Counted from the first letter of the whole stretch, positions 1 through 63,117 are shown. The stretch: 63,117 nucleotides of DNA, filler included, from Stramenopiles sp. TOSAG23-6 (GCA_900128565.1; 7 parts of 7 records of this genome joined end to end with filler, not necessarily neighbours in it); one strand, 5' to 3'. Numbers and translations: made by a program. Notes: generated by a model from the sequence alone, not told the origin.

Positions 1-1655
1 GAATTAATACCAGATACGCGCATTTGTGGAGTCGATTTCTTAATGCGCATAGGATAATTTGTTTCTTTTCCTCCCCAGCGTTTTGATATTTTTTCTGCAG
101 GAAAATGCATTGATGAATCTTGACTTTTATTTTCATTTATAGTTCTCGAAAAAAAAGCGACAGATCGAATAAATCCGTCTAATCGCACACCATATATTGA
201 TGAATAATCTTTTGAAAACATAGGTGACGTTTTACTTGAAAATGGTGCGTTAGGGTTTCTAACATTGGGTGACGTCTGTTGCAAAGAAGTATAATACTCA
301 TTTTGTGTTTTTTTATCTACTTTTTGATGCCTAGAATTCAACATCTCATTTGTTCCACCTTGCAAATCGTTTGTTTCATGTGTTTTGTGTGTTTCATTTT
401 TTTCATTGTTTTCATTTTTTTCATATTTTGTAGTTAATTCACATTCAACCATTGCGTCTCCTTCAGTGTTTCGTTTCTGATGAAGAATTTCATTTTGAGT
501 TTCATTTTGAGTTTCATTTTGAGTTTCAATGTTTTGTACTACTCCTACATCATTTTTTAAAACTGGATCTTGTTTTTGTACTACAGCATTCTGTGGAACC
601 CTAGATACTGCCTGTTCTTGGATTTCGTGTTGTGTTGATGCTACATCTTGTGTCTCTTGTACAGTATTTTTTTTTGTAGAAGTAAAAGTTTCATCATTAG
701 GATTAGATTGATTTTGGACATTTTTTTTTTCATCAATTTTCATATTATTTTGAATATTTTCCGATTTCTCAGAAGAAGGATCAGAATAAACATTATCTGT
801 CAGAGCCATCGCATCAGCAATCTCAGCATCCAAATCATCAACTAATTGATTACCGTCATTCGTTGTTAGAGAAATAATTTCCTTTTTCTGTTTTTCTTTT
901 TGTTCTCTACGTCTAGAAGTTGTTATTTTATGACTACTAGGACTACGATGAATACGATGATCAACAGTGCCATCAAGATGAGTATGTGTCCATTGACGTG
1001 TCAACTTTGGACGTCTCCGCTTTGAACTGGAGCGTTTTGAACTTGAGCTTCGAGTTTCAGGACCTTGACGACTTTTTCGTGTTTTTGTGCGAGTCTTCAC
1101 AGGTGACCTCGGAGATAGAGGAATGATACCTCCATTGTCTTTCACACCACGCATTAAACGATCAAGTAATTCACGTTTTAAACCATAGTATGGCATTTTC
1201 AGAAGTTTTAGTTTTTCCTGTAAAATATTTTTTGTCATACTTTCCAATTCTTCACATGTAGCATCATCAAGTTCATCGTCAGAATCAGAGTCGGTCGACT
1301 GAGCAAGACTTTCTTCATCCACCGCATCTTCGTATATACTTTCGTCTTTAGCATTTGCTGAATGATCCATTTCAAACAAAGAGTCATTTTCGCGTTCTTT
1401 ATCAACTTCATTATGGTCTTGAGACGTAGAAGGCACACTCGCATTAGATGACCACGTACTTGACCATAGGGAAGTAGTCACATCTTGAACCGGACTTGTA
1501 CCCACCGTAAAAAACGAAGGAACAGTACGATTCCACCAGCCAGTTATTTTTCCTTTCACGCTATCGATACCACTCGTTGATGTAGCGAGTCGACGCCTCT
1601 TTGAAGGAAGTTGATGGCCTGATTCAGACTCACGCTCTGACTCACGTTTTGGCAT
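1..1655 (-). CDS. SAP-domain, low-complexity nuclear protein (3' partial, runs off window)
   Basis: ATG at 1655 (MPKRESERESESGHQLPSKRRRL, NLS-like). The same frame reads ELESMTKNILQEKLKLLKMPYYGLKRELLDRL at ~1250-1155, matching the SAP motif. Not in the ORF track, presumably because no stop is reached. Confidence 0.6.
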   Translation of the reverse strand, partial: MPKRESERESESGHQLPSKRRRLATSTSGIDSVKGKITGWWNRTVPSFFTVGTSPVQDVTTSLWSSTWSSNASVPSTSQDHNEVDKERENDSLFEMDHSANAKDESIYEDAVDEESLAQSTDSDSDDELDDATCEELESMTKNILQEKLKLLKMPYYGLKRELLDRLMRGVKDNGGIIPLSPRSPVKTRTKTRKSRQGPETRSSSSKRSSSKRRRPKLTRQWTHTHLDGTVDHRIHRSPSSHKITTSRRREQKEKQKKEIISLTTNDGNQLVDDLDAEIADAMALTDNVYSDPSSEKSENIQNNMKIDEKKNVQNQSNPNDETFTSTKKNTVQETQDVASTQHEIQEQAVSRVPQNAVVQKQDPVLKNDVGVVQNIETQNETQNETQNEILHQKRNTEGDAMVECELTTKYEKNENNEKNETHKTHETNDLQGGTNEMLNSRHQKVDKKTQNEYYTSLQQTSPNVRNPNAPFSSKTSPMFSKDYSSIYGVRLDGFIRSVAFFSRTINENKSQDSSMHFPAEKISKRWGGKETNYPMRIKKSTPQMRVSGIN

Positions 1656-2070
1656 CTTTGTAGAAAGAATAAATTCTCACTTAAAGCAGAACTATTACCC
1701 AAGATCACACCCTATAATAATTCGTATACAGAATTAATGTACCTATCAAATACTATTTATGCCAATGGGTTTTTATACCCACTTTACTGGCCGCTTCGCG
1801 TCTAAAAACAAGTCAAAAACCAGTTGACAATACTAGTATACGTATAGCCTATGATAGAGGTGTTGTAGCTCGTGGTCGTCAAAAATGATTTGTTGATTTG
1901 ATGATCAATGAGATATTATGAAAAAAGAAAGCGCGGCAGGTCTGCGCGAAAATGACACGCGTGAAGTCTTCAAACTTCAAAATGGCCAGTTCGACTTTTT
2001 CATTTATCATCTAATTGCTTTGACTTGGAGAAGGAAACTCTTATTAAAGGCATTCTTTAGTATTTTTTCG

Positions 2071-4722
2071 ATGGGAGAACCAAAATCTTTTCCAGATGAA
2101 CCATTAAGTGTACAAACTTTGGCCCTTCATATAGTAAAAGAGCATTTTGGTCCATTAGTGGAAACTGTTTGCAAGGGGTTGGCACAGTGCGGACTCATCT
2201 CCTTGACTGCATTGTTGGGAAAGTTGCGTCGGTGGACACCGTCTTGGGATCGAAAAAATGTTGTTCATATACTAAGTTTATTGTTACAGCATAATTTATT
2301 GGATGTTCAACAGCGAGCGCCGTATAAAGATGCTATGGGTGTAATACAACACCCTCCAGTATTGTACGCATTCCGTTCTCGTTCTGCTGTGCATCGTTTG
2401 CGGTATGCAAAACTTCTCTACCACATAAAGAAACGGTTTGGTACTGATGGGGAAATGCTATTATATAGACTTCTCTTTAATGGAAGAGCACAGGAGTCTC
2501 GGTTATGTGAAGAAGCATTTGAGTATCTTGATCGAGTAAAAAACCTCAAAGTCGATTCTACTTCTGAGAAAGATGCAAATCTGAATTCTTCAACAGTAAA
2601 GAAAGAAATGAATGAAGATAACATCTCACAAGAAAGAGAAGACAGACTTTCCTCGTTACAGGATGTATTTCTTGAGATGGTATCAGAAGGGTATATCCAG
2701 CGTGTTGAACGTTTAGATCTCTTGAAAACAAAAATTTCTAAAGGAAAGAAAAAGAAAACAAATTCCAAATTGAAAAAAAAAGTGAAAAACTCAAAAAACT
2801 CAAAAACTAAAAAGAACTCAAAAACTAAAAAACGGTCAAAACGCAAACGTGCTCAAGGTCTTGGTGAAACCAGCTCGGATGAAGAGTCTTCTCGTAAAGC
2901 ACCTAAAAAACGATCTCGAATGCAATTACGTGGTGTAAAAAAGGAAGATAATGATGACATGTATGTTTTAGTTTTTTTTCAATTTTTTGTCTACATTTTT
3001 TTTTTTTTTTATAGTAAATTTTGTACCTAACATTTTTTTTTTGGTACATTTTTAAATATTTTTCCAAAATACATGCTACAATCAAGTAGTGAAGTTGACC
3101 TAAGTAATATGATGGGGCTTTCTTCTACATCATCATCAAGTGGTCTATCAAGTGGTGAGTATATTTCTAAAACATCAACAAACACTACATTGAATGATTC
3201 ACGGAGCAATGCAGATTCTTTTCAAGTCTGTCTTCCCCGTTTTACTCGTGAATTTAGTATGTTTACTCCCAACTATAAACCCTAACCCTAATTCCATATT
3301 GATAAAAAAAAAAAAAAAAAAAAAATTTCATACGAAATTTTGTACCTAACAAATTTTTACTAAAAAAAAATTGAAATATTTTTCCAAAAAAAACATTTTT
3401 TTTTTCATACGAAATTTTGTACCTAACAAATTTTTACTAAAATTTTTTTTTTTGAAATATTTTTCTACAATAAATGAGAAATTGCATTAAAAAGTTGCAC
3501 AAAAGAATCTGAAGGTAAACTCTCTTCAAAAGTAGTTGGTTATATATTAGCTATGCGTAATGCTCAAATTGCAGAATCTGATCGAAACTTTTGTGGTTCC
3601 CGCGGCTTTCAATTTGATGGTCGTAGTGTATTTGATTACATCAAGAATGAGAACCCTAACCCTAGTTGTACGAAAGGAAACCCTAACCCTAATTCTTTGG
3701 AATTCTTTGGTGAAGATTTTACATATCGAAAGTGTCTTCGTATCCTTGATTCTTTATCAAAAGGCCCTTATTCAATACTAGAGAAGGCATGTAGTTTTAG
3801 TGAAGATTCGTATGTTTTCATTTTTATACGAAATTCTGTACCTAATGTTTTCATTTTTTTTTTTTAAATTTTTTTTAAAATTTGTTGTATACGAAATTCT
3901 GTACCTAACATTTTGTTTTTTTGTTTAAAATTTTCACAATTCAGGAAAGATAATGATCAATATTGTGGCGGAAATTTCTCATTTGAGTACAGACCTGCTT
4001 TAGATGCACTTATCAGAGATACAATAGAAGATATTATACTACAAAAATATGTATGTTTTATTTTTTTTAATTTTTTGTCTAAATTTATTTTTTCGTACGA
4101 AATTTTGTACCTAACAAATTTTCAAATTTTTTTTTGAAATATTTTTCTACAATATATGGTGTGCAGAGCAAACGTGTTTTCCGTTTACTTCTTGAATCTC
4201 ATTATTTAGAAGTGAGAGAAATTAGTATGAAATCATTAATTGGTGTAAAAGAGACGCGTGCGATATTATTCCAATTATTCTCAGCTGGATTTTTGAAATT
4301 ACAAGAAGTTCCTAAAAAATCTGATCATGAATGTTTTATTTTTTTTTTTTTTCCGGTAAAAAAAAAATCGAATTTTTTTTTTTTGAAAATTTTGTACCTA
4401 ACAATTTTTTTTTTTATACAAAATTTTGAAATATTTTTCCAAAATACATAGCCCACAATCAACTTTATATGTCTGGTCTATAGACCAAGCTCAGTTGATG
4501 ATTCGTCTATCTGCTGATATTCATAAATCTATATTTAATTTACGAGTACGTAGACAACAGGAATGGGATTCAAATGAAGCACTAATTGAACGACACCAGC
4601 GACGATTAATATCAACTGCGAGAGATAAACAAAAATTTCTTCATTTGGGTGGTATCCTTCGTCAATTAGATTCAAGTATACTACAATTGGATGATACTTT
4701 GATGCTTCTTGTTGATTTTTAA
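2071..4722 (+). CDS. POLR3C: RNA polymerase III subunit RPC3 (C82/RPC62), 6 exons
   Basis: N-terminal IVKEHFGPLVETV...LLQHNL HTH. C-terminal QKY|GVQSKRVFRLL...LQEVPKKSDH|SPQSTLYVW...LDDTLMLL. Introns at 2961-3074, 3257-3475 (or -3478), 3810-3944, 4051-4157, 4329-4449 restore the frame. Confidence 0.88.
2961..3074 (+). mobile_element. Introner-like repeat intron, GT...AT (archetype copy)
   Basis: gacAT|GTATGTTTT...TTTTGTACCTAAC...AAATATTTTTCCAAAATAC AT|g. Joins ORF 1918-3030 in frame to ORF 3073-3285. Confidence 0.8.
3810..3944 (+). other. Family intron with canonical GT...AG ends
   Basis: gattc|GTATGTTTT...TTTTCACAATTC AG|gaaagat. The AG sits in the same position as the NN of other copies. 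Confidence 0.7.
4329..4449 (+). mobile_element. Family intron, GA...AT
   Basis: gatcAT|GAATGTTTT...CCAAAATAC AT|agc restores VPKKSDH-SPQSTLYVW, the conserved RPC3 motif. Confidence 0.8.
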
Positions 4723-4853
4723 AATGTATTTTAAAATGTATTTTAAAATGTATTTCAAAATGTATTTTTGTTTTTCTTAGAAATTAAATGTAAGATCTTT
4801 ATTTTTATTGTCTTTTTTTGTTGTACAAGTATGTTATTGAAACACTTTATATG

Positions 4854-6131
4854 CTAGACTATTGGTAAAATCATCTTAAATAAAGCTTCTGCGGTACGCT
4901 TATCAAAGTCATTAAAATGTCCTTCACAACAGACACGAGTTTCTCCTATTGTGATATCATTTAGTGACGTACAATTCCAGAAGACATATTCACCAATAGT
5001 TACACTATGTGATATTGAAATTGACTTTAATGATGTGCAATTCTTGAAGGCACGATCGCCAATAGAACTAGTTGAACTATTCATTAAATTAATCGATTTT
5101 AATGATGAACAATTACGGAAGGCATCTTCACCAATTCTAGTTGTACTTCTGGAAAATCGAATACTTACTAGTGATTTACATCCACTGAAAGCCATTGCAC
5201 CAATACTAGTTATATTTTTTGGCATTCGAATAGTTTTTAGTGATGAACAATTACGAAAGGTATCTTCAGGAATATTAGTTATACTATTAGGTAAATGAAT
5301 CGACTCTAATGACGTGCAACCACGAAAGGCACTAATGCCAATGCTAGTTACGCTATTGGGTATTATAATAGTTTTCAATGATTTACAGTCACGAAAGGCC
5401 ATTTCACCAATACTAGTTGTCCTATTTGATATTGAAATGTACTCTAGTGAAGTACAATGAAAGAATGCATATTCACCAATACTAGTTATACTTTTTGGCA
5501 ACTGAATAGACTCCAAGGAATCACAATTATAGAAGGCACTTGTACGAATTTTGGTAATGCCATTTGGTATTGTAATAGATTTTAGTAATCTACAAGCATA
5601 AAAGGCATACTCACCAATACTAACTACACTATTTGGCAATTGAATACACTTTAGAAATATGCAATCCTGGAAGGCGAAATCACCAATACTCAAAACTTTA
5701 TGCTTTAAGTAGTCTTTAATAATTCCCAATGGTTCAATATTCAACTCACCTCCAGTTTCATATAAACGCCGCATACTACTTGATGTGTCTTGACACTCAC
5801 AACACAGTAGCAAACAAAGCATTTCTTGGACACTAGGATTAACCTCAGTCACTACTGTTAAACGTTTCTTATATTTACGATCAACGGTGACTACTCCTTC
5901 GCATGATACTCGAATAAACTGATTTGTACGAATGGCTTGCAATTCTTTTTCATTTGTCTTTTTCCTCTTCTTTTTCCTCTTCTTTTTCCTCTTTTTTGTA
6001 TTTTTACCTCGAGGACCATTGCACGCCAATAATCTGTAAGATACTCGCCTTTTCTTCCCTTTTTTTTTATGTTTATTGTGCATTTCTGTAGAAGTAGAGC
6101 CAAATAGGGTATCCGTAATATATTTCATCAT
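4854..6131 (-). CDS. BspA-type leucine-rich repeat (LRR_5) protein, intronless
   Basis: About 11 repeats of IPNSVTSIGxxAFxxCxSLxSI. Confidence 0.9.
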   Translation of the reverse strand: MMKYITDTLFGSTSTEMHNKHKKKGKKRRVSYRLLACNGPRGKNTKKRKKKRKKKRKKTNEKELQAIRTNQFIRVSCEGVVTVDRKYKKRLTVVTEVNPSVQEMLCLLLCCECQDTSSSMRRLYETGGELNIEPLGIIKDYLKHKVLSIGDFAFQDCIFLKCIQLPNSVVSIGEYAFYACRLLKSITIPNGITKIRTSAFYNCDSLESIQLPKSITSIGEYAFFHCTSLEYISISNRTTSIGEMAFRDCKSLKTIIIPNSVTSIGISAFRGCTSLESIHLPNSITNIPEDTFRNCSSLKTIRMPKNITSIGAMAFSGCKSLVSIRFSRSTTRIGEDAFRNCSSLKSINLMNSSTSSIGDRAFKNCTSLKSISISHSVTIGEYVFWNCTSLNDITIGETRVCCEGHFNDFDKRTAEALFKMILPIV

Positions 6132-7136
6132 AATGATGATTTATTTCTATATGCCATGCGTATCTCTCGCAATTAAACTTGTTCTTTGAACCAAGATTCC
6201 TTGCTAAATTAATCCAAAAGTTTAGGTAAATTTATCAAAAGCTACGGTATGAAAGACTTCGGCTATACCAAAAAGCGAAAAAAACGCACATTTTTCAAAT
6301 TTTTTGAAACCGTAGAATTTTTGATTCAGCGTCAGCATGCATCAAATTACTTGTAGATATTGACTTACTAGCTACAACAACCAGTAAAGTACTGCTTAGG
6401 CCCAGTGACCGGCCAGTATTGTTGAAAGTGTAGCAAATACTATATTATATAGTATACCGTTGGATTTTGGTCATTATTTCAAATCAGAATAATAGTGTAC
6501 TCTATCTACTGCATTGATAGTAGCACAGTACAATAAAAGTGCAATAATCGAACCTTTTAGATAGTAGTGTAGTACTCACATCTTCATTTGGACAATGTTT
6601 AGTCGTTTTTCTCGCGTTTTTGGTCATCTGCAACAAACACTTCAGACAGTTGGAAAACAAGAGCCACTGCCTTGGCAATATGGCGTCGTGGTACTCGGTG
6701 GTGCGATAGGAATATCCATTCTTACGTGACCGTGTCACCAAAAACCAAAGACACTGACATGCCGTTCCCCCGAGTCTTGTGAGTGTCCTCAGTGTTTCAA
6801 CTCAGGAAATAAATAGTTTTTCCTTGTATATTTTTCAGCCTTTTAGTTGTAATTTCAGTTGATGGGAGTATAGATCAAAACTTTATGAAAATTTGAACTC
6901 TCTGATGGAAAACTAAAACTAAAATTGTTTGATTTTGTGTAAATTAATGCAAATAAATTGTAGAAAAAAATAATAAAATTATATACAAATTTTATGTATC
7001 ATGTAAACAACAAATTCCATTTTTTTTTGCCATGATTTTCAACGTCAATGCCTTGAGCTCCATCATCTTGGTTTTACTTTTTGATTATTTCGTGATTTTC
7101 AACATCAATGCCTTGAGTTCCATCATCTTGGTTTTA

Positions 7137-8893
7137 TCATCTTGGTTTTACTTTTTGATTATTCCGTGACGTCATTTTTGTTTGTTGATTAGTGTTAGGA
7201 TTATACAAGTGCAATAGAAATATTGAAAAGATGCTAAAAATTCCTATTAAAACACCTAACAAGGAAGCTGTTATTGTACGTTTGAAGATGTATTTTGGAA
7301 AAATATTTCAAAAAAAAAAAAAAATCTTTTAGGTTTAGGTACAAAATTTACTATAAAAACAAAATTAGAATTTGAAAAAAAATAAAACATACATGCATCC
7401 TGATGTACCACTTCTGTCAGGTTGTTGTAACATTTGTGTTTTAATATCAAATGTGAATAAAAGATTGCCTTTATATCCTTTATTACATCCACAGATAGGT
7501 TCACTACAATGTTCATATCTTTGTCCATTCTCCCTTGTCTTCACCGTAATTTTTTCAGTAGCACAAGTACATGACCAAGCAGATGCTTTATATATATACA
7601 AAGATGCAAACGATTCAATTTCACCAGTACTAATAGCACTACATTTCAAATTTGTCCATCCATTAGCAGTCCATGTAGGAGTACCGCTATATCCACTAGC
7701 ACATGAACAAGTACCATTACCTGCAACAATATTGTCACCTACACATGTCGAAATAGCTGACGCGCAATTAGCAGGACTTTCCCATATTTCTTGATGTAAA
7801 TATCCTAAATTGATGGCAGCTGTCTTTTGGTCTGTTGTCAAAGAAGACCAAGGATCACACATAATCAAATCACCTGAAGTGAGTGGTGATAATATACAGC
7901 CATTACTTGTATCAGTAGCATTACATTCTCTAGTCAACTGAGTATTTTCAGAATTCACTGCTGTTATGTATTTTGGAAAAATATTAAAAAAAAATTCTAA
8001 AAAATTTGTTAGGTACAAACTTTTTATAAAAAAAAAATTTAGACAAAAAATTGAAGAAAAATAAAACATACATTGTCCCAATCCATTGACCTTTTTCATT
8101 ATACAATTTCTTCCCAATACGAAAATTTTTCTTTCTTTTAAAGTATGTCAATGCATCAACTGTAATCACAGAATTGTTACTAGTCTTGACTTCAACTCTT
8201 CCAAATTGAATGTCTTTTGTTGAATGTATTTTAGAAAAATATTTCAAAAAAAAATCTAAAAAAATTTGTTAGGTACAAAATTTCGTATGAAAAAAAATAA
8301 ATTTTTTTGTAAAAAAAAATAAAACATACATTATACGCTGCATTCCATTCCGTCTTTGTCCAACCACCAACTTTAGTATTTCCATTGACTAATGTAAAAG
8401 TATCTTTTATTCGTAAATCAATTGCTTTATTACGACATCGATAAATATTACCATATATTGTGAAAATATATGTGAATATGTCCGAAACAAAAATCGTCAG
8501 AAAAAATCGTTGGGTACAAAAACAATTTTACAAAAAAAAAGTAGTGAAATTGAAATTGAAATTGAAATTGAAATTGAAATTGAAATTGAAATTAGAATGA
8601 TGAAAACAAACACTAACACTCACTGTAATATAATCACAGCGAGTATCCGATTTACATTTAGATTTGTTATTGTTTAGCGTTTGACAACCTTCAAAGACTC
8701 CTTTTTGTTTTAGTGTGATTGAAGATTTAGTCATTGATTCAATCTCACCAATTGATTCTTCACCTCCATCGATACCACATTTATAGGACCACTTAATGTT
8801 ATTATCATCTGGATCGGTATTACATGAATATATTTTCATGTTTGGAGAAATTCGATTCATTGCATAAAAACCAGTGTAATTAATGATCATATC
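7137..8893 (-). CDS. Multi-exon Cys-rich/EGF-like single-pass membrane protein (5' partial)
   Basis: CSCASGYSG and CGCNKGYKG EGF-like motifs. The last exon encodes a hydrophobic helix (ASLLGVLIGIFSIFSIFLL). Exons are separated by family introns. Confidence 0.5.
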
Positions 8894-8965
8894 ATGGATT
8901 TTGGAAAAATATTTCAAAAAAAAAAACTTAAATTTGTTAGGTACAAAATTGCGTACGAAAAAAAA

Positions 8966-9065
8966 NNNNNNNNNNNNNNNNNNNNNNNNNNNNNNNNNNN
9001 NNNNNNNNNTTAATTAATTAANNNNNNNNNNNNNNNNNNNNNNNNNNNNNNNNNNNNNNNNNNNN
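8966..9065. other. Artificial contig spacer (N-TTAATTAATTAA-N); also at 18028-18127, 27086-27185, 36132-36231, 45136-45235, 54139-54238
   Basis: Identical 100-nt linkers with all-frame stops. Contig lengths decrease monotonically (8965, 8962, 8958, 8946, 8904, 8903, 8879). Confidence 0.97.
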
Positions 9066-9220
9066 TTAAGGTAGTCGGGTAAATCTGAGCAGATTTGTCC
9101 ACGGGCGATATTCCAAAACTTTGATTTTTTTGTTAGGTACAAAATTTCGTACGAAAAAAATAAATTCGAAATTATTAGGGTTAGGGTTTAAAAGGAACAA
9201 AACCGGAACAAAAGCTTCAT

Positions 9221-9441
9221 TCCGTTCCGGTCCATTCCCGTTCCGCAAAATTCTTCCGGAACGGGAATATAATATTTGCCCGTTCCGCGAAATCTGCAAA
9301 AATCATTCCGGAACGGGAATATAATATTTGCCCGTTCCGAAAAATCATTTCGGAACGGAATAAAATATTTGCCCGTTCCGAAAAATCATTCCGGAACGGG
9401 AATAAAATTTTTGCCCGTTCCGAAAAATTCTTCGGAACGGC
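9221..9441. repeat. Array of ~5 GC-rich hairpin units CCCGTTCCG-N(9-21)-CGGAACGG
   Basis: ~41-nt period: cccgttccgaaaaatcattccggaacgggaatataatatttg, repeated with small variants. Confidence 0.85.
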
Positions 9442-9587
9442 CGTGCCCATGCAACCCTGGTTCAATTTGATGACGAGAAAAAGTTATACTTTCTACTAGA
9501 ATATACTATAGTATTATCGAATCAACAATGCAGAGTAGAAATAATTGTACATTTTGAGTGTATATTTTCTTGTAGTAGTACTACAGC

Positions 9588-10157
9588 ATGTATACTCGAA
9601 GCATAGGACATGTAGCAGTAAAGAGTTTCTGTTTGACTACTCCATGTGTTAGAGACACAACTTTGCGTATTCAATACCTGAAGAAAACTGCTCAACGACA
9701 TAAAGTATCTGTTATATCGCAGACTAGATCAAACATATATCCTTCAATATCTTCAATATCTTCAATATCACGTCGTACATTTACGACGCATTCAAAAATA
9801 TTGCGTCGTTCTCTAAATGACAATGTACCCAACCTACGTGACTTTATGAGAAATCGAGAGGTACGTAAGCTCTATCGCGCTTATTTTCGAACATCAAAAG
9901 GTTTATGTGATCCAATTGCAATTGATGATATGCGGGCACAGATACGCCATGGATTTCGTCAAAGTGAAAATGCAAGCGGTGATAAATTAAAATGGTACAT
10001 GTCACAGGGAACCATGCAACTGAAACAATTGGAATCTCTCGTGTCTAATGTCGCTGTCGCCTCACGGAGTAGACATCAAAAACCTATAGATAAAACGGAT
10101 ACTGAAACAGTGATAGAAACACCTGTCAATGATAATCAATGGCCATGGCAAAGATGA
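9588..10157 (+). CDS. Mitochondrial LYR-motif protein (LYRM2-like)
   Basis: NLRDFMRNREVRKLYRAYFR...IRHGFRQ LYR motif, with an Arg/Ser-rich presequence-like N-terminus. Confidence 0.75.
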   Translation: MYTRSIGHVAVKSFCLTTPCVRDTTLRIQYLKKTAQRHKVSVISQTRSNIYPSISSISSISRRTFTTHSKILRRSLNDNVPNLRDFMRNREVRKLYRAYFRTSKGLCDPIAIDDMRAQIRHGFRQSENASGDKLKWYMSQGTMQLKQLESLVSNVAVASRSRHQKPIDKTDTETVIETPVNDNQWPWQR

Positions 10158-10329
10158 AATATATGTTTGTTTGTATGTGTTTGTTTTGAGATACATTGAA
10201 AGTTGTAGAATAAAAAAATGTCAAAGGTTATTCAAATTTCGAATTTATTTTTTTTTGTACGAAATGTTGTACCTAACGAAAAAAATATCTGAAAATTTCG
10301 TAAAAATTTCATACTATTAATAAAAGAAT

Positions 10330-10473
10330 TTATAACTCAACAACAGAATCACCTGAGTAGAACTCTTCACTTTGATCGCATTTACTTTCTATCCTTCCTC
10401 TATCAAACAAAATAATTATTGTAAAAAAATATATCAAATTGAAGTTTTGTTAGATGTTTACTACAAAAAAAAA

Positions 10474-10520
<47 letters not shown>

Positions 10521-12248
10521 TATTAAACACGTACACTATCAGGTGAAACTTCAATATCGTCTTGATGTGGTACTATACATTTCCTATACATATTATTATT
10601 ATTATCTGGTGTACCATATTTAAGAAATTGTTCATATGTACCTTTTCCATTTTGTTCACTGCCCATTCCAAATTCGAATGCGTTAGGGTTAGGGTTATTC
10701 GTTAATTCATTGCTTTTTTCGTTTCTGTTGCTTTTATCACTTGTAGCAATATCTTTGTTTTTCAATACAATCGTTTGTTTAGGTAATGGTATTGGTCCTG
10801 GTGTTGGTAATGAATATTTTATTTTTTCACCTGATATTTTTGAGTTTTTGATGGTTCCAAGAAAATTGAATGCGCATTTGCTGCGAATATTTTTTTGATG
10901 ACACGCTTTTGAGTGTTTTATAATATTTTTTGTAGAACACGCATCATCATTATTAAAAATTCCATTTTCTGTACTATCAATAAACGTTTCATTATTACGT
11001 TTTACAATATTTTCAGAGTGTTTTGTTTCATTATTACTTTTTACAATATTTTCAAAATGTTTTGTTTCATCATTTTTTTTTACAATATTTTCAAAATGTT
11101 TTAAAGAAGTTTGAGAATCTTTTGAATCCACTTTTAAAATTGTATTTACATTTTGATCAAATCCAAGAAATCGAATAAAATCAGAAATTTCACCAATGCA
11201 TGGAATTGTTGCTGAAGTGGTTAAAAATATTTCAAGTTGATGTATTTTGGAAAAATATTTCAAAAAAAAATCTAAAAAAATTTGTTAGGTACAAAATTTC
11301 CTATAAAAAAAAAAATCAAATTTCCTATAAAAAAAAAAATCAATTTCAAATTTAAAAAAAATAAAAAATAAAACATACATTTCGTCTTTTTTCAAGAAAA
11401 TCAGGACAAAATAAATCTTGAAACACTAACGAAATCCCTGATTGAGGTAATTCAGGTACAAGATTTTGTAATTTTGGTTGTGAAATAAACGATGATGAAA
11501 GAGCAAATTCTAGAGATTCAAAATCATCAAATGTTTTTTTCACCACTCGCTTATTTTCAGTTTCAATATCGGTAATTTCAATATTATAATATACTTTTTG
11601 AACAGGTTTGTCTTCAATGATCCAATTTGGTATTTGTATTGTAAACCGTTCCAGAGTATTATGACACGTCATTTCAGGGCGATCAATTACACTAGGTATC
11701 AAGACACCAGCATAGCGAAGTGTATAGGTAAAAAATAAAGTTAAATCTGAATACTGAGAAGTGATTTTAAGTTGTCCAATTTGACCAGCCAATAAGAATT
11801 TAATTTCAATATCTCCATCTCCAACAGAACAATGAAACCTTTTACCATCAATTTCAACTATTCGAGTACCAAAGAGTTGATCATGTTTGAGTTCTAACGT
11901 ATGTACTTTCATATCTTCACAATGAAATCGATAAAAACGAAAACACGCAGTTGATACAGCTGTTGGAATTGTGTTTTCGGGTTTTGTTCCTGGAGGATAT
12001 CGGCTTCGGCCACCGCACCAATTCTCTGTAGAATCTGTATAATATGTTTCAATTTCGTTATTTTCATCAAGGTCACTATCATCGCTTTCACAAGGTAGTC
12101 GAGGCATAAGAGTAGAACGTCGACAGTTATCATTCATATCAAAGTCCTCCAACGTTTTTGAGTAACAAGCATCGCGACTAAATAGAGAGGGCGATTGAAC
12201 TTTTTCTCGGACTTTTTCGCGCTCGCTAGTACCACAAAGCCATGACAT
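10330..12248 (-). CDS. FAIM-like + PX domain protein, 3 exons
   Basis: HTLELKHDQLFGTRIVEIDGK is FAIM-like. VYYNIEI...KTFDDFESL...PELP...FLEKRRN|QLEIFL is a PX domain restored across a family intron. Confidence 0.65.
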
Positions 12249-12705
12249 TGGATAAGGTGACTCTAATTCAGTCTATAAATGTATACTCTTATCTATATCA
12301 GGACTATATCACAATTCTATATAGTATAGAATCGATAAATGTCGTTTCAGTTTGAGTTCATATAAATTACTTTTTGATCCTGTGAAGTTTTTTTGACGTT
12401 GAAAAAAACGGCCAAGAACGTAACAGTATTCTTTCAACAAGAAAAAGAGCTAGAGATTTCGTGTTTTTTGTATCTGTATGAAATTATTATTATTTATTAT
12501 TTTATGGGGAGACGAATGAATGACGGTTTTGCTCTGTTGTTTTCTCTCATTTGTTGTTTTTGTTATGATATTGTGTTGATCAATAGATGTTTGATATTTT
12601 AAATAAGAATAAAAGAATGTATATATATAAACAAACCTAATTTTTTGATAGTGTTATACTGAGATTTATAAATAATCTTTTTTAAAAATTATTCTTTTTT
12701 TTTAT

Positions 12706-15270
12706 TTATTTTTTTTCCCATTTGCTTCTTGATTCTTCTCTTTTTAGAAATGTTTTACTCTGTTTCAGAAAATATCTATACAACCCAACCTTCCAAGATT
12801 CCACTAAAAGCAACATCATAGTCTGTTTTTGAATATCAGTAATATTTTCAGTTTGTTCAGCAAAATGTTTGGCAAATTTAGTTTTTAAATGTGTTTCATC
12901 ATTGTTAGAATCATGATTATTTTGTTTGATATATCTTTTAAAAATATGCCACTCATCTTTCCATTTTAAATATTGTCTAGTTTTTGATGATGATTTCGTG
13001 GATAGACCAAATGATTTTAATACTATATTTTGGAAAAATATTTTATAAAAAATCTAAAAAAAATTGTTAGGTACATTCTATGGGATATGTTTTGAAAAAA
13101 ATAAATTTCATAGTTAAAAAAAAATTAAAACATACATATATTCAAAACTCCTTTCCATTCTTTAAAACTACTCAATTGTTCACCAAGCCAAAATGCTTTG
13201 AACACTTCTTCTTGTATTTGTTTTTCCTTTAGAGGTAATACAAAATAAAAGTTTGTTTTTTTAACTCGATCTGAAATATGTATTTTGGAAAAATATTTCA
13301 AAAAAAATCTAAAAAAATTTGTTAGGTACAAATTTGAAAAAAAATAAAACATACATCCTTTTGATGTTTTTGATAATGGACGCCTCTCCATTGCTCATCA
13401 CTCAAATAAGAATCATCCTTATTGAGAATTGTATGACACGTATGTGATTCTTCATCTAAGGATTTTAACCATAGAATAATATTATTGAAATTTGGTTGAA
13501 ATTTCTGATATTTCTCTTTATCTGCAGAAACATTTTGAAATCTTTTTTCAATTTCTTCCATTATATATTCATCCATTTCTTTGTTTATTTTATCTAATAG
13601 TTCACTCCATTGTGTAAAAAATGAATCTTTTTCTTCTTCTTCTTTTATTTCGCCTGCGGATGAGGCCAAAGTCTCGATGTGTTTCTTAAATAAATCAGTT
13701 TGCTTTGTTGATAACTCAAGAAGAGTTTTTCCATCAGGCAATAAATTATTTTCTACTCTGGTACTAAGAAATTCACTAAATGTTTCAAGTGATACATGTA
13801 TTTTGGAAAAATATTTCAAAAAACATTTTTGTTTTTTTTGTTTTTTTTGTTTTGTTAGGTACAAAATTTACCATAAAAAAAAAATGTAATTAAAAAATTG
13901 AAAAAAAATAAAACATACATTATCTAAAGGATTCTGTTTACATTTATCAATTTGTTGTTTTCGTTTTAAATCGTAATGGTATTGAACATCTTGTTTAAAT
14001 AATATAACAGCAAGTTCATCTATTGGTTTTGAATAATCTATATCCATGTGAAAATCTTCAATTTTGTTTTTTTTTTGGTCTTCCTCAATACACCATTTGA
14101 CTACATTATTAATCAGTTGTTGTTCCTGAGACATTGGCATGTCAATCTTTTGCTCCTGAAATTTAAATAATTTTTTAACAAAGTTCATTTTTAGATATTC
14201 CAGCAACCATTTTTTAAAGTTGTTATAGGTGCATACATTGTGAAAAATATATATATATATATATTTAGGGTTAGAAAAGAACGATATTATTTTATTTATG
14301 TATACGATATTGTTGTAACAAAAAAACAAAAAAAATGGAAAAAAATGTTAGGTACAAAATTTCCTATGAAAAAAAAATAAAACGTACATGCCTGTTCTGG
14401 ATCGAATTCAATTGTATCAGATAAAGCAAAAGATTCATCTTGTATGTTTTGTAATTTTTGTAGACATTTTTCATCTGTATTTACATTTGCATCTACAACA
14501 ACATCATCTTCAAGATGATAATAATTAGAGTAACACTCTAGTTGACTAATAGCGGATTGTTCACTAATATCCTCTCCAAAACTAATACCTGTATAGGGTG
14601 GAAGTATCAATTTATTTGGATCATTTTTACTTGGTACCAATTTATCGAGTACAGTATCAAAATCCACATGCTCCCAATTTTCAGGCTGCTCTTTTTGTTC
14701 ATCTATTCTTGTTTGACATCCCATCGTCCACATACTGTGAAAAATATTTCAAAACAAAAATTTTCATAAAAAAAATGGAAATGGGTAAAACATATTTTGT
14801 TAGGTACAACATTTCGTACTAAAAAAAACAAAAAAAAATTGTGTGGAAAAAAACCGTACACGCTAAAAGTTCGTTACATTGAAAAGCCCATAAAAACCAA
14901 TCAAGTATTGGATGATTTTCATTACGCCAGTGTTTTATATGTTGATCTTTTACCCATTGTAACATTACTTCTTGAGCTTCTTTTTCACTAATTTTTTCGT
15001 CTTTTCTTTCAGGATTTTGAAAGAAGTTTTTTAAATCATTTTCTAATAGACCATATTCAGTTTTCTTTAATTTTACATATTGTTTTGCTGTAACAAACTG
15101 TACAAATTGAACCTCTAATTTTTCATAGTCACTAATTTTAGGTTTTTTTTCATTGAAGTTTGGTGGTTCTTGTTTTTCTGGTGGTTGAATAGGATTTATA
15201 TCACTGACATACCTCAACCATATATATTATAAAAAAATTATTCAAAAATAAAAATAAAGTTTGTTAGAAA

Positions 15271-15301
<31 letters not shown>

Positions 15302-17060
15302 GCCCAAAAAAAAAAAAAAAAAAAAAGTTTGTTAAAAAAAAAATTTTTTTTTTTTTTTTTTTTTTTTTGACCCAAAAAAAAAACAGAAAATAAATAAATA
15401 CAAAATTCATAATGAAAACATATACCCATTGTTCAAGAGCGTCAAATATTGTATCATTTTTACCAAAATTTTGATTTAATAAGATACAACCTAATGACCA
15501 TTTATATACTTCTCCTTCATTTGATCGAAAACAAATAGTTACCCATTTATGGATGATGAAAAAATATTTTTGAAAAAAAAAACTCGTTAGGTACAAAATT
15601 TCGTACGAAAACAAAACACTTATAATTTCACAATGAAAACGTACATACCATTCTGAAATTGTTTTCAATTCACTCTTAAATTCTTTCCATTCTGAAAATA
15701 TAAATTCTGCTTTTTCTTTTTTAACTTTATGTTTATACCATTTTATCATACTAAAACTACCTGCAAAATCTTGATAGGGTAAAGCTAACTGTTTTACACC
15801 TTTTTCACCTTTTTCACGTTTTTCGTATCTTTCTACCTCTAGCATCCAATGCCAATCTTTCAGTGTATGACTCTTCCTCATCTCTTCTTCTTTTAACCTT
15901 TTACGCTTTTGAAAAGTTTTAACCGTTTTTTGTATAGTTTTTGCTGCTCTAACAGCATCAACTCCAGGAGCAGCAGGAACATAATCAGCAGCAGCTGGAG
16001 TACCACCAACAACATCACCGTTATGTCCATCCTGATCTGATTCGTCATTCGGGCCATTCGGGACATTCACATTTGGGATTTCTTTGGCGCCCAAACTATC
16101 TGTAGTTACTCCCGAAGCAGCATCACCACTTGCCGCTGTTGCATTTCCTTCTACTGTCAGGACTGTCAGTTGTTTCCCTGCCCTTGGTGGTGTTTCTTCT
16201 TGCACCGGTGTTTCACCTGTGCCTCCTGTTGATTGTGCCCCATGTTTTACTTCCACAGAAGCTGCTGCTGCTGGTTTGATTCTTCTTTGCTTTCCACGAT
16301 AAGCTTGAAGTTTTGCTGCTGCTGCTGCTTCTTTTGCCACACGAGCTGCTTCTGCTTCTTCTTCTGCCGCACGAATGATTTTCATGCGTTCCCTGAATTC
16401 GTTTAAGTCAGCTATTTTATCATCAGAATCTGTAGAATCTGTTTCGTCAAGCAGATCATCTATTTCGCTAAGATCTGGTCCTATTTTTTGTGACGTTCTC
16501 TTTGCATCTTGTGCATTTGCATATGGTGCCGGATCTTGTAATGTTAGTCTGTCTTGTGCTCTTTTTATTTTTGCCCTTGCTTTTTCTTCTTCTGCTGCGG
16601 CTCGTGCTTCTGCTGCTGCTTGTGCTTCTGCTGCTTCTGCTGCTGCTTTTGCTTTCTGTAGTCGCATTTCGCGCATTTCGTTAACTGCTTGACGGCGACG
16701 TTGAGCAGACTGAATAGCTGTAGCAGCTGTGTTTGCTTCTGCTGCTGCTAGTTCTTCTGCTGCTGCTTGTGCTTCTGCTGCTGCTTTTGCAGCCAGCTGC
16801 CTTTTTACACTTCGATTAAATTTGTCTGCGTCCGTCTGGTCGGTTTTTCCACCGATAGGTGTAAGACCAGCGAAAGGGTCAGCGTCAACTGCTATTGCTT
16901 CTTCTGCATCTGCTGCTGATGTTGCTGCTGCAGTTCCAGGCCCTACAAGCCTCTCTTTTTTGTTTCCTTTGTTTTCTTCGTCTACGCCTTCCATAGCATG
17001 GACAACATATGTTGTGTTATAAAGTATAACCAAAAGAAAGAATACACATGTTGTTTTCAT
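12706..17060 (-). CDS. Large multi-exon secreted Ala/Glu-rich protein with IQ-like motifs; unknown function
   Basis: Signal peptide MKTTCVFFLLVILYNTTYVVHA. Long first exon, then several exons separated by family introns; one of these, 13023-13135, is GT...AG. Exon joins are only partly verified. Confidence 0.5.
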
Positions 17061-17527
17061 CGTTGAATACCTTTGTTGCTTTTGCGCTGTTTCTTGTCAA
17101 GTAATTAATACAGCAATCGTGATGAACGCTCCTCCTCGGCGGCAAGTGTGGCTCCTTGTGATATCAATAGATCGATCATCGATGATTGATCGAATTCATC
17201 TGAATTTGCGCACCAAAAAGCAATTTTTTGTACCAAAAATTTGTACGAAATTAATCGAAGATAACACAAACCTGCTCAGAAAGTTGAATTTTTCCAGAAA
17301 TTCAGATCTCGATTCTCGATATTATTCTCGATCAAAATCGTATCCACACCACCCCAAAAAAAAGACCAAAAGAGAGAATCTTTTTCATAAATTTGAGCAA
17401 TGTTACATTAAATAAGAAATCTCACACTTTACACCTAATTATTCATTATAGAGGAATCACACATTAATCATATATATGCAAATAATACGATAAGCGTAGA
17501 GTTTGAAACAAAGACGATTAAACAAAC

Positions 17528-18027
17528 ATGACTGAAAATAGGAATGGTACTATTCCCACGGCTGTTTCATTGTATACGTCCAGCACTCGTAAATATTTGA
17601 GTGATTCAAATCTAGATGAACTCTATTCACATAATCAAATGATTGAAGTTCTAAGAGCTAATCATAACAAAATAAAGATATGTTCCTTAAAACAAATGGA
17701 TAGTCTTTTACTCCTTGACCTTAGTCATAACATGTTGGGGGAAGAATTGAACCAAAATGAACACAGTGAACCAAAAACGTCAAAAGAACTTAGTGCGATA
17801 CTCGTTGATACCGAGCCTGAAGAGTTTGATCAGGTAGAACGTATACGAGATAATAATAATATATCCGTATTTATTGATGCATGTCGATTAAAAGTTCTAA
17901 ATCTATCATGTAATAAGTTAACTGGTGAGATTTCAAAGATTCTAAAAAACTGTCCTAGTTTAACATCTTTGGATATATCGGATAATAATTACAACTGGGA
18001 TAGATTTGAGGTGTCAATATCGGTGAA
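17528..18027 (+). CDS. Leucine-rich repeat protein (3' partial)
   Basis: LDLSHNML, LNLSCNKLTG and LDISDNNY LRR motifs. Truncated by the contig end. Confidence 0.75.
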
Positions 18028-18654
18028 NNNNNNNNNNNNNNNNNNNNNNNNNNNNNNNNNNNNNNNNNNNNTTAATTAATTAANNNNNNNNNNNNNNNNN
18101 NNNNNNNNNNNNNNNNNNNNNNNNNNNAGCAGCAGCAACACCGACACAAACAGCAACACCAGGTGGAGTTCTACAACAAGCATTGACAACTACTGTAGCA
18201 CAAGCAAATGAAGCACCAAAAACAGCAGCATCACAACCAATAACAACAACAACAACAACAGGTAATTTACAACAACCTTTGACAAGAATCGTATTATCGG
18301 ACGGTGCAGTGTGGTCCTGTCAAGGTCCTGCTTCCTTTCCCTGACCCAAGTTTGCACGTTTGCACAAGTTTGCAGCGAAATGAAAATATGGCAGTATTAT
18401 ATTCAAATAAGGAAAATAAAATTAATAGACTTTAGGTTAGGGTTAGCGTTTTTTTTTTTTTTTATTTTTTGTTTTGGCTTTGAATCCGTCGATCTGTCAA
18501 CTTTGTCGTCAACTCTGTCGTCAAAATTTTCAGGGCAAAACAAATCAAAACATTTCAATCTTCTTATACGAATCTTGAAATTTTCAATGAATAATTTATT
18601 ATGTACAAATATGCGTAACAAAAAAAAAGTTTTGAAACACAAGATTATTATTCA

Positions 18655-20004
18655 TTAGATAAAATTGCCATATTTTGCAATCACATGATTATCATCTCCA
18701 TAAATTATAGTACCATCAGTAGTTGCTTCAACTTTCACTACTCTTTTACCTTGTAATTCTTCAACAAGTTTTGGATACCATTGATCATGTTGCATCAATT
18801 GATCTTTTTCATCACCATGACCGAGTTGTCCAGCATCTCCACATCCCCACGTGTATACAGTACCATCTTCTAGTAATGCAACAGTGTGTTTATCACTAGA
18901 AGATATTTGCTTTACTTTTTTATCTCGAAATTTTCGAACAAATTCAGGCGTAGGAAAATCCATGCAATGGCCATGACCAAGTTTACCATTTCGTCCATTT
19001 CCCCACGTGTATACTTCACCATTATCAAGTAATGCAACAGTGTGTTCCCGACTAGTTGATATTTGTTTCAACTCTGCAACAAGTTCAGGTATTCCTTGCG
19101 TTCCTTGCACTTCTTTTCTATGTCCCCATTTGTATATAGCATTTTCGACTAATGCAAATACTGCACCACTGTCAACCAGTATCTGCTTTACTTTTTTATC
19201 TTGTAATGCTTCAACAAGTTTAGGAATGTTTTGAGTGTTAGTGTCAGCACCATGACCAAGTCGACCACTTTCGCAATATCCCCATGTGTATACTTGACCA
19301 TTTATCAAAGCTAGAAAAAGTCCATGCCCAATACCGTGGTGGCCATACGCACAGCCACCAGCTGTACAGCCACCACCACCATTGGCAGGAGGGCCGCCAT
19401 GTCCATGACCGTGACCGTGACCGTGGCCGTGGTGGACAAGGCCACGGCCACAACGGCCACAAGAACGAATTAACATACCAAGACCAAGTTCAGATGTATA
19501 TATGCCCTCTTCAATCTTATTCACATCGTCTCTGTCAAATATTGTAGTCGCTTCGTTTTCAACACGTGTGTACCATTGTTTTCCAGTCTCTCTGGTCTCT
19601 CCTTCTACTTCTTGTGAAGTAATTCTTGTACTTTGATTATCTGGAATTAATTGAAATGATTTCATCAGTTCTAATACGTCATTACATTGATGATGCATCC
19701 GGCGTGCAAATTCAACGTCACGTACCTCTTTCGTTGCTTTGGAAACAACAGCCAATGACTTTAAATCATGACTACTTAAAAAGTGACTTGTATCAGCACC
19801 ACGTAGAAAAGCGGTACTGATTGGATCATCAATTGTTGTTGCTGCTTCAATTTGAAATACGTATGAAGATACAAGTAACATTGTACATAGTATACACTGA
19901 ATCATTTTGATATGTTTGGTGTTTGCGCTTGAATATTTATTGCGCACGCGTGCGCACGAGTTCGCACGAGTTCGATGCGCTGACTTTGTTGACATCAGCT
20001 GCAT
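18655..20004 (-). CDS. RCC1-repeat protein (mirror copy of 23125-24474)
   Basis: Identical translation to the + strand copy. Confidence 0.6.
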   Translation of the reverse strand: MQLMSTKSAHRTRANSCARVRNKYSSANTKHIKMIQCILCTMLLVSSYVFQIEAATTIDDPISTAFLRGADTSHFLSSHDLKSLAVVSKATKEVRDVEFARRMHHQCNDVLELMKSFQLIPDNQSTRITSQEVEGETRETGKQWYTRVENEATTIFDRDDVNKIEEGIYTSELGLGMLIRSCGRCGRGLVHHGHGHGHGHGHGGPPANGGGGCTAGGCAYGHHGIGHGLFLALINGQVYTWGYCESGRLGHGADTNTQNIPKLVEALQDKKVKQILVDSGAVFALVENAIYKWGHRKEVQGTQGIPELVAELKQISTSREHTVALLDNGEVYTWGNGRNGKLGHGHCMDFPTPEFVRKFRDKKVKQISSSDKHTVALLEDGTVYTWGCGDAGQLGHGDEKDQLMQHDQWYPKLVEELQGKRVVKVEATTDGTIIYGDDNHVIAKYGNFI

Positions 20005-20185
20005 TGATTAGCTTCAAGCTTTGGTTTGGTTTGGTGGTGGGGCTACAAAAATATAATATAACAGTTTTGTTCCGGTCCGCGAATGCCAAATAAAAACCTC
20101 CTGTCGAAAACAGAAACACACCACAGAATCCGGTAATTTTTATTATCTTTCTTCTTCATGTCATCTTAATTTGAGAAAATTTCCA

Positions 20186-21069
20186 ATGTCCACCATAGTA
20201 GAAAGTAGTTTATTGCATGAATTAGATGTTGAAATACATAAGAAAAAAATAATCAATAAGTGGCTTATCGTAGCATTAGTGGCTTTGATATTATTCACTG
20301 ACTATACGTTGATGACTGCAATAGTTCCAATTGCCCCAATAATTCTGAAAAATCCGAAGGATATAGCTCTTTTATTCATCACCAAACCTCTTGCGCAAAT
20401 AGTTTGCAATCCATTTGTTGCATACGTAGTATATAGATATAACTGTCCTGCTCAGATACTTTTTGTTGCAACAGCCTTGCTTTGCTTTTCTGCGTCTGGC
20501 TGGTTTTTATGGAGCAGATATGACATCTTACTGTTTCTTAGAGGTGTGCATGGTTTGGCTAGCACCTCCATTATGACCTCTGGATTGACTTTAATAGCTC
20601 GTTCATTTACAAAGCATTCTAACCGAGGTATGGCTTTAGGTGTATCTAACATAGGTGTAGCACTAGGTGTTATGGCTGGTCCTACTATTGGAGGTTTTCT
20701 TTACTATCATTTTAATACTCGACTTCCTTTTGAAGCACTGGCTACACTCGCTGTTATTTTACTTGTTTCTCAAATGTTTATTTGGTACTATATGCGACCT
20801 CCTGATTCCATTGAGTCAGAATCAAGCATTGTCCAAGAAACAGAAANTAATCAAATTATTCTTGATTTAGATTGTGCCGATGAAGAGCAAATTAATAGTC
20901 TGTCTGATCCTTCATATCAACCAAAAATTTTATGTCGGTTGTTACAAAATTACCAAATTTTACTTGCATCATTTTTATTGTTCATTTGTAACTTTTATAT
21001 AGCAGCATTGGAGCCTATCGTACCTCTTTACTTGGTGAAGAATCCTTTCCATTTTAATACAGAAGAAAT
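20186..21069 (+). CDS. MFS transporter, SLC18/vesicular amine transporter-like (partial; mirror copy ~22060-22943 on -)
   Basis: FTDYTLMTAIVPIAP, LRGVHGLAS, RGMALG...GVMAGPTIGGFLY and ALEPIVPLY motifs. Interrupted by a family intron at 21070. Confidence 0.75.
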
Positions 21070-23124
21070 GTATGTTTTATTTTTTTTTGTTTTGTATGAA
21101 TTTTTTTTCGTACGTAATTTTGTACCTAACAAATTAATCCAAAAACAACAAAAATAGAAACACTGAATAGATCAAGTAAAAATTCTGAAAAACTATCTCA
21201 TTCAATTTTAAATAATATAACCAATAATATATTCGATAATAACGTACATGCAAATGTACAATCTACAAATGAAATAAATAGGAAAACAATTAACGATGTA
21301 AAATTTTCATCTAAAACAGGTGAAAAAGCGACATGTGAAAATTTTGTAAAGTATAAAATACGAAATGATGATAACCCTAACCCTATCATCCATGGCATTT
21401 TCACACCACCACCAATGTTTTACACGAGAAATGAAAATTCTTATGAAAACTGTAATAATGACACTGGGATTGATGAATGTATTACAGTTACCATTGATCA
21501 TAATTATGTGGATTCTTCAAATGTTACTGAGTGGGAAATGTATGTTTTATTTTTTTTCAAATTCGAATTTGAAAAAAAATAAAACATACATTTCCCACTC
21601 AGTAACATTTGAAGAATCCACATAATTATGATCAATGGTAACTGTAATACATTCATCAATCCCAGTGTCATTATTACAGTTTTCATAAGAATTTTCATTT
21701 CTCGTGTAAAACATTGGTGGTGGTGTGAAAATGCCATGGATGATAGGGTTAGGGTTATCATCATTTCGTATTTTATACTTTACAAAATTTTCACATGTCG
21801 CTTTTTCACCTGTTTTAGATGAAAATTTTACATCGTTAATTGTTTTCCTATTTATTTCATTTGTAGATTGTACATTTGCATGTACGTTATTATCGAATAT
21901 ATTATTGGTTATATTATTTAAAATTGAATGAGATAGTTTTTCAGAATTTTTACTTGATCTATTCAGTGTTTCTATTTTTGTTGTTTTTGGATTAATTTGT
22001 TAGGTACAAAATTACGTACGAAAAAAAATTCATACAAAACAAAAAAAAATAAAACATACATTTCTTCTGTATTAAAATGGAAAGGATTCTTCACCAAGTA
22101 AAGAGGTACGATAGGCTCCAATGCTGCTATATAAAAGTTACAAATGAACAATAAAAATGATGCAAGTAAAATTTGGTAATTTTGTAACAACCGACATAAA
22201 ATTTTTGGTTGATATGAAGGATCAGACAGACTATTAATTTGCTCTTCATCGGCACAATCTAAATCAAGAATAATTTGATTANTTTCTGTTTCTTGGACAA
22301 TGCTTGATTCTGACTCAATGGAATCAGGAGGTCGCATATAGTACCAAATAAACATTTGAGAAACAAGTAAAATAACAGCGAGTGTAGCCAGTGCTTCAAA
22401 AGGAAGTCGAGTATTAAAATGATAGTAAAGAAAACCTCCAATAGTAGGACCAGCCATAACACCTAGTGCTACACCTATGTTAGATACACCTAAAGCCATA
22501 CCTCGGTTAGAATGCTTTGTAAATGAACGAGCTATTAAAGTCAATCCAGAGGTCATAATGGAGGTGCTAGCCAAACCATGCACACCTCTAAGAAACAGTA
22601 AGATGTCATATCTGCTCCATAAAAACCAGCCAGACGCAGAAAAGCAAAGCAAGGCTGTTGCAACAAAAAGTATCTGAGCAGGACAGTTATATCTATATAC
22701 TACGTATGCAACAAATGGATTGCAAACTATTTGCGCAAGAGGTTTGGTGATGAATAAAAGAGCTATATCCTTCGGATTTTTCAGAATTATTGGGGCAATT
22801 GGAACTATTGCAGTCATCAACGTATAGTCAGTGAATAATATCAAAGCCACTAATGCTACGATAAGCCACTTATTGATTATTTTTTTCTTATGTATTTCAA
22901 CATCTAATTCATGCAATAAACTACTTTCTACTATGGTGGACATTGGAAATTTTCTCAAATTAAGATGACATGAAGAAGAAAGATAATAAAAATTACCGGA
23001 TTCTGTGGTGTGTTTCTGTTTTCGACAGGAGGTTTTTATTTGGCATTCGCGGACCGGAACAAAACTGTTATATTATATTTTTGTAGCCCCACCACCAAAC
23101 CAAACCAAAGCTTGAAGCTAATCA

Positions 23125-24474
23125 ATGCAGCTGATGTCAACAAAGTCAGCGCATCGAACTCGTGCGAACTCGTGCGCACGCGTGCGCAATAAATATTCAA
23201 GCGCAAACACCAAACATATCAAAATGATTCAGTGTATACTATGTACAATGTTACTTGTATCTTCATACGTATTTCAAATTGAAGCAGCAACAACAATTGA
23301 TGATCCAATCAGTACCGCTTTTCTACGTGGTGCTGATACAAGTCACTTTTTAAGTAGTCATGATTTAAAGTCATTGGCTGTTGTTTCCAAAGCAACGAAA
23401 GAGGTACGTGACGTTGAATTTGCACGCCGGATGCATCATCAATGTAATGACGTATTAGAACTGATGAAATCATTTCAATTAATTCCAGATAATCAAAGTA
23501 CAAGAATTACTTCACAAGAAGTAGAAGGAGAGACCAGAGAGACTGGAAAACAATGGTACACACGTGTTGAAAACGAAGCGACTACAATATTTGACAGAGA
23601 CGATGTGAATAAGATTGAAGAGGGCATATATACATCTGAACTTGGTCTTGGTATGTTAATTCGTTCTTGTGGCCGTTGTGGCCGTGGCCTTGTCCACCAC
23701 GGCCACGGTCACGGTCACGGTCATGGACATGGCGGCCCTCCTGCCAATGGTGGTGGTGGCTGTACAGCTGGTGGCTGTGCGTATGGCCACCACGGTATTG
23801 GGCATGGACTTTTTCTAGCTTTGATAAATGGTCAAGTATACACATGGGGATATTGCGAAAGTGGTCGACTTGGTCATGGTGCTGACACTAACACTCAAAA
23901 CATTCCTAAACTTGTTGAAGCATTACAAGATAAAAAAGTAAAGCAGATACTGGTTGACAGTGGTGCAGTATTTGCATTAGTCGAAAATGCTATATACAAA
24001 TGGGGACATAGAAAAGAAGTGCAAGGAACGCAAGGAATACCTGAACTTGTTGCAGAGTTGAAACAAATATCAACTAGTCGGGAACACACTGTTGCATTAC
24101 TTGATAATGGTGAAGTATACACGTGGGGAAATGGACGAAATGGTAAACTTGGTCATGGCCATTGCATGGATTTTCCTACGCCTGAATTTGTTCGAAAATT
24201 TCGAGATAAAAAAGTAAAGCAAATATCTTCTAGTGATAAACACACTGTTGCATTACTAGAAGATGGTACTGTATACACGTGGGGATGTGGAGATGCTGGA
24301 CAACTCGGTCATGGTGATGAAAAAGATCAATTGATGCAACATGATCAATGGTATCCAAAACTTGTTGAAGAATTACAAGGTAAAAGAGTAGTGAAAGTTG
24401 AAGCAACTACTGATGGTACTATAATTTATGGAGATGATAATCATGTGATTGCAAAATATGGCAATTTTATCTAA
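23125..24474 (+). CDS. Secreted RCC1-repeat protein with N-terminal F-box-like motif and His/Gly tract; intronless
   Basis: VYTWG...GxLGHG RCC1 repeats. Likely start MIQCILCTMLLVSSYVFQIEA (23224) is signal-peptide-like. F-box-like segment FLSSHDLKSLAVVSK. Confidence 0.8.
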   Translation: MQLMSTKSAHRTRANSCARVRNKYSSANTKHIKMIQCILCTMLLVSSYVFQIEAATTIDDPISTAFLRGADTSHFLSSHDLKSLAVVSKATKEVRDVEFARRMHHQCNDVLELMKSFQLIPDNQSTRITSQEVEGETRETGKQWYTRVENEATTIFDRDDVNKIEEGIYTSELGLGMLIRSCGRCGRGLVHHGHGHGHGHGHGGPPANGGGGCTAGGCAYGHHGIGHGLFLALINGQVYTWGYCESGRLGHGADTNTQNIPKLVEALQDKKVKQILVDSGAVFALVENAIYKWGHRKEVQGTQGIPELVAELKQISTSREHTVALLDNGEVYTWGNGRNGKLGHGHCMDFPTPEFVRKFRDKKVKQISSSDKHTVALLEDGTVYTWGCGDAGQLGHGDEKDQLMQHDQWYPKLVEELQGKRVVKVEATTDGTIIYGDDNHVIAKYGNFI

Positions 24475-24775
24475 TGAATAATAATCTTGTGTTTCAAAAC
24501 TTTTTTTTTGTTACGCATATTTGTACATAATAAATTATTCATTGAAAATTTCAAGATTCGTATAAGAAGATTGAAATGTTTTGATTTGTTTTGCCCTGAA
24601 AATTTTGACGACAGAGTTGACGACAAAGTTGACAGATCGACGGATTCAAAGCCAAAACAAAAAATGAAAAAAAAAAAAAAAAACCTAAAGTCTATTAATT
24701 TTATTTTCCTTATTTGAATATAATACTGCCATATTTTCATTTCGCTGCAAACTTGTGCAAACGTGCAAACTTGGG

Positions 24776-25420
24776 TCAGGGAAAGGAAGCAGGACCTTGA
24801 CAGGACCACACTGCACCGTCCGATAATACGATTCTTGTCAAAGGTTGTTGTAAATTACCTGTTGTTGTTGTTGTTGTTATTGGTTGTGATGCTGCTGTTT
24901 TTGGTGCTTCATTTGCTTGTGCTACAGTAGTTGTCAATGCTTGTTGTAGAACTCCACCTGGTGTTGCTGTTTGTGTCGGTGTTGCTGCTGCTGCTGATGC
25001 TCCGCTTGCTACAGTAGTTGCTAAATCTTGTTGTAAATTACCTGTTGGTGTTGTTGTTATTGGTTGTGATGCTGCTGTTTTTGGTGCTTCATTTGCTTGT
25101 ACTACAGTAGTTGTCAATGCTTGTTGTAGAACTCCACCTGGTGTTCCTGTTTGTGTCGGTGTTGCTGCTGCTGCTAATGCTCCGCTTGCTACAGTAGTTG
25201 CTAAATCTTGTTGTAAATTACCTGCTGGTGTTATTGGTTGTGATGCTGCTGTTTGTGGTATTGGTGCTGGTGCTGGTACTGGTTCATTAATTAAATGCCG
25301 CCCTAACCTTACTCCTATTCCACGAAGATTTTTTGCACGAAAGATTTCAAGAGCTTTACTACTCCACAAAAGTGACAAAAGTGACAGCTTAATTAGCAAA
25401 ATGTTTTGTATTCTCATCAT
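24776..25420 (-). CDS. Secreted Thr/Ala/Gln-rich mucin-like protein with ~60-aa tandem repeats
   Basis: Hydrophobic N-terminus. TAASQPIT...GNLQQDLATTVASGA...GGVLQQALTTTV repeated about 2.3 times. Confidence 0.65.
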   Translation of the reverse strand: MMRIQNILLIKLSLLSLLWSSKALEIFRAKNLRGIGVRLGRHLINEPVPAPAPIPQTAASQPITPAGNLQQDLATTVASGALAAAATPTQTGTPGGVLQQALTTTVVQANEAPKTAASQPITTTPTGNLQQDLATTVASGASAAAATPTQTATPGGVLQQALTTTVAQANEAPKTAASQPITTTTTTGNLQQPLTRIVLSDGAVWSCQGPASFP

Positions 25421-25779
25421 GATAATAGTCAATATATCAATTTTTATTAAAATTTAACTTGTACAACTCATGTGCTCATGTGNATACAACAGGACATGTC
25501 CCTTTATGCGAATGCGATTAAAATTTCAAAATTTCAATCCACGTCGTCGGAGGTAAAAAAATAAAAAATTTGAATTTTTTTTGGTTGAAAACCCCTAACC
25601 CTAACTAATAATAATGTTTACAAACCAATACGAGAAGACAACCGAAGAGCCGTTATTTTTCGTATATCGTATCTTCTTTCCTCAAAATAAGTTTCAACAA
25701 TACTAGTAAGTAGTAGTAGACTTGAAGATCATTTTTGTGGAGTAGAACAAGCTTAATCAAACAGTGAAGAGTTCGTATT

Positions 25780-26568
25780 ATGTCATATAATGCTGTGATA
25801 AGCCCGCCACCACCTAAATGGAGGAAGGGTATGCCCCCTTCACCACCAAAAGGGAAACCACCAAGTAAAAATTACTTCCGCCGATCCAGTGCTACTTCAG
25901 GTGAAACGCAAATACCTGGTTTAGTGAATATGTCTGAAGAAAGTCCATCAAAGACAGAAGTATTTTTCAAAAATGCATCACAGATTATGGTAGAGGATAA
26001 GAAGAAGAGTACATATTTAGAAAAAACGTATAAGGCCCCTCCAAGAATGTTATCTACGGTACTTCAAAAGTCGAAAGTCTTCGAATTGGACGAAATTCAC
26101 ATAAAAACTTTACAGACTATTTTTATGCTTTTGGATAATGACCAAGATAAAATGCTTGATATTAATCAGCTTCGCACAGCAATCATTGCAATGGGTATAC
26201 CTCCTTCACAGAAACTTATACAAGAGGTTTTACGTAATGTGCCAGAATTCAAAAAAAGAGATGGACCTGGGGTTGTTGATTTTCACACGTTTAAGACAGT
26301 TCTTACTGATCGACTTCAGTGCAATCCAGTACATATGACTGATATTGATGAATTATTCAAATTATTTCAGACTCCTAGTGACGATGGTTTCATTTCTGAT
26401 CAAGACTTGCGTCATGTAATGCAAGTAGAAACTACAAATAATACTAATCTAACAGATGATGAAGTAGATCAAATATTTTCTGAGTTGCACCTTGCTAGAG
26501 GAACAAAAGTTGATCATCGAGATTTTATAGAAAACATTTCTTCAGGATTTGTGCACTTTCAATCATGA
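25780..26568 (+). CDS. EF-hand (calmodulin/centrin-like) protein with Pro-rich N-terminal extension
   Basis: IFMLLDNDQDKMLDINQL, VVDFHTF, DDGFISDQDLRHVM, LTDDEVDQIF. Confidence 0.8.
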   Translation: MSYNAVISPPPPKWRKGMPPSPPKGKPPSKNYFRRSSATSGETQIPGLVNMSEESPSKTEVFFKNASQIMVEDKKKSTYLEKTYKAPPRMLSTVLQKSKVFELDEIHIKTLQTIFMLLDNDQDKMLDINQLRTAIIAMGIPPSQKLIQEVLRNVPEFKKRDGPGVVDFHTFKTVLTDRLQCNPVHMTDIDELFKLFQTPSDDGFISDQDLRHVMQVETTNNTNLTDDEVDQIFSELHLARGTKVDHRDFIENISSGFVHFQS

Positions 26569-26720
26569 TATATTTCTAGTTATTGAATTGATTACATGAA
26601 GATGGAATTTTTATATACTCAAAAATAAAATGGAAAATAAATTCATAATTCAACTTTTTTTTATATCGAATTTTGTACCTAACAAAAAAAAATCATAATT
26701 TCATACTATTCCAACAAAGA

Positions 26721-27030
26721 TTACACTTTCTTTTTTACTCGCATTTTAATATCAACGTAAGAGCGAAGTACACTATCAAGTACTTTATCTGGGGCAGAAG
26801 CGGCGGCACCATAAACTGCTGCTGTACCTTCTACCTTACAATGTGGATGTATTGTTAAAAAAAAAACACACACACTCAAAAAATAATTGTTAGGTACAAA
26901 ATTTCGTATAAAAAAAAATACATTTGAAATTCATTATGAAAACGTACATTTTCACGTAAAAATTTCACACTACTCTGTATGTCAGAGGCCCATTGTCCAA
27001 GAACTCTCATATGTTGCTCACCCAGGCACA
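26721..27030 (-). CDS. C-terminal exons of a sphingosine-1-phosphate lyase-like PLP enzyme (partial)
   Basis: Spliced translation ...SDIQSSVKFLREN|PHCKVEGTAAVYGAAASAPDKVLDSVLRSYVD...* resembles the SPL C-terminus. GT...AT family intron. Confidence 0.5.
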
Positions 27031-27185
27031 ATGTATTTTGGAAAAATATTTCAAAAAAAAACTAAAATTTGTTAGGTACAAAATTNNNNNNNNNNNNNNN
27101 NNNNNNNNNNNNNNNNNNNNNNNNNNNNNTTAATTAATTAANNNNNNNNNNNNNNNNNNNNNNNNNNNNNNNNNNNNNNNNNNNN

Positions 27186-29334
27186 AACATGTGTATTCTT
27201 TCTTTTCTTGGTTATATTGTATAACACAACAAGTGTTGTCCATGCCATGAGGAGAAACAAAAAAAAAAGAAGGAGAAGGAGAAAAACAAAAAAAAGAAGC
27301 ATTCAAACTTCTCAACGTGTTCGTCAAGCAAGTGCTCGAGTTACCGCAGCACAAGCAGAAGAAGAAGCAAAAGCAGCAGCAGAAGCAGCACACCGATCGC
27401 AGATGCAGAGAGTTTCAGGTGAAATTCAAACAGCAGCAGAAAATGATGGCACAGGTCACACACCTTTGTATAAGGAAGAAAGTAAAGGAGCATCTTTTAC
27501 TGACGAAACACGACAAATACTCGAAAATTGGGCAATATTGCACAAGAAAGAGATGGAAAAAAATATAAGGGCGGAGCAAGCACGACAAGCACGAAACACG
27601 GAATTAGGCTTCGGCCACTCTTTATCCCTTTTTGACAGCAAAGAAGTAGGTCGTTTAGGTCTTGTTTCAAGAGACTTGCACCGGAAAAGTGAAGCTGAAT
27701 TTACCAAGCGCGTACGTGGTCTAAGAGCAATATTTGAAACGATGAAAGACGAGATGAAATCACTAGGTTTACATGAAGATATTGTTTCCGCTGAAAATGA
27801 ACAGATCAAAAGCCAACAGCTACGCCGTGTAGAAGATATTCATCGAACGTTGCGTAAGTTATTGGACAGACAAGCTTTGATTGCATTGTATAATAGTACA
27901 AAGGGATATACTTGGGAGCATTTCGATTGGTGGGATACACCAGCAAATTGGAAAACAGATCCAGATATTTGTAAATGGTATGGAGTCAAGTGTAATAAAG
28001 AAGGAAGTGTTACTGAATTGAATTTGGGCAACAACAAACTAACTGGTTCAATTCCAACGGAAATTGGTCAATTATCAAATCTCAGAAAATTGAGATTGAA
28101 CATGAACAAACTATCTGGTGAAATTCCAACTGAAATTGGTCAGCTAACAAATCTCGGAGAATTGAGATTGGATGGGAATATTGTGCTCCGGGGCGGACTA
28201 TCTGGTTCAATACCAACGGAAATTGGTCTACTAACAAATCTCAAAAAATTGGTTTTGGGTAGAAACAAACTATCTGGATCAATACCAACACAAATTGGTC
28301 AACTTATAAATCTCAAAGAATTGGTTTTGCATCGTACCCAACTATCTGGTCCAATACCAAAAGAAATTGGTCAACTAACAAATCTTGAAACATTGGACTT
28401 GTCTTACAACAACAACCTATCTGGTTCAATTCCAACGGAAATTGTTCAACTAACAAATCTCAAAGAATTGGATTTGGGTAGAAACAAACTAACTGGTCCA
28501 ATTCCAAAAGAAATTGTTCAACTAACAAATCTCAAAAAGTTGTACTTGTATAAGAACAAACTATCTGGTCCAATACCAAAAGAAATTGTTCAACTAACAA
28601 ATCTTGAAGATTTGTTCTTGGAAGGCAACCAACTAACTGGTTTAATACCAAACGAAATTGGTCAACTAAGAGACCTCAAATTTTTGGTCTTGGGAGGCAA
28701 CCAACTATCTGGTACAATTGTACAGGAAATTGCTCAACTAACAAATCTTGAAGCCCTGGATTTGCAAAACAACCAACTATCTGGTCCAATTCCTCCTGAA
28801 ATTGGTCATCTAAAAAAGCTCGAAATATTGTACTTGCAACGAAACAAACTATCTGGTCCAATACCAATGGCATTTGGTCAACTAACAGAGCTCTCAGACT
28901 TGAACTTGTCACAAAACAATTTATCTGGTTCAATTCCAGCAGATATTGCTAAACTAACAAAGATCACAGACTTGAACTTGTCAAATAACCAACTATCTGG
29001 TCCAATTCCAACACAAATTGGTCAACTCATACATCTCAAAGAATTGTACTTGTCTCACAACCAACTATCTGATTCAATTCCAATGCAAATTGGTCAACTA
29101 AAAAAGCTCAAAAAATTGAACTTGGATAACAACCAACTATCTGATTCAATACCAAAAGAAATTGGTCAACTAACAAAGCTCGGATATTTGTACTTGCACC
29201 GTAACCAACTATCTGGTCTAATTCCAAAAGAAATTGGTCAACTAACAAATCTCATACAATTGAGATTGGACGGGAACGAACTATCTGGTTCAATTCCAAA
29301 TGGAATTTCTTGGTATGTACGTGTGACAATGTAA
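27186..29334 (+). CDS. Secreted plant-type LRR protein (LRRNT + ~17 LRRs) with F-box-like motif; start lost in gap
   Basis: DRQALIALYNSTKG..W..W..ICKWYGVKC cap, followed by LSGxIPxEIGQLTNL repeats. Leader TCVFFLFLVILYNTTSVVHAM. Confidence 0.9.
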
Positions 29335-29756
29335 TAGATTGAATAGAAAAATTAAGAAAAATAAAAAAACAATACAAAAATTGGGAAAAATAAAAAAATA
29401 ATGCATGCAAACTTGGGAAAAATAAAAAAACAACGCAAAAATTAAAAAAAAAATAAAAACAAATTGATATAAATATGAAAGTAATGAACCAATGAAGAAA
29501 TTTCATTGCTGTGGTGTTGCCATATATAAAAAGATATTGAAAATTTATATTAATTAGTGTACTCAATGGATGAAATAGTTTGATGGTCATCAATTTATAA
29601 AAACTATTATCCTTTCCTACGGGTTTTTACGAGTATACATTGACTTGATTAAATATAAAATTAATTATCAAATATATTTCTTTTTTATTTGTACAACAAC
29701 AACAAAAATAAAAATATTTTTTATTAATATGAATGAAATAACCAATGTAAAATAAA

Positions 29757-32700
29757 TTAAAAATATCTCTGTTTGCTATTTCGAATGGTTGGCATAATTA
29801 CATGACTACTTGTTGTATTTCGTGTTTTTGTTGTATTTCGTGTTTTTGTATGAATATTCATTGTTTCAATACTATTATTAATATCATTCATGAGTGCATC
29901 AAAATGATGAGCTTGAAAAAGTATGTGTCGTTTCTGTTGTGACATTATTTGAGTTTTTTTTTCTTGTGATTTTATTTTTTTTATTTTTGTTTTTTTTTCA
30001 TGTGATTTTATTTTTTTTATTTTTGTTTTTGTTTTTTTTTCTTGTGATTTGAGAATATATTCCAATAAATCATTACTACTCCATTTAGGATGTAATAATG
30101 TTCGTATACCATTAAGGTTAGGGTTAGGGTTAACAAAATGTGTATGTTTTGAACATAATAAAAGCATTTCTTTTACATTTTGTTTTGTATGAAAATTTTG
30201 TACTTGAGTATTTTTGTCTTTTCTATTTGTTTGTACACGAAATATTGAAACAATTGTACTAGTATTGTGTTCTATTGTATCACCAAGAAGATTTGTCAAG
30301 GCATGTATACCAGATATTTGTTTACCTAAAAATTTCATTTTAATCTGAAAAATTGAATCTATTACATTTTTTTGTACATTTTTTGAAATTTTTAAATTTT
30401 TTGAAATTTTTAAATTTTTTGAATTTTTAAAATTTTGATCATATTTATCAATTTGATCATATTTATCAATTTGATCATATTTATCGATTTGATCAGTTGT
30501 AGTTGATGGAATAGTTAAATATACAATATTTAAAATACCTTTTGTGCTTTGTTTTTTTNTATTGTTTTGTATTTTTTCTATATTTCTATTTTTTTGTATT
30601 TTTTCTATATTTCGTGTAGTAGTAGTAGTTGTTGTTCTAACACCGATGACTACAGAAACTTCCAAAATATTCCATTTTTTTTCTTTACACATTGTATGTA
30701 TTGTATCAATACCTTTAATTAGTACAATTTTAGCATCAAAAATATTTTTGACAGAGATCTCATTAGGGTTAGGGTTTTTTTCATTTTTTTCATTTTTTAG
30801 TATACTAGACAAAATTTCATGTATTTAAAAAAAATATTTCAAAATGTTTTTTTTTATTAGGTACAAAATTTCGTACGAAAAAAAAAATTCCAAGTTGAAG
30901 AAAAAAAGCATACATATACCATATTGTTGTATACAATTTGTATACTTATTGTAACAATATACTCAAAATCAAAATTATATGAATTTTGTGTTTTTTTTTG
31001 TATTTTTAATTTTTCAAATATATCAAAAAAAATTGTATAGAATATTTCAATATTTTGATTTTTTTGTGTTTTTTCAATTTTTTCAATTTGATTGTTTTGA
31101 TTGTTTTGATTGTTTTGATTGTCTCCCCATAATAAAAGTATACAAGATTTCTTACCTAAAACAAAAGCTTTTGTACATTTTTGAGTCATATTCAATACTT
31201 CATTTTGTGTATGTTCTTTCCCAAAAACACCATCAAAATCAAAATATTCTCTTTTTCCATATTTCGTGTTTTTTTCACCACCAAAATCAAAATATTCTCT
31301 TTTTCCATATTTCGTGTTTTTTTTCGTGTTTTTTTCAACATGTCTAATACTTAATATAATTTGTTTGTTTTGTACATTTGGAATCAATATAAATCCATTT
31401 TTTATATACGACATACAATGACTTGATTCGTCATCAACCCAGCAATACGAAAAAAAATGTTGATCACTTTTTTTTGTTTTTTCTTTTATATTTCGTGTTT
31501 TACAATTTTTATTTTTTTCTATTTTTTTAATTTTTTCTATTTTTTTATTTTTTTGTTGTAGTTTTTGAAATTTTATAATATCCATACCCAATTTTTGTAT
31601 TTCATGTTTTGTGAATTCTTGCATGTCTAAATAAGATTTTTTTATTGAATAAAATGATTTTTGTAATTCTAAAAATTTTTTTTTTACATTTTTGATGTTT
31701 TGATTTTTTTGATTTTTTTGATTTTTTTGATTTTTTTGATTGTTTTGTTTTTTTTGTTTTTTTTGGGTTTTCACATATATTTCGTGTTGTATTTGTTTGA
31801 TTGGTGAAAGTGTTTTTGAAGCTAAATATTCCATACATAAATTGTTTATTTTTGTATGTTTTGTATTTTTTGTATTTTTTGTATTTTTTGTATTTTTACT
31901 ATATTGAAGTAAAATCGATTTTAATTTCAGTTTTTCTTGTAGTAGTTGATAACTCAATTTCTCAATATTCTCAGAATCCATTATATTTTTCATACTTTTT
32001 ATACTGTTTATATCTTTTGGAATGTTTGTATAAGACGTCAATGGTACTAATTGTTTAGGGTTAGGGTTTGGAATAATGACGTCATTCTTTGTAGGTTGTA
32101 CACAATGTAAATGATTCAATGATGTTGATGGTACTAATTGTTTAGGGTTAGGAGGACAAGGACTACAAATAGGAGACATTGGTGTTAAAGATTGATGAAA
32201 ACTTTCATTCCACATTCGAGTTTCATCTTGGTACAAAATATCCGTACCAACATTTGTACTATTTTCTTCATTAGGGTTAGGGTTAGGGTCATTGTCATCA
32301 AATCCATTTTTTTCAGGACTTTGTGTGGGAATATTTATAGTCTGACAATTATTATTCATAGTAGGGTTAGCATCAGTCGAATTAATGACACTGATATTTG
32401 TGTCGAATTCGTTTCGCAATTTACTTTTTGTGTTGGTTCTTTTTGGATTATTGACATCAAATGTGATTTTTGGATGATTCACATCAAACGTGACACTGTT
32501 GACATCATTCGTTGTATAAATTGTATTATAATTTGTATTATAATTTGTACTAGAAGCTCCATAGTACTCTCTACCAAACTCATCAAAATCTCCATCAAAA
32601 TCCGTACCATGTAAACTCCTTGAGGGAGAATTTGTTGTCGCTTTCAATGTATCAAAATTTGTTGTCGCATTCAAAGTATCAAAATCCGTACCATGTAAAC

Positions 32701-32929
32701 TCTCACTCATTGAGGAAAAATTCTTTGTAGAATGTTTTGAAGATGTATGTCCTTCCATTGATTCAATTTCCCCCCCGTCAGTGTTTAATGTGTCGTATAT
32801 ACTATTATTTGGATATTTTCCAATTGATTCATCGTGTAGTGAGTCTTTGAGTACAGGAGACTCCTCACACCAATCAAAATTTTCTTCTAAATCAGAATCA
32901 AACAAAATGTTTGATAGATTAGGGTTCAT
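29757..32929 (-). CDS. Highly divergent, low-complexity kinesin-like protein, 2 exons
   Basis: YFDFDGVFGKEHTQNEV and SIQIVYNNMVY|EIL resemble kinesin motor motifs, but the P-loop is not recognisable. GT...AT intron at 30819-30913. Confidence 0.45.
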
Positions 32930-33201
32930 ACTTTTTGTATATAGTAGTACAACAAAATGTTAGTACATCATACACTAGTATGAAAGAGATATACTGTATC
33001 TATTTCACAGAAAACAAATAATGTATACAATGAGAATAAAGTAAAAAAATGTGGGGTTTTAATTGGATTTCTGTGTAGGACTTGAATGAATACACGATAA
33101 AAACTTGAGTATATGATCGAGAGATTTTGATTGGCCACACAATATTTTTTTTTTTCTTTTTTTGAAACTGTCAATAAATAATTGGAACGAAACTGTTTTG
33201 A

Positions 33202-34663
33202 GAGACATCATATCAGCTGACCAAGGAATTCAGAATCTCAGATGAACGAGCTCGAAATATACTACATAATCATATTATACCTGTTGTTAGGTTGATTAAT
33301 TCACTGACATTACATATTGATGAGATACAAGTACCTGAAAAAGAAGAGAATGTATGTTTTTTTTTTTTTGTATTAATTTTTTTTCGTACGAAATGTTGTA
33401 CCTAACGAATTTTATTTTTTTTTTTGAAATATTTTTCCAAAATACATGAATCGCCTAAACATTGGTATGAACGCATAAAACAGAAGAAAATATCAGTGCG
33501 CAGAACATTAAATCGTATTCAACAAGGAAATTATATATCTAATCTTGGTGTGTATGTTTTATTTATATTTTTTTTTGTATGATTTTATTTTTTATGGTAA
33601 ATTTTGTACCTAACATTTTTTTTTTTTTTTAAATATTTTTCCAAAATACATATTATCTTGTATGGGCGACGCATTCTTTGTTTGGATAAATGATACTGTA
33701 TACACATGGGGTAAAATCGTAGATGGTAAAATTCTTCATGGTTATTTTAATGAACCACTCAAACCTAAACTTGTTCAAGCAATACAAGGTAAAAAAGTAA
33801 AGCAAATATATGCTGGTGGTAATCACAATGTTGCATTATCGGATAATGGTGATGTATACACATGGGGATATGGACCTAATGGTCAACTTGGTCATGGTGA
33901 TGAAAATGATCAAGTCATACCTAAACTTGTTGAAGCATTATATTTCAAAGGTAAAGTAACAGAAATATCAGCTGGTGGTGGTCACACTGTTGCATTACTT
34001 GAAAATGGTGATGTACACACATGGGGAAATGGACGTTTATGTCAACTTGGTCATGGTGATGAAAATAATCAAAACAAACCTAAGCTTGTTCAAGAATTAC
34101 AAGGTAAAAAAGTAAAGCAAATATCAACTGGTAATTATTACACTGTTGTATTACTTGAAAATGGTGATGTATACACATGGGGACATGAAGAATATGGTAC
34201 ACTTGGTCATGGTGATGAAAATAATCAAAACAAACCTAAACTTGTTCAAGCAATACAAGGTAAAAAAGTAAAGCAAATATCAACTGGTAATTTTCACAAT
34301 GTTACATTATTGGATAATGGTGATGTATACACATGGGGATATGGAAATTTTGGTCAACTTGGTCATGGTGATGAAGAAAATCAAAACAAACCTAAACTTG
34401 TTCCAATTTTACTTGGAAAAGTAAAGCAAATATCAGCTGGTCGTTTTCACACTATTGCATTACTTGAAAATGGTGATGTACACACTTGGGGATTTGGAAG
34501 ATATGGTCAACTTGGTCATGGTGATCAACAAAATCAAAACAAACCTAAACTTGTTGAAGATGAAGCATTACAAGGTAAATATGTAGTAAGAGTAAAAGCG
34601 ACANCATGGAGTACTATTATTTATGGAAATGATGGTGATGTGATTGCAAAATATGGTAGATAA
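33202..34663 (+). CDS. RCC1-repeat protein, paralog of 23125-24474, with two family introns (5' end unclear)
   Basis: Six VYTWG/VHTWG...LGHGDE repeats. The upstream exon KHWYERI...QGNYISNLG is homologous to KQWYTRV...EGIYTSELG. Introns at 33352-33447 and 33552-33651. Confidence 0.8.
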
Positions 34664-34879
34664 AATCAATCACAAAAAAATGTACATATACGATGATATA
34701 CTGAAAAATTGATTATTTTTAATCACTTGAAAATTTGATTATTTTTAATAAATCTATTTTTCTTTTTTTTTTTCTTGAATTTTTTTTTTTACATTTAATA
34801 TTTCGTGTCAAAATATTATATTTCTTGGTACACTTTTTTGTACTTAATATCATCATAATTCGACGTTATTAACCAAATG

Positions 34880-36079
34880 GTCCTAATAACCCTAACCCTT
34901 GATCTGCTGCTAAAAGTCCATTAGTATCGGCACGTGCTCCTATATAGCTAGTGACGTCATACACATTTCGTGTCTCAGGAGTTGTATTTTCATTTCTTGT
35001 TTGAAAATATTTTTTTTAATTTTTTTGTTAGGTACAAAATTTCGTATGAAAATTTAAAATTTTCATTTCTTGTTTGAAAATATTTTTTTTAAATTTTTTT
35101 GTTAGGTACAAAATTTCGTATGAAAATTTAAAATTTTGTAATGATTAAAAATGTACATTGATTGTAGATCCTTCGGCACCTAATGCAAATGTATTGTAGA
35201 AAAATATTTCAAAAAAAAACTAAAAAAAATCGTTAGGTACAAAATTTCGTACGAAAAAAAATTCATACAAAAAAAAATTCATACAAAAAAAATCTAAAAA
35301 AAATCTTAAAAAAATCGTTAGGTACAAAATTTCGTACGAAAAAAAATTCATACAAAAAAATAAGAAAAACATACAAGACTCCCAGGATCCCGATCTTCAC
35401 AAATTTGAATAAGACATGATTTAAACTCTCTAAGCTCGACATGTATTGCGAAAAAATATTTTACATTTAAATTTTTTGTTTAGGTACACATTTTCATACT
35501 AAAAAAAATAAATTTTGAAAATTAAATTTTGAAAACGTACATTTTCCTCGTATAATCCCGCAACCAAATGAGGCTCAATATCTAATGAAGAGTCTGATGA
35601 AATTCTATCATTATTATCGAGTATATTTATCTCATATGATATTTTTTCATTTTCATGTTCTTCTTGGAACTTCAAAAATGGAGGAATGTTAAACATACTT
35701 TTTAAATGAACGTATGGATTATGAAAAAATATTTCAAAAAGAAGTTTTTGTTAGGTACAAAATTTCGTATGAAAACAAAATGTAGACAAAAAAAATGAAA
35801 TGAAAACGTACATAAATCTTTACTTGCTGATATTGAGATATGTTCTTCATGATCATTATTTATTTGTGTAGATGATACTGTTGAAGCTAGACGACAAATC
35901 ATTTCCTCGAATTGTGCAAATGTAATAGTAGACAAACAATCGCAGCTTTTTATCAATGATTCTACAAAAGATGGATTTTGTACAAATTCGACTGTGGCTT
36001 TGTGGAATGCAGATACATTCAATCTTTCTTGTTTTTTAACTGAAAAATGACAAAGTAAATATAATAAAGATTGTTGTAC
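34880..36079 (-). CDS. Fragmented multi-exon gene of unknown function with micro-exons between family introns
   Basis: ORF pieces 35702-36103 and 35499-35696 plus short exons, all bounded by the intron consensus. No family recognised. Confidence 0.3.
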
Positions 36080-36284
36080 ATGTATTTTGGAAAAATATTT
36101 CAAAAAAAAATCGTTAGGTACAAAATTTCGTNNNNNNNNNNNNNNNNNNNNNNNNNNNNNNNNNNNNNNNNNNNNTTAATTAATTAANNNNNNNNNNNNN
36201 NNNNNNNNNNNNNNNNNNNNNNNNNNNNNNNTACGAAATTTTGTACCTAACGATTTTTTTTTGAAATATTTTTCCAAAATACAT

Positions 36285-36723
36285 GACATGTTTCCTTGTA
36301 TGGTTTCTTACACCAACAGAATTTTCACATCGCCCGAAATTTGGTTGGAAACGAACAAAACGGGAGAAAAAAGTGAAAAATAAAACAAATCGGGAGAAAA
36401 AAGTGAAAAACAAAAACGTTACACAAAATAATCCTTTTAATGTTTCTGCGCAAGTCAAGGTAGCAAAACATAATGAAAAAGAGACAATTAAGAATACTCC
36501 AAAACATATTCAAAACTATATGAACCATAAAAGTGATGATACAGATTCGTTAAGTACGGAATTTGATATTAAAAAAAAAAAAATGAACTGGGCAGAAAAT
36601 ATTTGTCCAATGACAGGTAAAAAGTATTGGTATAATAAAGAACAAGATCAGACAACTTTTCATGATCCAACTCATACAGAGAGTAAAAACGTACCAAAAA
36701 GAGAAAAGCGAGATATTGTATAA
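36285..36723 (+). CDS. Terminal exon of a WW-domain protein (5' partial)
   Basis: WAENICPMTGKKYWYNKEQDQTTFHDP, a WW motif. Confidence 0.65.
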
Positions 36724-36999
36724 ACTACAGCACCAGGACCGAAATTGTATTATCATCTTACAATCATCCTTGTTGAAGATATACCAAACTTGAACTTTTC
36801 CTGTTAGGTACAAACTTTCGTACCAAAAAAAAATTAATCTGACAAAAGCTAGCTGTACAATAAAAGAATAGTAAAATATTTTTTATTACTAACGAACTTA
36901 TACATGTAATTTCTATAAATCGGTGGTATTGAGGTAATACCAGATGTTACCATTTCGTTGGTTTATATTCTTGTTCTAAGTAGAACTATAATGATTAAC

Positions 37000-37359
37000 T
37001 TAACGAGCTGTAGAGCTTGTATATTTTGTCACAGCCTTGGTTCCTTCGGAAACAGCGTGCTTAGCAAGCTCACCTGGGAGCAAAAGACGGACAGCAGTTT
37101 GAATTTCTCTGGATGTAAGGGTAGCTTTCTTGTTGTATCGAGCCAATCGAATTGCTTCACCTGCAAGACGGTCAAAAAGGTCATTGACAAACGAGTTCAT
37201 GATTGACATTGCACGACGAGACACACCAGTATCAGGGTGAACTTGTTTTAACACCTTGTAGATGTAACTTGAGAATGTCTCTACACGTCGTTTGCGGCGC
37301 TTGTTGCCGCGGCTGCTCTTCTTTGTGCTCTTTGCTGACTTACTTGGAGTCTTTGCCAT
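37000..37359 (-). CDS. H2B: Histone H2B
   Basis: MAKTPSK...[21 protein letters not shown]...[24 protein letters not shown]. Intronless. Confidence 0.98.
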
Positions 37360-37739
37360 TTTCTTGAAATTGTATGGATTATTCAAAAATACAACACACA
37401 CACGAAGAGAAAGAAAAGAACGAAGAAAAAAAGCGCGAAAACATCGCGCCCGCACACACCTGTTTTGAAAATTTGAAAAAAAAGTTCGCGGTGCTCCCAG
37501 CACAAAATGTTAACTCGAAATTCAAATCAACACGAAATCAAAACTCGCGGCGAAAACTCAACACTAATCAAATCATCTCAAAATAACACACGTGTTGTTG
37601 TGTTCCATCCATTCCATATATGTTTAAAGACAAGAGTACTACGTCATAGAAAAAGTGTTGCTTTGGATTTATTTGATATCCACTGCTGATATTTATTAGA
37701 TATCATTACGTTTGTGTTGTCTATATAGTTTAATTCATA

Positions 37740-40700
37740 ATGGCTCCCCCAAAACCACTGACAGTTACCGATGATGGTCACTGGAAGCCTCTTATAGAAG
37801 GCGAGCAACAGATTAAAGTGGTTTCTGAATATGCAAAGTCTAGTCGTGCTCGTTGCCGTTTGTGTAGTGAAAAAATCTTGAAGAACGAAGTTCGATTGGG
37901 ATTTCCAGTAAAATGGCGAGGTGGTGAATATGGTTGGATATCTTCATGGCGTCATCTTCTATGTTCCCGCCTGGAAGCGGAAGATCACGACAAAAATATT
38001 AATGATATTGTATGGGGTCTCCAAAACTTAAAAAAGCCGGATAGGGCATTAGTTAGAGCGGAGCTTGCAAAGAGAGGAACACCGGAACACTTAAAACCAT
38101 TAGATATTGAAGCTACGACTTTTAAAACTGCTCGTATTCCGAAACTGGTAGAACAACCGAAGGAAATTTTATTAAAGATGCTTCCTTATCAACTCGAGGG
38201 TTTTGGTTTTATGAAAGCTCAAGAAGCTAGCCTTTATCGAGGAGGTATTCTTGCAGATGAAATGGGTATGGGGAAAACATTACAAGCAATTGCTTTATTA
38301 GTTTCGGATGATAAAAATAGTACATGTGCAATTTCGGATAAAAGCAATTGTAAAGGTAAAGGAAGGGTTAGTAGGGTTAGGGTTGGCGTGTCTAAAAAGA
38401 AAAAACAAACTAATACAAAATGTGCTAAAAAGGAACAAAACGGACATACAGAAAGTTGTTGTGAAACCAATTCTGATCAACACTCCCAACTTGTGGAAGG
38501 TCCAACTCTCATTGTCGTACCCACATCAGCACTTCATCAATGGAAAAATGAAATTATTCGGTGTACAGCCGAAGATTCATTAACTGTGATGGTGTATTAC
38601 AAGAATCGTTCAAAAGTTACCATGGCGCAAATTTTATCCTATGATGTGATTATTACAACGTATCCTGTTTTAGAGAACGAATATCGAACCGTGGTTAATC
38701 GTGAGCGCGTGCCATGTGCGTATTGTAATAAGCTCTACTTGCCACGAAAATTGATTCTTCATAACAAATATTTCTGTGGTCCTAATGTATGTTTTATTTT
38801 TTTTCAAATTCGATTTTTTTTTATAGGAAATTTTGTACCAAAGTATTTTTTTTTTTTTTTTGAAATATTTTTCCAAAGTACATGCAAAACGATCTAAAAA
38901 ACAGTCCAAGACAGAGAGGAATGAAACTGCACAAAAAGCGACAGCTTCAGCAATGGTTACTTTACAAATTGCAAATTCAGATGATGCGGCTGAAGCTGTC
39001 GCAAATACTTGTAAAGCAAATAATGCGTTATCACGTTTTTCGTTTAAAAATGTAAATAGTACAAAAAACGTCGTTGACATGAAAACGACAAAAAATAAAC
39101 AAAAAACGAAAAGAAAACAGAAAAAAAAAGAAAAAAATAGTAAGCCGAAACGTGCATCCACTGCTTATAATTGTTTTGTACGAAGTCGTCGTGCTGCTAT
39201 GAAAATGAAGCATAAAAATGCATCATCAACGGAATTAATTCGGCTTCTAGCTGCTCAATGGAAATCAGCAACAAGTGAAGAAAAAGCTCCAGCTATAGAA
39301 GAGGCAAAACTAGACAAAATTCGGTATCAACAGGAATTAGACACATGGAAATCACGGCCTAAAAGTAGTAGTAGTAGTAGTGAATCAGAAAGTTCAAGTG
39401 AAACAGATGTATCCTTCTGGCCAAAAAACGTTTCTCAATCATTTCCAAAAAAGGTTTCTCAATCATTTCAGACAATTCAAAATCAAGGAATATCCACTTC
39501 AACTCAATCAAAGACAATTGGAAGATCGTGTAGAGGTCTTACTCCAAGTGGAATATATCGAGAACTAATGGTAGATGCAAATAGAACGCCTCTTCCTATG
39601 TACGTTTTATATGAATTTCTAATTTATTTTTTTTTTCATACGAAATTTCGTACCTAACAAATTTTAGTTTTTTTTTTGAAATATTTTTTCACAATACATG
39701 TACATGAAAGCTTCGGAACGTGCGAAAATTGTCAATAAGGAAAAGACATTATCAACCTCAAATACAGCAAATAATGATAATACTTTAGTAAAAGATAGAA
39801 AAAATACGAATTGTACTACCCAATATATGGATATGAATAGTTCAAGTACATCTCAAAGTATGAGTAATTGTGTTACATCAGTAACATCTACTCGTCGTCG
39901 TAGCGTGAGAGCCAGTGCTGTCAAGGCAAAACAACGTTGCTCGGATATTGTAGCACAAGAAAGTTGTTATGATGTAGATGGAAATGTGAATAAAACGGAC
40001 AATTCTGAAAAAGATGATAGTGTAAATACAAATGGAACTGTCGATAGTGGTGCTGAAGGTGACAGTGATACATATACAATTCCTGTATGTACGATTGATG
40101 CTGAAAAGATATTTGATAACGATAGTGAACTTAGTGATACTACATGCAATGAAACAAAAAAGCCAAACAAAAAACATGTTAAAAAGTCTAAAAACATAAA
40201 GTCTACAATATCAAAGACGTCAAAAGAAAAAGCAAAATTAAAAAAAGCAAAATCAAGAAAAGCAAAACGAAAGGCCTTGCAGTGTATTGAAGCTCTAGGT
40301 AATGAGATGAATAATCAAATTTCTACGAGTCAAAAAAGTTTATCAATAATGAGTAGTAAAAAAAGGAAATCATCAAGTAAAAGGAGTAGTAGTAATAACA
40401 ATAGTAAAAAAGGGAAATCATCAAGTAAAAATAATAGTAAAAAAAGGAAATCATCAAGTAATAATAATAGTAATGAAAAAAAAAAAAAATGTTCAAAAAA
40501 CGTTTTTGTAGATTCGACGACATCATCTTCTGAATATAGTAGTTCCAGTAGTTCTGGGGAAGAATCGAATGATACATTTGTAGAATATCCAAAATATGCA
40601 GAAGAAGGATTGATAATGACTGATGAAGGTGTACGTTTTCAAAATTAATTTTAAAATTAATTTTAAAATTTGTTTTATTTTTCATACGAAATTTTGTACC

Positions 40701-43700
40701 TAACGATGTTTTTACGAAAAACAAAATATTTTTCACAATACTTGTAGATCTCTGTTACTCCATATTACATTGTATAAATTGGCGTAGAATAATTTTAGAT
40801 GAAGCTCATAAAATTAAAGGAAGAACGAATAATACTGCAAAATCAGCCTATGCTTTAACAAGTGTAAATCGTTGGTGTTCGTTTCCATTATGAATTTCAT
40901 TTTTTTTTTCTCTCATACGAAATTTTGTACCTAACAATGAAATTGAATGTAAAATATTTTTCACATTTCGTGTCTTACTGGAACTCCTATTCAAAATCGA
41001 GTGGGTGAATTGTATTCTCTTGTTCGTTTTTTGCGTATAGATAAATTTGCGTATTATTATTGTGGTGCGAAAGGGTGCGATTGTAAGTCTCTTCATTGGT
41101 CGTTTGGTAGAATGTATCTTTTTATTTTTTTTTCAATGTTTTTTCAAATTTTTTTTTATAGTAAATTTTGTACCTAACAAATTTAAGTTTTTTTTTTGAA
41201 ATATTTTTCCACAATACATGCAACGTAAGTGTAATCAATGTAATCATCCTCCAATGAAGCATTATAGTTATTTTAATAAGTATATCATCAATCCTGTCAA
41301 ACGGTATGGATATATTGGGGATGGTAAAAAGGGAATGCTTATGCTTCAAAATGAACTGTTGGCCAATGTAATGTAGGTTTTCATTTCAAATTTATTTATT
41401 TATTCGTACCAAAATTTGTACCTAACAAAAAAATCAAATTTGACAGATTTTTTCACAATACATGCTTCGAAGAACAAAAAAAGAGAAAGCATCTGATTTA
41501 AAACTTCCTCCTCTCATTATTAACGTTGAAATGCTGGAATTTGTACGTTTCCATTCCATTCCTAATTTATATTTTTTTATATGAAATTTTGTACCTAATG
41601 ATTTTTTTACAAAAACAATATTTTTTTTACACTACTTGATGAAGAAGAACAAGATTTTTATGAGTGTATTTACAAGCATACTCGATCTCGTTTTGATACA
41701 TATGTTGATAAAGGAACTCTTCTTCATAATTATGCCCATATATTTGAACTGCTCTCTAGATTAAGGCAATGTACAGATCATGTATGTTTTACTTTTTTTC
41801 AAATTCGATTTTTTTTTTATAGTAAATTTTGTACCTAACAAGTTTTTGTTTTTTTGAAATATTTTTCCAAAATGCATCCTTACCTAGTTGTTCATGGAAA
41901 ATTCAAAGGTAAATCAGCACCAATGCCATCTCGTAGTAGTAAAGGTAGTGTATGTTTTATTTTTTTCAATTTTTTATCTAAATGTTTTTTTTTATAAAAA
42001 TTTTGTACCTAACAAATTTTAGTTTTTTTTTTTTGAAATGTTTTTTCACAATATATGGTGCAGGCCGTGAAGTATGTGGAATTTGTTGTAAAGACATTGA
42101 AACTACGAAAGACACTGCCATTGCATCATGCAAGCATGCGTTTCATCGCTCGTGTATTCGAACTTATATTGGTGAGATGGAAGAATTAAATACTGAAAAT
42201 TTTGTCTCTCAGAATCGAAAAAAAAAAAAAAAAAGTAACAACAACACGAAAAACACGAAAAAAGTGGGTAAAAAACGCTCATTAAAAATGATGTCGTCTG
42301 ATTGTGAAGAAATCGAACCCGATGTTTTTAACGAAGGGATCGTTGCTGGAGGTAGTGGTAATGTCAAGAAAATATGTCCTGTATGTTTCCAGGAGCTTAC
42401 GATTTCTTTTCTTGAGTCAGGTGGTGCTGATGATGATGAAATAAAACATATACCAAAACATCATGTACGTTTTCAAAATTTAATTTCAAATTTTTTTTTT
42501 TTTTGGTAAAAAAATTTTGTACCTAACAAATTTTGAATAAAAAAAATATTTTTCCAAAATACATGTGGATAAAATATGTGACATAAGTAAAGCTCCCGAA
42601 AGTACAAAAGCGCCATGTGCCATTTGCATGGATCGACCGCGCAATGCTCTGCTTTTACAATGCGGTCATTGTTTTACATGTGTTACTTGTGCGAAGAAAC
42701 TTCCAAATAAAGCATGTCCAATTTGCACGTTTTCATTATGAATTTCAAATTTTTTTTTTTTTTTGGTTTCATACGAAATTTTGTACCTAACAAACTTCGA
42801 ATTTAATTTTTTTTACAATACATGTCGTGCGAAGATTGTGAAAATTATTCGTGTACAACTTGGATCAAATGGTGTCACAAGTTTTGAAGAAAATCGAATT
42901 CAGGATAATACTTATAATGATTTGAATCATATGTCAATTATGCAAAAAGTTGCCACGAAAGAATTTTCGTCATCTACAAAGGTCGATGCGCTTCTTGCGG
43001 CAGCAAATCGACTTAAAAAGAATGAAAAAGCGATAGTCTTTAGTCAATACTCCTCTATGATTGATATTATTGAATGGGCCTTGAAAAGAGACGGTCAGCG
43101 TGTTGTAAAACTTATTGGAAATATGACTGCAATACAAAGACACAACGTCCTTTCACAGTTCAAAACTGATCCATCAATTAATATTATTATTTTAAGTTTA
43201 CGTGCAGGTGGAGAGGGTTTAAACCTTCAAGAAGCTTCTCATGTACGTGTTCAGTATTCATTTTTACCAATTTCGAATTTATTTTTTTTCGTACGAAATT
43301 TTGTACCTAACATTCTTTTTTTTTTTTGAAATATTTTTCATGTACGTGTTCAGTATTCATTTTTACCAATTTCGATTTTTTTTTACTTTGAAAATTTTTT
43401 TTACATATTCGTTTTCATTTTTCATTTCATTTTTGTTTTTCTAAACAAAATTTTATATATCTAATGAGTTTCGAATTTGATATATTTTTTTATGCTCTAT
43501 GTGTTTGTATTGGAACCTTGGTGGAATCCCCAAGTGGAGTGGCAAGCTATACAGAGAGCTCATGTATGTTTTATTTTTTTTCAAATTTTTTTTTTTATAG
43601 TAAATTTTGTACCTAACAAATTTAAGTTTTTTTTTTTTTAATATTTTTCCAAAACACATAGGATTGGTCAGACTAAGAAAGTCATAGCTACTCGATTTAT

Positions 43701-43842
43701 TGTGAAAAATACGATTGAAGAGCGGATGCTGCAACTGCAAGAAAAGAAGCAATTGGTATTTGAAGGTTGTATTGATGCATCGACTGCAGCTCTTGGGCAA
43801 CTCACTGAAGAAGATTTAAAATTTTTATTTCACAACGGATGA
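37740..43842 (+). CDS. RAD16: RAD16/RAD5-family SNF2 helicase with PARP-type Zn finger, HMG box and two RING fingers; 14 exons
   Basis: [83 protein letters not shown]. Introns at 38787-38883, 39600-39699, 40631-40743, 40877-40971, 41114-41219, 41373-41463, 41543-41637, 41782-41877, 41950-42056, 42465-42564, 42725-42823, 43243-43500, 43564-43659. Confidence 0.88.
40877..40971 (+). mobile_element. Family intron, GT...GT with GT direct repeat
   Basis: tgGT|GTTCGTTTCC...CACATTTC GT|gtctt restores helicase motif III RWCLTGTP. No AG is available. Confidence 0.8.
41543..41637 (+). mobile_element. Family intron, GT...TT with TT direct repeat
   Basis: gaatTT|GTACGTTT...ACACTAC TT|gatgaa restores [12 protein letters not shown]. 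Confidence 0.8.
42725..42823 (+). mobile_element. Family intron, GC...AT
   Basis: ccaattt|GCACGTTTT...CAATAC AT|gtcgt restores the RING motif CPICR. Confidence 0.78.
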
Positions 43843-43936
43843 AGACTTCATGTTGACAAAAAAGAAGTATTAAATTACATATATTATTAATTATACTATT
43901 TTATCTGTGTGTAAAAAATTACCATCGATATCCAAT

Positions 43937-45081
43937 TTAATGAAGATTTCTAATTTCCCATCCCAAAATACCATTATCATCGCCCATCTTCAATTCTTGA
44001 TGATGAAATTGTTCTAATGCTAGACGTTGCGAAATAGTAATACTAGTAATACCTCGATCATGAGCTGCACGATAAAGATTTTCTTCAACATCCACTGAAA
44101 CTGCACTAGTACATTCATCTAATACTGCAAATTGAGGCGCATGGAAAAATAAACGAGCTACACCAAGTCGTTGTTGCTCACCTAAAGAAAGAACATGTAT
44201 TTTGGAAAAATATTTCAAAAAAAAAAAAAAATTGTTAGGTACAAAATTTACTATAAAAAAAATAAATTCGAAATTCGAAATTGAAAAAAAAAAAAAAAAC
44301 ATACATCTTCCCATATTGCTACAGCATCCCAGCCGGAGATATTTCCAATATTTTCTGTGACTGCAAACCTATCTACTAAATAGAAAATTCCTACTAAATG
44401 TAGTAATTTTTCAAGTTTTTTTTTTAATTCTTTTGTCTGATTTTTCTTCACAAAACGTTTAGGATATGTTATTTGGTCTAATAGGGTACCCGTCACAGAA
44501 TACGGTTTCTGTGATACAAGAAATACATTTTGATGTGTGACAATTCCTTCATTATTACAAGGTCTCTCAATTATACCCTTTGGAATATTCCACATACCAC
44601 CCAAAACACGAAATAATGAGGATTTTCCAGACCCATTTGGTCCAGTGACAATCAGTGGTTTCCCTGCTGATACCGTGAAATTTAATGATTTAGCACAACA
44701 TGTACCACCCGGAGCAACAATATCTACATTTTTGAAAGAAATATAGTCACCTTTTGAACGGGTTAAAATGCCACCAGTGAAATACCCAGAATATCTACAT
44801 ATTGTTGAATTGTTTAACTCAATTTCATCGTTATCACTAGATTGTATACACTGAACATGAAATTTATCTACATTTGATAGATCTTCTAATACGTACATCA
44901 AATCAGTAACATTTTCCAATACTCCAAAAAATTTACCTATTAATTCCTGAAGTTCGAATACATCACCAAATGATTTGAAAGATCTCAATACTGTTTGTTG
45001 AATATATTCACCAACCCTAGGTATCTGTCCAATTTTATCGACCCGAAATTTACTTTTTTCGGAAGTAAGCATTTGAGTGTA
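43937..45081 (-). CDS. Peroxisomal ABCD-family ABC transporter, C-terminal part
   Basis: GPNGSGKSSLFRVLGGMW, QKPY, WED|VLSLGEQQRL, LDECTSAVSVDVE. GT...AT intron at 44195-44304. Confidence 0.9.
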
Positions 45082-45321
45082 ATGTATTTTGGAAAAATAT
45101 TTCAAAAAAAAAAAAACTAAAATTTGTTAGGTACANNNNNNNNNNNNNNNNNNNNNNNNNNNNNNNNNNNNNNNNNNNNTTAATTAATTAANNNNNNNNN
45201 NNNNNNNNNNNNNNNNNNNNNNNNNNNNNNNNNNNTTTTTTTTTTTTTTTTTGGTTTTCGTTCGAAATTTTTTTCCTAACATTTTTTTTTTTTTTTTTTG
45301 AAATATTTTTTCATCATACAT

Positions 45322-45964
45322 GAATGGGATAAAGAAGATGTTGAAGAAGATGTTAAAATATTAAATGAGCAATTACAGAGAAATTATCGTGTGATGTCTT
45401 CTTTTGAACGTTATAAAATGGAGCTACAGACTGGAAATTTAGTGAAAGGCCCGGCCCATGTATGTTTTATGTTTTTTCAAATTCGAAGTTTTTTTTTCGT
45501 ACGAAATTTTGTACCTAACGAAAAACATTTTGAAATATTTTTTCACAATACATACTGAAGATTTTTGGAATGAAAATGCATTCAGATTTGAAATGAATGA
45601 GTTTAAATTAATTAAGCAATTAGTTACACTACTTGAAGCATCACAATCCTCAACTGAGACTTTAAGTTTAGCTTGTTATGATATAGGAGAATTTGCAAGA
45701 TTTTATGAAAGTGGAAAGTATGTTTTATTTTTTTTTCAATTTTGAATTTATTTTTTTTTTTCGTACGAAATTTTGTACCTAACAAATTTTTTTAGATTTT
45801 TTTTGAAATATTTTCCAAAGTACAAGGTTGTTTTACGAATGCTTAATGCAAAAGAAAAAATTATGGCCTTGATGTCACATCCGGATGAAGATGTCGCTAA
45901 ACATGCGCTACAGGCAGCTGCTAAATTACTGATATCCAATTGGGAGCATATTGGAGTATCTTGA
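45322..45964 (+). CDS. ATP6V1H: V-type ATPase subunit H, C-terminal part
   Basis: SSFERY..EL..G.L..GPAH|TEDFWNENA, LACYDIGEFAR...GK|VV...IMALMSHPDEDVAKHAL. Introns at 45460-45553 and 45718-45825. Confidence 0.9.
45718..45825 (+). mobile_element. Family intron, GT...AA with AA direct repeat
   Basis: ggaAA|GTATG...AAAGTAC AA|ggtt. Using the AG one base further on would frameshift V-ATPase H into a TGA stop. Confidence 0.8.
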
Positions 45965-46700
45965 ATAACCCTAACCCTAATTCTTTTTTGGATGTCAAAA
46001 AAGTTACTTAGGGTTAGGGTTCGAAATTCGAACAATATTTCAAAAATAATAATAATTTTTGTTAGGTACAACTTTTTCATAGTTAAAAAAAAATGGCAAC
46101 ATAATAATGATAATCACTGATTATATATTGTTGCCTTTTTTCGTACAAAACTTTGTAGTGGAGGAGGCATCGATGGAAAAAAATATGAAAGGTGATTTTT
46201 ATTTTTTAATACATTTGGCTTTTTAATTTTTGTATTTTTTGTATTTTTTGTATTTTTTGTATTTTTGGTTTTTTTTGTATTTTTTGTTTCTTTTTGTATT
46301 TTTTGTATTTTTGGGTTTTTTTGTATTTTTGGTTTTTTTTGTATTTTTTGTTTTTTTTGTGTTTCTGAATTTTCTGAATTTTCATGGTAATCTCACTTGA
46401 GAAGAAACCAAAAAAACAACACAAGAATAAAGCTTTTCATAGATCTGTATTAATTCTTTCATTTTGAAATTTTTTAACACGAAATCGGTCAAATTGAAAT
46501 ATTTTATTTTTATGCTGTCATAAATTGGATGTGTCAATATTTAATAGCTATTATTACTATATAATCGTCTGGTTACAAGGTCATACATTATATTTTACGT
46601 AGCTAATACAAAGTCCGAATACACATTCGATATTATTGCGCAGCGAATTAAAAATTTAATGGGCACAGCCTATTTGATTACGAAATAGCTTTCTTCAATA

Positions 46701-47924
46701 ATGTTTAAACTGTTTAGTATTTCTTTAATAATTTCTGTATATGCTCCGCTACGACAAAATGTTGTACAACAAAACACCGGCAGCACTACACGCCCCAGCA
46801 AAAGGACCAACACCGCAGACAAGACTGCCACTGCCACGACAAGCAAACTTGCTAGTCGGCAGAATGTAATTTGGGATTCTGAAATGATGCGAAATATAAT
46901 TGCTTCTCGATTAGCTTATAAAGATTCGGTTGATACAGAAAGTCATGATAGTAATGCTAGCGGCGGTTTTCAAGTGAGTGCTAGACATAATAGCCCAAAA
47001 CTCCCAAGCATTTCAACTATTCCATTCGCAGAGCAGAGATCTACAGAAAGTAAACGATATATGGATCCATCCACTAGTGGCTCACCTTTTTCTCCTCGGT
47101 TATCATTATTCCAAAGTGTCATTGAAATGCATAATAGAAACGGGTTGTATGACAGAAACAATAAAAGGGTATCGCAAATACATCAAAACAGCAACATCAG
47201 CAGCATCACACAAAACAACGAAAGCAAAAAAACAAATGTACCAACTGTTCTAAGAAATTCAACACGCCCACGAAGTCAATCTACGGCTGTCTCAGCATCT
47301 ACACTGTTTGGAAAATATTTGTCCCCACCAAAAACAAAAACGAAAACAAAATCTCCTCCAAAACTTTTACATAAACCACATAAAGGCACAGTTGAAACGA
47401 CTCATGGCACTAGACACACTGAAGGCACAACATTACGGCGTCATGATCCAATCATAGGAAATGGCTCATCTTCCTATCCAAAGACATCTTTCCTCTCAAG
47501 ACCTCCACGAACTATTTTAGAGATAATGAAGAAATATCATAAAACTCCACATAGTACCGCAGTGTTGTCACCAGAGCCAGAATATGTTGTAGGTGTGCCT
47601 TTCCAATCATCAACGTTATTGAGTACACCTACAAATGAAAGCATATATCCAAAAACAAATGTAACAAATCGAGTATCTAAACTGTCAACATCATCCCCAA
47701 AACGAACACAATCTGCAACTTTACTCCGTGCAAAGGCAATGTTGGAAGCGTCGAAAGACAGAAGAAAAAAACAAGACATATCTAGTAAAAAATCAACTGC
47801 TGTATTAACTTTTTCAAGTATACTAGATCAAACAAAGAGCAATTCTAAGGCACATAATCATCGATATGTATCAAATCATTCTAAAACACAAGAAAGATCT
47901 CGTCAAAGTTACATAAACGTATAG
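46701..47924 (+). CDS. Ser/Thr/Lys-rich low-complexity hypothetical protein
   Basis: 407-aa ORF with no recognisable domain. Confidence 0.5.
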   Translation: MFKLFSISLIISVYAPLRQNVVQQNTGSTTRPSKRTNTADKTATATTSKLASRQNVIWDSEMMRNIIASRLAYKDSVDTESHDSNASGGFQVSARHNSPKLPSISTIPFAEQRSTESKRYMDPSTSGSPFSPRLSLFQSVIEMHNRNGLYDRNNKRVSQIHQNSNISSITQNNESKKTNVPTVLRNSTRPRSQSTAVSASTLFGKYLSPPKTKTKTKSPPKLLHKPHKGTVETTHGTRHTEGTTLRRHDPIIGNGSSSYPKTSFLSRPPRTILEIMKKYHKTPHSTAVLSPEPEYVVGVPFQSSTLLSTPTNESIYPKTNVTNRVSKLSTSSPKRTQSATLLRAKAMLEASKDRRKKQDISSKKSTAVLTFSSILDQTKSNSKAHNHRYVSNHSKTQERSRQSYINV

Positions 47925-48281
47925 GAGACATTTGATTACTAAATATAATTATCACTGATGTTAAATATTGAACTGCAGCACTTGATGGCATTATTTCATC
48001 TACTGACTCTTTTGTTACTACAAATATTGATACTATTAGTAATACTATTACTCTTACTACTACTAATTACAATGTTTTGTAGTTAAAAAGTAAAATCTCT
48101 TGTTTCTTTGGTGTATGGAATTTTTTATAGGAGAAAAATGAACAAAGTTGGAATCAATTATCTTTATGTATTTATTTTCAAAAGTCTGTAATATTTCTTC
48201 CACCTTTTTATACCTATATGGTATGTAATCTTATTCTTCTATATGTATCAATTTTGAAATTAGGTCCAATTTCGAAGGTAC

Positions 48282-48381
48282 CAAAGATAAAGCTATACTT
48301 GCGTACGAATTCTTTTATACCCTATATGTTTCAAAGATAAAGCTATACTTGCGTATGAATTCTTTTATACCCTATATGTTT
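48282..48381. repeat. 50-bp tandem duplication covering the stop-codon region of the 48343-49587 gene
   Basis: caaagataaagctatacttgcgtaYgaattcttttataccctatatgttt occurs twice. Confidence 0.85.
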
Positions 48382-49587
48382 CCTTGCTACTCTATTAAAA
48401 ATCTTTTTATATACTACTACAAAAAATATCATAAATACAATAAGTCCAATATAAACATAATTGACTACATTAACTTTGTAATCTTCACTAGAACAAAACA
48501 AAAGCTCATTCTGCTCATTCACCTTGTTTTCATCAATTAAATCATCATTTAAGACTTGATTTGTAATACCACAAGCATTACGACACATTCTAAATTGTTC
48601 GTTTGTCATCTTTGTACCTGTCTGGAGTGAAATATTTTGCCCATAGGAACAAAAATTATCCAATTTCAACCAAAATTTTGGTATGCCATAAATTGCAATG
48701 TTATCTGATTCATCTGAAAATTCGTTTACATTATTCAAAATATTTTCAACCGCTTCATTTTTTATCCAAGAATTTAGTTTTGATTCATTATTACTACGTA
48801 AAATTGAAAAAGAAGAATCAGAAGCAAAATATTGTTTACGTGTATTTGTACTTTGCCATAAAATTTGTATTTCCTGAAATCTCCAATTTGTTTTTTTTGA
48901 ACTATTTTGTTTTCTTTGAGTGATATTCTGTATATGTTCTTGAAGAGAAGAAAATGATTGTTGTGGATATAATGGGTTATAGCCATTTTTTGGTATAAAG
49001 TTATCATCCACACAACTATCTTTGGCGGACTGACCAGTTGTTCCTATATTAAATTTCCAAATTGCAATCAAACCTTTTTGTTTGCGACTCAACGCATCAA
49101 CATAATTTTCATTTTCACTAACAATATCTCTGTGTAAATTTGTTTGCTTTGATTTGGAGCCCCAACAACCATATTTATTCAAACCGGAGACACTCATTAT
49201 ATTATATTGTTCAAGCTGTTTTGTAATAAGATCGATTAAACTATGAGAAAAAGTTTGTGGGACAAGTTTTAAGATGACAAGCTCTGTTGGATTATTTTCA
49301 ATCCAATGTACTAATTTTTGAAGTTCTATTTCAAAAGAATGTGTTCTTTTTATTTCTGCGACATCATGATGAAAACATATGACACCATTCTGTGACGAAA
49401 AAGAAGTCGTAGAACATAATTTTAAACGAAGGTCAAGAACACGAGCACCACAATCTAAAAGTCTGGAAAGACCGTCTTCAACGTGAGGTAAAAATGTCTG
49501 TGTTTTGAATTGGGCACAAAGAGGGCTCGATGTAGGCAAATATACCATAGCAGCATCGTGGGCTTCTAATAACACTGATGGTGGCAT
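48343..49587 (-). CDS. PI-PLC X-domain-like phosphodiesterase with C-terminal TM helix
   Basis: AHDAA..., KTQ, LDCGARVLDLRL, FHH, W..NPTELVIL. TM segment YVYIGLIVFMIFFVVV. Confidence 0.7.
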   Translation of the reverse strand: MPPSVLLEAHDAAMVYLPTSSPLCAQFKTQTFLPHVEDGLSRLLDCGARVLDLRLKLCSTTSFSSQNGVICFHHDVAEIKRTHSFEIELQKLVHWIENNPTELVILKLVPQTFSHSLIDLITKQLEQYNIMSVSGLNKYGCWGSKSKQTNLHRDIVSENENYVDALSRKQKGLIAIWKFNIGTTGQSAKDSCVDDNFIPKNGYNPLYPQQSFSSLQEHIQNITQRKQNSSKKTNWRFQEIQILWQSTNTRKQYFASDSSFSILRSNNESKLNSWIKNEAVENILNNVNEFSDESDNIAIYGIPKFWLKLDNFCSYGQNISLQTGTKMTNEQFRMCRNACGITNQVLNDDLIDENKVNEQNELLFCSSEDYKVNVVNYVYIGLIVFMIFFVVVYKKIFNRVARKHIGYKRIHTQV

Positions 49588-49911
49588 TTTGCATTTAGCT
49601 CAACACAAAAATGTGTTTCTTCTGAAGTTTTGATGATTCGTTTTTTTTGTTTTTTTTTTTTCTGATTGATTCACCGTTCGTTACCCGGTACGATAAGAGG
49701 AAGCGCGAATCATGATTTTCAGGAATTTATTTTATTACGTAGGCCAACATATTCAAAATTCGTTAGGTACGAAATTTGGTACAAAATATGATGTCGGAAT
49801 GTGACGCGTTCTGGGAACGATCGCCGACTCAAGGGATTCGGGGATACCCAACCCCCGAATGATTCAAGTTTTCGAAAGTTTTAAAGTTTTCCATGATTCA
49901 TAGAAAGGAAC

Positions 49912-51417
49912 ATGTCTGTATATAAAGAAATCAAAAATGGAGTGTTGCATAACAAAGAACGAATTGACGAAATAAGAAAAAGTAGTAAGTTCTGGTCACA
50001 AAAGCAAATAGAAGCTGCGTTAGTATACAACATACCTACTGAGACATCAACGCCACTTACACACAATTCGACTACCAGTAACCCCCAACAGTATAGAAAT
50101 GTCACTTTTAAGGATAATGTAAGGTCTAATAAACTATGGGACATTGCAGTATCATCTGTATTTCGTGATAGTCTGTCAAAGATACAGAGAAAAAGCGAAA
50201 AAAAGGATGAAGAACCTTGCACTCCTAGAACTAACAAACTCATTGTAGACCAAGTGTCAACGGTATCAAAAAAGATAGATGAACCACGATCAAAGCCAAA
50301 GGAATATTCCTCGAATATTAAGCAAGACATGGAACAAAAGTCCGCGCAATCATGTGGTCATTTAGTTGAAACGAAATCTTTACTCGAAAACGACGGGTTT
50401 CCTTTGCTAGACGAAGATGTAAACCCTACGGACAACAATGCCTTTCCTTTACTTGAAAATTCTTCATTCCCTTCAGTAGAAAATTGGTCACCGCATGCAA
50501 TACCTAAAACGAAAGGGGGAAGGCGGCTTTCCATGGAAAATGTTCTGAAAGATCTTTTTCCAAATAGAAATTTTGGAAACGAAGAGCGTAAAAGTAAAAC
50601 AAAATTATTAGCGTCACTGATAACAAAGTTGTCTCCGCGAGTAAGTAGGCAAAGTTCGACTAAAAATTCGTATAACTTGAGTGATGAATTCAATTCAAGG
50701 AGATCATCAAATATCCTACAACCTCGACTTTTAAGTGATGCTTTCAAAAAAAAACTTTCACTGCGTAGAAAATCTATTGTACTTGGGCAGTCACGATTAT
50801 TATCTACATCATTAGTAACACCTGCGACCCCTCTTGATACCAGCAAAACTGTTGGAGATGATGATAAGAGAGAAAAGACAATAGTATTGAAAACAATGAA
50901 CACGTTCAAATCTGTAACAAAACAAATTATAGAAAATCAAAAGAGGGAACGTAGATTTTCTCAGCCCTTAATTTCTAATGTTAGTGTGATCAAAGGTAGC
51001 TCTACTGTACTCAGACAACTAAATCCTCAAAATCTTCAAAATCCACAAAAATGTGTAGGTGATAATGGAAGTAATAGAAAAAGCAAAACCACAAATATCG
51101 TAGATTCTCTATCTTCAATTGTAATGGATGCTTCAACACATTCATTTTCATCAAGTGTATTGGATGAGTCACAACAAAGAAAAAAAGAAAACGGAAAAAA
51201 AGAAAACAGAAAAAAAAGTATATCACCTATGAGTCATAAAGATATGACCCCTAACCCTAATTTATCTTCTTCAAAGGCAGTAAGAACGCGAAAAAAATGT
51301 AGAAGAAAGACTCTCGTGATTGAAAGTCGGCCTCTATTGATAGACTTTGATCCTTCATTCTCGATGTACGATAATGAACGGGATCAAAGTTTTGAACAAA
51401 AAGTACATGTTAAATAA
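49912..51417 (+). CDS. Ser/Lys-rich low-complexity hypothetical protein
   Basis: 501-aa ORF with no recognisable domain. Confidence 0.55.
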   Translation: MSVYKEIKNGVLHNKERIDEIRKSSKFWSQKQIEAALVYNIPTETSTPLTHNSTTSNPQQYRNVTFKDNVRSNKLWDIAVSSVFRDSLSKIQRKSEKKDEEPCTPRTNKLIVDQVSTVSKKIDEPRSKPKEYSSNIKQDMEQKSAQSCGHLVETKSLLENDGFPLLDEDVNPTDNNAFPLLENSSFPSVENWSPHAIPKTKGGRRLSMENVLKDLFPNRNFGNEERKSKTKLLASLITKLSPRVSRQSSTKNSYNLSDEFNSRRSSNILQPRLLSDAFKKKLSLRRKSIVLGQSRLLSTSLVTPATPLDTSKTVGDDDKREKTIVLKTMNTFKSVTKQIIENQKRERRFSQPLISNVSVIKGSSTVLRQLNPQNLQNPQKCVGDNGSNRKSKTTNIVDSLSSIVMDASTHSFSSSVLDESQQRKKENGKKENRKKSISPMSHKDMTPNPNLSSSKAVRTRKKCRRKTLVIESRPLLIDFDPSFSMYDNERDQSFEQKVHVK

Positions 51418-51560
51418 TGGAATATAGAAGAAAATCTTTGAGTTGAATTTTTGAGGAAGACTGTGGTACCATGAGCAGCTTAGATGCAAAGAAATAAATA
51501 TCTGTTTTTTGGAGTATTATTATATTCTTTTATAATTTTATAATTTTTTATAATCGATAA

Positions 51561-52709
51561 TCACTTTTTTGAAAGATAACCTGAAACGCCTATTGCAAAA
51601 GCTTGAAAAAGAGAAACTGGATGCTTCACATATACATCAACCAAGCCATCATCTATTGTAGCACCAATGACAAGAACAGTTTCTCCTGTGTTTGAAACAA
51701 GACAAATATTCTTCTTATTCTTTTGAATCTGTGGATATGCTGAAACACTAGGATACATACCTGCAAAAACACACATTGCATTTGATTTTCCATTTATCCA
51801 ATGTGTTTTGTTCTGTAAGTACGCTGTATAAAGTCTATCTTTTTCAAATAAAGCATTTTTTTGTCTCCAATTCGCAGTTAATGTATTTACCTTTTGTGTT
51901 TCATCTATTTGTATTTCTGATGCATGTGGTAATAGAGCAACAAGTCGGTGTTGACCTGCAATTCGAGAAACGAAAGAATCTAAATTGTTCTGATTTGATC
52001 CATATACTAAACATCCCATTTCTCGACGCATTCCTTTCATTCCCAGTTGTTTTGCATCTCGTGGAGCTAAGCCCCAATCATAAATCATATGAGGTGCATT
52101 TGCTACTTTACACCGAACTTTACCTAAATAATCAACACTGTCTCTTCGACAGCGAGTTAAAGGATCACCAGCAATGATTACATTTATACCTCGGCTCATC
52201 TTATGTATTTTGGAAAAATATTTCAAAAAAATTATAAAAAATTTGTTAGGTACAAAATTTCGTACAAAAACAAAATTCGATTTTTTTGTTAAAAAAAAAA
52301 ATAAAACATACATTTCTTTTTGCAGACATTAAAAAAGTTTCAAATGCATAAGACTTTGTTTGTGCAAGTTGAAATGTAAAACGCTTACCATGATCAAAAA
52401 CTTTCAAAGTGCAGTGTATGTATTTTAGAAAAATATTTCAAAAAAAAAAAAAAATAATTGTTAGGTACAAAATGTCGTACGAAAAAAACAATCGATTTTT
52501 TTGTTTAAAAAAAAAATAAAACATACATTATACCATCCGATTTTAAGCGAGGTTGTGTTAAAAACGTTTTTCTTTGTGATGGTGACATTGTTTGTACTCT
52601 AGAAAAATATTTTGTCTTCAGTAAACCTGGATAACAACTTACAGAACCATCATACAAATCTTGTTCAGTTGGAAAATCATTTTTCTTTTTTGAATGTAAA
52701 ACTATCTTG

Positions 52710-52762
<53 letters not shown>

Positions 52763-53974
52763 TGTGTGAGAATTTATTTTGTTTTGAGTTTGTAAATCAT
52801 GCAAAATTTCACGTTGAATATCAATAGGAAGTGTTCCAAATACATCTGGATCAATTCCAGGAGGTGCTGCAGCACCACTCATTCTAGTGACTGTATTTTT
52901 TGTATTTTTTGTATTTTTTGTATTTTTTGTATCAACATTTTCGAGTCTATATTCAATTGCATATTTTTCTACCCCTAACCCTAATTTGTTATGAGATATT
53001 TTTTTTTTACTCGTATAGACACTTTCAGGAGAGGGAGGCGCTGATGGTTCAAAAGATGCAAAAATATCTTTATGTGAATATTCAAATGGTATTGCTGTTT
53101 CTATTGTTTTTTTTGTTGTTTGTAATTTTGTTGGGAGAGGTGGTAATATATTTGCTAAGTGTGATGCTGGAATGGTTGTTGTATGGTTAGGGTTAGTGTT
53201 AGGGTTTGTTTGCCTTGTACGTTGTTTGACGACATCCTTCTGAACATCTAATGGAAGTTGAAGAAATACATCGGAATCAATGAAACCCGATTCCGCACCA
53301 TGACTATCTAATTGTACAATTCCGTTACTGAAATGACCAAATTCATTTTGAGAAATATCAAGTTTATTTCGATTGGATTCATTTTGATTGGATTCTTTTT
53401 TGACTTTAGGTTTAGGGTTTTGCAACTGTAACTGTAAAACTTCCTCAATTACACAAGCCATCAGATTCTTACTAGTGATAGTATTCGATGCAATAGAAGA
53501 TGTAGCACTTACATTATGCATGGCTTCTTTCAATAAAGAAGTTTCAATATCTGGGAATATTAGTTGAATTTCATGAAACAAATTAGTTTTTGTTACATTA
53601 GTCGAAACAAAAGAATTGACAACTGATTTTGTCGAATATTGAGGTAAACCGATATTCGCTGTTTGAGTAGGTATAGGTGTGGTGGAGAGAATATTTTTTT
53701 GTGCTTTGATGGGAGAAAATGGCATATGTGCAGTAGTGTTCTCTACATGTACTGGTTGTTTTGATGGAATACTTTTAAATAAATTGTTTGTAGGAATACT
53801 ATTTTTAGGGTATTGGTGACTAGCAATGCGATCCATACGAGGCGGTATCACTGGTGTCTGTTGTATAGTAGGTGAGAACTCGTTTTTGTCTTTGCTTTCC
53901 AAAATATCTTCTGATTGTGATATTTCATTTGTATCAAGCCACCAATCATCATCACTACAATCACAACCACTCAT
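51561..53974 (-). CDS. Tubby-domain protein with CUE-like and two UBM-like ubiquitin-binding motifs, 3 exons
   Basis: Spliced FLMSAKRN|KMSRG..IAGDP...RDSVDYLGKVR and PVSLFQAFAIGVS match Tubby. FIDSDVFLQLPLDVQKDV and GIDPDVFGTLPIDIQREIL are UBM-like. Confidence 0.78.
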
Positions 53975-54238
53975 TTTTCTATACTATGTTTCATAGATTT
54001 TATAAGATTGGTTCTTCTTGTAGGTCGTACTAAGTTTTTTTTTCCATTTTTTCGGACTTTTTTTTTTCAAAACGCCCGATTTTTTTTTTTTTTCGAAACG
54101 CCCAACAGTTTGCAACTCACGTGAGACAGCGACGTTTTNNNNNNNNNNNNNNNNNNNNNNNNNNNNNNNNNNNNNNNNNNNNTTAATTAATTAANNNNNN
54201 NNNNNNNNNNNNNNNNNNNNNNNNNNNNNNNNNNNNNN

Positions 54239-57221
54239 CAGCTGCTTATCCAAATGGTACATTCGATATACGATATGAAGATGGTGACTTCGAGGCCGGT
54301 ATGCAATCACAATATATTCGTGAGCGCGAAGCGCCAAATGCAACTCAAACTGAACCACAACCACTACAAAATTCTCAGCCACAACCACAGCCACAACAAC
54401 AACAAAACGAAAAACAACCATCACAACAAAAATCTCAACCTACTCCTTTTAGTCAATTTCATGTTGGTCAGATAATAAAGGCAATGTATGGTAATGGTAA
54501 GGATGGAAACGAATGGTATCCAGGTGTTATTGAAGCTGCTTATCCAAATGGTACATTTGATGTACGATACGAAGATGGTGATTTTGAGGCTGGTATGCAA
54601 TCACAGTATATTTGTGAACGTGAAGATGAATCCACTAGCTATCAAGATGACACCTCAAATGATGCCGCTGTAATCGACAAAGCTTTGAAGCTGGTAGAAA
54701 ATGGAAATGTTGCAGAAATTGCCCGACTTGCAGAGGAAGCCGAAGTACAGAGGGCATTAGAATCTGCAAAGGCACTAGAGCAAGAAAGACTTGCTGAAAA
54801 AGCTAAACTTCAAAAAATGATAGACGATGAAAAGAGATTATTAGAAAAAGCAAAAACCGAAAGATTATTAGAAGAAAATAATGCATCGGAAGCTCAGGAA
54901 AACGCGGTTGTGGGAAAACAAATATTGGCAATGTATGGGAGTGGCAAGGATGGAAATGAGTGGTTTCCAGGTGTTATTGCAGCAGCTTATCCAGATGGAA
55001 CATTTGATATAAGATATGACGATGGTGACTTCGAGGCCCGAATGCAATCACAACACATTCGTGAGCGGGAAGTAACTCCCACAGTTCAACCCCAACCACA
55101 GCATCAGGCTCAACTACAAAAACAACCTCAACAACAACAACAATCACAACAACAAAAGTCCCAACCTCTTCCTTCTAGTCAGTTTACAATTGGTCAACAG
55201 ATCACGGCAATGTATGGAAGCGGTACAAATGGAAATGAATGGTATCCAGGTGTTATTACAGCTAATTATCCAAATGGTACATTTGATATAAGATATGATG
55301 ATGGCGATCAAGAGAGTAGAATGCAAGCACAATATATTCGTAAACGTGATGGCGAAGAAACTCTTCAATTTTCTACCGCCGCTATGGTTTCAAAAGCCGT
55401 AGTAAAGACCTCAGCGTCAATTGCCGATGCTAAGGCTAGACAATTATTGAAACTTCGTGCTGCTGAGGAAGAACAAGCAATGCTGGCTTTACAGCGCGCA
55501 AAAGCCGATGCTGAAGAACAAGCAAAGCGATCTAGAGAATTGATTGAAGCTATTGCTGCTCAGGAAGCGGTAGCATCCAAACGGCTCGCCGAAGCACAGG
55601 TGGAGGCGGCTAAAGCCCATGAGCAAGCTCAAGCCGAAGCAAAGGCGCGAGCAGAAGCAGAAGCAAAGGTAGCAGCAGAAGCTCGAAAAGAACAATTACG
55701 ATTAGAAGCCGAAGCAAGGGCTAGAGCAAAAGCAGAGCAGGCTAAGATCGAAGCTGCAGCAAAAGCCAAGGAAATTGCAAAGTTCAAAGCTGAGTTACGA
55801 AGACGCGAGTTAGAAAAGCAACGTAGAATGTTTGAGATTCAGCAAGCCAAGGCTGAAGCAGAGGCAAAAGCTCAAGAAATGAAGGCTGAACTTGAAGCAG
55901 TTGCCGCACAAGAAGCAAGAGCTGCAAAGGAACTGGCTGAGATGCAGAAAAAGGCAGCAGTGGAGCATGCTCGAGTTGCTGCTGAAGCTAAAGCGAAACT
56001 TGAAGCTGAAGTGAAAGCTGTTCAAGACGCTGTAGCCGCAAGAATAAAGGCGGAAGCCGAGGCCCGAGCTCGCGCCGAAGCAAAAGCAAAGGCTGATGCA
56101 GAAGCAGAGGTCAAGAGAGTACAGGCAGAAACACAGGCAAGGATCGAAGCTTTATATAAAGCCCAAGAAGAAGCAATGAAACAGGAAGAAGATCGCGCTA
56201 TGTCTGCATATAAAGAAACAAAATCTGCAATGGAAAAACAAGCAGCAGATGCAAGAGCTACTTTAGAAGCACTCAATAAGCAGGAAACACAATATGCTGA
56301 AGAGTTTGCAAAGTCACAGGCTGCAGCAAAACAAGCACACAAGAAGGCAGAATTAGAAGCAAAAGCACGAGCAGAAGCCGAAGCAAAAGCAGGAGATGTA
56401 TCCGGCAAAGCTGCAGAAGCAGCAAACGGCGCTTCCATTGTAGCGTTAAAGGTTGCATCTACTGCTGCAGAAATTGTTGAAGAGTTGGAGAAAAGAATGG
56501 ACGCTAAAGCAAGAGCTAATGCAGAAGCGGCTGAGGCTGCTGCAAAGGCAGAGGCAACAGCTGCAGAAAAGGTAATGGCAGACGCATTAGCTGCAGCTCA
56601 AAAAGCAAAGGCACTTCAGGAACATGCGGCTAAAATTCGTTTGCAAGCTTCGACTTTGGTTCAGGATGGCAGAAATAAAGTTTCTGAACATGAAAAAAAA
56701 TCATTATCTTTGAAAGTAGTTACATCAGCTCTAATGCCTTTACTGCCTCTATATTCAAAAGTTGTTGCTCGGTATAAATCAGGAGATTCATGTATGTTTT
56801 ATTTTTTTTCAAATTCGATTTTTTTTTCGTACGAAAGTTTGTACCCTAACGATTTTGTTTTGAAATATTTTTCCAAAATACATGGTACTCTGGACAAGTG
56901 ACAGCAACAAATAGCGATGGATCTTACGATATCTTGTATGATGATGGCGATGTAGAGAAAAATGTACCATCGTCTTTTGTCAAAAATCAAATTTTACCAC
57001 AGACATCACAAGTAAGAAATAATTCTACAAGTGGATTTGGTGATACCCCCAACCCTAGCCAAATTGGCCAAAAGATCATGGCAATGTATGGAAGTGGTAC
57101 AAATGGAAATGAATGGTATCCAGGCATCATTACAGCTGCTTATCCAGATGGTACATTTGATGTAAAATATGATGATGGTGATCAAGAAAGTAGAATGCAA
57201 GCACAGTATATAAGAATGTAA
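54239..57221 (+). CDS. Protein with multiple Tudor/Agenet-like repeats and long Ala/Glu coiled coil (5' partial)
   Basis: Six copies of (G)NEWYPGVIxAAYPxGTFDxRYDDGD-like units. GT...AT intron at 56792-56883 restores SGDS|WYSGQV. Confidence 0.75.
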
Positions 57222-57406
57222 TAAATTTAAAATTGGGACAATCCTGTAAAAATCATCATACATTTCGTGTTTTTTCCTCGTTGTTACCGGGTATCCATTT
57301 TTTCAGTTCATTTTTGAGTTCCTCTGACTCAGTTCAGAATTAGTAGTACACTTACAAAGTAATTGTATCCTATAGTAAGTATCAAGTACAATACATTGGA
57401 ATCAGC

Positions 57407-58003
57407 ATGTTGATCTTTATCAGAGCCCTCGCTGTTATATTGAAGATATTTAAAAACTCCGAAGATGATGAAATCATTGTAAAGGAGACTCCCGTCTTGG
57501 TTCCTGTTAAAATGGGTCGCAGAGACCCTTTGAAACGAACAAAAATAGTTAGCAAAATTCAGTGGGAACGCCTGATCTCTATGATTCTTGTAGTGATATC
57601 ATTATCGACTATTTTTTTCCATCCTCTTGGTGTAGTAGATTTATGTTGTTTATTAATAGGTTATATGTGTGCGAATTTTGCATTAGGAAAGAATGGCTAT
57701 GGGGTCCAGTTAATATGGACTGCGTTTNTCTTTCTGGTGATTGGTTGTTGCTGTCGTATTTTGTATGTTTTTCTAGCGTTCAAGACTCTTACCAAGAAGA
57801 TCCCCAAGGCATGTTCTGCGACGTGTTTTGAGATTGTGCTCATTGCTTGTCTTATATTTTCTCTAACATATCAAGCATTTACAATTCATATTTGTAAATT
57901 GGCAATTAAAGAACAAAAAATCATTAGACTTGAGAATGAAAACTGCCCTAAAAGTGTTTCAGGTTTACCAAAACCAAACTACCCAGTAATTGAAAGTCCT
58001 TAA
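57407..58003 (+). CDS. Small multi-pass (about 4 TM) membrane protein
   Basis: Four hydrophobic segments in a 198-aa ORF. Confidence 0.55.
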   Translation: MLIFIRALAVILKIFKNSEDDEIIVKETPVLVPVKMGRRDPLKRTKIVSKIQWERLISMILVVISLSTIFFHPLGVVDLCCLLIGYMCANFALGKNGYGVQLIWTAFXFLVIGCCCRILYVFLAFKTLTKKIPKACSATCFEIVLIACLIFSLTYQAFTIHICKLAIKEQKIIRLENENCPKSVSGLPKPNYPVIESP

Positions 58004-58304
58004 TATGATCGTATAATGTATTCTATAATCTCAGCCTATAGAGAAGTAAAAGTTACGTATGAACCCCTAACCCTAGTTATANATATCTATAATAATAAAT
58101 AATAATAAACGGATAATAAACAGTGGTCAACAAAGATGATTCTTCTTCAATAAATAATATGACATTTTATGTTAGCTTGTACAGTTAGTCTATACGTCTA
58201 GCTACGACTATGCTAAATTCCTCAGTCAAAATTACTTTTTACACACAACCCAACAAGAATGCTGTTGTATACAAATTCACGATAACATCTAGATTGCGTT
58301 GAGT

Positions 58305-60240
58305 ATGAGATTTGTTACGCCGTACATTCTCTCATTTTTGGTATTTGTTCAGTCAAAACATACAACTGTTTTCTCTTCTTGGTTTCATAAAGAGAATTGG
58401 ACAAGTCAAAAACGTTTGCAAAGTCTTGCTCAGAGAGGTTTACCCGTTTTGATATCTGGCGTCCCACCAGGTATGTGGTCGGTTCAACAATGGACACCTG
58501 AATGGCTTGCAGAACAATCCAACGTGCTACTACCAGTAAAGGTAAAGCGGAAAGGAAAGACAAATAGCTCCGAAAAGATTAGTAGTCGTTTCCCACCAGG
58601 TTGTTGTCTTCCTGAGAAAATGCTCTTATCTGAATTTATGGATCGCGCGGAAAGAAGCAGATACAACATATCTCATGCAAGTGGCCAAGACTATATCGAG
58701 GATTTATACTTCTCCGGCCCGGTTCATTCTATAGGGTTAAATAGTGACAAATCAAAAAATAGTGACAAATCAAAAAATAATATTGACTTTCGTACATCTC
58801 TAACGATTAAAGAAGTGAATGTTATTGAATCTCAATACTGTCAAGATCAAGGAATTCAATCGGATAGTAGTATGACCGTATGGTTAGCTACTGAAGGTGT
58901 TACAACTCCATGTCATATTGACGATATGCACAATTTTATTCTAGGGGTATCTGGAGAGAAGGCAGTCACAATATTCCCCCCTTCGGCGTGGCGATCTCTT
59001 CAACTATATCCAAAAGATAATTTATTACATCGAAATGTTCGTCGTAGTATAAATATAGTAAAAAACAAAAGTTTTTATAATAGTAGTGGTACATTTCCAC
59101 ACGGTGGTATGGGGTTAGGGTTAACCCTGTCGGATGAAAAATCTGTTACATTTAAGATTACTCCAAATGACATATTATACATACCCCCATTATGGTTCCA
59201 TCAAATTACATCTTTATCATCTGTTGCATTATCAACAAATGTGTGGTCACCATCTGGTGTGATGCATTTGTTACACAATTTGTGGTATGGCGATATTGCG
59301 ATAGATGTATCCAATTTATTACCCTCGGAAAGTTTTCCTCTCGTAGCGTTATACATTTCAGAAGTGACCTCTCAGATACTTCAAATATTTAGTACTACAA
59401 GTAGTATATGCACTACAAGAGAAATGCTAGGTACGAAATTTGGTACGGATAGTAATCAAATGTGTACAACTGGATTTAATCATGACCAAAGAAATGAGAA
59501 ATATCGAATATTTCATAAAGAAAAATACGAAATAAATGATTTTCTCAATGATTTTATCAAATTTCGACATACAGATAGTCGTGATATTCACTCTACTACA
59601 AGCACTACTATGATGGATTCGATAAATGATTCAACAAACATTCATTCAACAGAGGAGTATCGACTGCTAAATGCATGTACGTTTTCAATTTCAATTTCGA
59701 ATTTATTTTTTTTCGTACGAAATTTTGTACGTAACGATTTTTTTTACAAAAAAATATTTTTCACAAGACATACAGACATGAATAGAAAATGAATCCCCTT
59801 CATTCTTTGATGAATATATCTCTGAAAAAAAACAAAAGGATATCGATAACCCTGACCCTAATGACGAAAATATTCTTTTTAAGACTTGGTGTAATAGATT
59901 AAATGTACAAAAAAGTGAAAGATTTATCACTGGAAAAAAATCAATGCTTAGAGCTCTTCAAAATACAATGAAAAAAATAAGAAAAGACTTGAGACAAATA
60001 GGGAGTAAAAATTCTGGTTATAAAGTAAACAATATTCATTTACGAGGCGTATGTATGTTTTTTTTTTGATTTCGATTTGTTTTTTTTATAAAAATTTTGT
60101 ACCTAACGTTTTTTTTTCTAAAAATATTTTTACAAAATACATTTGAAATAGTTGTTGGAAATTACATTGAAGATGTAAGTACGCAATTTGTAGGACGATC
60201 GAGGATGAATTCATTTTTTCAAAATTGTATCTTTTTGTGA
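58305..60240 (+). CDS. JmjC/cupin-8 domain 2-oxoglutarate dioxygenase
   Basis: VWLATEGVTTPCHIDDMHNF..VSGEK..IFPP and ILYIPPLWFHQI. Two family introns; the first junction, at ~59677, could not be put in frame. Confidence 0.8.
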
Positions 60241-60479
60241 TTTGTCAATCTAATTCAAAATTGTATCTTTTTGTGATTTAGCGTTTTTGTTCATGTGCTA
60301 CATATTTACGTTTAATCGAGAAATATAGCCAAAGAAATTATATTTATAAACCATAAAATAGTGAAAATCACAATTTGCAATTTAATCAAGAAATATAGTT
60401 GAAGAAATTATATTTATAAACGATAAAATAGTAAAAATCACAATTTGCAAATTCTTCTGCATATTTATACATTGTGTTT

Positions 60480-61948
60480 TTACCAATTAGGTTCATTATT
60501 TTGTGTTGTATTTCCAGATGGTTCCGTTTGGACGTTTTCCTCTTGTACAAGTTCTTCATTTTCTGCTACCGCCGAGCCATTTGAGCCATTTGAGCCATTT
60601 ATATTAGCGTTTGAACGCTTTAATCTTCTTGGAATTCTTGCCCCAGAGGATTGGACAGACTCAAGAGTATTTGCGAGTCTTTCTTCGGCATCCATAGTCT
60701 CATAAGAATCATATTGAGGAAGTAAAGTCCTGAAATGTCTACTGGACATTAATCTTTGATTTAACTCGTCGTCAATGTCATGCAAACTTTCTTTAACAGG
60801 GTTACAACAACCCCATCGATCATTCATTTCACTCACAATATGTATTGTGAAAAAATATTTTTTTTCCTAAAAAAAAATCGTTAGAGAGTATGAAATTTCA
60901 TACAATTTTTTTTTTAAATTCAATTTTGAAAACGTACATATACAATAAAAGATATCAAAGCAATGAATCCACCAACTGCACTCAGTGCATCCATTCCAGA
61001 GAAAGTTGCTTTTTGACATTCTGCATGCTCAGCTAAATCCAAATATGAAAAGACAATACCTGTGGCCGTATTGTTTTTACTGTTACCCCCAGTTAGTTTC
61101 GTTAGAGTACTTTCATAGGCAACTTGATTACAATCGGAGTCTCCCATTACAACCCCAAATGTGTCAACAGGAATTGCAGGAGTCATTCTTCGTAGCTTTT
61201 CCATCGCCATATTCCAAAGGCCACCGTTTGCTTCAATGCTATATGCTGTGGGATGCATTAGTGAAAAAATTGACTTGTACTCTTCGTAGTTTTTTGGTGG
61301 CCTCACTAAAGAATCTTTCAGTGGATCCGAGAAAAATAAAACTTGCAGCGGAAGATGTTCACCATGTTGTGTTTCTGAACTTTCCGTTTCAATATTAACG
61401 TATATGCTATCAGCTGTTCCGGAGGCAGACCAAGCTAATTTTCCTGACTTTGGAATTTTCCCGAACATTCTGCGGTTGGCTTGTTCTGCTGGAAAATAGT
61501 ATGATTTCTCAGCCTTTGGATCACATGAAGTAGCATTTTTTTGGTCCATGCGCAATTCAGGGGTCGTAAATATTGCACAAGTAGTGTTTTCGTGATGGTT
61601 TTTTAGATTTGAAAAAAAATTAACTTGAGGGCAAAAGGCAAATCCCATTTGAGTTTTTTCATCAAGTGTATTCATAGCCACAGGCTCACGAACATGAACG
61701 GCTGAATAAGTAGAATTCACATGCTTTTGCAAAGCAGCAGGTATGTAAGTAGGGCAAATCATTATTGAAGGAAATTCAAGTGTACCAAGGATGTTTTCTG
61801 TTTCAGTTTTTACCAAAAAGGTTGAGGAGCTTGTCCTGTTGAATTCGAGAGTTACGTAAACAAAAATGATTAAAGATATGGTGGCCCAAAATCCTAAAAG
61901 ACATGGGGAAGACCATAGCCGATGTTGTGGGCGAGTTTGATAATACAT
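60480..61948 (-). CDS. Two-TM protein with large Cys-containing loop; ENaC/DEG-like candidate, 2 exons
   Basis: TM1 is followed by LEFPSIMICP. TM2 is preceded by MDALSAVGGFIAL. GT...AT intron at 60840-60937. Confidence 0.55.
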
Positions 61949-62246
61949 TTCTTTTGAACTTTATAAAGATTCTACCGATTAAGATCAATTTAAATAAAAT
62001 AGAATATATTATATCGGTCTCTTTTTTTTATCTGAATTGGAAGATCTTCCTTCGCGAGATCCGGAGATCTCAGATCTCAGATCTCATCTCGATCCACAGG
62101 AGCGAGTTTTCGTTCCTGCAAAATTTGCCTATGCCCCGCATTTTTTAAAACAAAAGCAATCAATATATATCTAATCACTACATTACCAACAGTAAAATGA
62201 ACAATAAACCCCAACACAAAAATAAGCACCAATATAAAATTTGAGA

Positions 62247-62618
62247 ATGCCTGGAAATCCCGTGAATCTTGGCACATTTATGATTTTTCTTTTCAGTATA
62301 CAGTTTTGCGTTGCATCACTCCAGCCAGAAGACGATGGCTTCCTTAGGATTTATGACAAACATTTTGCAGGTTCTTTAATGCAGCTAGGTTCACCATATA
62401 ATATGGATACTTCTTCTCCTCTTCTTCCAACAGTACGTCGTAGACTCTTGCATCACGAAGAAACCGCATTAGAAAGTATGACTAGAGAATTCAAGGAAAC
62501 TACAGACGATTGGCTGACAGTAGATCCTCGGAAAAGTTCAGCAAAATTAACAGTGCAGGAGAGAGACAACGCCGATATTGCGGCCGGCTTTCCTCTACTA
62601 GCACAAACTTCAAGATAA
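62247..62618 (+). CDS. Small secreted hypothetical protein
   Basis: Signal-like FMIFLFSIQFCVA in a ~123-aa ORF. Confidence 0.45.
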   Translation: MPGNPVNLGTFMIFLFSIQFCVASLQPEDDGFLRIYDKHFAGSLMQLGSPYNMDTSSPLLPTVRRRLLHHEETALESMTREFKETTDDWLTVDPRKSSAKLTVQERDNADIAAGFPLLAQTSR

Positions 62619-62724
62619 GTAAAACACAGAAGAATGAATATTTATACACTAAAATTTACTTGTTTTTCATTCAAAATGAAGAATTATTTAACACTTTACT
62701 TTGGGGTGATTCAACGGGTGAAGG

Positions 62725-63091
62725 CTAGTCATGAATTCGATTTAGTCTTCTTTGCACTTCCGCCTGAGCTAGCTGAAGCCTCATTGCCTGAGAACTTTTA
62801 AGAGTACTATCATTGACAACTTCCGGTTCAAAAATATCTAGTTTTCTGCGAGGACTTGGAGGATTGACCTTTGTCGAAGATGGTGAAAGATTACCACCTC
62901 CAAATTTTGGTCCTGAAGACTGAAGCCAACCAAATTTTGAAATGGCAGTTTCAACAACGACATTTTCAGATGAAATACTTTTTACAATATTTTTTGATTG
63001 TAGTTCATTCATGCTTATACCACTATTGTGTGTTTTTTCGTTTGTAGACATTGATCGGTTTGAATTCTTTTGAAGGCGCAAGAAATCTTTC
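62725..63091 (-). CDS. Terminal exon of an unknown gene
   Basis: The ORF begins right after the intron 3' consensus TTTCCAAAATACAT at the window end. Confidence 0.45.
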
Positions 63092-63117
63092 ATGTATTTT
63101 GGAAAAATATTTCAAAA

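Follow-up and report, generated by a model that had tools for sequence, protein, structure and literature searches.

The RAD16-like gene and the intron family of the window

The locus holds a RAD16/RAD5-like gene, which encodes a protein with zf-PARP, SNF2, HMG-like insert, RING, and helicase C domains (Table 1). Its introns all belong to one sequence family. Across the window, i.e., the whole stretch of 63,117 nucleotides that was analysed, which joins seven contigs, this one small mobile-element family interrupts the genes of an AT-rich marine protist about once per kilobase. A family HMM made from 25 copies gave 62 nhmmer matches in the window, on all seven contigs. Similarly, the core motif TTTTGTACCTAAC occurs 63 times with up to two mismatches against 3.2 occurrences expected, a count that none of 100 shuffles reached. 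Overall, 44 introns were delimited, spread over at least 14 ORFs and the seven contigs, and 6 of the 12 internal contig ends lie within one of its copies. The genes of the window alternate between strands, with intergenic spacers of about 100 nt, which speaks weakly against a diplonemid origin, a possibility raised by the literature.

Table 1. The RAD16-like gene and the family introns of the window. Flank, last two exon bases; 3′ end, last two intron bases in the GT...NN register.
Feature	Position	Strand	Flank/3′ end	5′ site	Remarks
RPC82/POLR3C intron	2961..3074	+	AT/AT
RPC82 compound intron	3257..3475	+	TA/AT		in-frame AG 3 nt downstream
RPC82 compound intron	3810..3944	+	TC/AG		canonical GT-AG
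RPC82 intron	4051..4157	+	AT/AT
RPC82 intron	4329..4449	+	AT/AT	GA variant
Family intron	7288..7392	-	AT/AT
Family intron	7966..8071	-	AT/AT
Family intron	8224..8329	-	AT/AT
Family intron	8453..8611	-	GT/AT	GTTTGT
PX-domain gene intron	11240..11378	-	AT/AT
Family intron	13023..13135	-	AT/AG		canonical GT-AG
Short family intron	13278..13354	-	AT/AT
Family intron	13796..13918	-	AT/AT
Family intron with insert	14233..14387	-	AT/AT
Family intron	14730..14859	-	GT/GT
Family intron	15549..15644	-	AT/AT
Family intron	26847..26947	-	AT/AT
Family intron	30819..30913	-	AT/AT
RCC1-like gene intron	33352..33447	+	AT/AT
RCC1-like gene intron	33552..33651	+	GT/AT
Compound family copy, candidate intron	35189..35374	-	TT/AT
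Family intron	35441..35540	-	AT/AT
Family intron	35714..35811	-	AT/AT
RAD16/RAD5-like gene	37740..43842	+			14 exons, 13 family introns
RAD16-like intron 1	38787..38883	+	AT/AT	GTATGT	gap-free at YFCGPN/AKR
RAD16-like intron 2	39600..39699	+	AT/AT	GTACGT	AG 10 nt past branch A skipped
RAD16-like intron 3	40631..40743	+	GT/TT	GTACGT	repeat imperfect
RAD16-like intron 4	40877..40971	+	GT/GT	GTTCGT	gap-free at RW/CLTGTP
RAD16-like intron 5	41114..41219	+	AT/AT	GTATCT
RAD16-like intron 6	41373..41463	+	AT/AT	GTAGGT	gap-free at V/MLRRTK
RAD16-like intron 7	41543..41637	+	TT/TT	GTACGT
RAD16-like intron 8	41782..41877	+	AT/AT	GTATGT	gap-free at DH/PYL
RAD16-like intron 9	41950..42056	+	GT/AT	GTATGT	repeat imperfect
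RAD16-like intron 10	42465..42564	+	AT/AT	GTACGT
RAD16-like intron 11	42725..42823	+	TT/AT	GCACGT (GC variant)
RAD16-like intron 12	43243..43500	+	AT/AT		compound, 5′ part tandemly duplicated inside; gap-free
RAD16-like intron 13	43564..43659	+	AT/AT		adjoining AG out of frame; gap-free at RAH/RIGQ
ABC-transporter gene intron	44195..44304	-	AT/AT
V-ATPase H intron	45460..45553	+	AT/AT		gap-free vs P0157
V-ATPase H intron	45718..45825	+	AA/AA		Pfam profile positions continuous over junction
Tubby-domain gene intron	52203..52311	-	AT/AT		in-frame AG at +3
Tubby-domain gene intron	52418..52526	-	AT/AT
Tudor-domain gene intron	56792..56883	+	AT/AT
Family copy near JmjC/cupin ORF end	59677..59771	+	AT/AT
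Family intron	60053..60142	+	AT/AT

The elements are about 90–125 nt long, and the copies have a mean pairwise identity of 74% over 103 model columns. They share a layout in which a GTAYGT 5′ site is followed by the branch block (TTTTGTACCTAAC), a T-rich tract, and a 3′ cassette (GAAATATTTTTCCAAAATAC); conservation peaks in three of these parts, namely 5′ site, branch block, and 3′ cassette, and the spacers are diverged. The block GTACCTAAC precedes a T tract, the order in which branch-site motif and pyrimidine tract stand in U2-type introns. Among 36 copies, G1 is invariant (36/36), T2 is found in 34, and A3, G5, and T6 in 35 each, while the last two bases of the element are AC in 30. The canonical U2-type features of a 5′ GT, a U1-complementary hexamer, and a branch motif are therefore present in the family.

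In the GT...NN register, the 44 introns end in AT (37), TT (2), GT (2), AA (1), and AG (2), so that the AG of U2-type introns is found only at 3944 (+) and 13023 (-). The first-pass annotation had listed AT, TT at 41637, GT at 40971, and AA at 45825; these ends are all present, but the list omitted TT at 40743 and GT at 14730 (-). It had also reported the GA (4329) and GC (42725) 5′ variants, which are found, and two copies with AG in exactly the position of the other dinucleotides, which proved to be canonical GT-AG introns in the GT...NN register only. At the level of the DNA, the observation of introns that apparently end in AT instead of the near-universal AG is confirmed.

Exact removal and reading frames

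The unit considered for removal extends from the GTAYGT start through 2 nt past the ...AATAC end. In a blind test on copies delimited by the HMM, removal brought the longest ORFs on either side of the copy into a common frame in 27 of 30 cases, where chance is 1/3 per copy (binomial, about 2e-10). Two of the three misses involve short exons and are settled by gene models; the third is the copy at 59677, where a stop 11 nt beyond the element makes the test uninformative. Four of five further copies also join in frame. When 39 elements are removed, ORFs of 1551, 962, 768, 734, 578, 536, 450, and 442 codons are obtained with the standard genetic code. The RAD16-like gene without its 13 introns is a single ORF of 1549 codons, in agreement with the initial assignment of all 13 to the family.

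Homologous proteins point in the same direction. The spliced RAD16-like protein was aligned (MAFFT) with the first 32 homologues of 900–1700 aa from a set of 62, and is gap-free at introns 1, 4, 5, 6, 7, 8, 12, and 13. Likewise, the C-terminus of V-ATPase H aligns with P0157 without gaps over 146 residues, spanning two introns. The motifs that had been said to be restored by removal are indeed continuous, gap-free against homologues for RWC/LTGTP, M/LRRTK, DH/PYL, SH/VF..PWWNP, and RAH/RIGQ, and against a V-ATPase H relative for GPAH/TEDFW.

The available AG dinucleotides fit these junctions poorly. In 13 of 34 copies, the stretch from branch site to 3′ end contains an AG that is passed over, and 17 of the 34 have no in-frame AG from the branch site to 40 nt past the 3′ end. 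At the gap-free junctions, use of an AG would remove conserved motif residues. The AGs adjoining 43659 and 45825 lie at offsets of +2 and +1 and are thus out of frame, as first noted. A deposited RAD16-like model (P0009, 99% match) disagrees with the spliced reconstruction at the majority of junctions; it carries intron-derived peptides inside conserved motifs and is therefore not a witness of the correct splice pattern.

Taken on sequence evidence, these data support the conclusion that the family segments must be removed exactly and that canonical GT-AG boundaries would fail for most of them. To this extent, frame and homology bear out the earlier interpretation, in which the mobile family and the 2-bp repeat had gone unnoticed.

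Target-site duplication and origin of the family

In 35 of the 44 introns, the 3′ NN is identical to the dinucleotide that closes the preceding exon, which gives it the appearance of a 2-bp target-site duplication. The repeat also holds for four of the seven non-AT 3′ ends (GT, GT, TT, and AA). Most simply, then, NN is a 2-bp target-site duplication. Helitron-like insertion between A and T without duplication was considered and rejected: at 45718, 41543, and 40877 both sides would have had to change coincidentally in the same way, a pattern that duplication explains directly.

Judged by their sequences, the introns are copies of one introner/MITE-like mobile-element family; their membership in a single family is established, and transposition would be the means by which the element spread. 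The terminal inverted repeats are very short (4–6 bp plus a few, in the form GTAT...ATAC plus a few A/T pairs). Among the window ORFs that were scanned, none showed a transposase domain, and a 2-bp AT duplication fits none of the transposon superfamilies that could be tested. A literature search with three element motifs returned, among the matches listed, unrelated papers only, and an earlier description is possible.

The insertions are recent gains. In five loci with 51–53% identity (L002, L003, L004, L006, and L007), residues 889/897–1546 form a single one-frame tblastn match, uninterrupted where the RAD16-like gene of the window has 11 introns (3–13). The nearest orthologues found thus lack these interruptions, which makes the introns gains specific to this lineage. 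When metagenome contigs were scanned with exon 12, the element was absent from all 61 related loci; among near-full matches the highest identity was 58%, with higher values only for partial matches, and none of the 61 was a same-species locus. In protein searches, the best identity was 55% for exon 12 (near lengths) and 74% for a V-ATPase H exon (longer lengths); a search of representative sequences gave P0009 as its one 99% match, and the protein and contig collections searched contained no same-species transcripts. Words sampled from the window were found in three metatranscriptome runs at shares of 0.20, 0.14, and 0.06, values that are no measure of expression or splicing.

A proposed model for intron gain and removal

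The best explanation, to which we assign a probability of roughly 0.6, combines element insertion, 2-bp duplication, and spliceosomal removal in the GT...NN register. A non-autonomous element of the introner/MITE kind would insert into genes and duplicate 2 bp of its target, usually AT, and each copy would bring its own yeast-like 5′ splice site, branch block, T-rich tract, and 3′ cassette. The message would be restored by removal of the element together with one copy of the duplication, most likely by the spliceosome acting on pre-mRNA, with a 5′ cut before the GT of the element and a 3′ cut just past the second, downstream copy of the duplicated pair. Its last two bases would then be whatever the target had supplied, i.e., AT in 37 of 44 cases and otherwise TT, GT, AA, or AG, which means that the spliceosome would accept, or prefer, A-U over A-G.

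Under this model, the spliceosome would act at the RNA level, with a relaxed or changed recognition of the 3′ splice site. No characterised spliceosome is known to tolerate a 3′ G-to-U change. The first-pass annotation had proposed that the 3′ site is picked by position or structure; such a choice would have to cope with a variable branch-to-3′ spacing and with a terminal helix that is weak and missing from about a quarter of the copies. The predominance of AT may mean that this dinucleotide is favoured at the 3′ end, and not just one of any that would serve. A ruler mechanism with a constant branch-to-3′ distance was rejected, since the spacing ranges from 33 to 59 nt across copies. A more ambitious version holds that essentially every intron derives from one mobile element and that the major spliceosome has lost its need for a 3′ AG, keeps strict GUAYGU and CUAAC signals, and ends the intron at A-U or at the duplication, guided by an internal cassette or by a changed specificity from G to U for the last base; we advance it tentatively, at somewhat under even odds.

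Alternative boundaries and modes of removal

Because of the 2-nt repeat, GT...NN and shifts of the AT...AC type are indistinguishable by DNA at 35 of 44 introns, where both give the same mRNA. Spliceosomal removal 2 nt upstream would make most introns AT-AC, with TT-AC, GT-AC, and AA-AC variants at the non-AT repeats, in keeping with the AC at the end of most elements. AT-AC is the only combination other than GT-AG that both spliceosomes are known to use, which supports this alternative. We nevertheless consider it unlikely, and favour the GT...NN register on four indirect lines of sequence evidence. At intron 3, GT...NN gives Gly, whereas NN...AC gives Val, found in 1 of 32 homologues; Gly itself occurs in only 8 of the 32, which limits this argument. 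For 3257–3475, a shift of -1 or -2 would place an in-frame TGA ahead of the C-terminal domain of POLR3C. This stop argument is weakened by the in-frame AG 3 nt downstream, which would make a canonical GT-AG intron with one residue different. The two AG-ending copies would turn into AT...AT and TC...TC introns if shifted. Finally, GTAYGT at +1 to +6 is the standard hexamer for pairing with U1 and U6, and a cut 2 nt before a perfect GTAYGT would be off that pairing register. U12-type introns carry [AG]TATCCTT at the 5′ end and a branch site (TCCTTAAC) close to the 3′ end, at about 10–26 nt; those of the window lack ATATCC, have GTAYGT following the putative AT, and keep the branch block 33–59 nt from the 3′ end. 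A minor spliceosome would also call for U11, U12, U4atac, and U6atac snRNAs in the genome; an Rfam search of the window gave no match.

Equally unlikely is an RNA-level but non-spliceosomal removal, as suggested for the nonconventional introns of euglenids and hemistasiid diplonemids, in which the cuts would be set by pairing of the ends, with no role for the terminal dinucleotides. The short direct repeats at the boundaries agree with it, as does predicted pairing between the termini, with 4.7 expected pairs against 1.2 in shuffles and at least four pairs in 24 of 38 copies. Such introns are known from marine protists (PMC12621601, PMC6221363). However, the predicted helix is weak (mean MFE of -10.9 vs. 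-9.7 kcal/mol in shuffles), and 10 of 38 copies almost lack it, with fewer than two expected pairs, yet their removal keeps the frame intact. In addition, GTAYGT and the CTAAC block are the best conserved parts of the family, which is unexpected without a spliceosome.

DNA-level excision that leaves one copy of the 2-bp repeat, as for the internal eliminated sequences (IESs) of ciliates, is a very improbable account. A 2-bp direct repeat and short inverted ends do bound the elements, and the IESs of Paramecium are likewise bounded by a dinucleotide, TA. Ciliate IESs are marked by TA boundaries and a TAYAGYNR-like end consensus, but the elements of the window have AT boundaries, GTAYGT...AATAC ends, and a full set of spliceosomal signals; moreover, they are present in the assembled DNA of all seven contigs, in ORFs that are long under the standard code. 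Ordinary GT-AG splicing at nearby AGs with small protein indels, or decay of pseudogenes, is largely refuted and scarcely credible: the two AG ends, a few copies with an in-frame AG 3–9 nt downstream (e.g., +3 at 52311 and at 3257), and the departures of P0009 could be cited for it, but half of the 34 copies have no in-frame AG within reach, 8 RAD16-like and 2 V-ATPase H junctions run gap-free through invariant motifs, P0009 itself has intron-derived peptides within such motifs, and the preservation of frame in 27 of 30 copies rules out pseudogenes.

Comparison with known systems

Few signals in eukaryotic gene expression are as conserved as the 3′ AG. In the known mass exceptions, Fritillaria, Amoebophrya, and euglenozoans, either neither end has kept its signal or the ends are very diverse, and their mechanism is therefore hard to dissect. 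The family of the window has textbook-like 5′ and branch sites in nearly identical elements, in which the 3′ dinucleotide alone differs. It would offer a clean natural experiment on site choice in the second catalytic step and on the use of a transposon target duplication as a splice site. Standard GT-AG gene finders are expected to mis-annotate this genome, as exemplified by the P0009 model. Introner elements of Micromonas and Aureococcus were reportedly described by Huff et al. in 2016, the nonconventional introns of the euglenid and diplonemid kind by Gawryluk et al. in 2016, and the non-canonical introns of Fritillaria borealis by Henriet et al. in 2019.

Introner elements, found in Micromonas, Aureococcus, and many others, are similar in several respects (PMC12130899): near-identical introns at unrelated positions, non-autonomous elements with target-site duplications and their own splice signals, one boundary in or adjoining the duplication, and recent lineage-specific gains. 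However, the described families end in canonical AG, whereas 42 of the 44 introns here end otherwise and duplicate no more than 2 bp of target. In that survey, mainly non-canonical families were checked against transcript or RNA-seq alignments and failures were discarded; any survey restricted to canonical or RNA-supported introns would overlook the present family (PMC12130899).

Amoebophrya A25 and A120, also marine protists, have repeated introns with direct repeats over the exon/intron boundaries, inverted ends that can pair, boundaries that are ambiguous from the repeats, and mostly non-GT-AG introns (PMC7789003). Amoebophrya has many families, with inverted repeats of 8–20 nt, direct repeats of 3–5 nt, and no consistent terminal dinucleotides; in contrast, the window has one family, with conserved GTAYGT and CTAAC, a 2-nt repeat, and mostly a 3′ AT.

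In Fritillaria borealis, the escape from GT/AG is also genome-wide and proceeds there via a modified major spliceosome; introns with 3′ AC or 3′ AT exist, and an origin from transposons is among the sources considered (PMC13326754). Its introns are non-canonical and diverse at both ends, and duplicated U2AF subunits recognise the non-AG ends (PMC13326754), whereas the family of the window keeps a canonical 5′ end.

The nonconventional introns of euglenids and of hemistasiid and eupelagonemid diplonemids resemble the family in their lack of a 3′ AG, their end repeats and end pairing, their suspected MITE origin, and their occurrence in marine protists and single-cell genomes (PMC12621601, PMC6221363). 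Unlike the present family, those introns have neither a 5′ end complementary to U1 nor a branch motif that is conserved; in addition, hemistasiid introns are G+C-rich at their ends, whereas the family of the window is AT-rich and best conserved at the 5′ hexamer and branch block.

Intron family abundance and termini

The window is gene-dense, with genes on both strands and a G+C content of about 30%. The core of the intron element, TTTTGTACCTAAC, occurs in it 63 times with two mismatches or fewer, versus 3.2 expected, and 62 matches, with every contig represented, were obtained with an HMM of 25 well-formed copies. The intron feature is real and far exceeds what chance would give. In total, 44 copies were delimited as introns. 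Among the 36 scored at the 5' end, G1 is invariant, T2 is present in 34, and A3, G5 and T6 in 35 each; the two T2 exceptions are one GA and one GC, as the first-pass annotation had reported. At the 3' end, the dinucleotides of the 44 introns are AT (37), TT (2), GT (2), AA (1), and AG (2). The earlier proposal of GT...AT/TT/GT/AA introns in which the 3' AG is almost abolished was largely right, with AG lacking in 42 of 44, but it was incomplete, as it missed the mobile element, its duplication and the ambiguity of the register, and its mechanism, a 3' site chosen by position or structure, is hypothetical.

Mean identity between copies is 74%, and conservation is focused on the 5' site, a 16-nt branch block and a 20-nt 3' cassette, with diverged spacers. 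All 30 full-length HMM matches are sense-oriented relative to the ORFs they interrupt; the copies seen in intergenic DNA are all partial and degenerate. The element ends are short inverted repeats (GTAT...ATAC), lengthened by palindromic AT, for which 4.7 pairs are expected versus 1.2 in shuffles; this predicted terminal helix is weak, with fewer than two expected pairs in 10 of 38 copies. Some introns are compound, with at least two partial copies in tandem (Table). In one of these (43243-43500), the duplicated unit restarts at ...CAT/GTACG, which suggests that the duplication arose by microhomology.

Table. Coordinates of features in the window
Feature	Position	Strand	Remark
RAD16-like gene	37740-43842	+	13 family introns
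Compound introns	43243-43500; 3257-3475; 3810-3944; 35024-35374		four core motifs in 35024-35374
Introns ending in AG	3944; 13023
Introns with a matching non-AT flank	40877; 14859 (-); 41543; 45718		GT; GT; TT; AA
Long ORFs free of the element	4854-6140 (-); 27244-29334 (+); 46689-51417
Contig ends within element copies	8965; 27085; 36131; 36232; 45135; 45236
Palindrome arms	18449-21564; 21565-24680		contig 18128-27085
Telomere-like motifs	3280; 3681; 9175; 10683; 25593; 30118; 30763; 32055; 32271; 45969; 46008; 51249; 52973		(CCCTAA)2-3 / (TTAGGG)2-3
Motif in frame within a long ORF	32271-32288	-	encodes DPNPNPN
Inverted telomere-like pair	45969-46019		after V-ATPase H stop codon

Exact removal and evidence against AG as the 3' signal

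In a blind frame test, boundaries were taken from the HMM alone, the cut running from the first G through 2 nt past ...AATAC, and a copy was scored positive when the longest upstream and downstream ORFs were joined in frame, for which chance is one third per copy. Joining was in frame in 27 of 30 copies; two of the three misses involve short exons and were resolved by gene models, and the remaining one (59677) sits just ahead of a stop codon and is uninformative. Similarly, four of five further copies were joined in frame, the exception being 35374. Removal of 39 copies gives ORFs of up to 1551 codons. In the RAD16-like gene, all 13 removals are needed for a single ORF of 1549 aa, and its alignment with 32 homologues (the first of 62 long matches with a length of 900-1700 aa) is gap-free at introns 1, 4, 5, 6, 7, 8, 12, and 13, where the junctions fall within YFCGP.A.RT.KQ, RWCLTGTPLQNRV, LRRTK, DFYE, DHPYLV, HVF..PWWNP, and QRAHRIGQ. 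In addition, the C-terminus of V-ATPase H and a relative with 74% identity align without gaps over 146 residues, a stretch crossed by two introns, one of which ends in AA. The exons on either side of the AA-ended intron match Pfam profile positions 26-76 and 80-117, and the three positions in between are accounted for by the end residues left unmatched in both exons and by the split codon. These frames and alignments indicate that the segments must be removed exactly. No same-species transcripts of the RAD16-like and V-ATPase H exons were found in searches of homologous proteins and metagenome contigs.

In 13 of 34 copies, an AG follows the branch motif ahead of the 3' end and would need to be skipped; in 17 of the 34, no AG is in frame from the branch site to 40 nt past the 3' end. 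Where in-frame AGs are present in the RAD16-like gene, their use would cost conserved residues of the junction motifs. At intron 13, the AG immediately past AT is out of frame, in agreement with the first-pass annotation, and with the two cuts each moved 2 nt, the Arg of HRIGQ, conserved in the aligned homologues, would become Val. Judged from the sequence, AG is not the 3' signal in the family introns.

Probable target-site duplication and splice register

The last two exon bases upstream (the flank) are identical to the 3' dinucleotide (NN) in 35 of 44 introns. This repeat is AT in 31 of the 35; it is GT, GT, TT, and AA in the other four, so that of the seven 3' ends other than AT, four are matched by their own flank. 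Such a coincident change at both ends is predicted by target-site duplication and not by a fixed element terminus. The introns look like copies of a single mobile family that duplicates 2 nt of target. Imperfect repeats are found, among others, at 40631-40743, 41950-42056, 42725-42823, 33552-33651, 8611-8453, 13135-13023, 3257-3475 and 3810-3944.

Because of this repeat, the GT...NN register, a 1-nt shift and NN(GT)...AC give identical mRNA at 35 introns; four indirect lines favor GT...NN. First, at intron 3 of the RAD16-like gene (flank GT, 3' TT), GT...NN encodes Gly, the commonest homologue residue at this position (8/32), while the shifted register encodes Val (1/32). Second, in the RPC82/POLR3C gene, a shift of -1 or -2 at 3257-3475 yields an in-frame TGA ahead of the exons for the POLR3C C-terminal winged-helix domain; this argument is weakened by an in-frame AG 3 nt downstream, a possible escape for that intron. 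Third, the two AG-ended copies are canonical GT-AG introns in the GT...NN register only. Finally, the standard hexamer recognized by U1 and U6 is GTAYGT at positions +1 to +6; with a cut 2 nt upstream, this register would be lost. Given spliceosomal removal, we estimate a probability of roughly 70-75% that GT...NN is the correct register.

Lineage-specific gain and uneven distribution

The closest orthologues found for the RAD16-like gene are five metagenome-contig loci (L002, L003, L004, L006, and L007; 51-53% identity). In these, residues 889/897-1546 form one tblastn match in a single frame, over a region interrupted by 11 introns in the window gene, and the intron element was detected in none of 61 related loci. 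This distribution indicates that the family introns are lineage-specific. A deposited protein model from a public collection (P0009, 1239 aa), with 99% identity in the part of exon 12 that was matched, corresponds to positions 38180-43842; it runs through intron 8, includes peptides derived from introns at several further junctions, lacks parts of exons, and is clearly at odds with the removal pattern that we infer.

In the 3' half of the RAD16-like gene (40631-43659), successive introns start about 170-260 nt apart, or double (246, 237, 259, 170, 239, 168, 515, 260, 518, and 321 nt), a regularity that may reflect chromatin-guided insertion. Several long ORFs are free of the element; they comprise those for BspA-type and other LRR proteins, along with three ORFs of 411-506 aa without Pfam match. 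Set against the 13 copies in the RAD16-like gene, they show that intron density is very uneven between genes.

Assembly context and other repeats

The seven contigs, each about 8.9 kb, are joined by linkers of the form N44-TTAATTAATTAA-N44 into 63,117 bases. An element copy spans 6 of the 12 internal contig ends, as is expected of assembler breakage at a high-copy repeat, so the family is abundant enough to fragment the assembly. For the RAD16-like locus, at least 0.6 of sampled words are present in DNA runs of two studies, one of them on seawater metagenomes.

One contig contains a perfect 3116-nt palindrome without spacer, in which an RCC1-like ORF and an MFS-transporter ORF each occur twice, in opposite orientations; this has the look of a chimera from whole-genome amplification, an artefact and not biology. 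Separately, 13 telomere-like motifs occur in the 63 kb of the window, several in frame within long ORFs and some inside or adjoining element copies. They may represent either telomeric insertions at interstitial sites or a small inserted repeat of a second kind.

Proposed mechanism

In the best-supported view, a non-autonomous element would insert with duplication of 2 bp of target and bring along the splice signals (5' site, branch site, T tract and 3' cassette); splicing would then take out the element and the downstream duplicate. The sequence around the 3' end, ...ATACAT/G, departs from canonical ...YAG/G at the last intron base only; position -2 is A in 40 of the 44 introns, and position -1 is T in 41. 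A-U may be the true preferred 3' dinucleotide here, in which case the survivors would be insertions at AT targets. Another possibility is an indifferent machinery and an element with a preference for AT targets; the same data fit both readings. As a speculation, the second-step spliceosome could use a G(+1)-U(-1) contact instead of its G-G contact.

Comparison with known systems

The window introns are not U12-type, nor do they fit the nonconventional introns of euglenids and hemistasiids (PMC12621601; PMC6221363). Secondary sources report introns from single-cell genomes of marine diplonemids that were predicted, without transcript data, to be non-canonical. The elements behave like introners in the features tested; canonical termini, a demonstrable transposase and splicing itself, which is presumed here, are the exceptions. 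The introner elements of Amoebophrya likewise have direct repeats across their boundaries and ambiguous borders (PMC7789003). The 3' AC/AT introns of Fritillaria also resemble this family (PMC13326754). Unlike both, the window introns form a single family, and their 5' site and branch site remain strict.

Follow-up and report, generated by a model that had tools for sequence, protein, structure and literature searches.

Do the introns that interrupt the genes of this locus belong to a mobile family that duplicates two base pairs of its target upon insertion, and how are introns that seldom end in AG removed from the transcript? The window analysed here, a stretch of DNA of 63,117 nucleotides, is a chain of ~8.9-kb contigs from an AT-rich eukaryote. 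One of its proteins is 99% identical to a EukProt protein carrying a MAST-3 stramenopile label.

A single intron family

The introns share a 5' start (GTAYGTTTT), a branch-like core (TTTGTACCTAAC), T-runs and a conserved 3' box with the end ..ATAC. Using an nhmmer profile built from 30 copies, we recovered the full-length copies, and 43 of them (median length 105 nt) were catalogued in the whole window (Table 1). The 5' GT is present in 41 of the 43, and the core motif has 56 matches in the window versus 0.44 expected. Copies with a 3' end that could not be placed were omitted before counting: 14387(-), 21070(+), 35156(-), 10534(-) and 22059(-), the last being an assembly duplicate of 21070(+). 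Also outside the count are 60937(-), which has AT/AT flanks and a core that has diverged, and seven partial copies at contig ends, which are without a 5' flank. Every recognisable intron in the window is a member of this GT..NN family, where NN denotes the last two intron nucleotides. The GT..NN introns are one repeated family with subfamilies. Their best explanation, which we regard as moderately probable, is that they are spliceosome-type introns of ~90–120 nt forming a single lineage-specific family of a MAST-3-like marine stramenopile.

Table 1. Members of the intron family, their partial copies and other features of the window (X/Y, upstream/downstream flanking dinucleotides).
Feature	Position	Strand	Remark
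AT/AT	2961..3074	+	frame restored by element+2 nt
TA/AT mismatch, doubled core, internal CCCTAA motif	3257..3475	+	
TC/AG mismatch, two cores, GT-AG member	3810..3944	+	
AT/AT (..ATAT|AT)	4051..4157	+	
AT/AT, 5' GA replacing GT	4329..4449	+	
AT/AT	7288..7392	-	
AT/AT	7966..8071	-	
AT/AT	8224..8329	-	
GT/AT mismatch, diverged	8453..8611	-	
AT/AT	11240..11378	-	
AT/AG mismatch, second GT-AG member	13023..13135	-	
AT/AT, internal deletion	13278..13354	-	
AT/AT	13796..13918	-	
GT/GT, non-AT match	14730..14859	-	
AT/AT (..ATCC|AT)	15549..15644	-	
AT/AT	26847..26947	-	
AT/AT	30819..30913	-	
AT/AT	33352..33447	+	
GT/AT mismatch	33552..33651	+	
TT/AT mismatch, core tandem-duplicated	35189..35374	-	frame test tied
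AT/AT	35441..35540	-	frame test: d=0 59 vs d=2 30 codons
AT/AT (..ATCC|AT)	35714..35811	-	
RAD16-like intron 1, AT/AT, 2-nt deletion in core	38787..38883	+	
RAD16-like intron 2, AT/AT	39600..39699	+	
RAD16-like intron 3, GT/TT mismatch	40631..40743	+	G-V in orthologues
RAD16-like intron 4, GT/GT, non-AT match	40877..40971	+	junction RW-C-LTGTP
RAD16-like intron 5, AT/AT, 5' GTATC	41114..41219	+	
RAD16-like intron 6, AT/AT	41373..41463	+	
RAD16-like intron 7, TT/TT, non-AT match	41543..41637	+	
RAD16-like intron 8, AT/AT	41782..41877	+	junction DH|PYLVVHG
RAD16-like intron 9, GT/AT mismatch	41950..42056	+	
RAD16-like intron 10, AT/AT	42465..42564	+	
RAD16-like intron 11, TT/AT mismatch (synonymous), 5' GC	42725..42823	+	junction CPI-C-RAK
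RAD16-like intron 12, AT/AT, compound: 5' 35 nt recurs inside	43243..43500	+	junction SH|VFVLEPW
RAD16-like intron 13, AT/AT	43564..43659	+	junction RAH|RIGQT
ABC-transporter gene, AT/AT	44195..44304	-	
V-ATPase subunit H, AT/AT	45460..45553	+	gapless vs P0134
V-ATPase subunit H, AA/AA, non-AT match	45718..45825	+	junction SGK|VVLR, gapless vs P0134
Tub-domain gene, AT/AT	52203..52311	-	
AT/AT	52418..52526	-	closest pair with 52203..52311, 89% identity
AT/AT, core = TACCCTAAC	56792..56883	+	
AT/AT, near JmjC/cupin gene end	59677..59771	listed +	no frame across junction
AT/AT	60053..60142	listed +	strand test 32 vs 34 codons
Contig-end partial	8897..8965		AT follows
Contig-end partial	27033..27085		AT follows
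Contig-end partial	36082..36131		AT follows
Contig-end partial	36232..36282		AT follows
Contig-end partial, 3' half	45084..45135	-	AT follows
Contig-end partial	45254..45319		AT follows
Contig-end partial	63094..63116		seventh such end
Linker N44-TTAATTAATTAA-N44	45136..45235	none	between two unrelated contigs
Core-only fragment (T-run, ..ACGAAAT, core, A-run)	10245..10280	+	
Core-only fragment	9110..9163	-	
Core-only fragment	26654..26686	+	
Core-only fragment	35024..35126	-	
Core-only fragment	36801..36837	-	
Core-only fragment	46028..46094	-	
Core-only fragment	49751..49788	-	

Seven contig ends stop within family copies, and the linker at 45136–45235 lies inside the span 40877–45825, so that this span joins two unrelated contigs. 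Short contigs with breaks inside repeats, together with a contig (18128–27085) that is a perfect inverted duplication, would fit an artefact of single-cell amplification or assembly. Such an origin is nevertheless extremely improbable, as the 43 copies at distinct sites each restore the reading frame and the junctions match independent orthologues. Weak evidence against it also comes from seawater runs of later years, both DNA and RNA, that are indexed as containing words of this contig.

Splice register and 3' ends

In 37 of the 43 copies the reading frame was best when the element was excised together with the next two nucleotides, and in three more this choice tied for best. The introns so defined run from GT to AT (36 copies), AG, TT, GT (two each) or AA (one). 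When its 13 introns are removed in this way, the RAD16-like gene reads through 1,550 codons without meeting an internal stop. The spliced product is colinear with orthologues P0003, P0005 and P0002, and junctions including RAHRIGQT are gapless. Likewise, the tail of V-ATPase subunit H aligns to P0134 without gaps over 144 columns (74% identity), spanning an AT/AT and an AA/AA intron. Frame and orthologues both show that the downstream dinucleotide, be it AT, TT, AA or GT, is removed together with the element, which leaves the mRNA scarless. The original prediction, that the second flank copy serves as the 3' dinucleotide, agrees with this result, whereas its extension to insertion 'at any site' was too strong: NN is mostly AT, and in 24 of the 43 copies the exon that follows begins with G.

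If the flanks are identical, the same mRNA is obtained with a register placed two nucleotides upstream, and 34 of the 43 copies therefore cannot decide between the two. The introns would then be of AT-AC type (ATGTAYG...ATAC), with the downstream AT being exonic, and their spliceosome would be either the minor (U12-type) one or one that tolerates AT-AC. The core agrees at six of eight positions with TCCTTAAC, which we take to be the consensus, and this was counted for the U12-type version. U12-type introns also accept varied 3' ends, including GT-AT, according to the available part of one account (10.1101/2020.10.12.336362). Other observations make the AT-AC register very improbable. At 40631 (GT/TT) the orthologues retain G-V, and only a cut directly before GT yields these residues; the mRNA therefore retains the upstream GT and loses the downstream TT. 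Both AG-ending copies (3810 and 13135) use the GT..NN register, in which AG is their end, and the upstream dinucleotide is less conserved than the downstream one (AT in 31 versus 36 of 43). As to the U12-type version, the 5' motif [AG]TATCCTT occurs in none of the 43 copies and GTATC in one, while the branch-like A stands at a median of 42.5 nt (range 33–190) from the 3' end, not 10–15 nt.

Cutting of the GT..NN introns is presumably performed by the spliceosome. The transcript would be cut directly before GT and 2 nt beyond the 3' box, so that the intron would end in whichever two bases stand there, mostly AT and not AG. AGs inside the intron would be passed over, and 20 of 42 copies contain an unused one downstream of the core; what places the 3' cut is probably not the dinucleotide but the 3' box or distance. 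Each copy would supply its own signals, namely the 5' site, the core, the T-runs and the 3' box.

Flanking repeat and origin of the copies

The four flank cases singled out in the original prediction match the sequence: GT|GTTCG..TTTC|GT at 40877, TT|GTACG..CTAC|TT at 41543, AA|GTATG..GTAC|AA at 45718, and AT|GT..AC|AT in the majority. The flank comparison with shuffled pairs was performed on the whole window, with the downstream dinucleotides permuted 200,000 times. The upstream two nucleotides equal NN in 34 of the 43 copies versus a mean of 26.4 in the shuffles (P=2e-5), and identical non-AT pairs (the three above and GT/GT at 14859) number four versus 0.44 expected (P=1.1e-4). The same comparison in eight alternative registers gave 1–4 identities per 43, and AT accounts for 9.9% of dinucleotides outside introns. 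All of the locus-specific flank signal comes from the four non-AT matching pairs. Within the span 40877–45825 the flanks are identical in 11 of 13 full copies, with exceptions at 41950 (GT/AT) and 42725 (TT/AT); in the window as a whole, nine of the 43 copies break the rule, the others being 3257, 3810, 8611, 13135, 33552, 35374 (TT/AT) and 40631 (GT/TT). The flank repeat thus exceeds the level set by AT bias and varies by site, as had been anticipated, which supports a locus-specific signature of target-site duplication; the repeat itself is probably such a duplication.

These data are best read, with modest confidence, as an introner-like family that duplicates 2 bp of its target site. Multiplication would most likely proceed by insertion at the DNA level, with a 2-nt staggered cut and AT preference. 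Such a cut would duplicate the target dinucleotide, and the mRNA would be restored exactly because splicing takes out the element and the downstream copy. There are precedents for both parts in the accessible portions of two reports: ISL2EU DNA transposons yield 2-bp 5'-AT-3' duplications (PMC4482050), and some introner families bring their own 5' site, recruit their 3' site from the duplication and have no inverted ends (PMC9860276).

The copies had also been described as an introner/MITE family with short inverted ends. The repeated family stands and the inverted ends are real, but they measure 3–4 nt (GTAT..ATAC in the GTATG type, GTA..TAC in the GTACG type) and RNAalifold yielded no consensus hairpin or other structure; the MITE label was rejected on these grounds. 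Long copies are absent from the window, as are full-length intergenic and clearly antisense copies, and the 20 scanned ORFs of at least 213 aa contain neither a transposase nor a reverse transcriptase domain. Searches of the metagenome, viral and prokaryote-genome collections yielded no member of the family.

The claim that all copies lie in sense orientation holds, by frame and orthologues, for 41 of the 43. After intron removal, the junction frame is longer on the same strand in 39 copies; two of the four failing this test, 41114 and 43564, are sense by orthologue colinearity, and 59677 and 60053 are without a deciding frame. Sense orientation where it can be judged, confinement of full-length copies to genes, and the lack of real inverted ends and of a transposase in the scanned ORFs would all suit a route through RNA, in which excised introns reverse-splice after ..AT in other transcripts, are copied to DNA and recombine into the genome. 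A reverse-splicing model, without duplications or inverted ends, is described for ascomycete introners in the available part of PMC9860276. We consider this route improbable here: reverse splicing brings in the final dinucleotide of the intron itself and creates no duplication, so the downstream dinucleotide should not track the upstream one at non-AT sites. Nor was a reverse transcriptase domain seen in the 20 ORFs.

Common descent of the copies is supported by linkage between their 5' and 3' variants: 5' position 4 (T/C) goes with 3' position -9 (C/T), ~90 nt apart (Fisher p=8.5e-6), giving two main haplotypes of 17 and 7–10 copies. Within the variable 5' half, 27 pairs of copies from different contigs have a G/C-containing 8-mer in common, versus 5.5 +/- 2.6 in shuffles, and 29 of 39 copies find their closest match on a different contig. 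The family copies are not young: their pairwise identity is 69% at the median and at most 89%. Conserved signal makes up about half of each copy, the remainder being T-rich filler, and constraint may account for much of the likeness. Core-only fragments stand just after stop codons (that at 10245..10280 starts 88 nt past the stop of ORF 9579–10157), so the core has some function of its own, and part of the family likeness may therefore reflect functional constraint, not recent copying.

These last features are also what one would expect of vertically inherited introns under long lineage-specific splice signals, alike through constraint and homogenisation rather than transposition. The spliceosome would then favour ..AT| at both the 5' exon end and the intron end, like ..AG| elsewhere. 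Indeed, the exon context (A/C)AT|GT..AT|G (-3 is A/C in 27 of 43) resembles the usual (A/C)AG|GT..AG|G with T replacing G, the single intron type in the window fits a lineage-wide change of splice signals, and full-length intergenic copies and a transposase were not found in the window. We regard this explanation as rather unlikely, since it accounts neither for the GT/GT (twice), TT/TT and AA/AA pairs, nor for the linkage of variants over 90 nt, nor for the G/C-containing words shared across contigs.

Comparison with known systems

As far as the accessible descriptions go, published introner families resemble the present one in that one sequence is common to many introns at unrelated sites, copies are gene-enriched, and a short flanking duplication is present, one copy of which is spliced out with the element to leave the mRNA unchanged; a Chrysochromulina family likewise is without inverted ends. 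Those families have 3–9 bp duplications, GY-AG ends and AG as the co-opted dinucleotide, whereas the present family has a 2-bp duplication and ends in AT, TT, AA or GT, with AG in only 2 of 43.

The remaining parallels are drawn from the available parts of the cited sources. Amoebophrya introner elements (PMC7789003) are repeated non-canonical introns with short direct repeats (3–5 nt) overlapping the exon/intron boundaries, and they escaped canonical gene models. Their 8–20 nt inverted repeats form a hairpin, neither end has consensus dinucleotides and U1 snRNA is reported as not found; the present family differs in its 5' GT (41/43), yeast-like branch motif and lack of a hairpin. Fritillaria borealis (Henriet 2019, via PMC11282704) has transposon-derived introns with non-GT-AG ends and a tolerant spliceosome. 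These introns derive from MITEs, possess inverted ends and are odd chiefly at the 5' end (AG-AC and AG-AT, the latter among the common boundary pairs), whereas here the 5' end is canonical and the departure is at the 3' end only. For the expanded U12-type introns of Physarum polycephalum (10.1101/2020.10.12.336362), an origin from a 2-bp (TA)-duplicating element has been proposed, and their splicing restores the frame; they carry a U12 5' motif and a branch site 10–12 nt from the 3' end, neither of which is seen in the GT..NN family. ISL2EU elements (PHIS DNA transposons), restricted to animals in the survey PMC4482050, share the 5'-AT-3' duplication, but have inverted ends of 6–259 bp starting with GG and target A|AT|T. 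The present family has GT..AC ends that are symmetrical over 3–4 nt, and its outer flanks depart from A and T (A stands at -3 in 15 and T at +3 in 4 of 43). Finally, euglenid nonconventional introns (PMC11282704) share non-canonical junctions and duplication-like border repeats; they possess no pyrimidine tract, and their positions +4..+6 pair with -8..-6, in contrast to the long T-runs and absence of such pairing here. The GT..NN introns would offer an example of introns spreading in a manner that ordinary gene finders overlook.

Contigs and the catalogue of family introns

The window is a chain of size-sorted contigs rather than a single locus: six N44-TTAATTAATTAA-N44 linkers split it into seven pieces of descending size, from 8,965 down to 8,879 bases. 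The span 40877–45825, on which the original prediction was based, crosses the linker at 45136–45235, so that two unrelated contigs are joined within it. The G+C content of the window is 21–40%, and neither tRNA genes nor Rfam matches at gathering score were found in it. An exon of the RAD16-like gene is 99% identical to the EukProt protein P0001, the source name of which begins with GSMAST32. From the source name of this one protein, we regard the organism as a marine stramenopile of the MAST-3 group. An index of sequencing runs lists 13 runs, six of them RNA, in which words of the contig occur, seawater DNA and RNA runs being among them. Protein searches recovered no near-identical protein of the same organism beyond P0001, itself a flawed model; the remaining matches were at most 84% identical. 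The contig at 18128–27085 is perfectly duplicated in inverted orientation about ~21565, has identical ORFs on its two strands, and is probably the result of amplification or an assembly chimera. Seven contig ends are located inside introns of the family described below (see the table), and the family repeats evidently break the assembly.

The 12-nt core of the family, TTTGTACCTAAC, matches 56 places in the window (≤1 mismatch), versus 0.44 expected. A family profile was constructed from 30 clear copies and the window was then scanned with nhmmer. The catalogue comprises 43 full-length copies on the seven contigs, both ends of each being set by alignment to the family. Copies for which the 3' end could not be placed were left out of all counts; one copy with a diverged core and seven partial copies at contig ends are likewise outside the 43.

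Including the last two bases, the introns have a median length of 105 nt (range 77–258 for the 43 copies). The first base is G in all copies and the second is T in 41 of them (one GC, one GA), the 5' consensus being GTAYGTTTT. Downstream of the 5' site, a T-rich part that varies between copies leads to a T-run, which precedes ..ACGAAAT or ..AGTAAAT and the core; a second T-run and a 3' box of ~20 nt ending in ..ATAC come next. The distance from the branch-like A to the 3' end has a median of 42.5 nt (range 33–190). The TACCTAAC core provides a TACTAAC-like branch site and, together with the 5' GTAYGT consensus, gives these introns the features of the U2 type, with the exception of the 3' end, where AG is found in two copies and AT in 36. 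A search for conserved RNA structure with RNAalifold on 30 copies yielded 0 predicted pairs. A two-part family pattern had 30 matches in the window. The same pattern matched 25 loci in metagenome contigs, once each and none family-like on inspection, and gave two single matches in viral contigs and seven in prokaryote MAGs among the genome contigs, hits that are known from the pattern alone and resemble the metagenome ones in being isolated.

Several copies depart from the common plan. In the compound copy 43243–43500, the first 35 nt and the AT before them appear a second time at 43340, behind a truncated copy of the family, and the half following this repeat is diverged, with a degenerate core; internal duplication, recombination between copies or assembly error could account for it. 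Other copies contain two tandem core regions, which correspond to an internal tandem duplication of ~75–85 nt rather than to one element inserted into another with a separate flank repeat. Copy 4329 starts with GAATG instead of GTATG, and its frame is still restored in the usual register; the GA start could mean that the 5' end is tolerant, that the intron is dead or that the sequence contains an error.

The core and its T-run also occur by themselves, in sense orientation, 0–170 nt after stop codons. Such core-only pieces consist of a T-run, ..ACGAAAT, TTTGTACCTAAC and an A-run, and two of them have a common downstream motif, AATTTCATACTATT. They may represent a 3'-end signal or decayed copies in 3'-UTRs. 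In addition, a telomere-like 14-mer, AACCCTAACCCTAA, occurs at 24 sites in the window (≤1 mismatch; 0.01 expected), with many copies within ORFs, where it encodes NPNP in sense and LGLG in antisense.

Coordinates of genes, family copies and repeats in the window (flank pairs are the two bases before GT and the last two bases of the intron)
Feature	Coordinates	Strand	Remark
RAD16-like gene	37740–43844	+	13 family introns
V-ATPase subunit H introns	45460–45553, 45718–45825	+	AT/AT and AA/AA
Full-length copy	14859		GT/GT, non-AT matching pair
Full-length copy	40877		GT/GT, non-AT matching pair
Full-length copy	41543		TT/TT, non-AT matching pair
Full-length copy	45718		AA/AA, non-AT matching pair
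Tandem core regions	3257–3475		
Tandem core regions	3810–3944		
Tandem core regions	35189–35374		
Tandem core regions	35024–35156		
Copy, 3' end not placeable	10534	-	
Copy, 3' end not placeable	14387	-	
Copy, 3' end not placeable	21070	+	
Copy, 3' end not placeable	22059	-	assembly duplicate of 21070
Copy, 3' end not placeable	35156	-	
Copy outside the 43	60937	-	AT/AT, diverged core
Partial copy at contig end	8897–8965		
Partial copy at contig end	27033–27085		
Partial copy at contig end	36082–36131		3' half identical to that of 36232–36282
Partial copy at contig end	36232–36282		
Partial copy at contig end	45084–45135		
Partial copy at contig end	45254–45319		
Partial copy at contig end	63094–63116		
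Core-only piece	10245–10280	+	after ORF end 10157
Core-only piece	26654–26686	+	after 26568
Core-only piece	36801–36837	-	follows intronless histone H2B gene
Core-only piece	35024–35126	-	cores at 35126 and 35052
Core-only piece	46028–46094	-	
AACCCTAACCCTAA, inverted pair	45967, 46008		just after stop codon
AACCCTAACCCTAA, next to intron-core fragments	3278, 9175		
AACCCTAACCCTAA, further examples	3652, 3679, 10683, 30118, 30763, 32055, 32271, 51247, 52971, 59848		

Register of splicing

When the two flanks of an intron are identical, the register of splicing is not decidable from the mRNA. Each element was removed alone, with one additional nucleotide or with two, and the open frames across the junction were compared. 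Removal with two additional nucleotides gave the longest open frame in 37 of the 43 copies, was tied in three (35374, 41543 and 41950) and was not the best in three others (35540, 43564 and 59677). With all 13 introns removed in this register, the RAD16-like gene reads through 1,550 codons with no internal stop. Its spliced product is colinear with the database proteins P0003 (39% identity), P0005 and P0002 (61%), and the junctions are gapless within conserved motifs, which settles the cases of 43564 and 41543. Similarly, the tail of V-ATPase H, with two introns removed (one of them AA/AA), aligns to the database protein P0134 over 144 columns with 74% identity and no gap.

Copy 40631 has unlike flanks (GT/TT), and the G-V of its orthologues is obtained only by cutting directly before GT. 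Two copies, 3810 and 13135, end in AG exactly in the GT..NN register, where NN is the final dinucleotide of the intron. The frame, orthologue and AG-ending evidence thus leads to the conclusion that the introns are GT...NN, with NN being AT in 36 copies, AG, TT and GT in two each and AA in one. An unused AG is present between the core and the 3' end in 20 of 42 copies, and splicing there would break the frame in 17 of these 20. In P0001, the public model of the RAD16-like gene, conserved exons are left out and intron sequence is read as coding; the model has therefore missed these introns.

Flanking repeats, element type and descent

The introns had been proposed to be flanked by a 2-bp direct repeat that varies with the site, and among the 43 copies of the window this repeat exceeds what AT bias would produce. 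In 34 copies the intron ends in the same dinucleotide that precedes its GT; when the downstream dinucleotides were shuffled 200,000 times, the mean was 26.4 identities (P=2e-5). Controlling for AT bias, four identical non-AT pairs were observed versus 0.44 expected (P=1.1e-4), and eight other registers gave only 1–4 identities out of 43. Locus-specific matching of the flanks, as in introners, is thus seen here in a small sample of four events in one 63-kb window. In seven of the nine mismatched copies a single base change separates the flanks from a matching pair, the two copies differing at both bases being 3257 (TA/AT) and 3810 (TC/AG). AT is found upstream, in the exon, in 31 copies versus 36 downstream, the upstream copy being the less conserved one, and makes up 9.9% of dinucleotides outside introns. 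The exon resumes with G in 24 of 43 copies, and A or C occupies position -3 in 27.

The label of MITE, on the other hand, had to be abandoned. It requires inverted ends of at least about 10 bp, and the ends found here are GTAT/ATAC or GTA/TAC only (3–4 nt), with no pairing in the consensus. Copies of a MITE would also be expected in both orientations and outside genes; in the 63-kb window all 43 full-length copies are in genes, and outside coding sequence there are only core fragments. Neither a transposase nor a reverse transcriptase was found among 20 scanned ORFs of at least 213 aa in the window, which contain ordinary domains or none.

Other element types were considered as well. A Helitron-like insertion between A and T would require terminal bases that vary with the host flank, and a TA duplication one step further in would presuppose that each insertion had an 8-bp palindrome as its target. 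Replitron-like insertion was dismissed since there is no terminal direct repeat. The U12 type (AT-AC) fails its defining tests: the 5' sequence [AG]TATCCTT is present in none of the 43 copies, and whereas U12 introns have a branch site 10–15 nt before the 3' end and lack a pyrimidine tract, the distance here has the longer median given above, with T-runs between. Amoebophrya-type introns, with 8–20 nt inverted repeats and a hairpin joining the ends, do not fit the lack of predicted pairs. The ISL2EU/PHIS group targets AT between an outer A and an outer T; here AT stands upstream in 31 of 43 copies and downstream in 36, the outer bases are not enriched (A at -3 in 15 of 43 copies, T at +3 in four), and inverted ends of at least 6 bp starting with GG are replaced by GT..AC with its short symmetry.

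The statement that all copies lie in the sense orientation of the host gene stands for 41 of the 43: the same-strand frame is longer after removal in 39, and two of the other four are in sense by orthology, 59677 and 60053 being the remaining two. Strict sense orientation would be explained by an RNA route, reverse splicing, which would not, however, tie the downstream dinucleotide to the upstream one, and we consider this route quite improbable.

As in introners, introns at non-homologous sites are alike over their whole length, judging from nhmmer and subfamily linkage. Position 4 at the 5' end (T/C) is linked to positions -9 and -6 at the 3' end, ~90 nt away (Fisher p=8.5e-6 and 6.3e-5), defining one haplotype with GTATGTTTTA and ..CCAAAATAC (17 copies) and another with GTACGTTTTC and ..TCACAATAC (7–10 copies); the linked changes do not re-establish base pairing of the two intron ends. 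In the variable 5' half, 27 cross-contig pairs of copies have in common an exact 8-mer containing two or more G/C (5.5 ± 2.6 in the shuffle control, maximum 18 in 500), and 29 of 39 copies have their best partner on a different contig. The linkage, haplotypes, shared 8-mers and cross-contig partners, together with the contig ends within copies, argue for common descent.

Constraint on splicing signals is favoured by the low pairwise identity (69% at the median, 89% at most), by the fact that about half of each copy is signal, by the membership of every recognisable intron of the window in this one family and by the lone cores. Pure constraint would also explain the AT/AT majority, but leaves the four non-AT matches and the long-range linkage unexplained, and appears unlikely to us. 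Two colinear relatives, the database proteins P0002 and P0134, show no interruptions, although their sequences may be derived from DNA or RNA, and P0015–P0021 suggest an intron near, not at, the position of 40877.

The account that we favour, with moderate confidence, is as follows. Motifs, frames and orthologues point to an element that would bring a yeast-like 5' site and branch site. The spliceosome would cut before GT, and its second cut would fall two bases after ..ATAC, at a place determined by the 3' box and regardless of which bases these are, with AT strongly preferred. The flank statistics and subfamily structure suggest that the element would spread by DNA insertion, a 2-nt staggered cut duplicating the target. 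The downstream copy would then become the last two bases of the intron, and splicing would therefore be scarless.

Relation to known introners and implications

Introners of Micromonas, Chrysochromulina and other organisms are described as carrying one splice site and obtaining the other from the duplication, with scarless splicing, and some of them are without inverted ends (PMC9860276, PMC11282704). According to PMC9860276, duplication and insertion preference are hard to separate from across-intron matches alone; the locus-specific matches reported here answer this problem weakly. Non-canonical transposon-like introns with boundary repeats are described for Amoebophrya (PMC7789003) and, in the review PMC11282704, for Fritillaria and euglenids. 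For the U12 introns of Physarum, which have GT-AT as a minor boundary, an origin with flanking TA has been suggested (10.1101/2020.10.12.336362). ISL2EU, a group of DNA transposons with 5'-AT-3' 2-bp duplications (PMC4482050), is similar in the duplication, whereas its inverted ends are not seen here. The present family differs from the known systems in combining a canonical 5' end and branch site with no inverted repeats, a 2-bp duplication and a GT-AT majority, and it looks like the whole intron set.

Literature searches on introns of MAST-3/Nanomonadea, stramenopile introners and GT-AT introns of protists retrieved no such report, nor do the main texts of the MAST genome papers contain one. 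The main texts of introner surveys, including PMC9860276, have no occurrence of 'MAST' or 'stramenopile'. Among the search results and main texts covered, including PMC5778133, PMC12614181, PMC8163842, PMC12130899 and PMC9860276, we found no description of GT-AT as a majority boundary class. Single-cell assemblies of the lineage are reported to contain only 2,694–3,289 genes and 'pseudogenised' dynein genes (PMC5778133), and unrecognised GT-AT introns could be behind both. In practical terms, a public gene model, P0001, the one such model compared here, reads straight through these introns.

From sequence comparison of 43 copies in one 63-kb window, we tentatively propose, as a possible if doubtful reading, that the spliceosome of this stramenopile lineage no longer reads a 3' AG and that the conserved 3' box dictates the second cut, which falls ~42 nt beyond the branch site and 2 nt after ..ATAC. 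An element with a 2-bp duplication and no inverted repeats would thereby have inserted scarlessly into coding sequence and would have given rise to, or taken the place of, essentially all introns, now GT-AT; its branch-site core may also have been adopted as a signal at mRNA 3' ends. If the account of the family given here holds, it would be a case of transposon-like intron spread coupled to a changed splice rule in a new lineage, the heterotrophic, Bigyra-side stramenopiles, and these introns would offer a clean natural test of how the second splicing step picks its site without AG.
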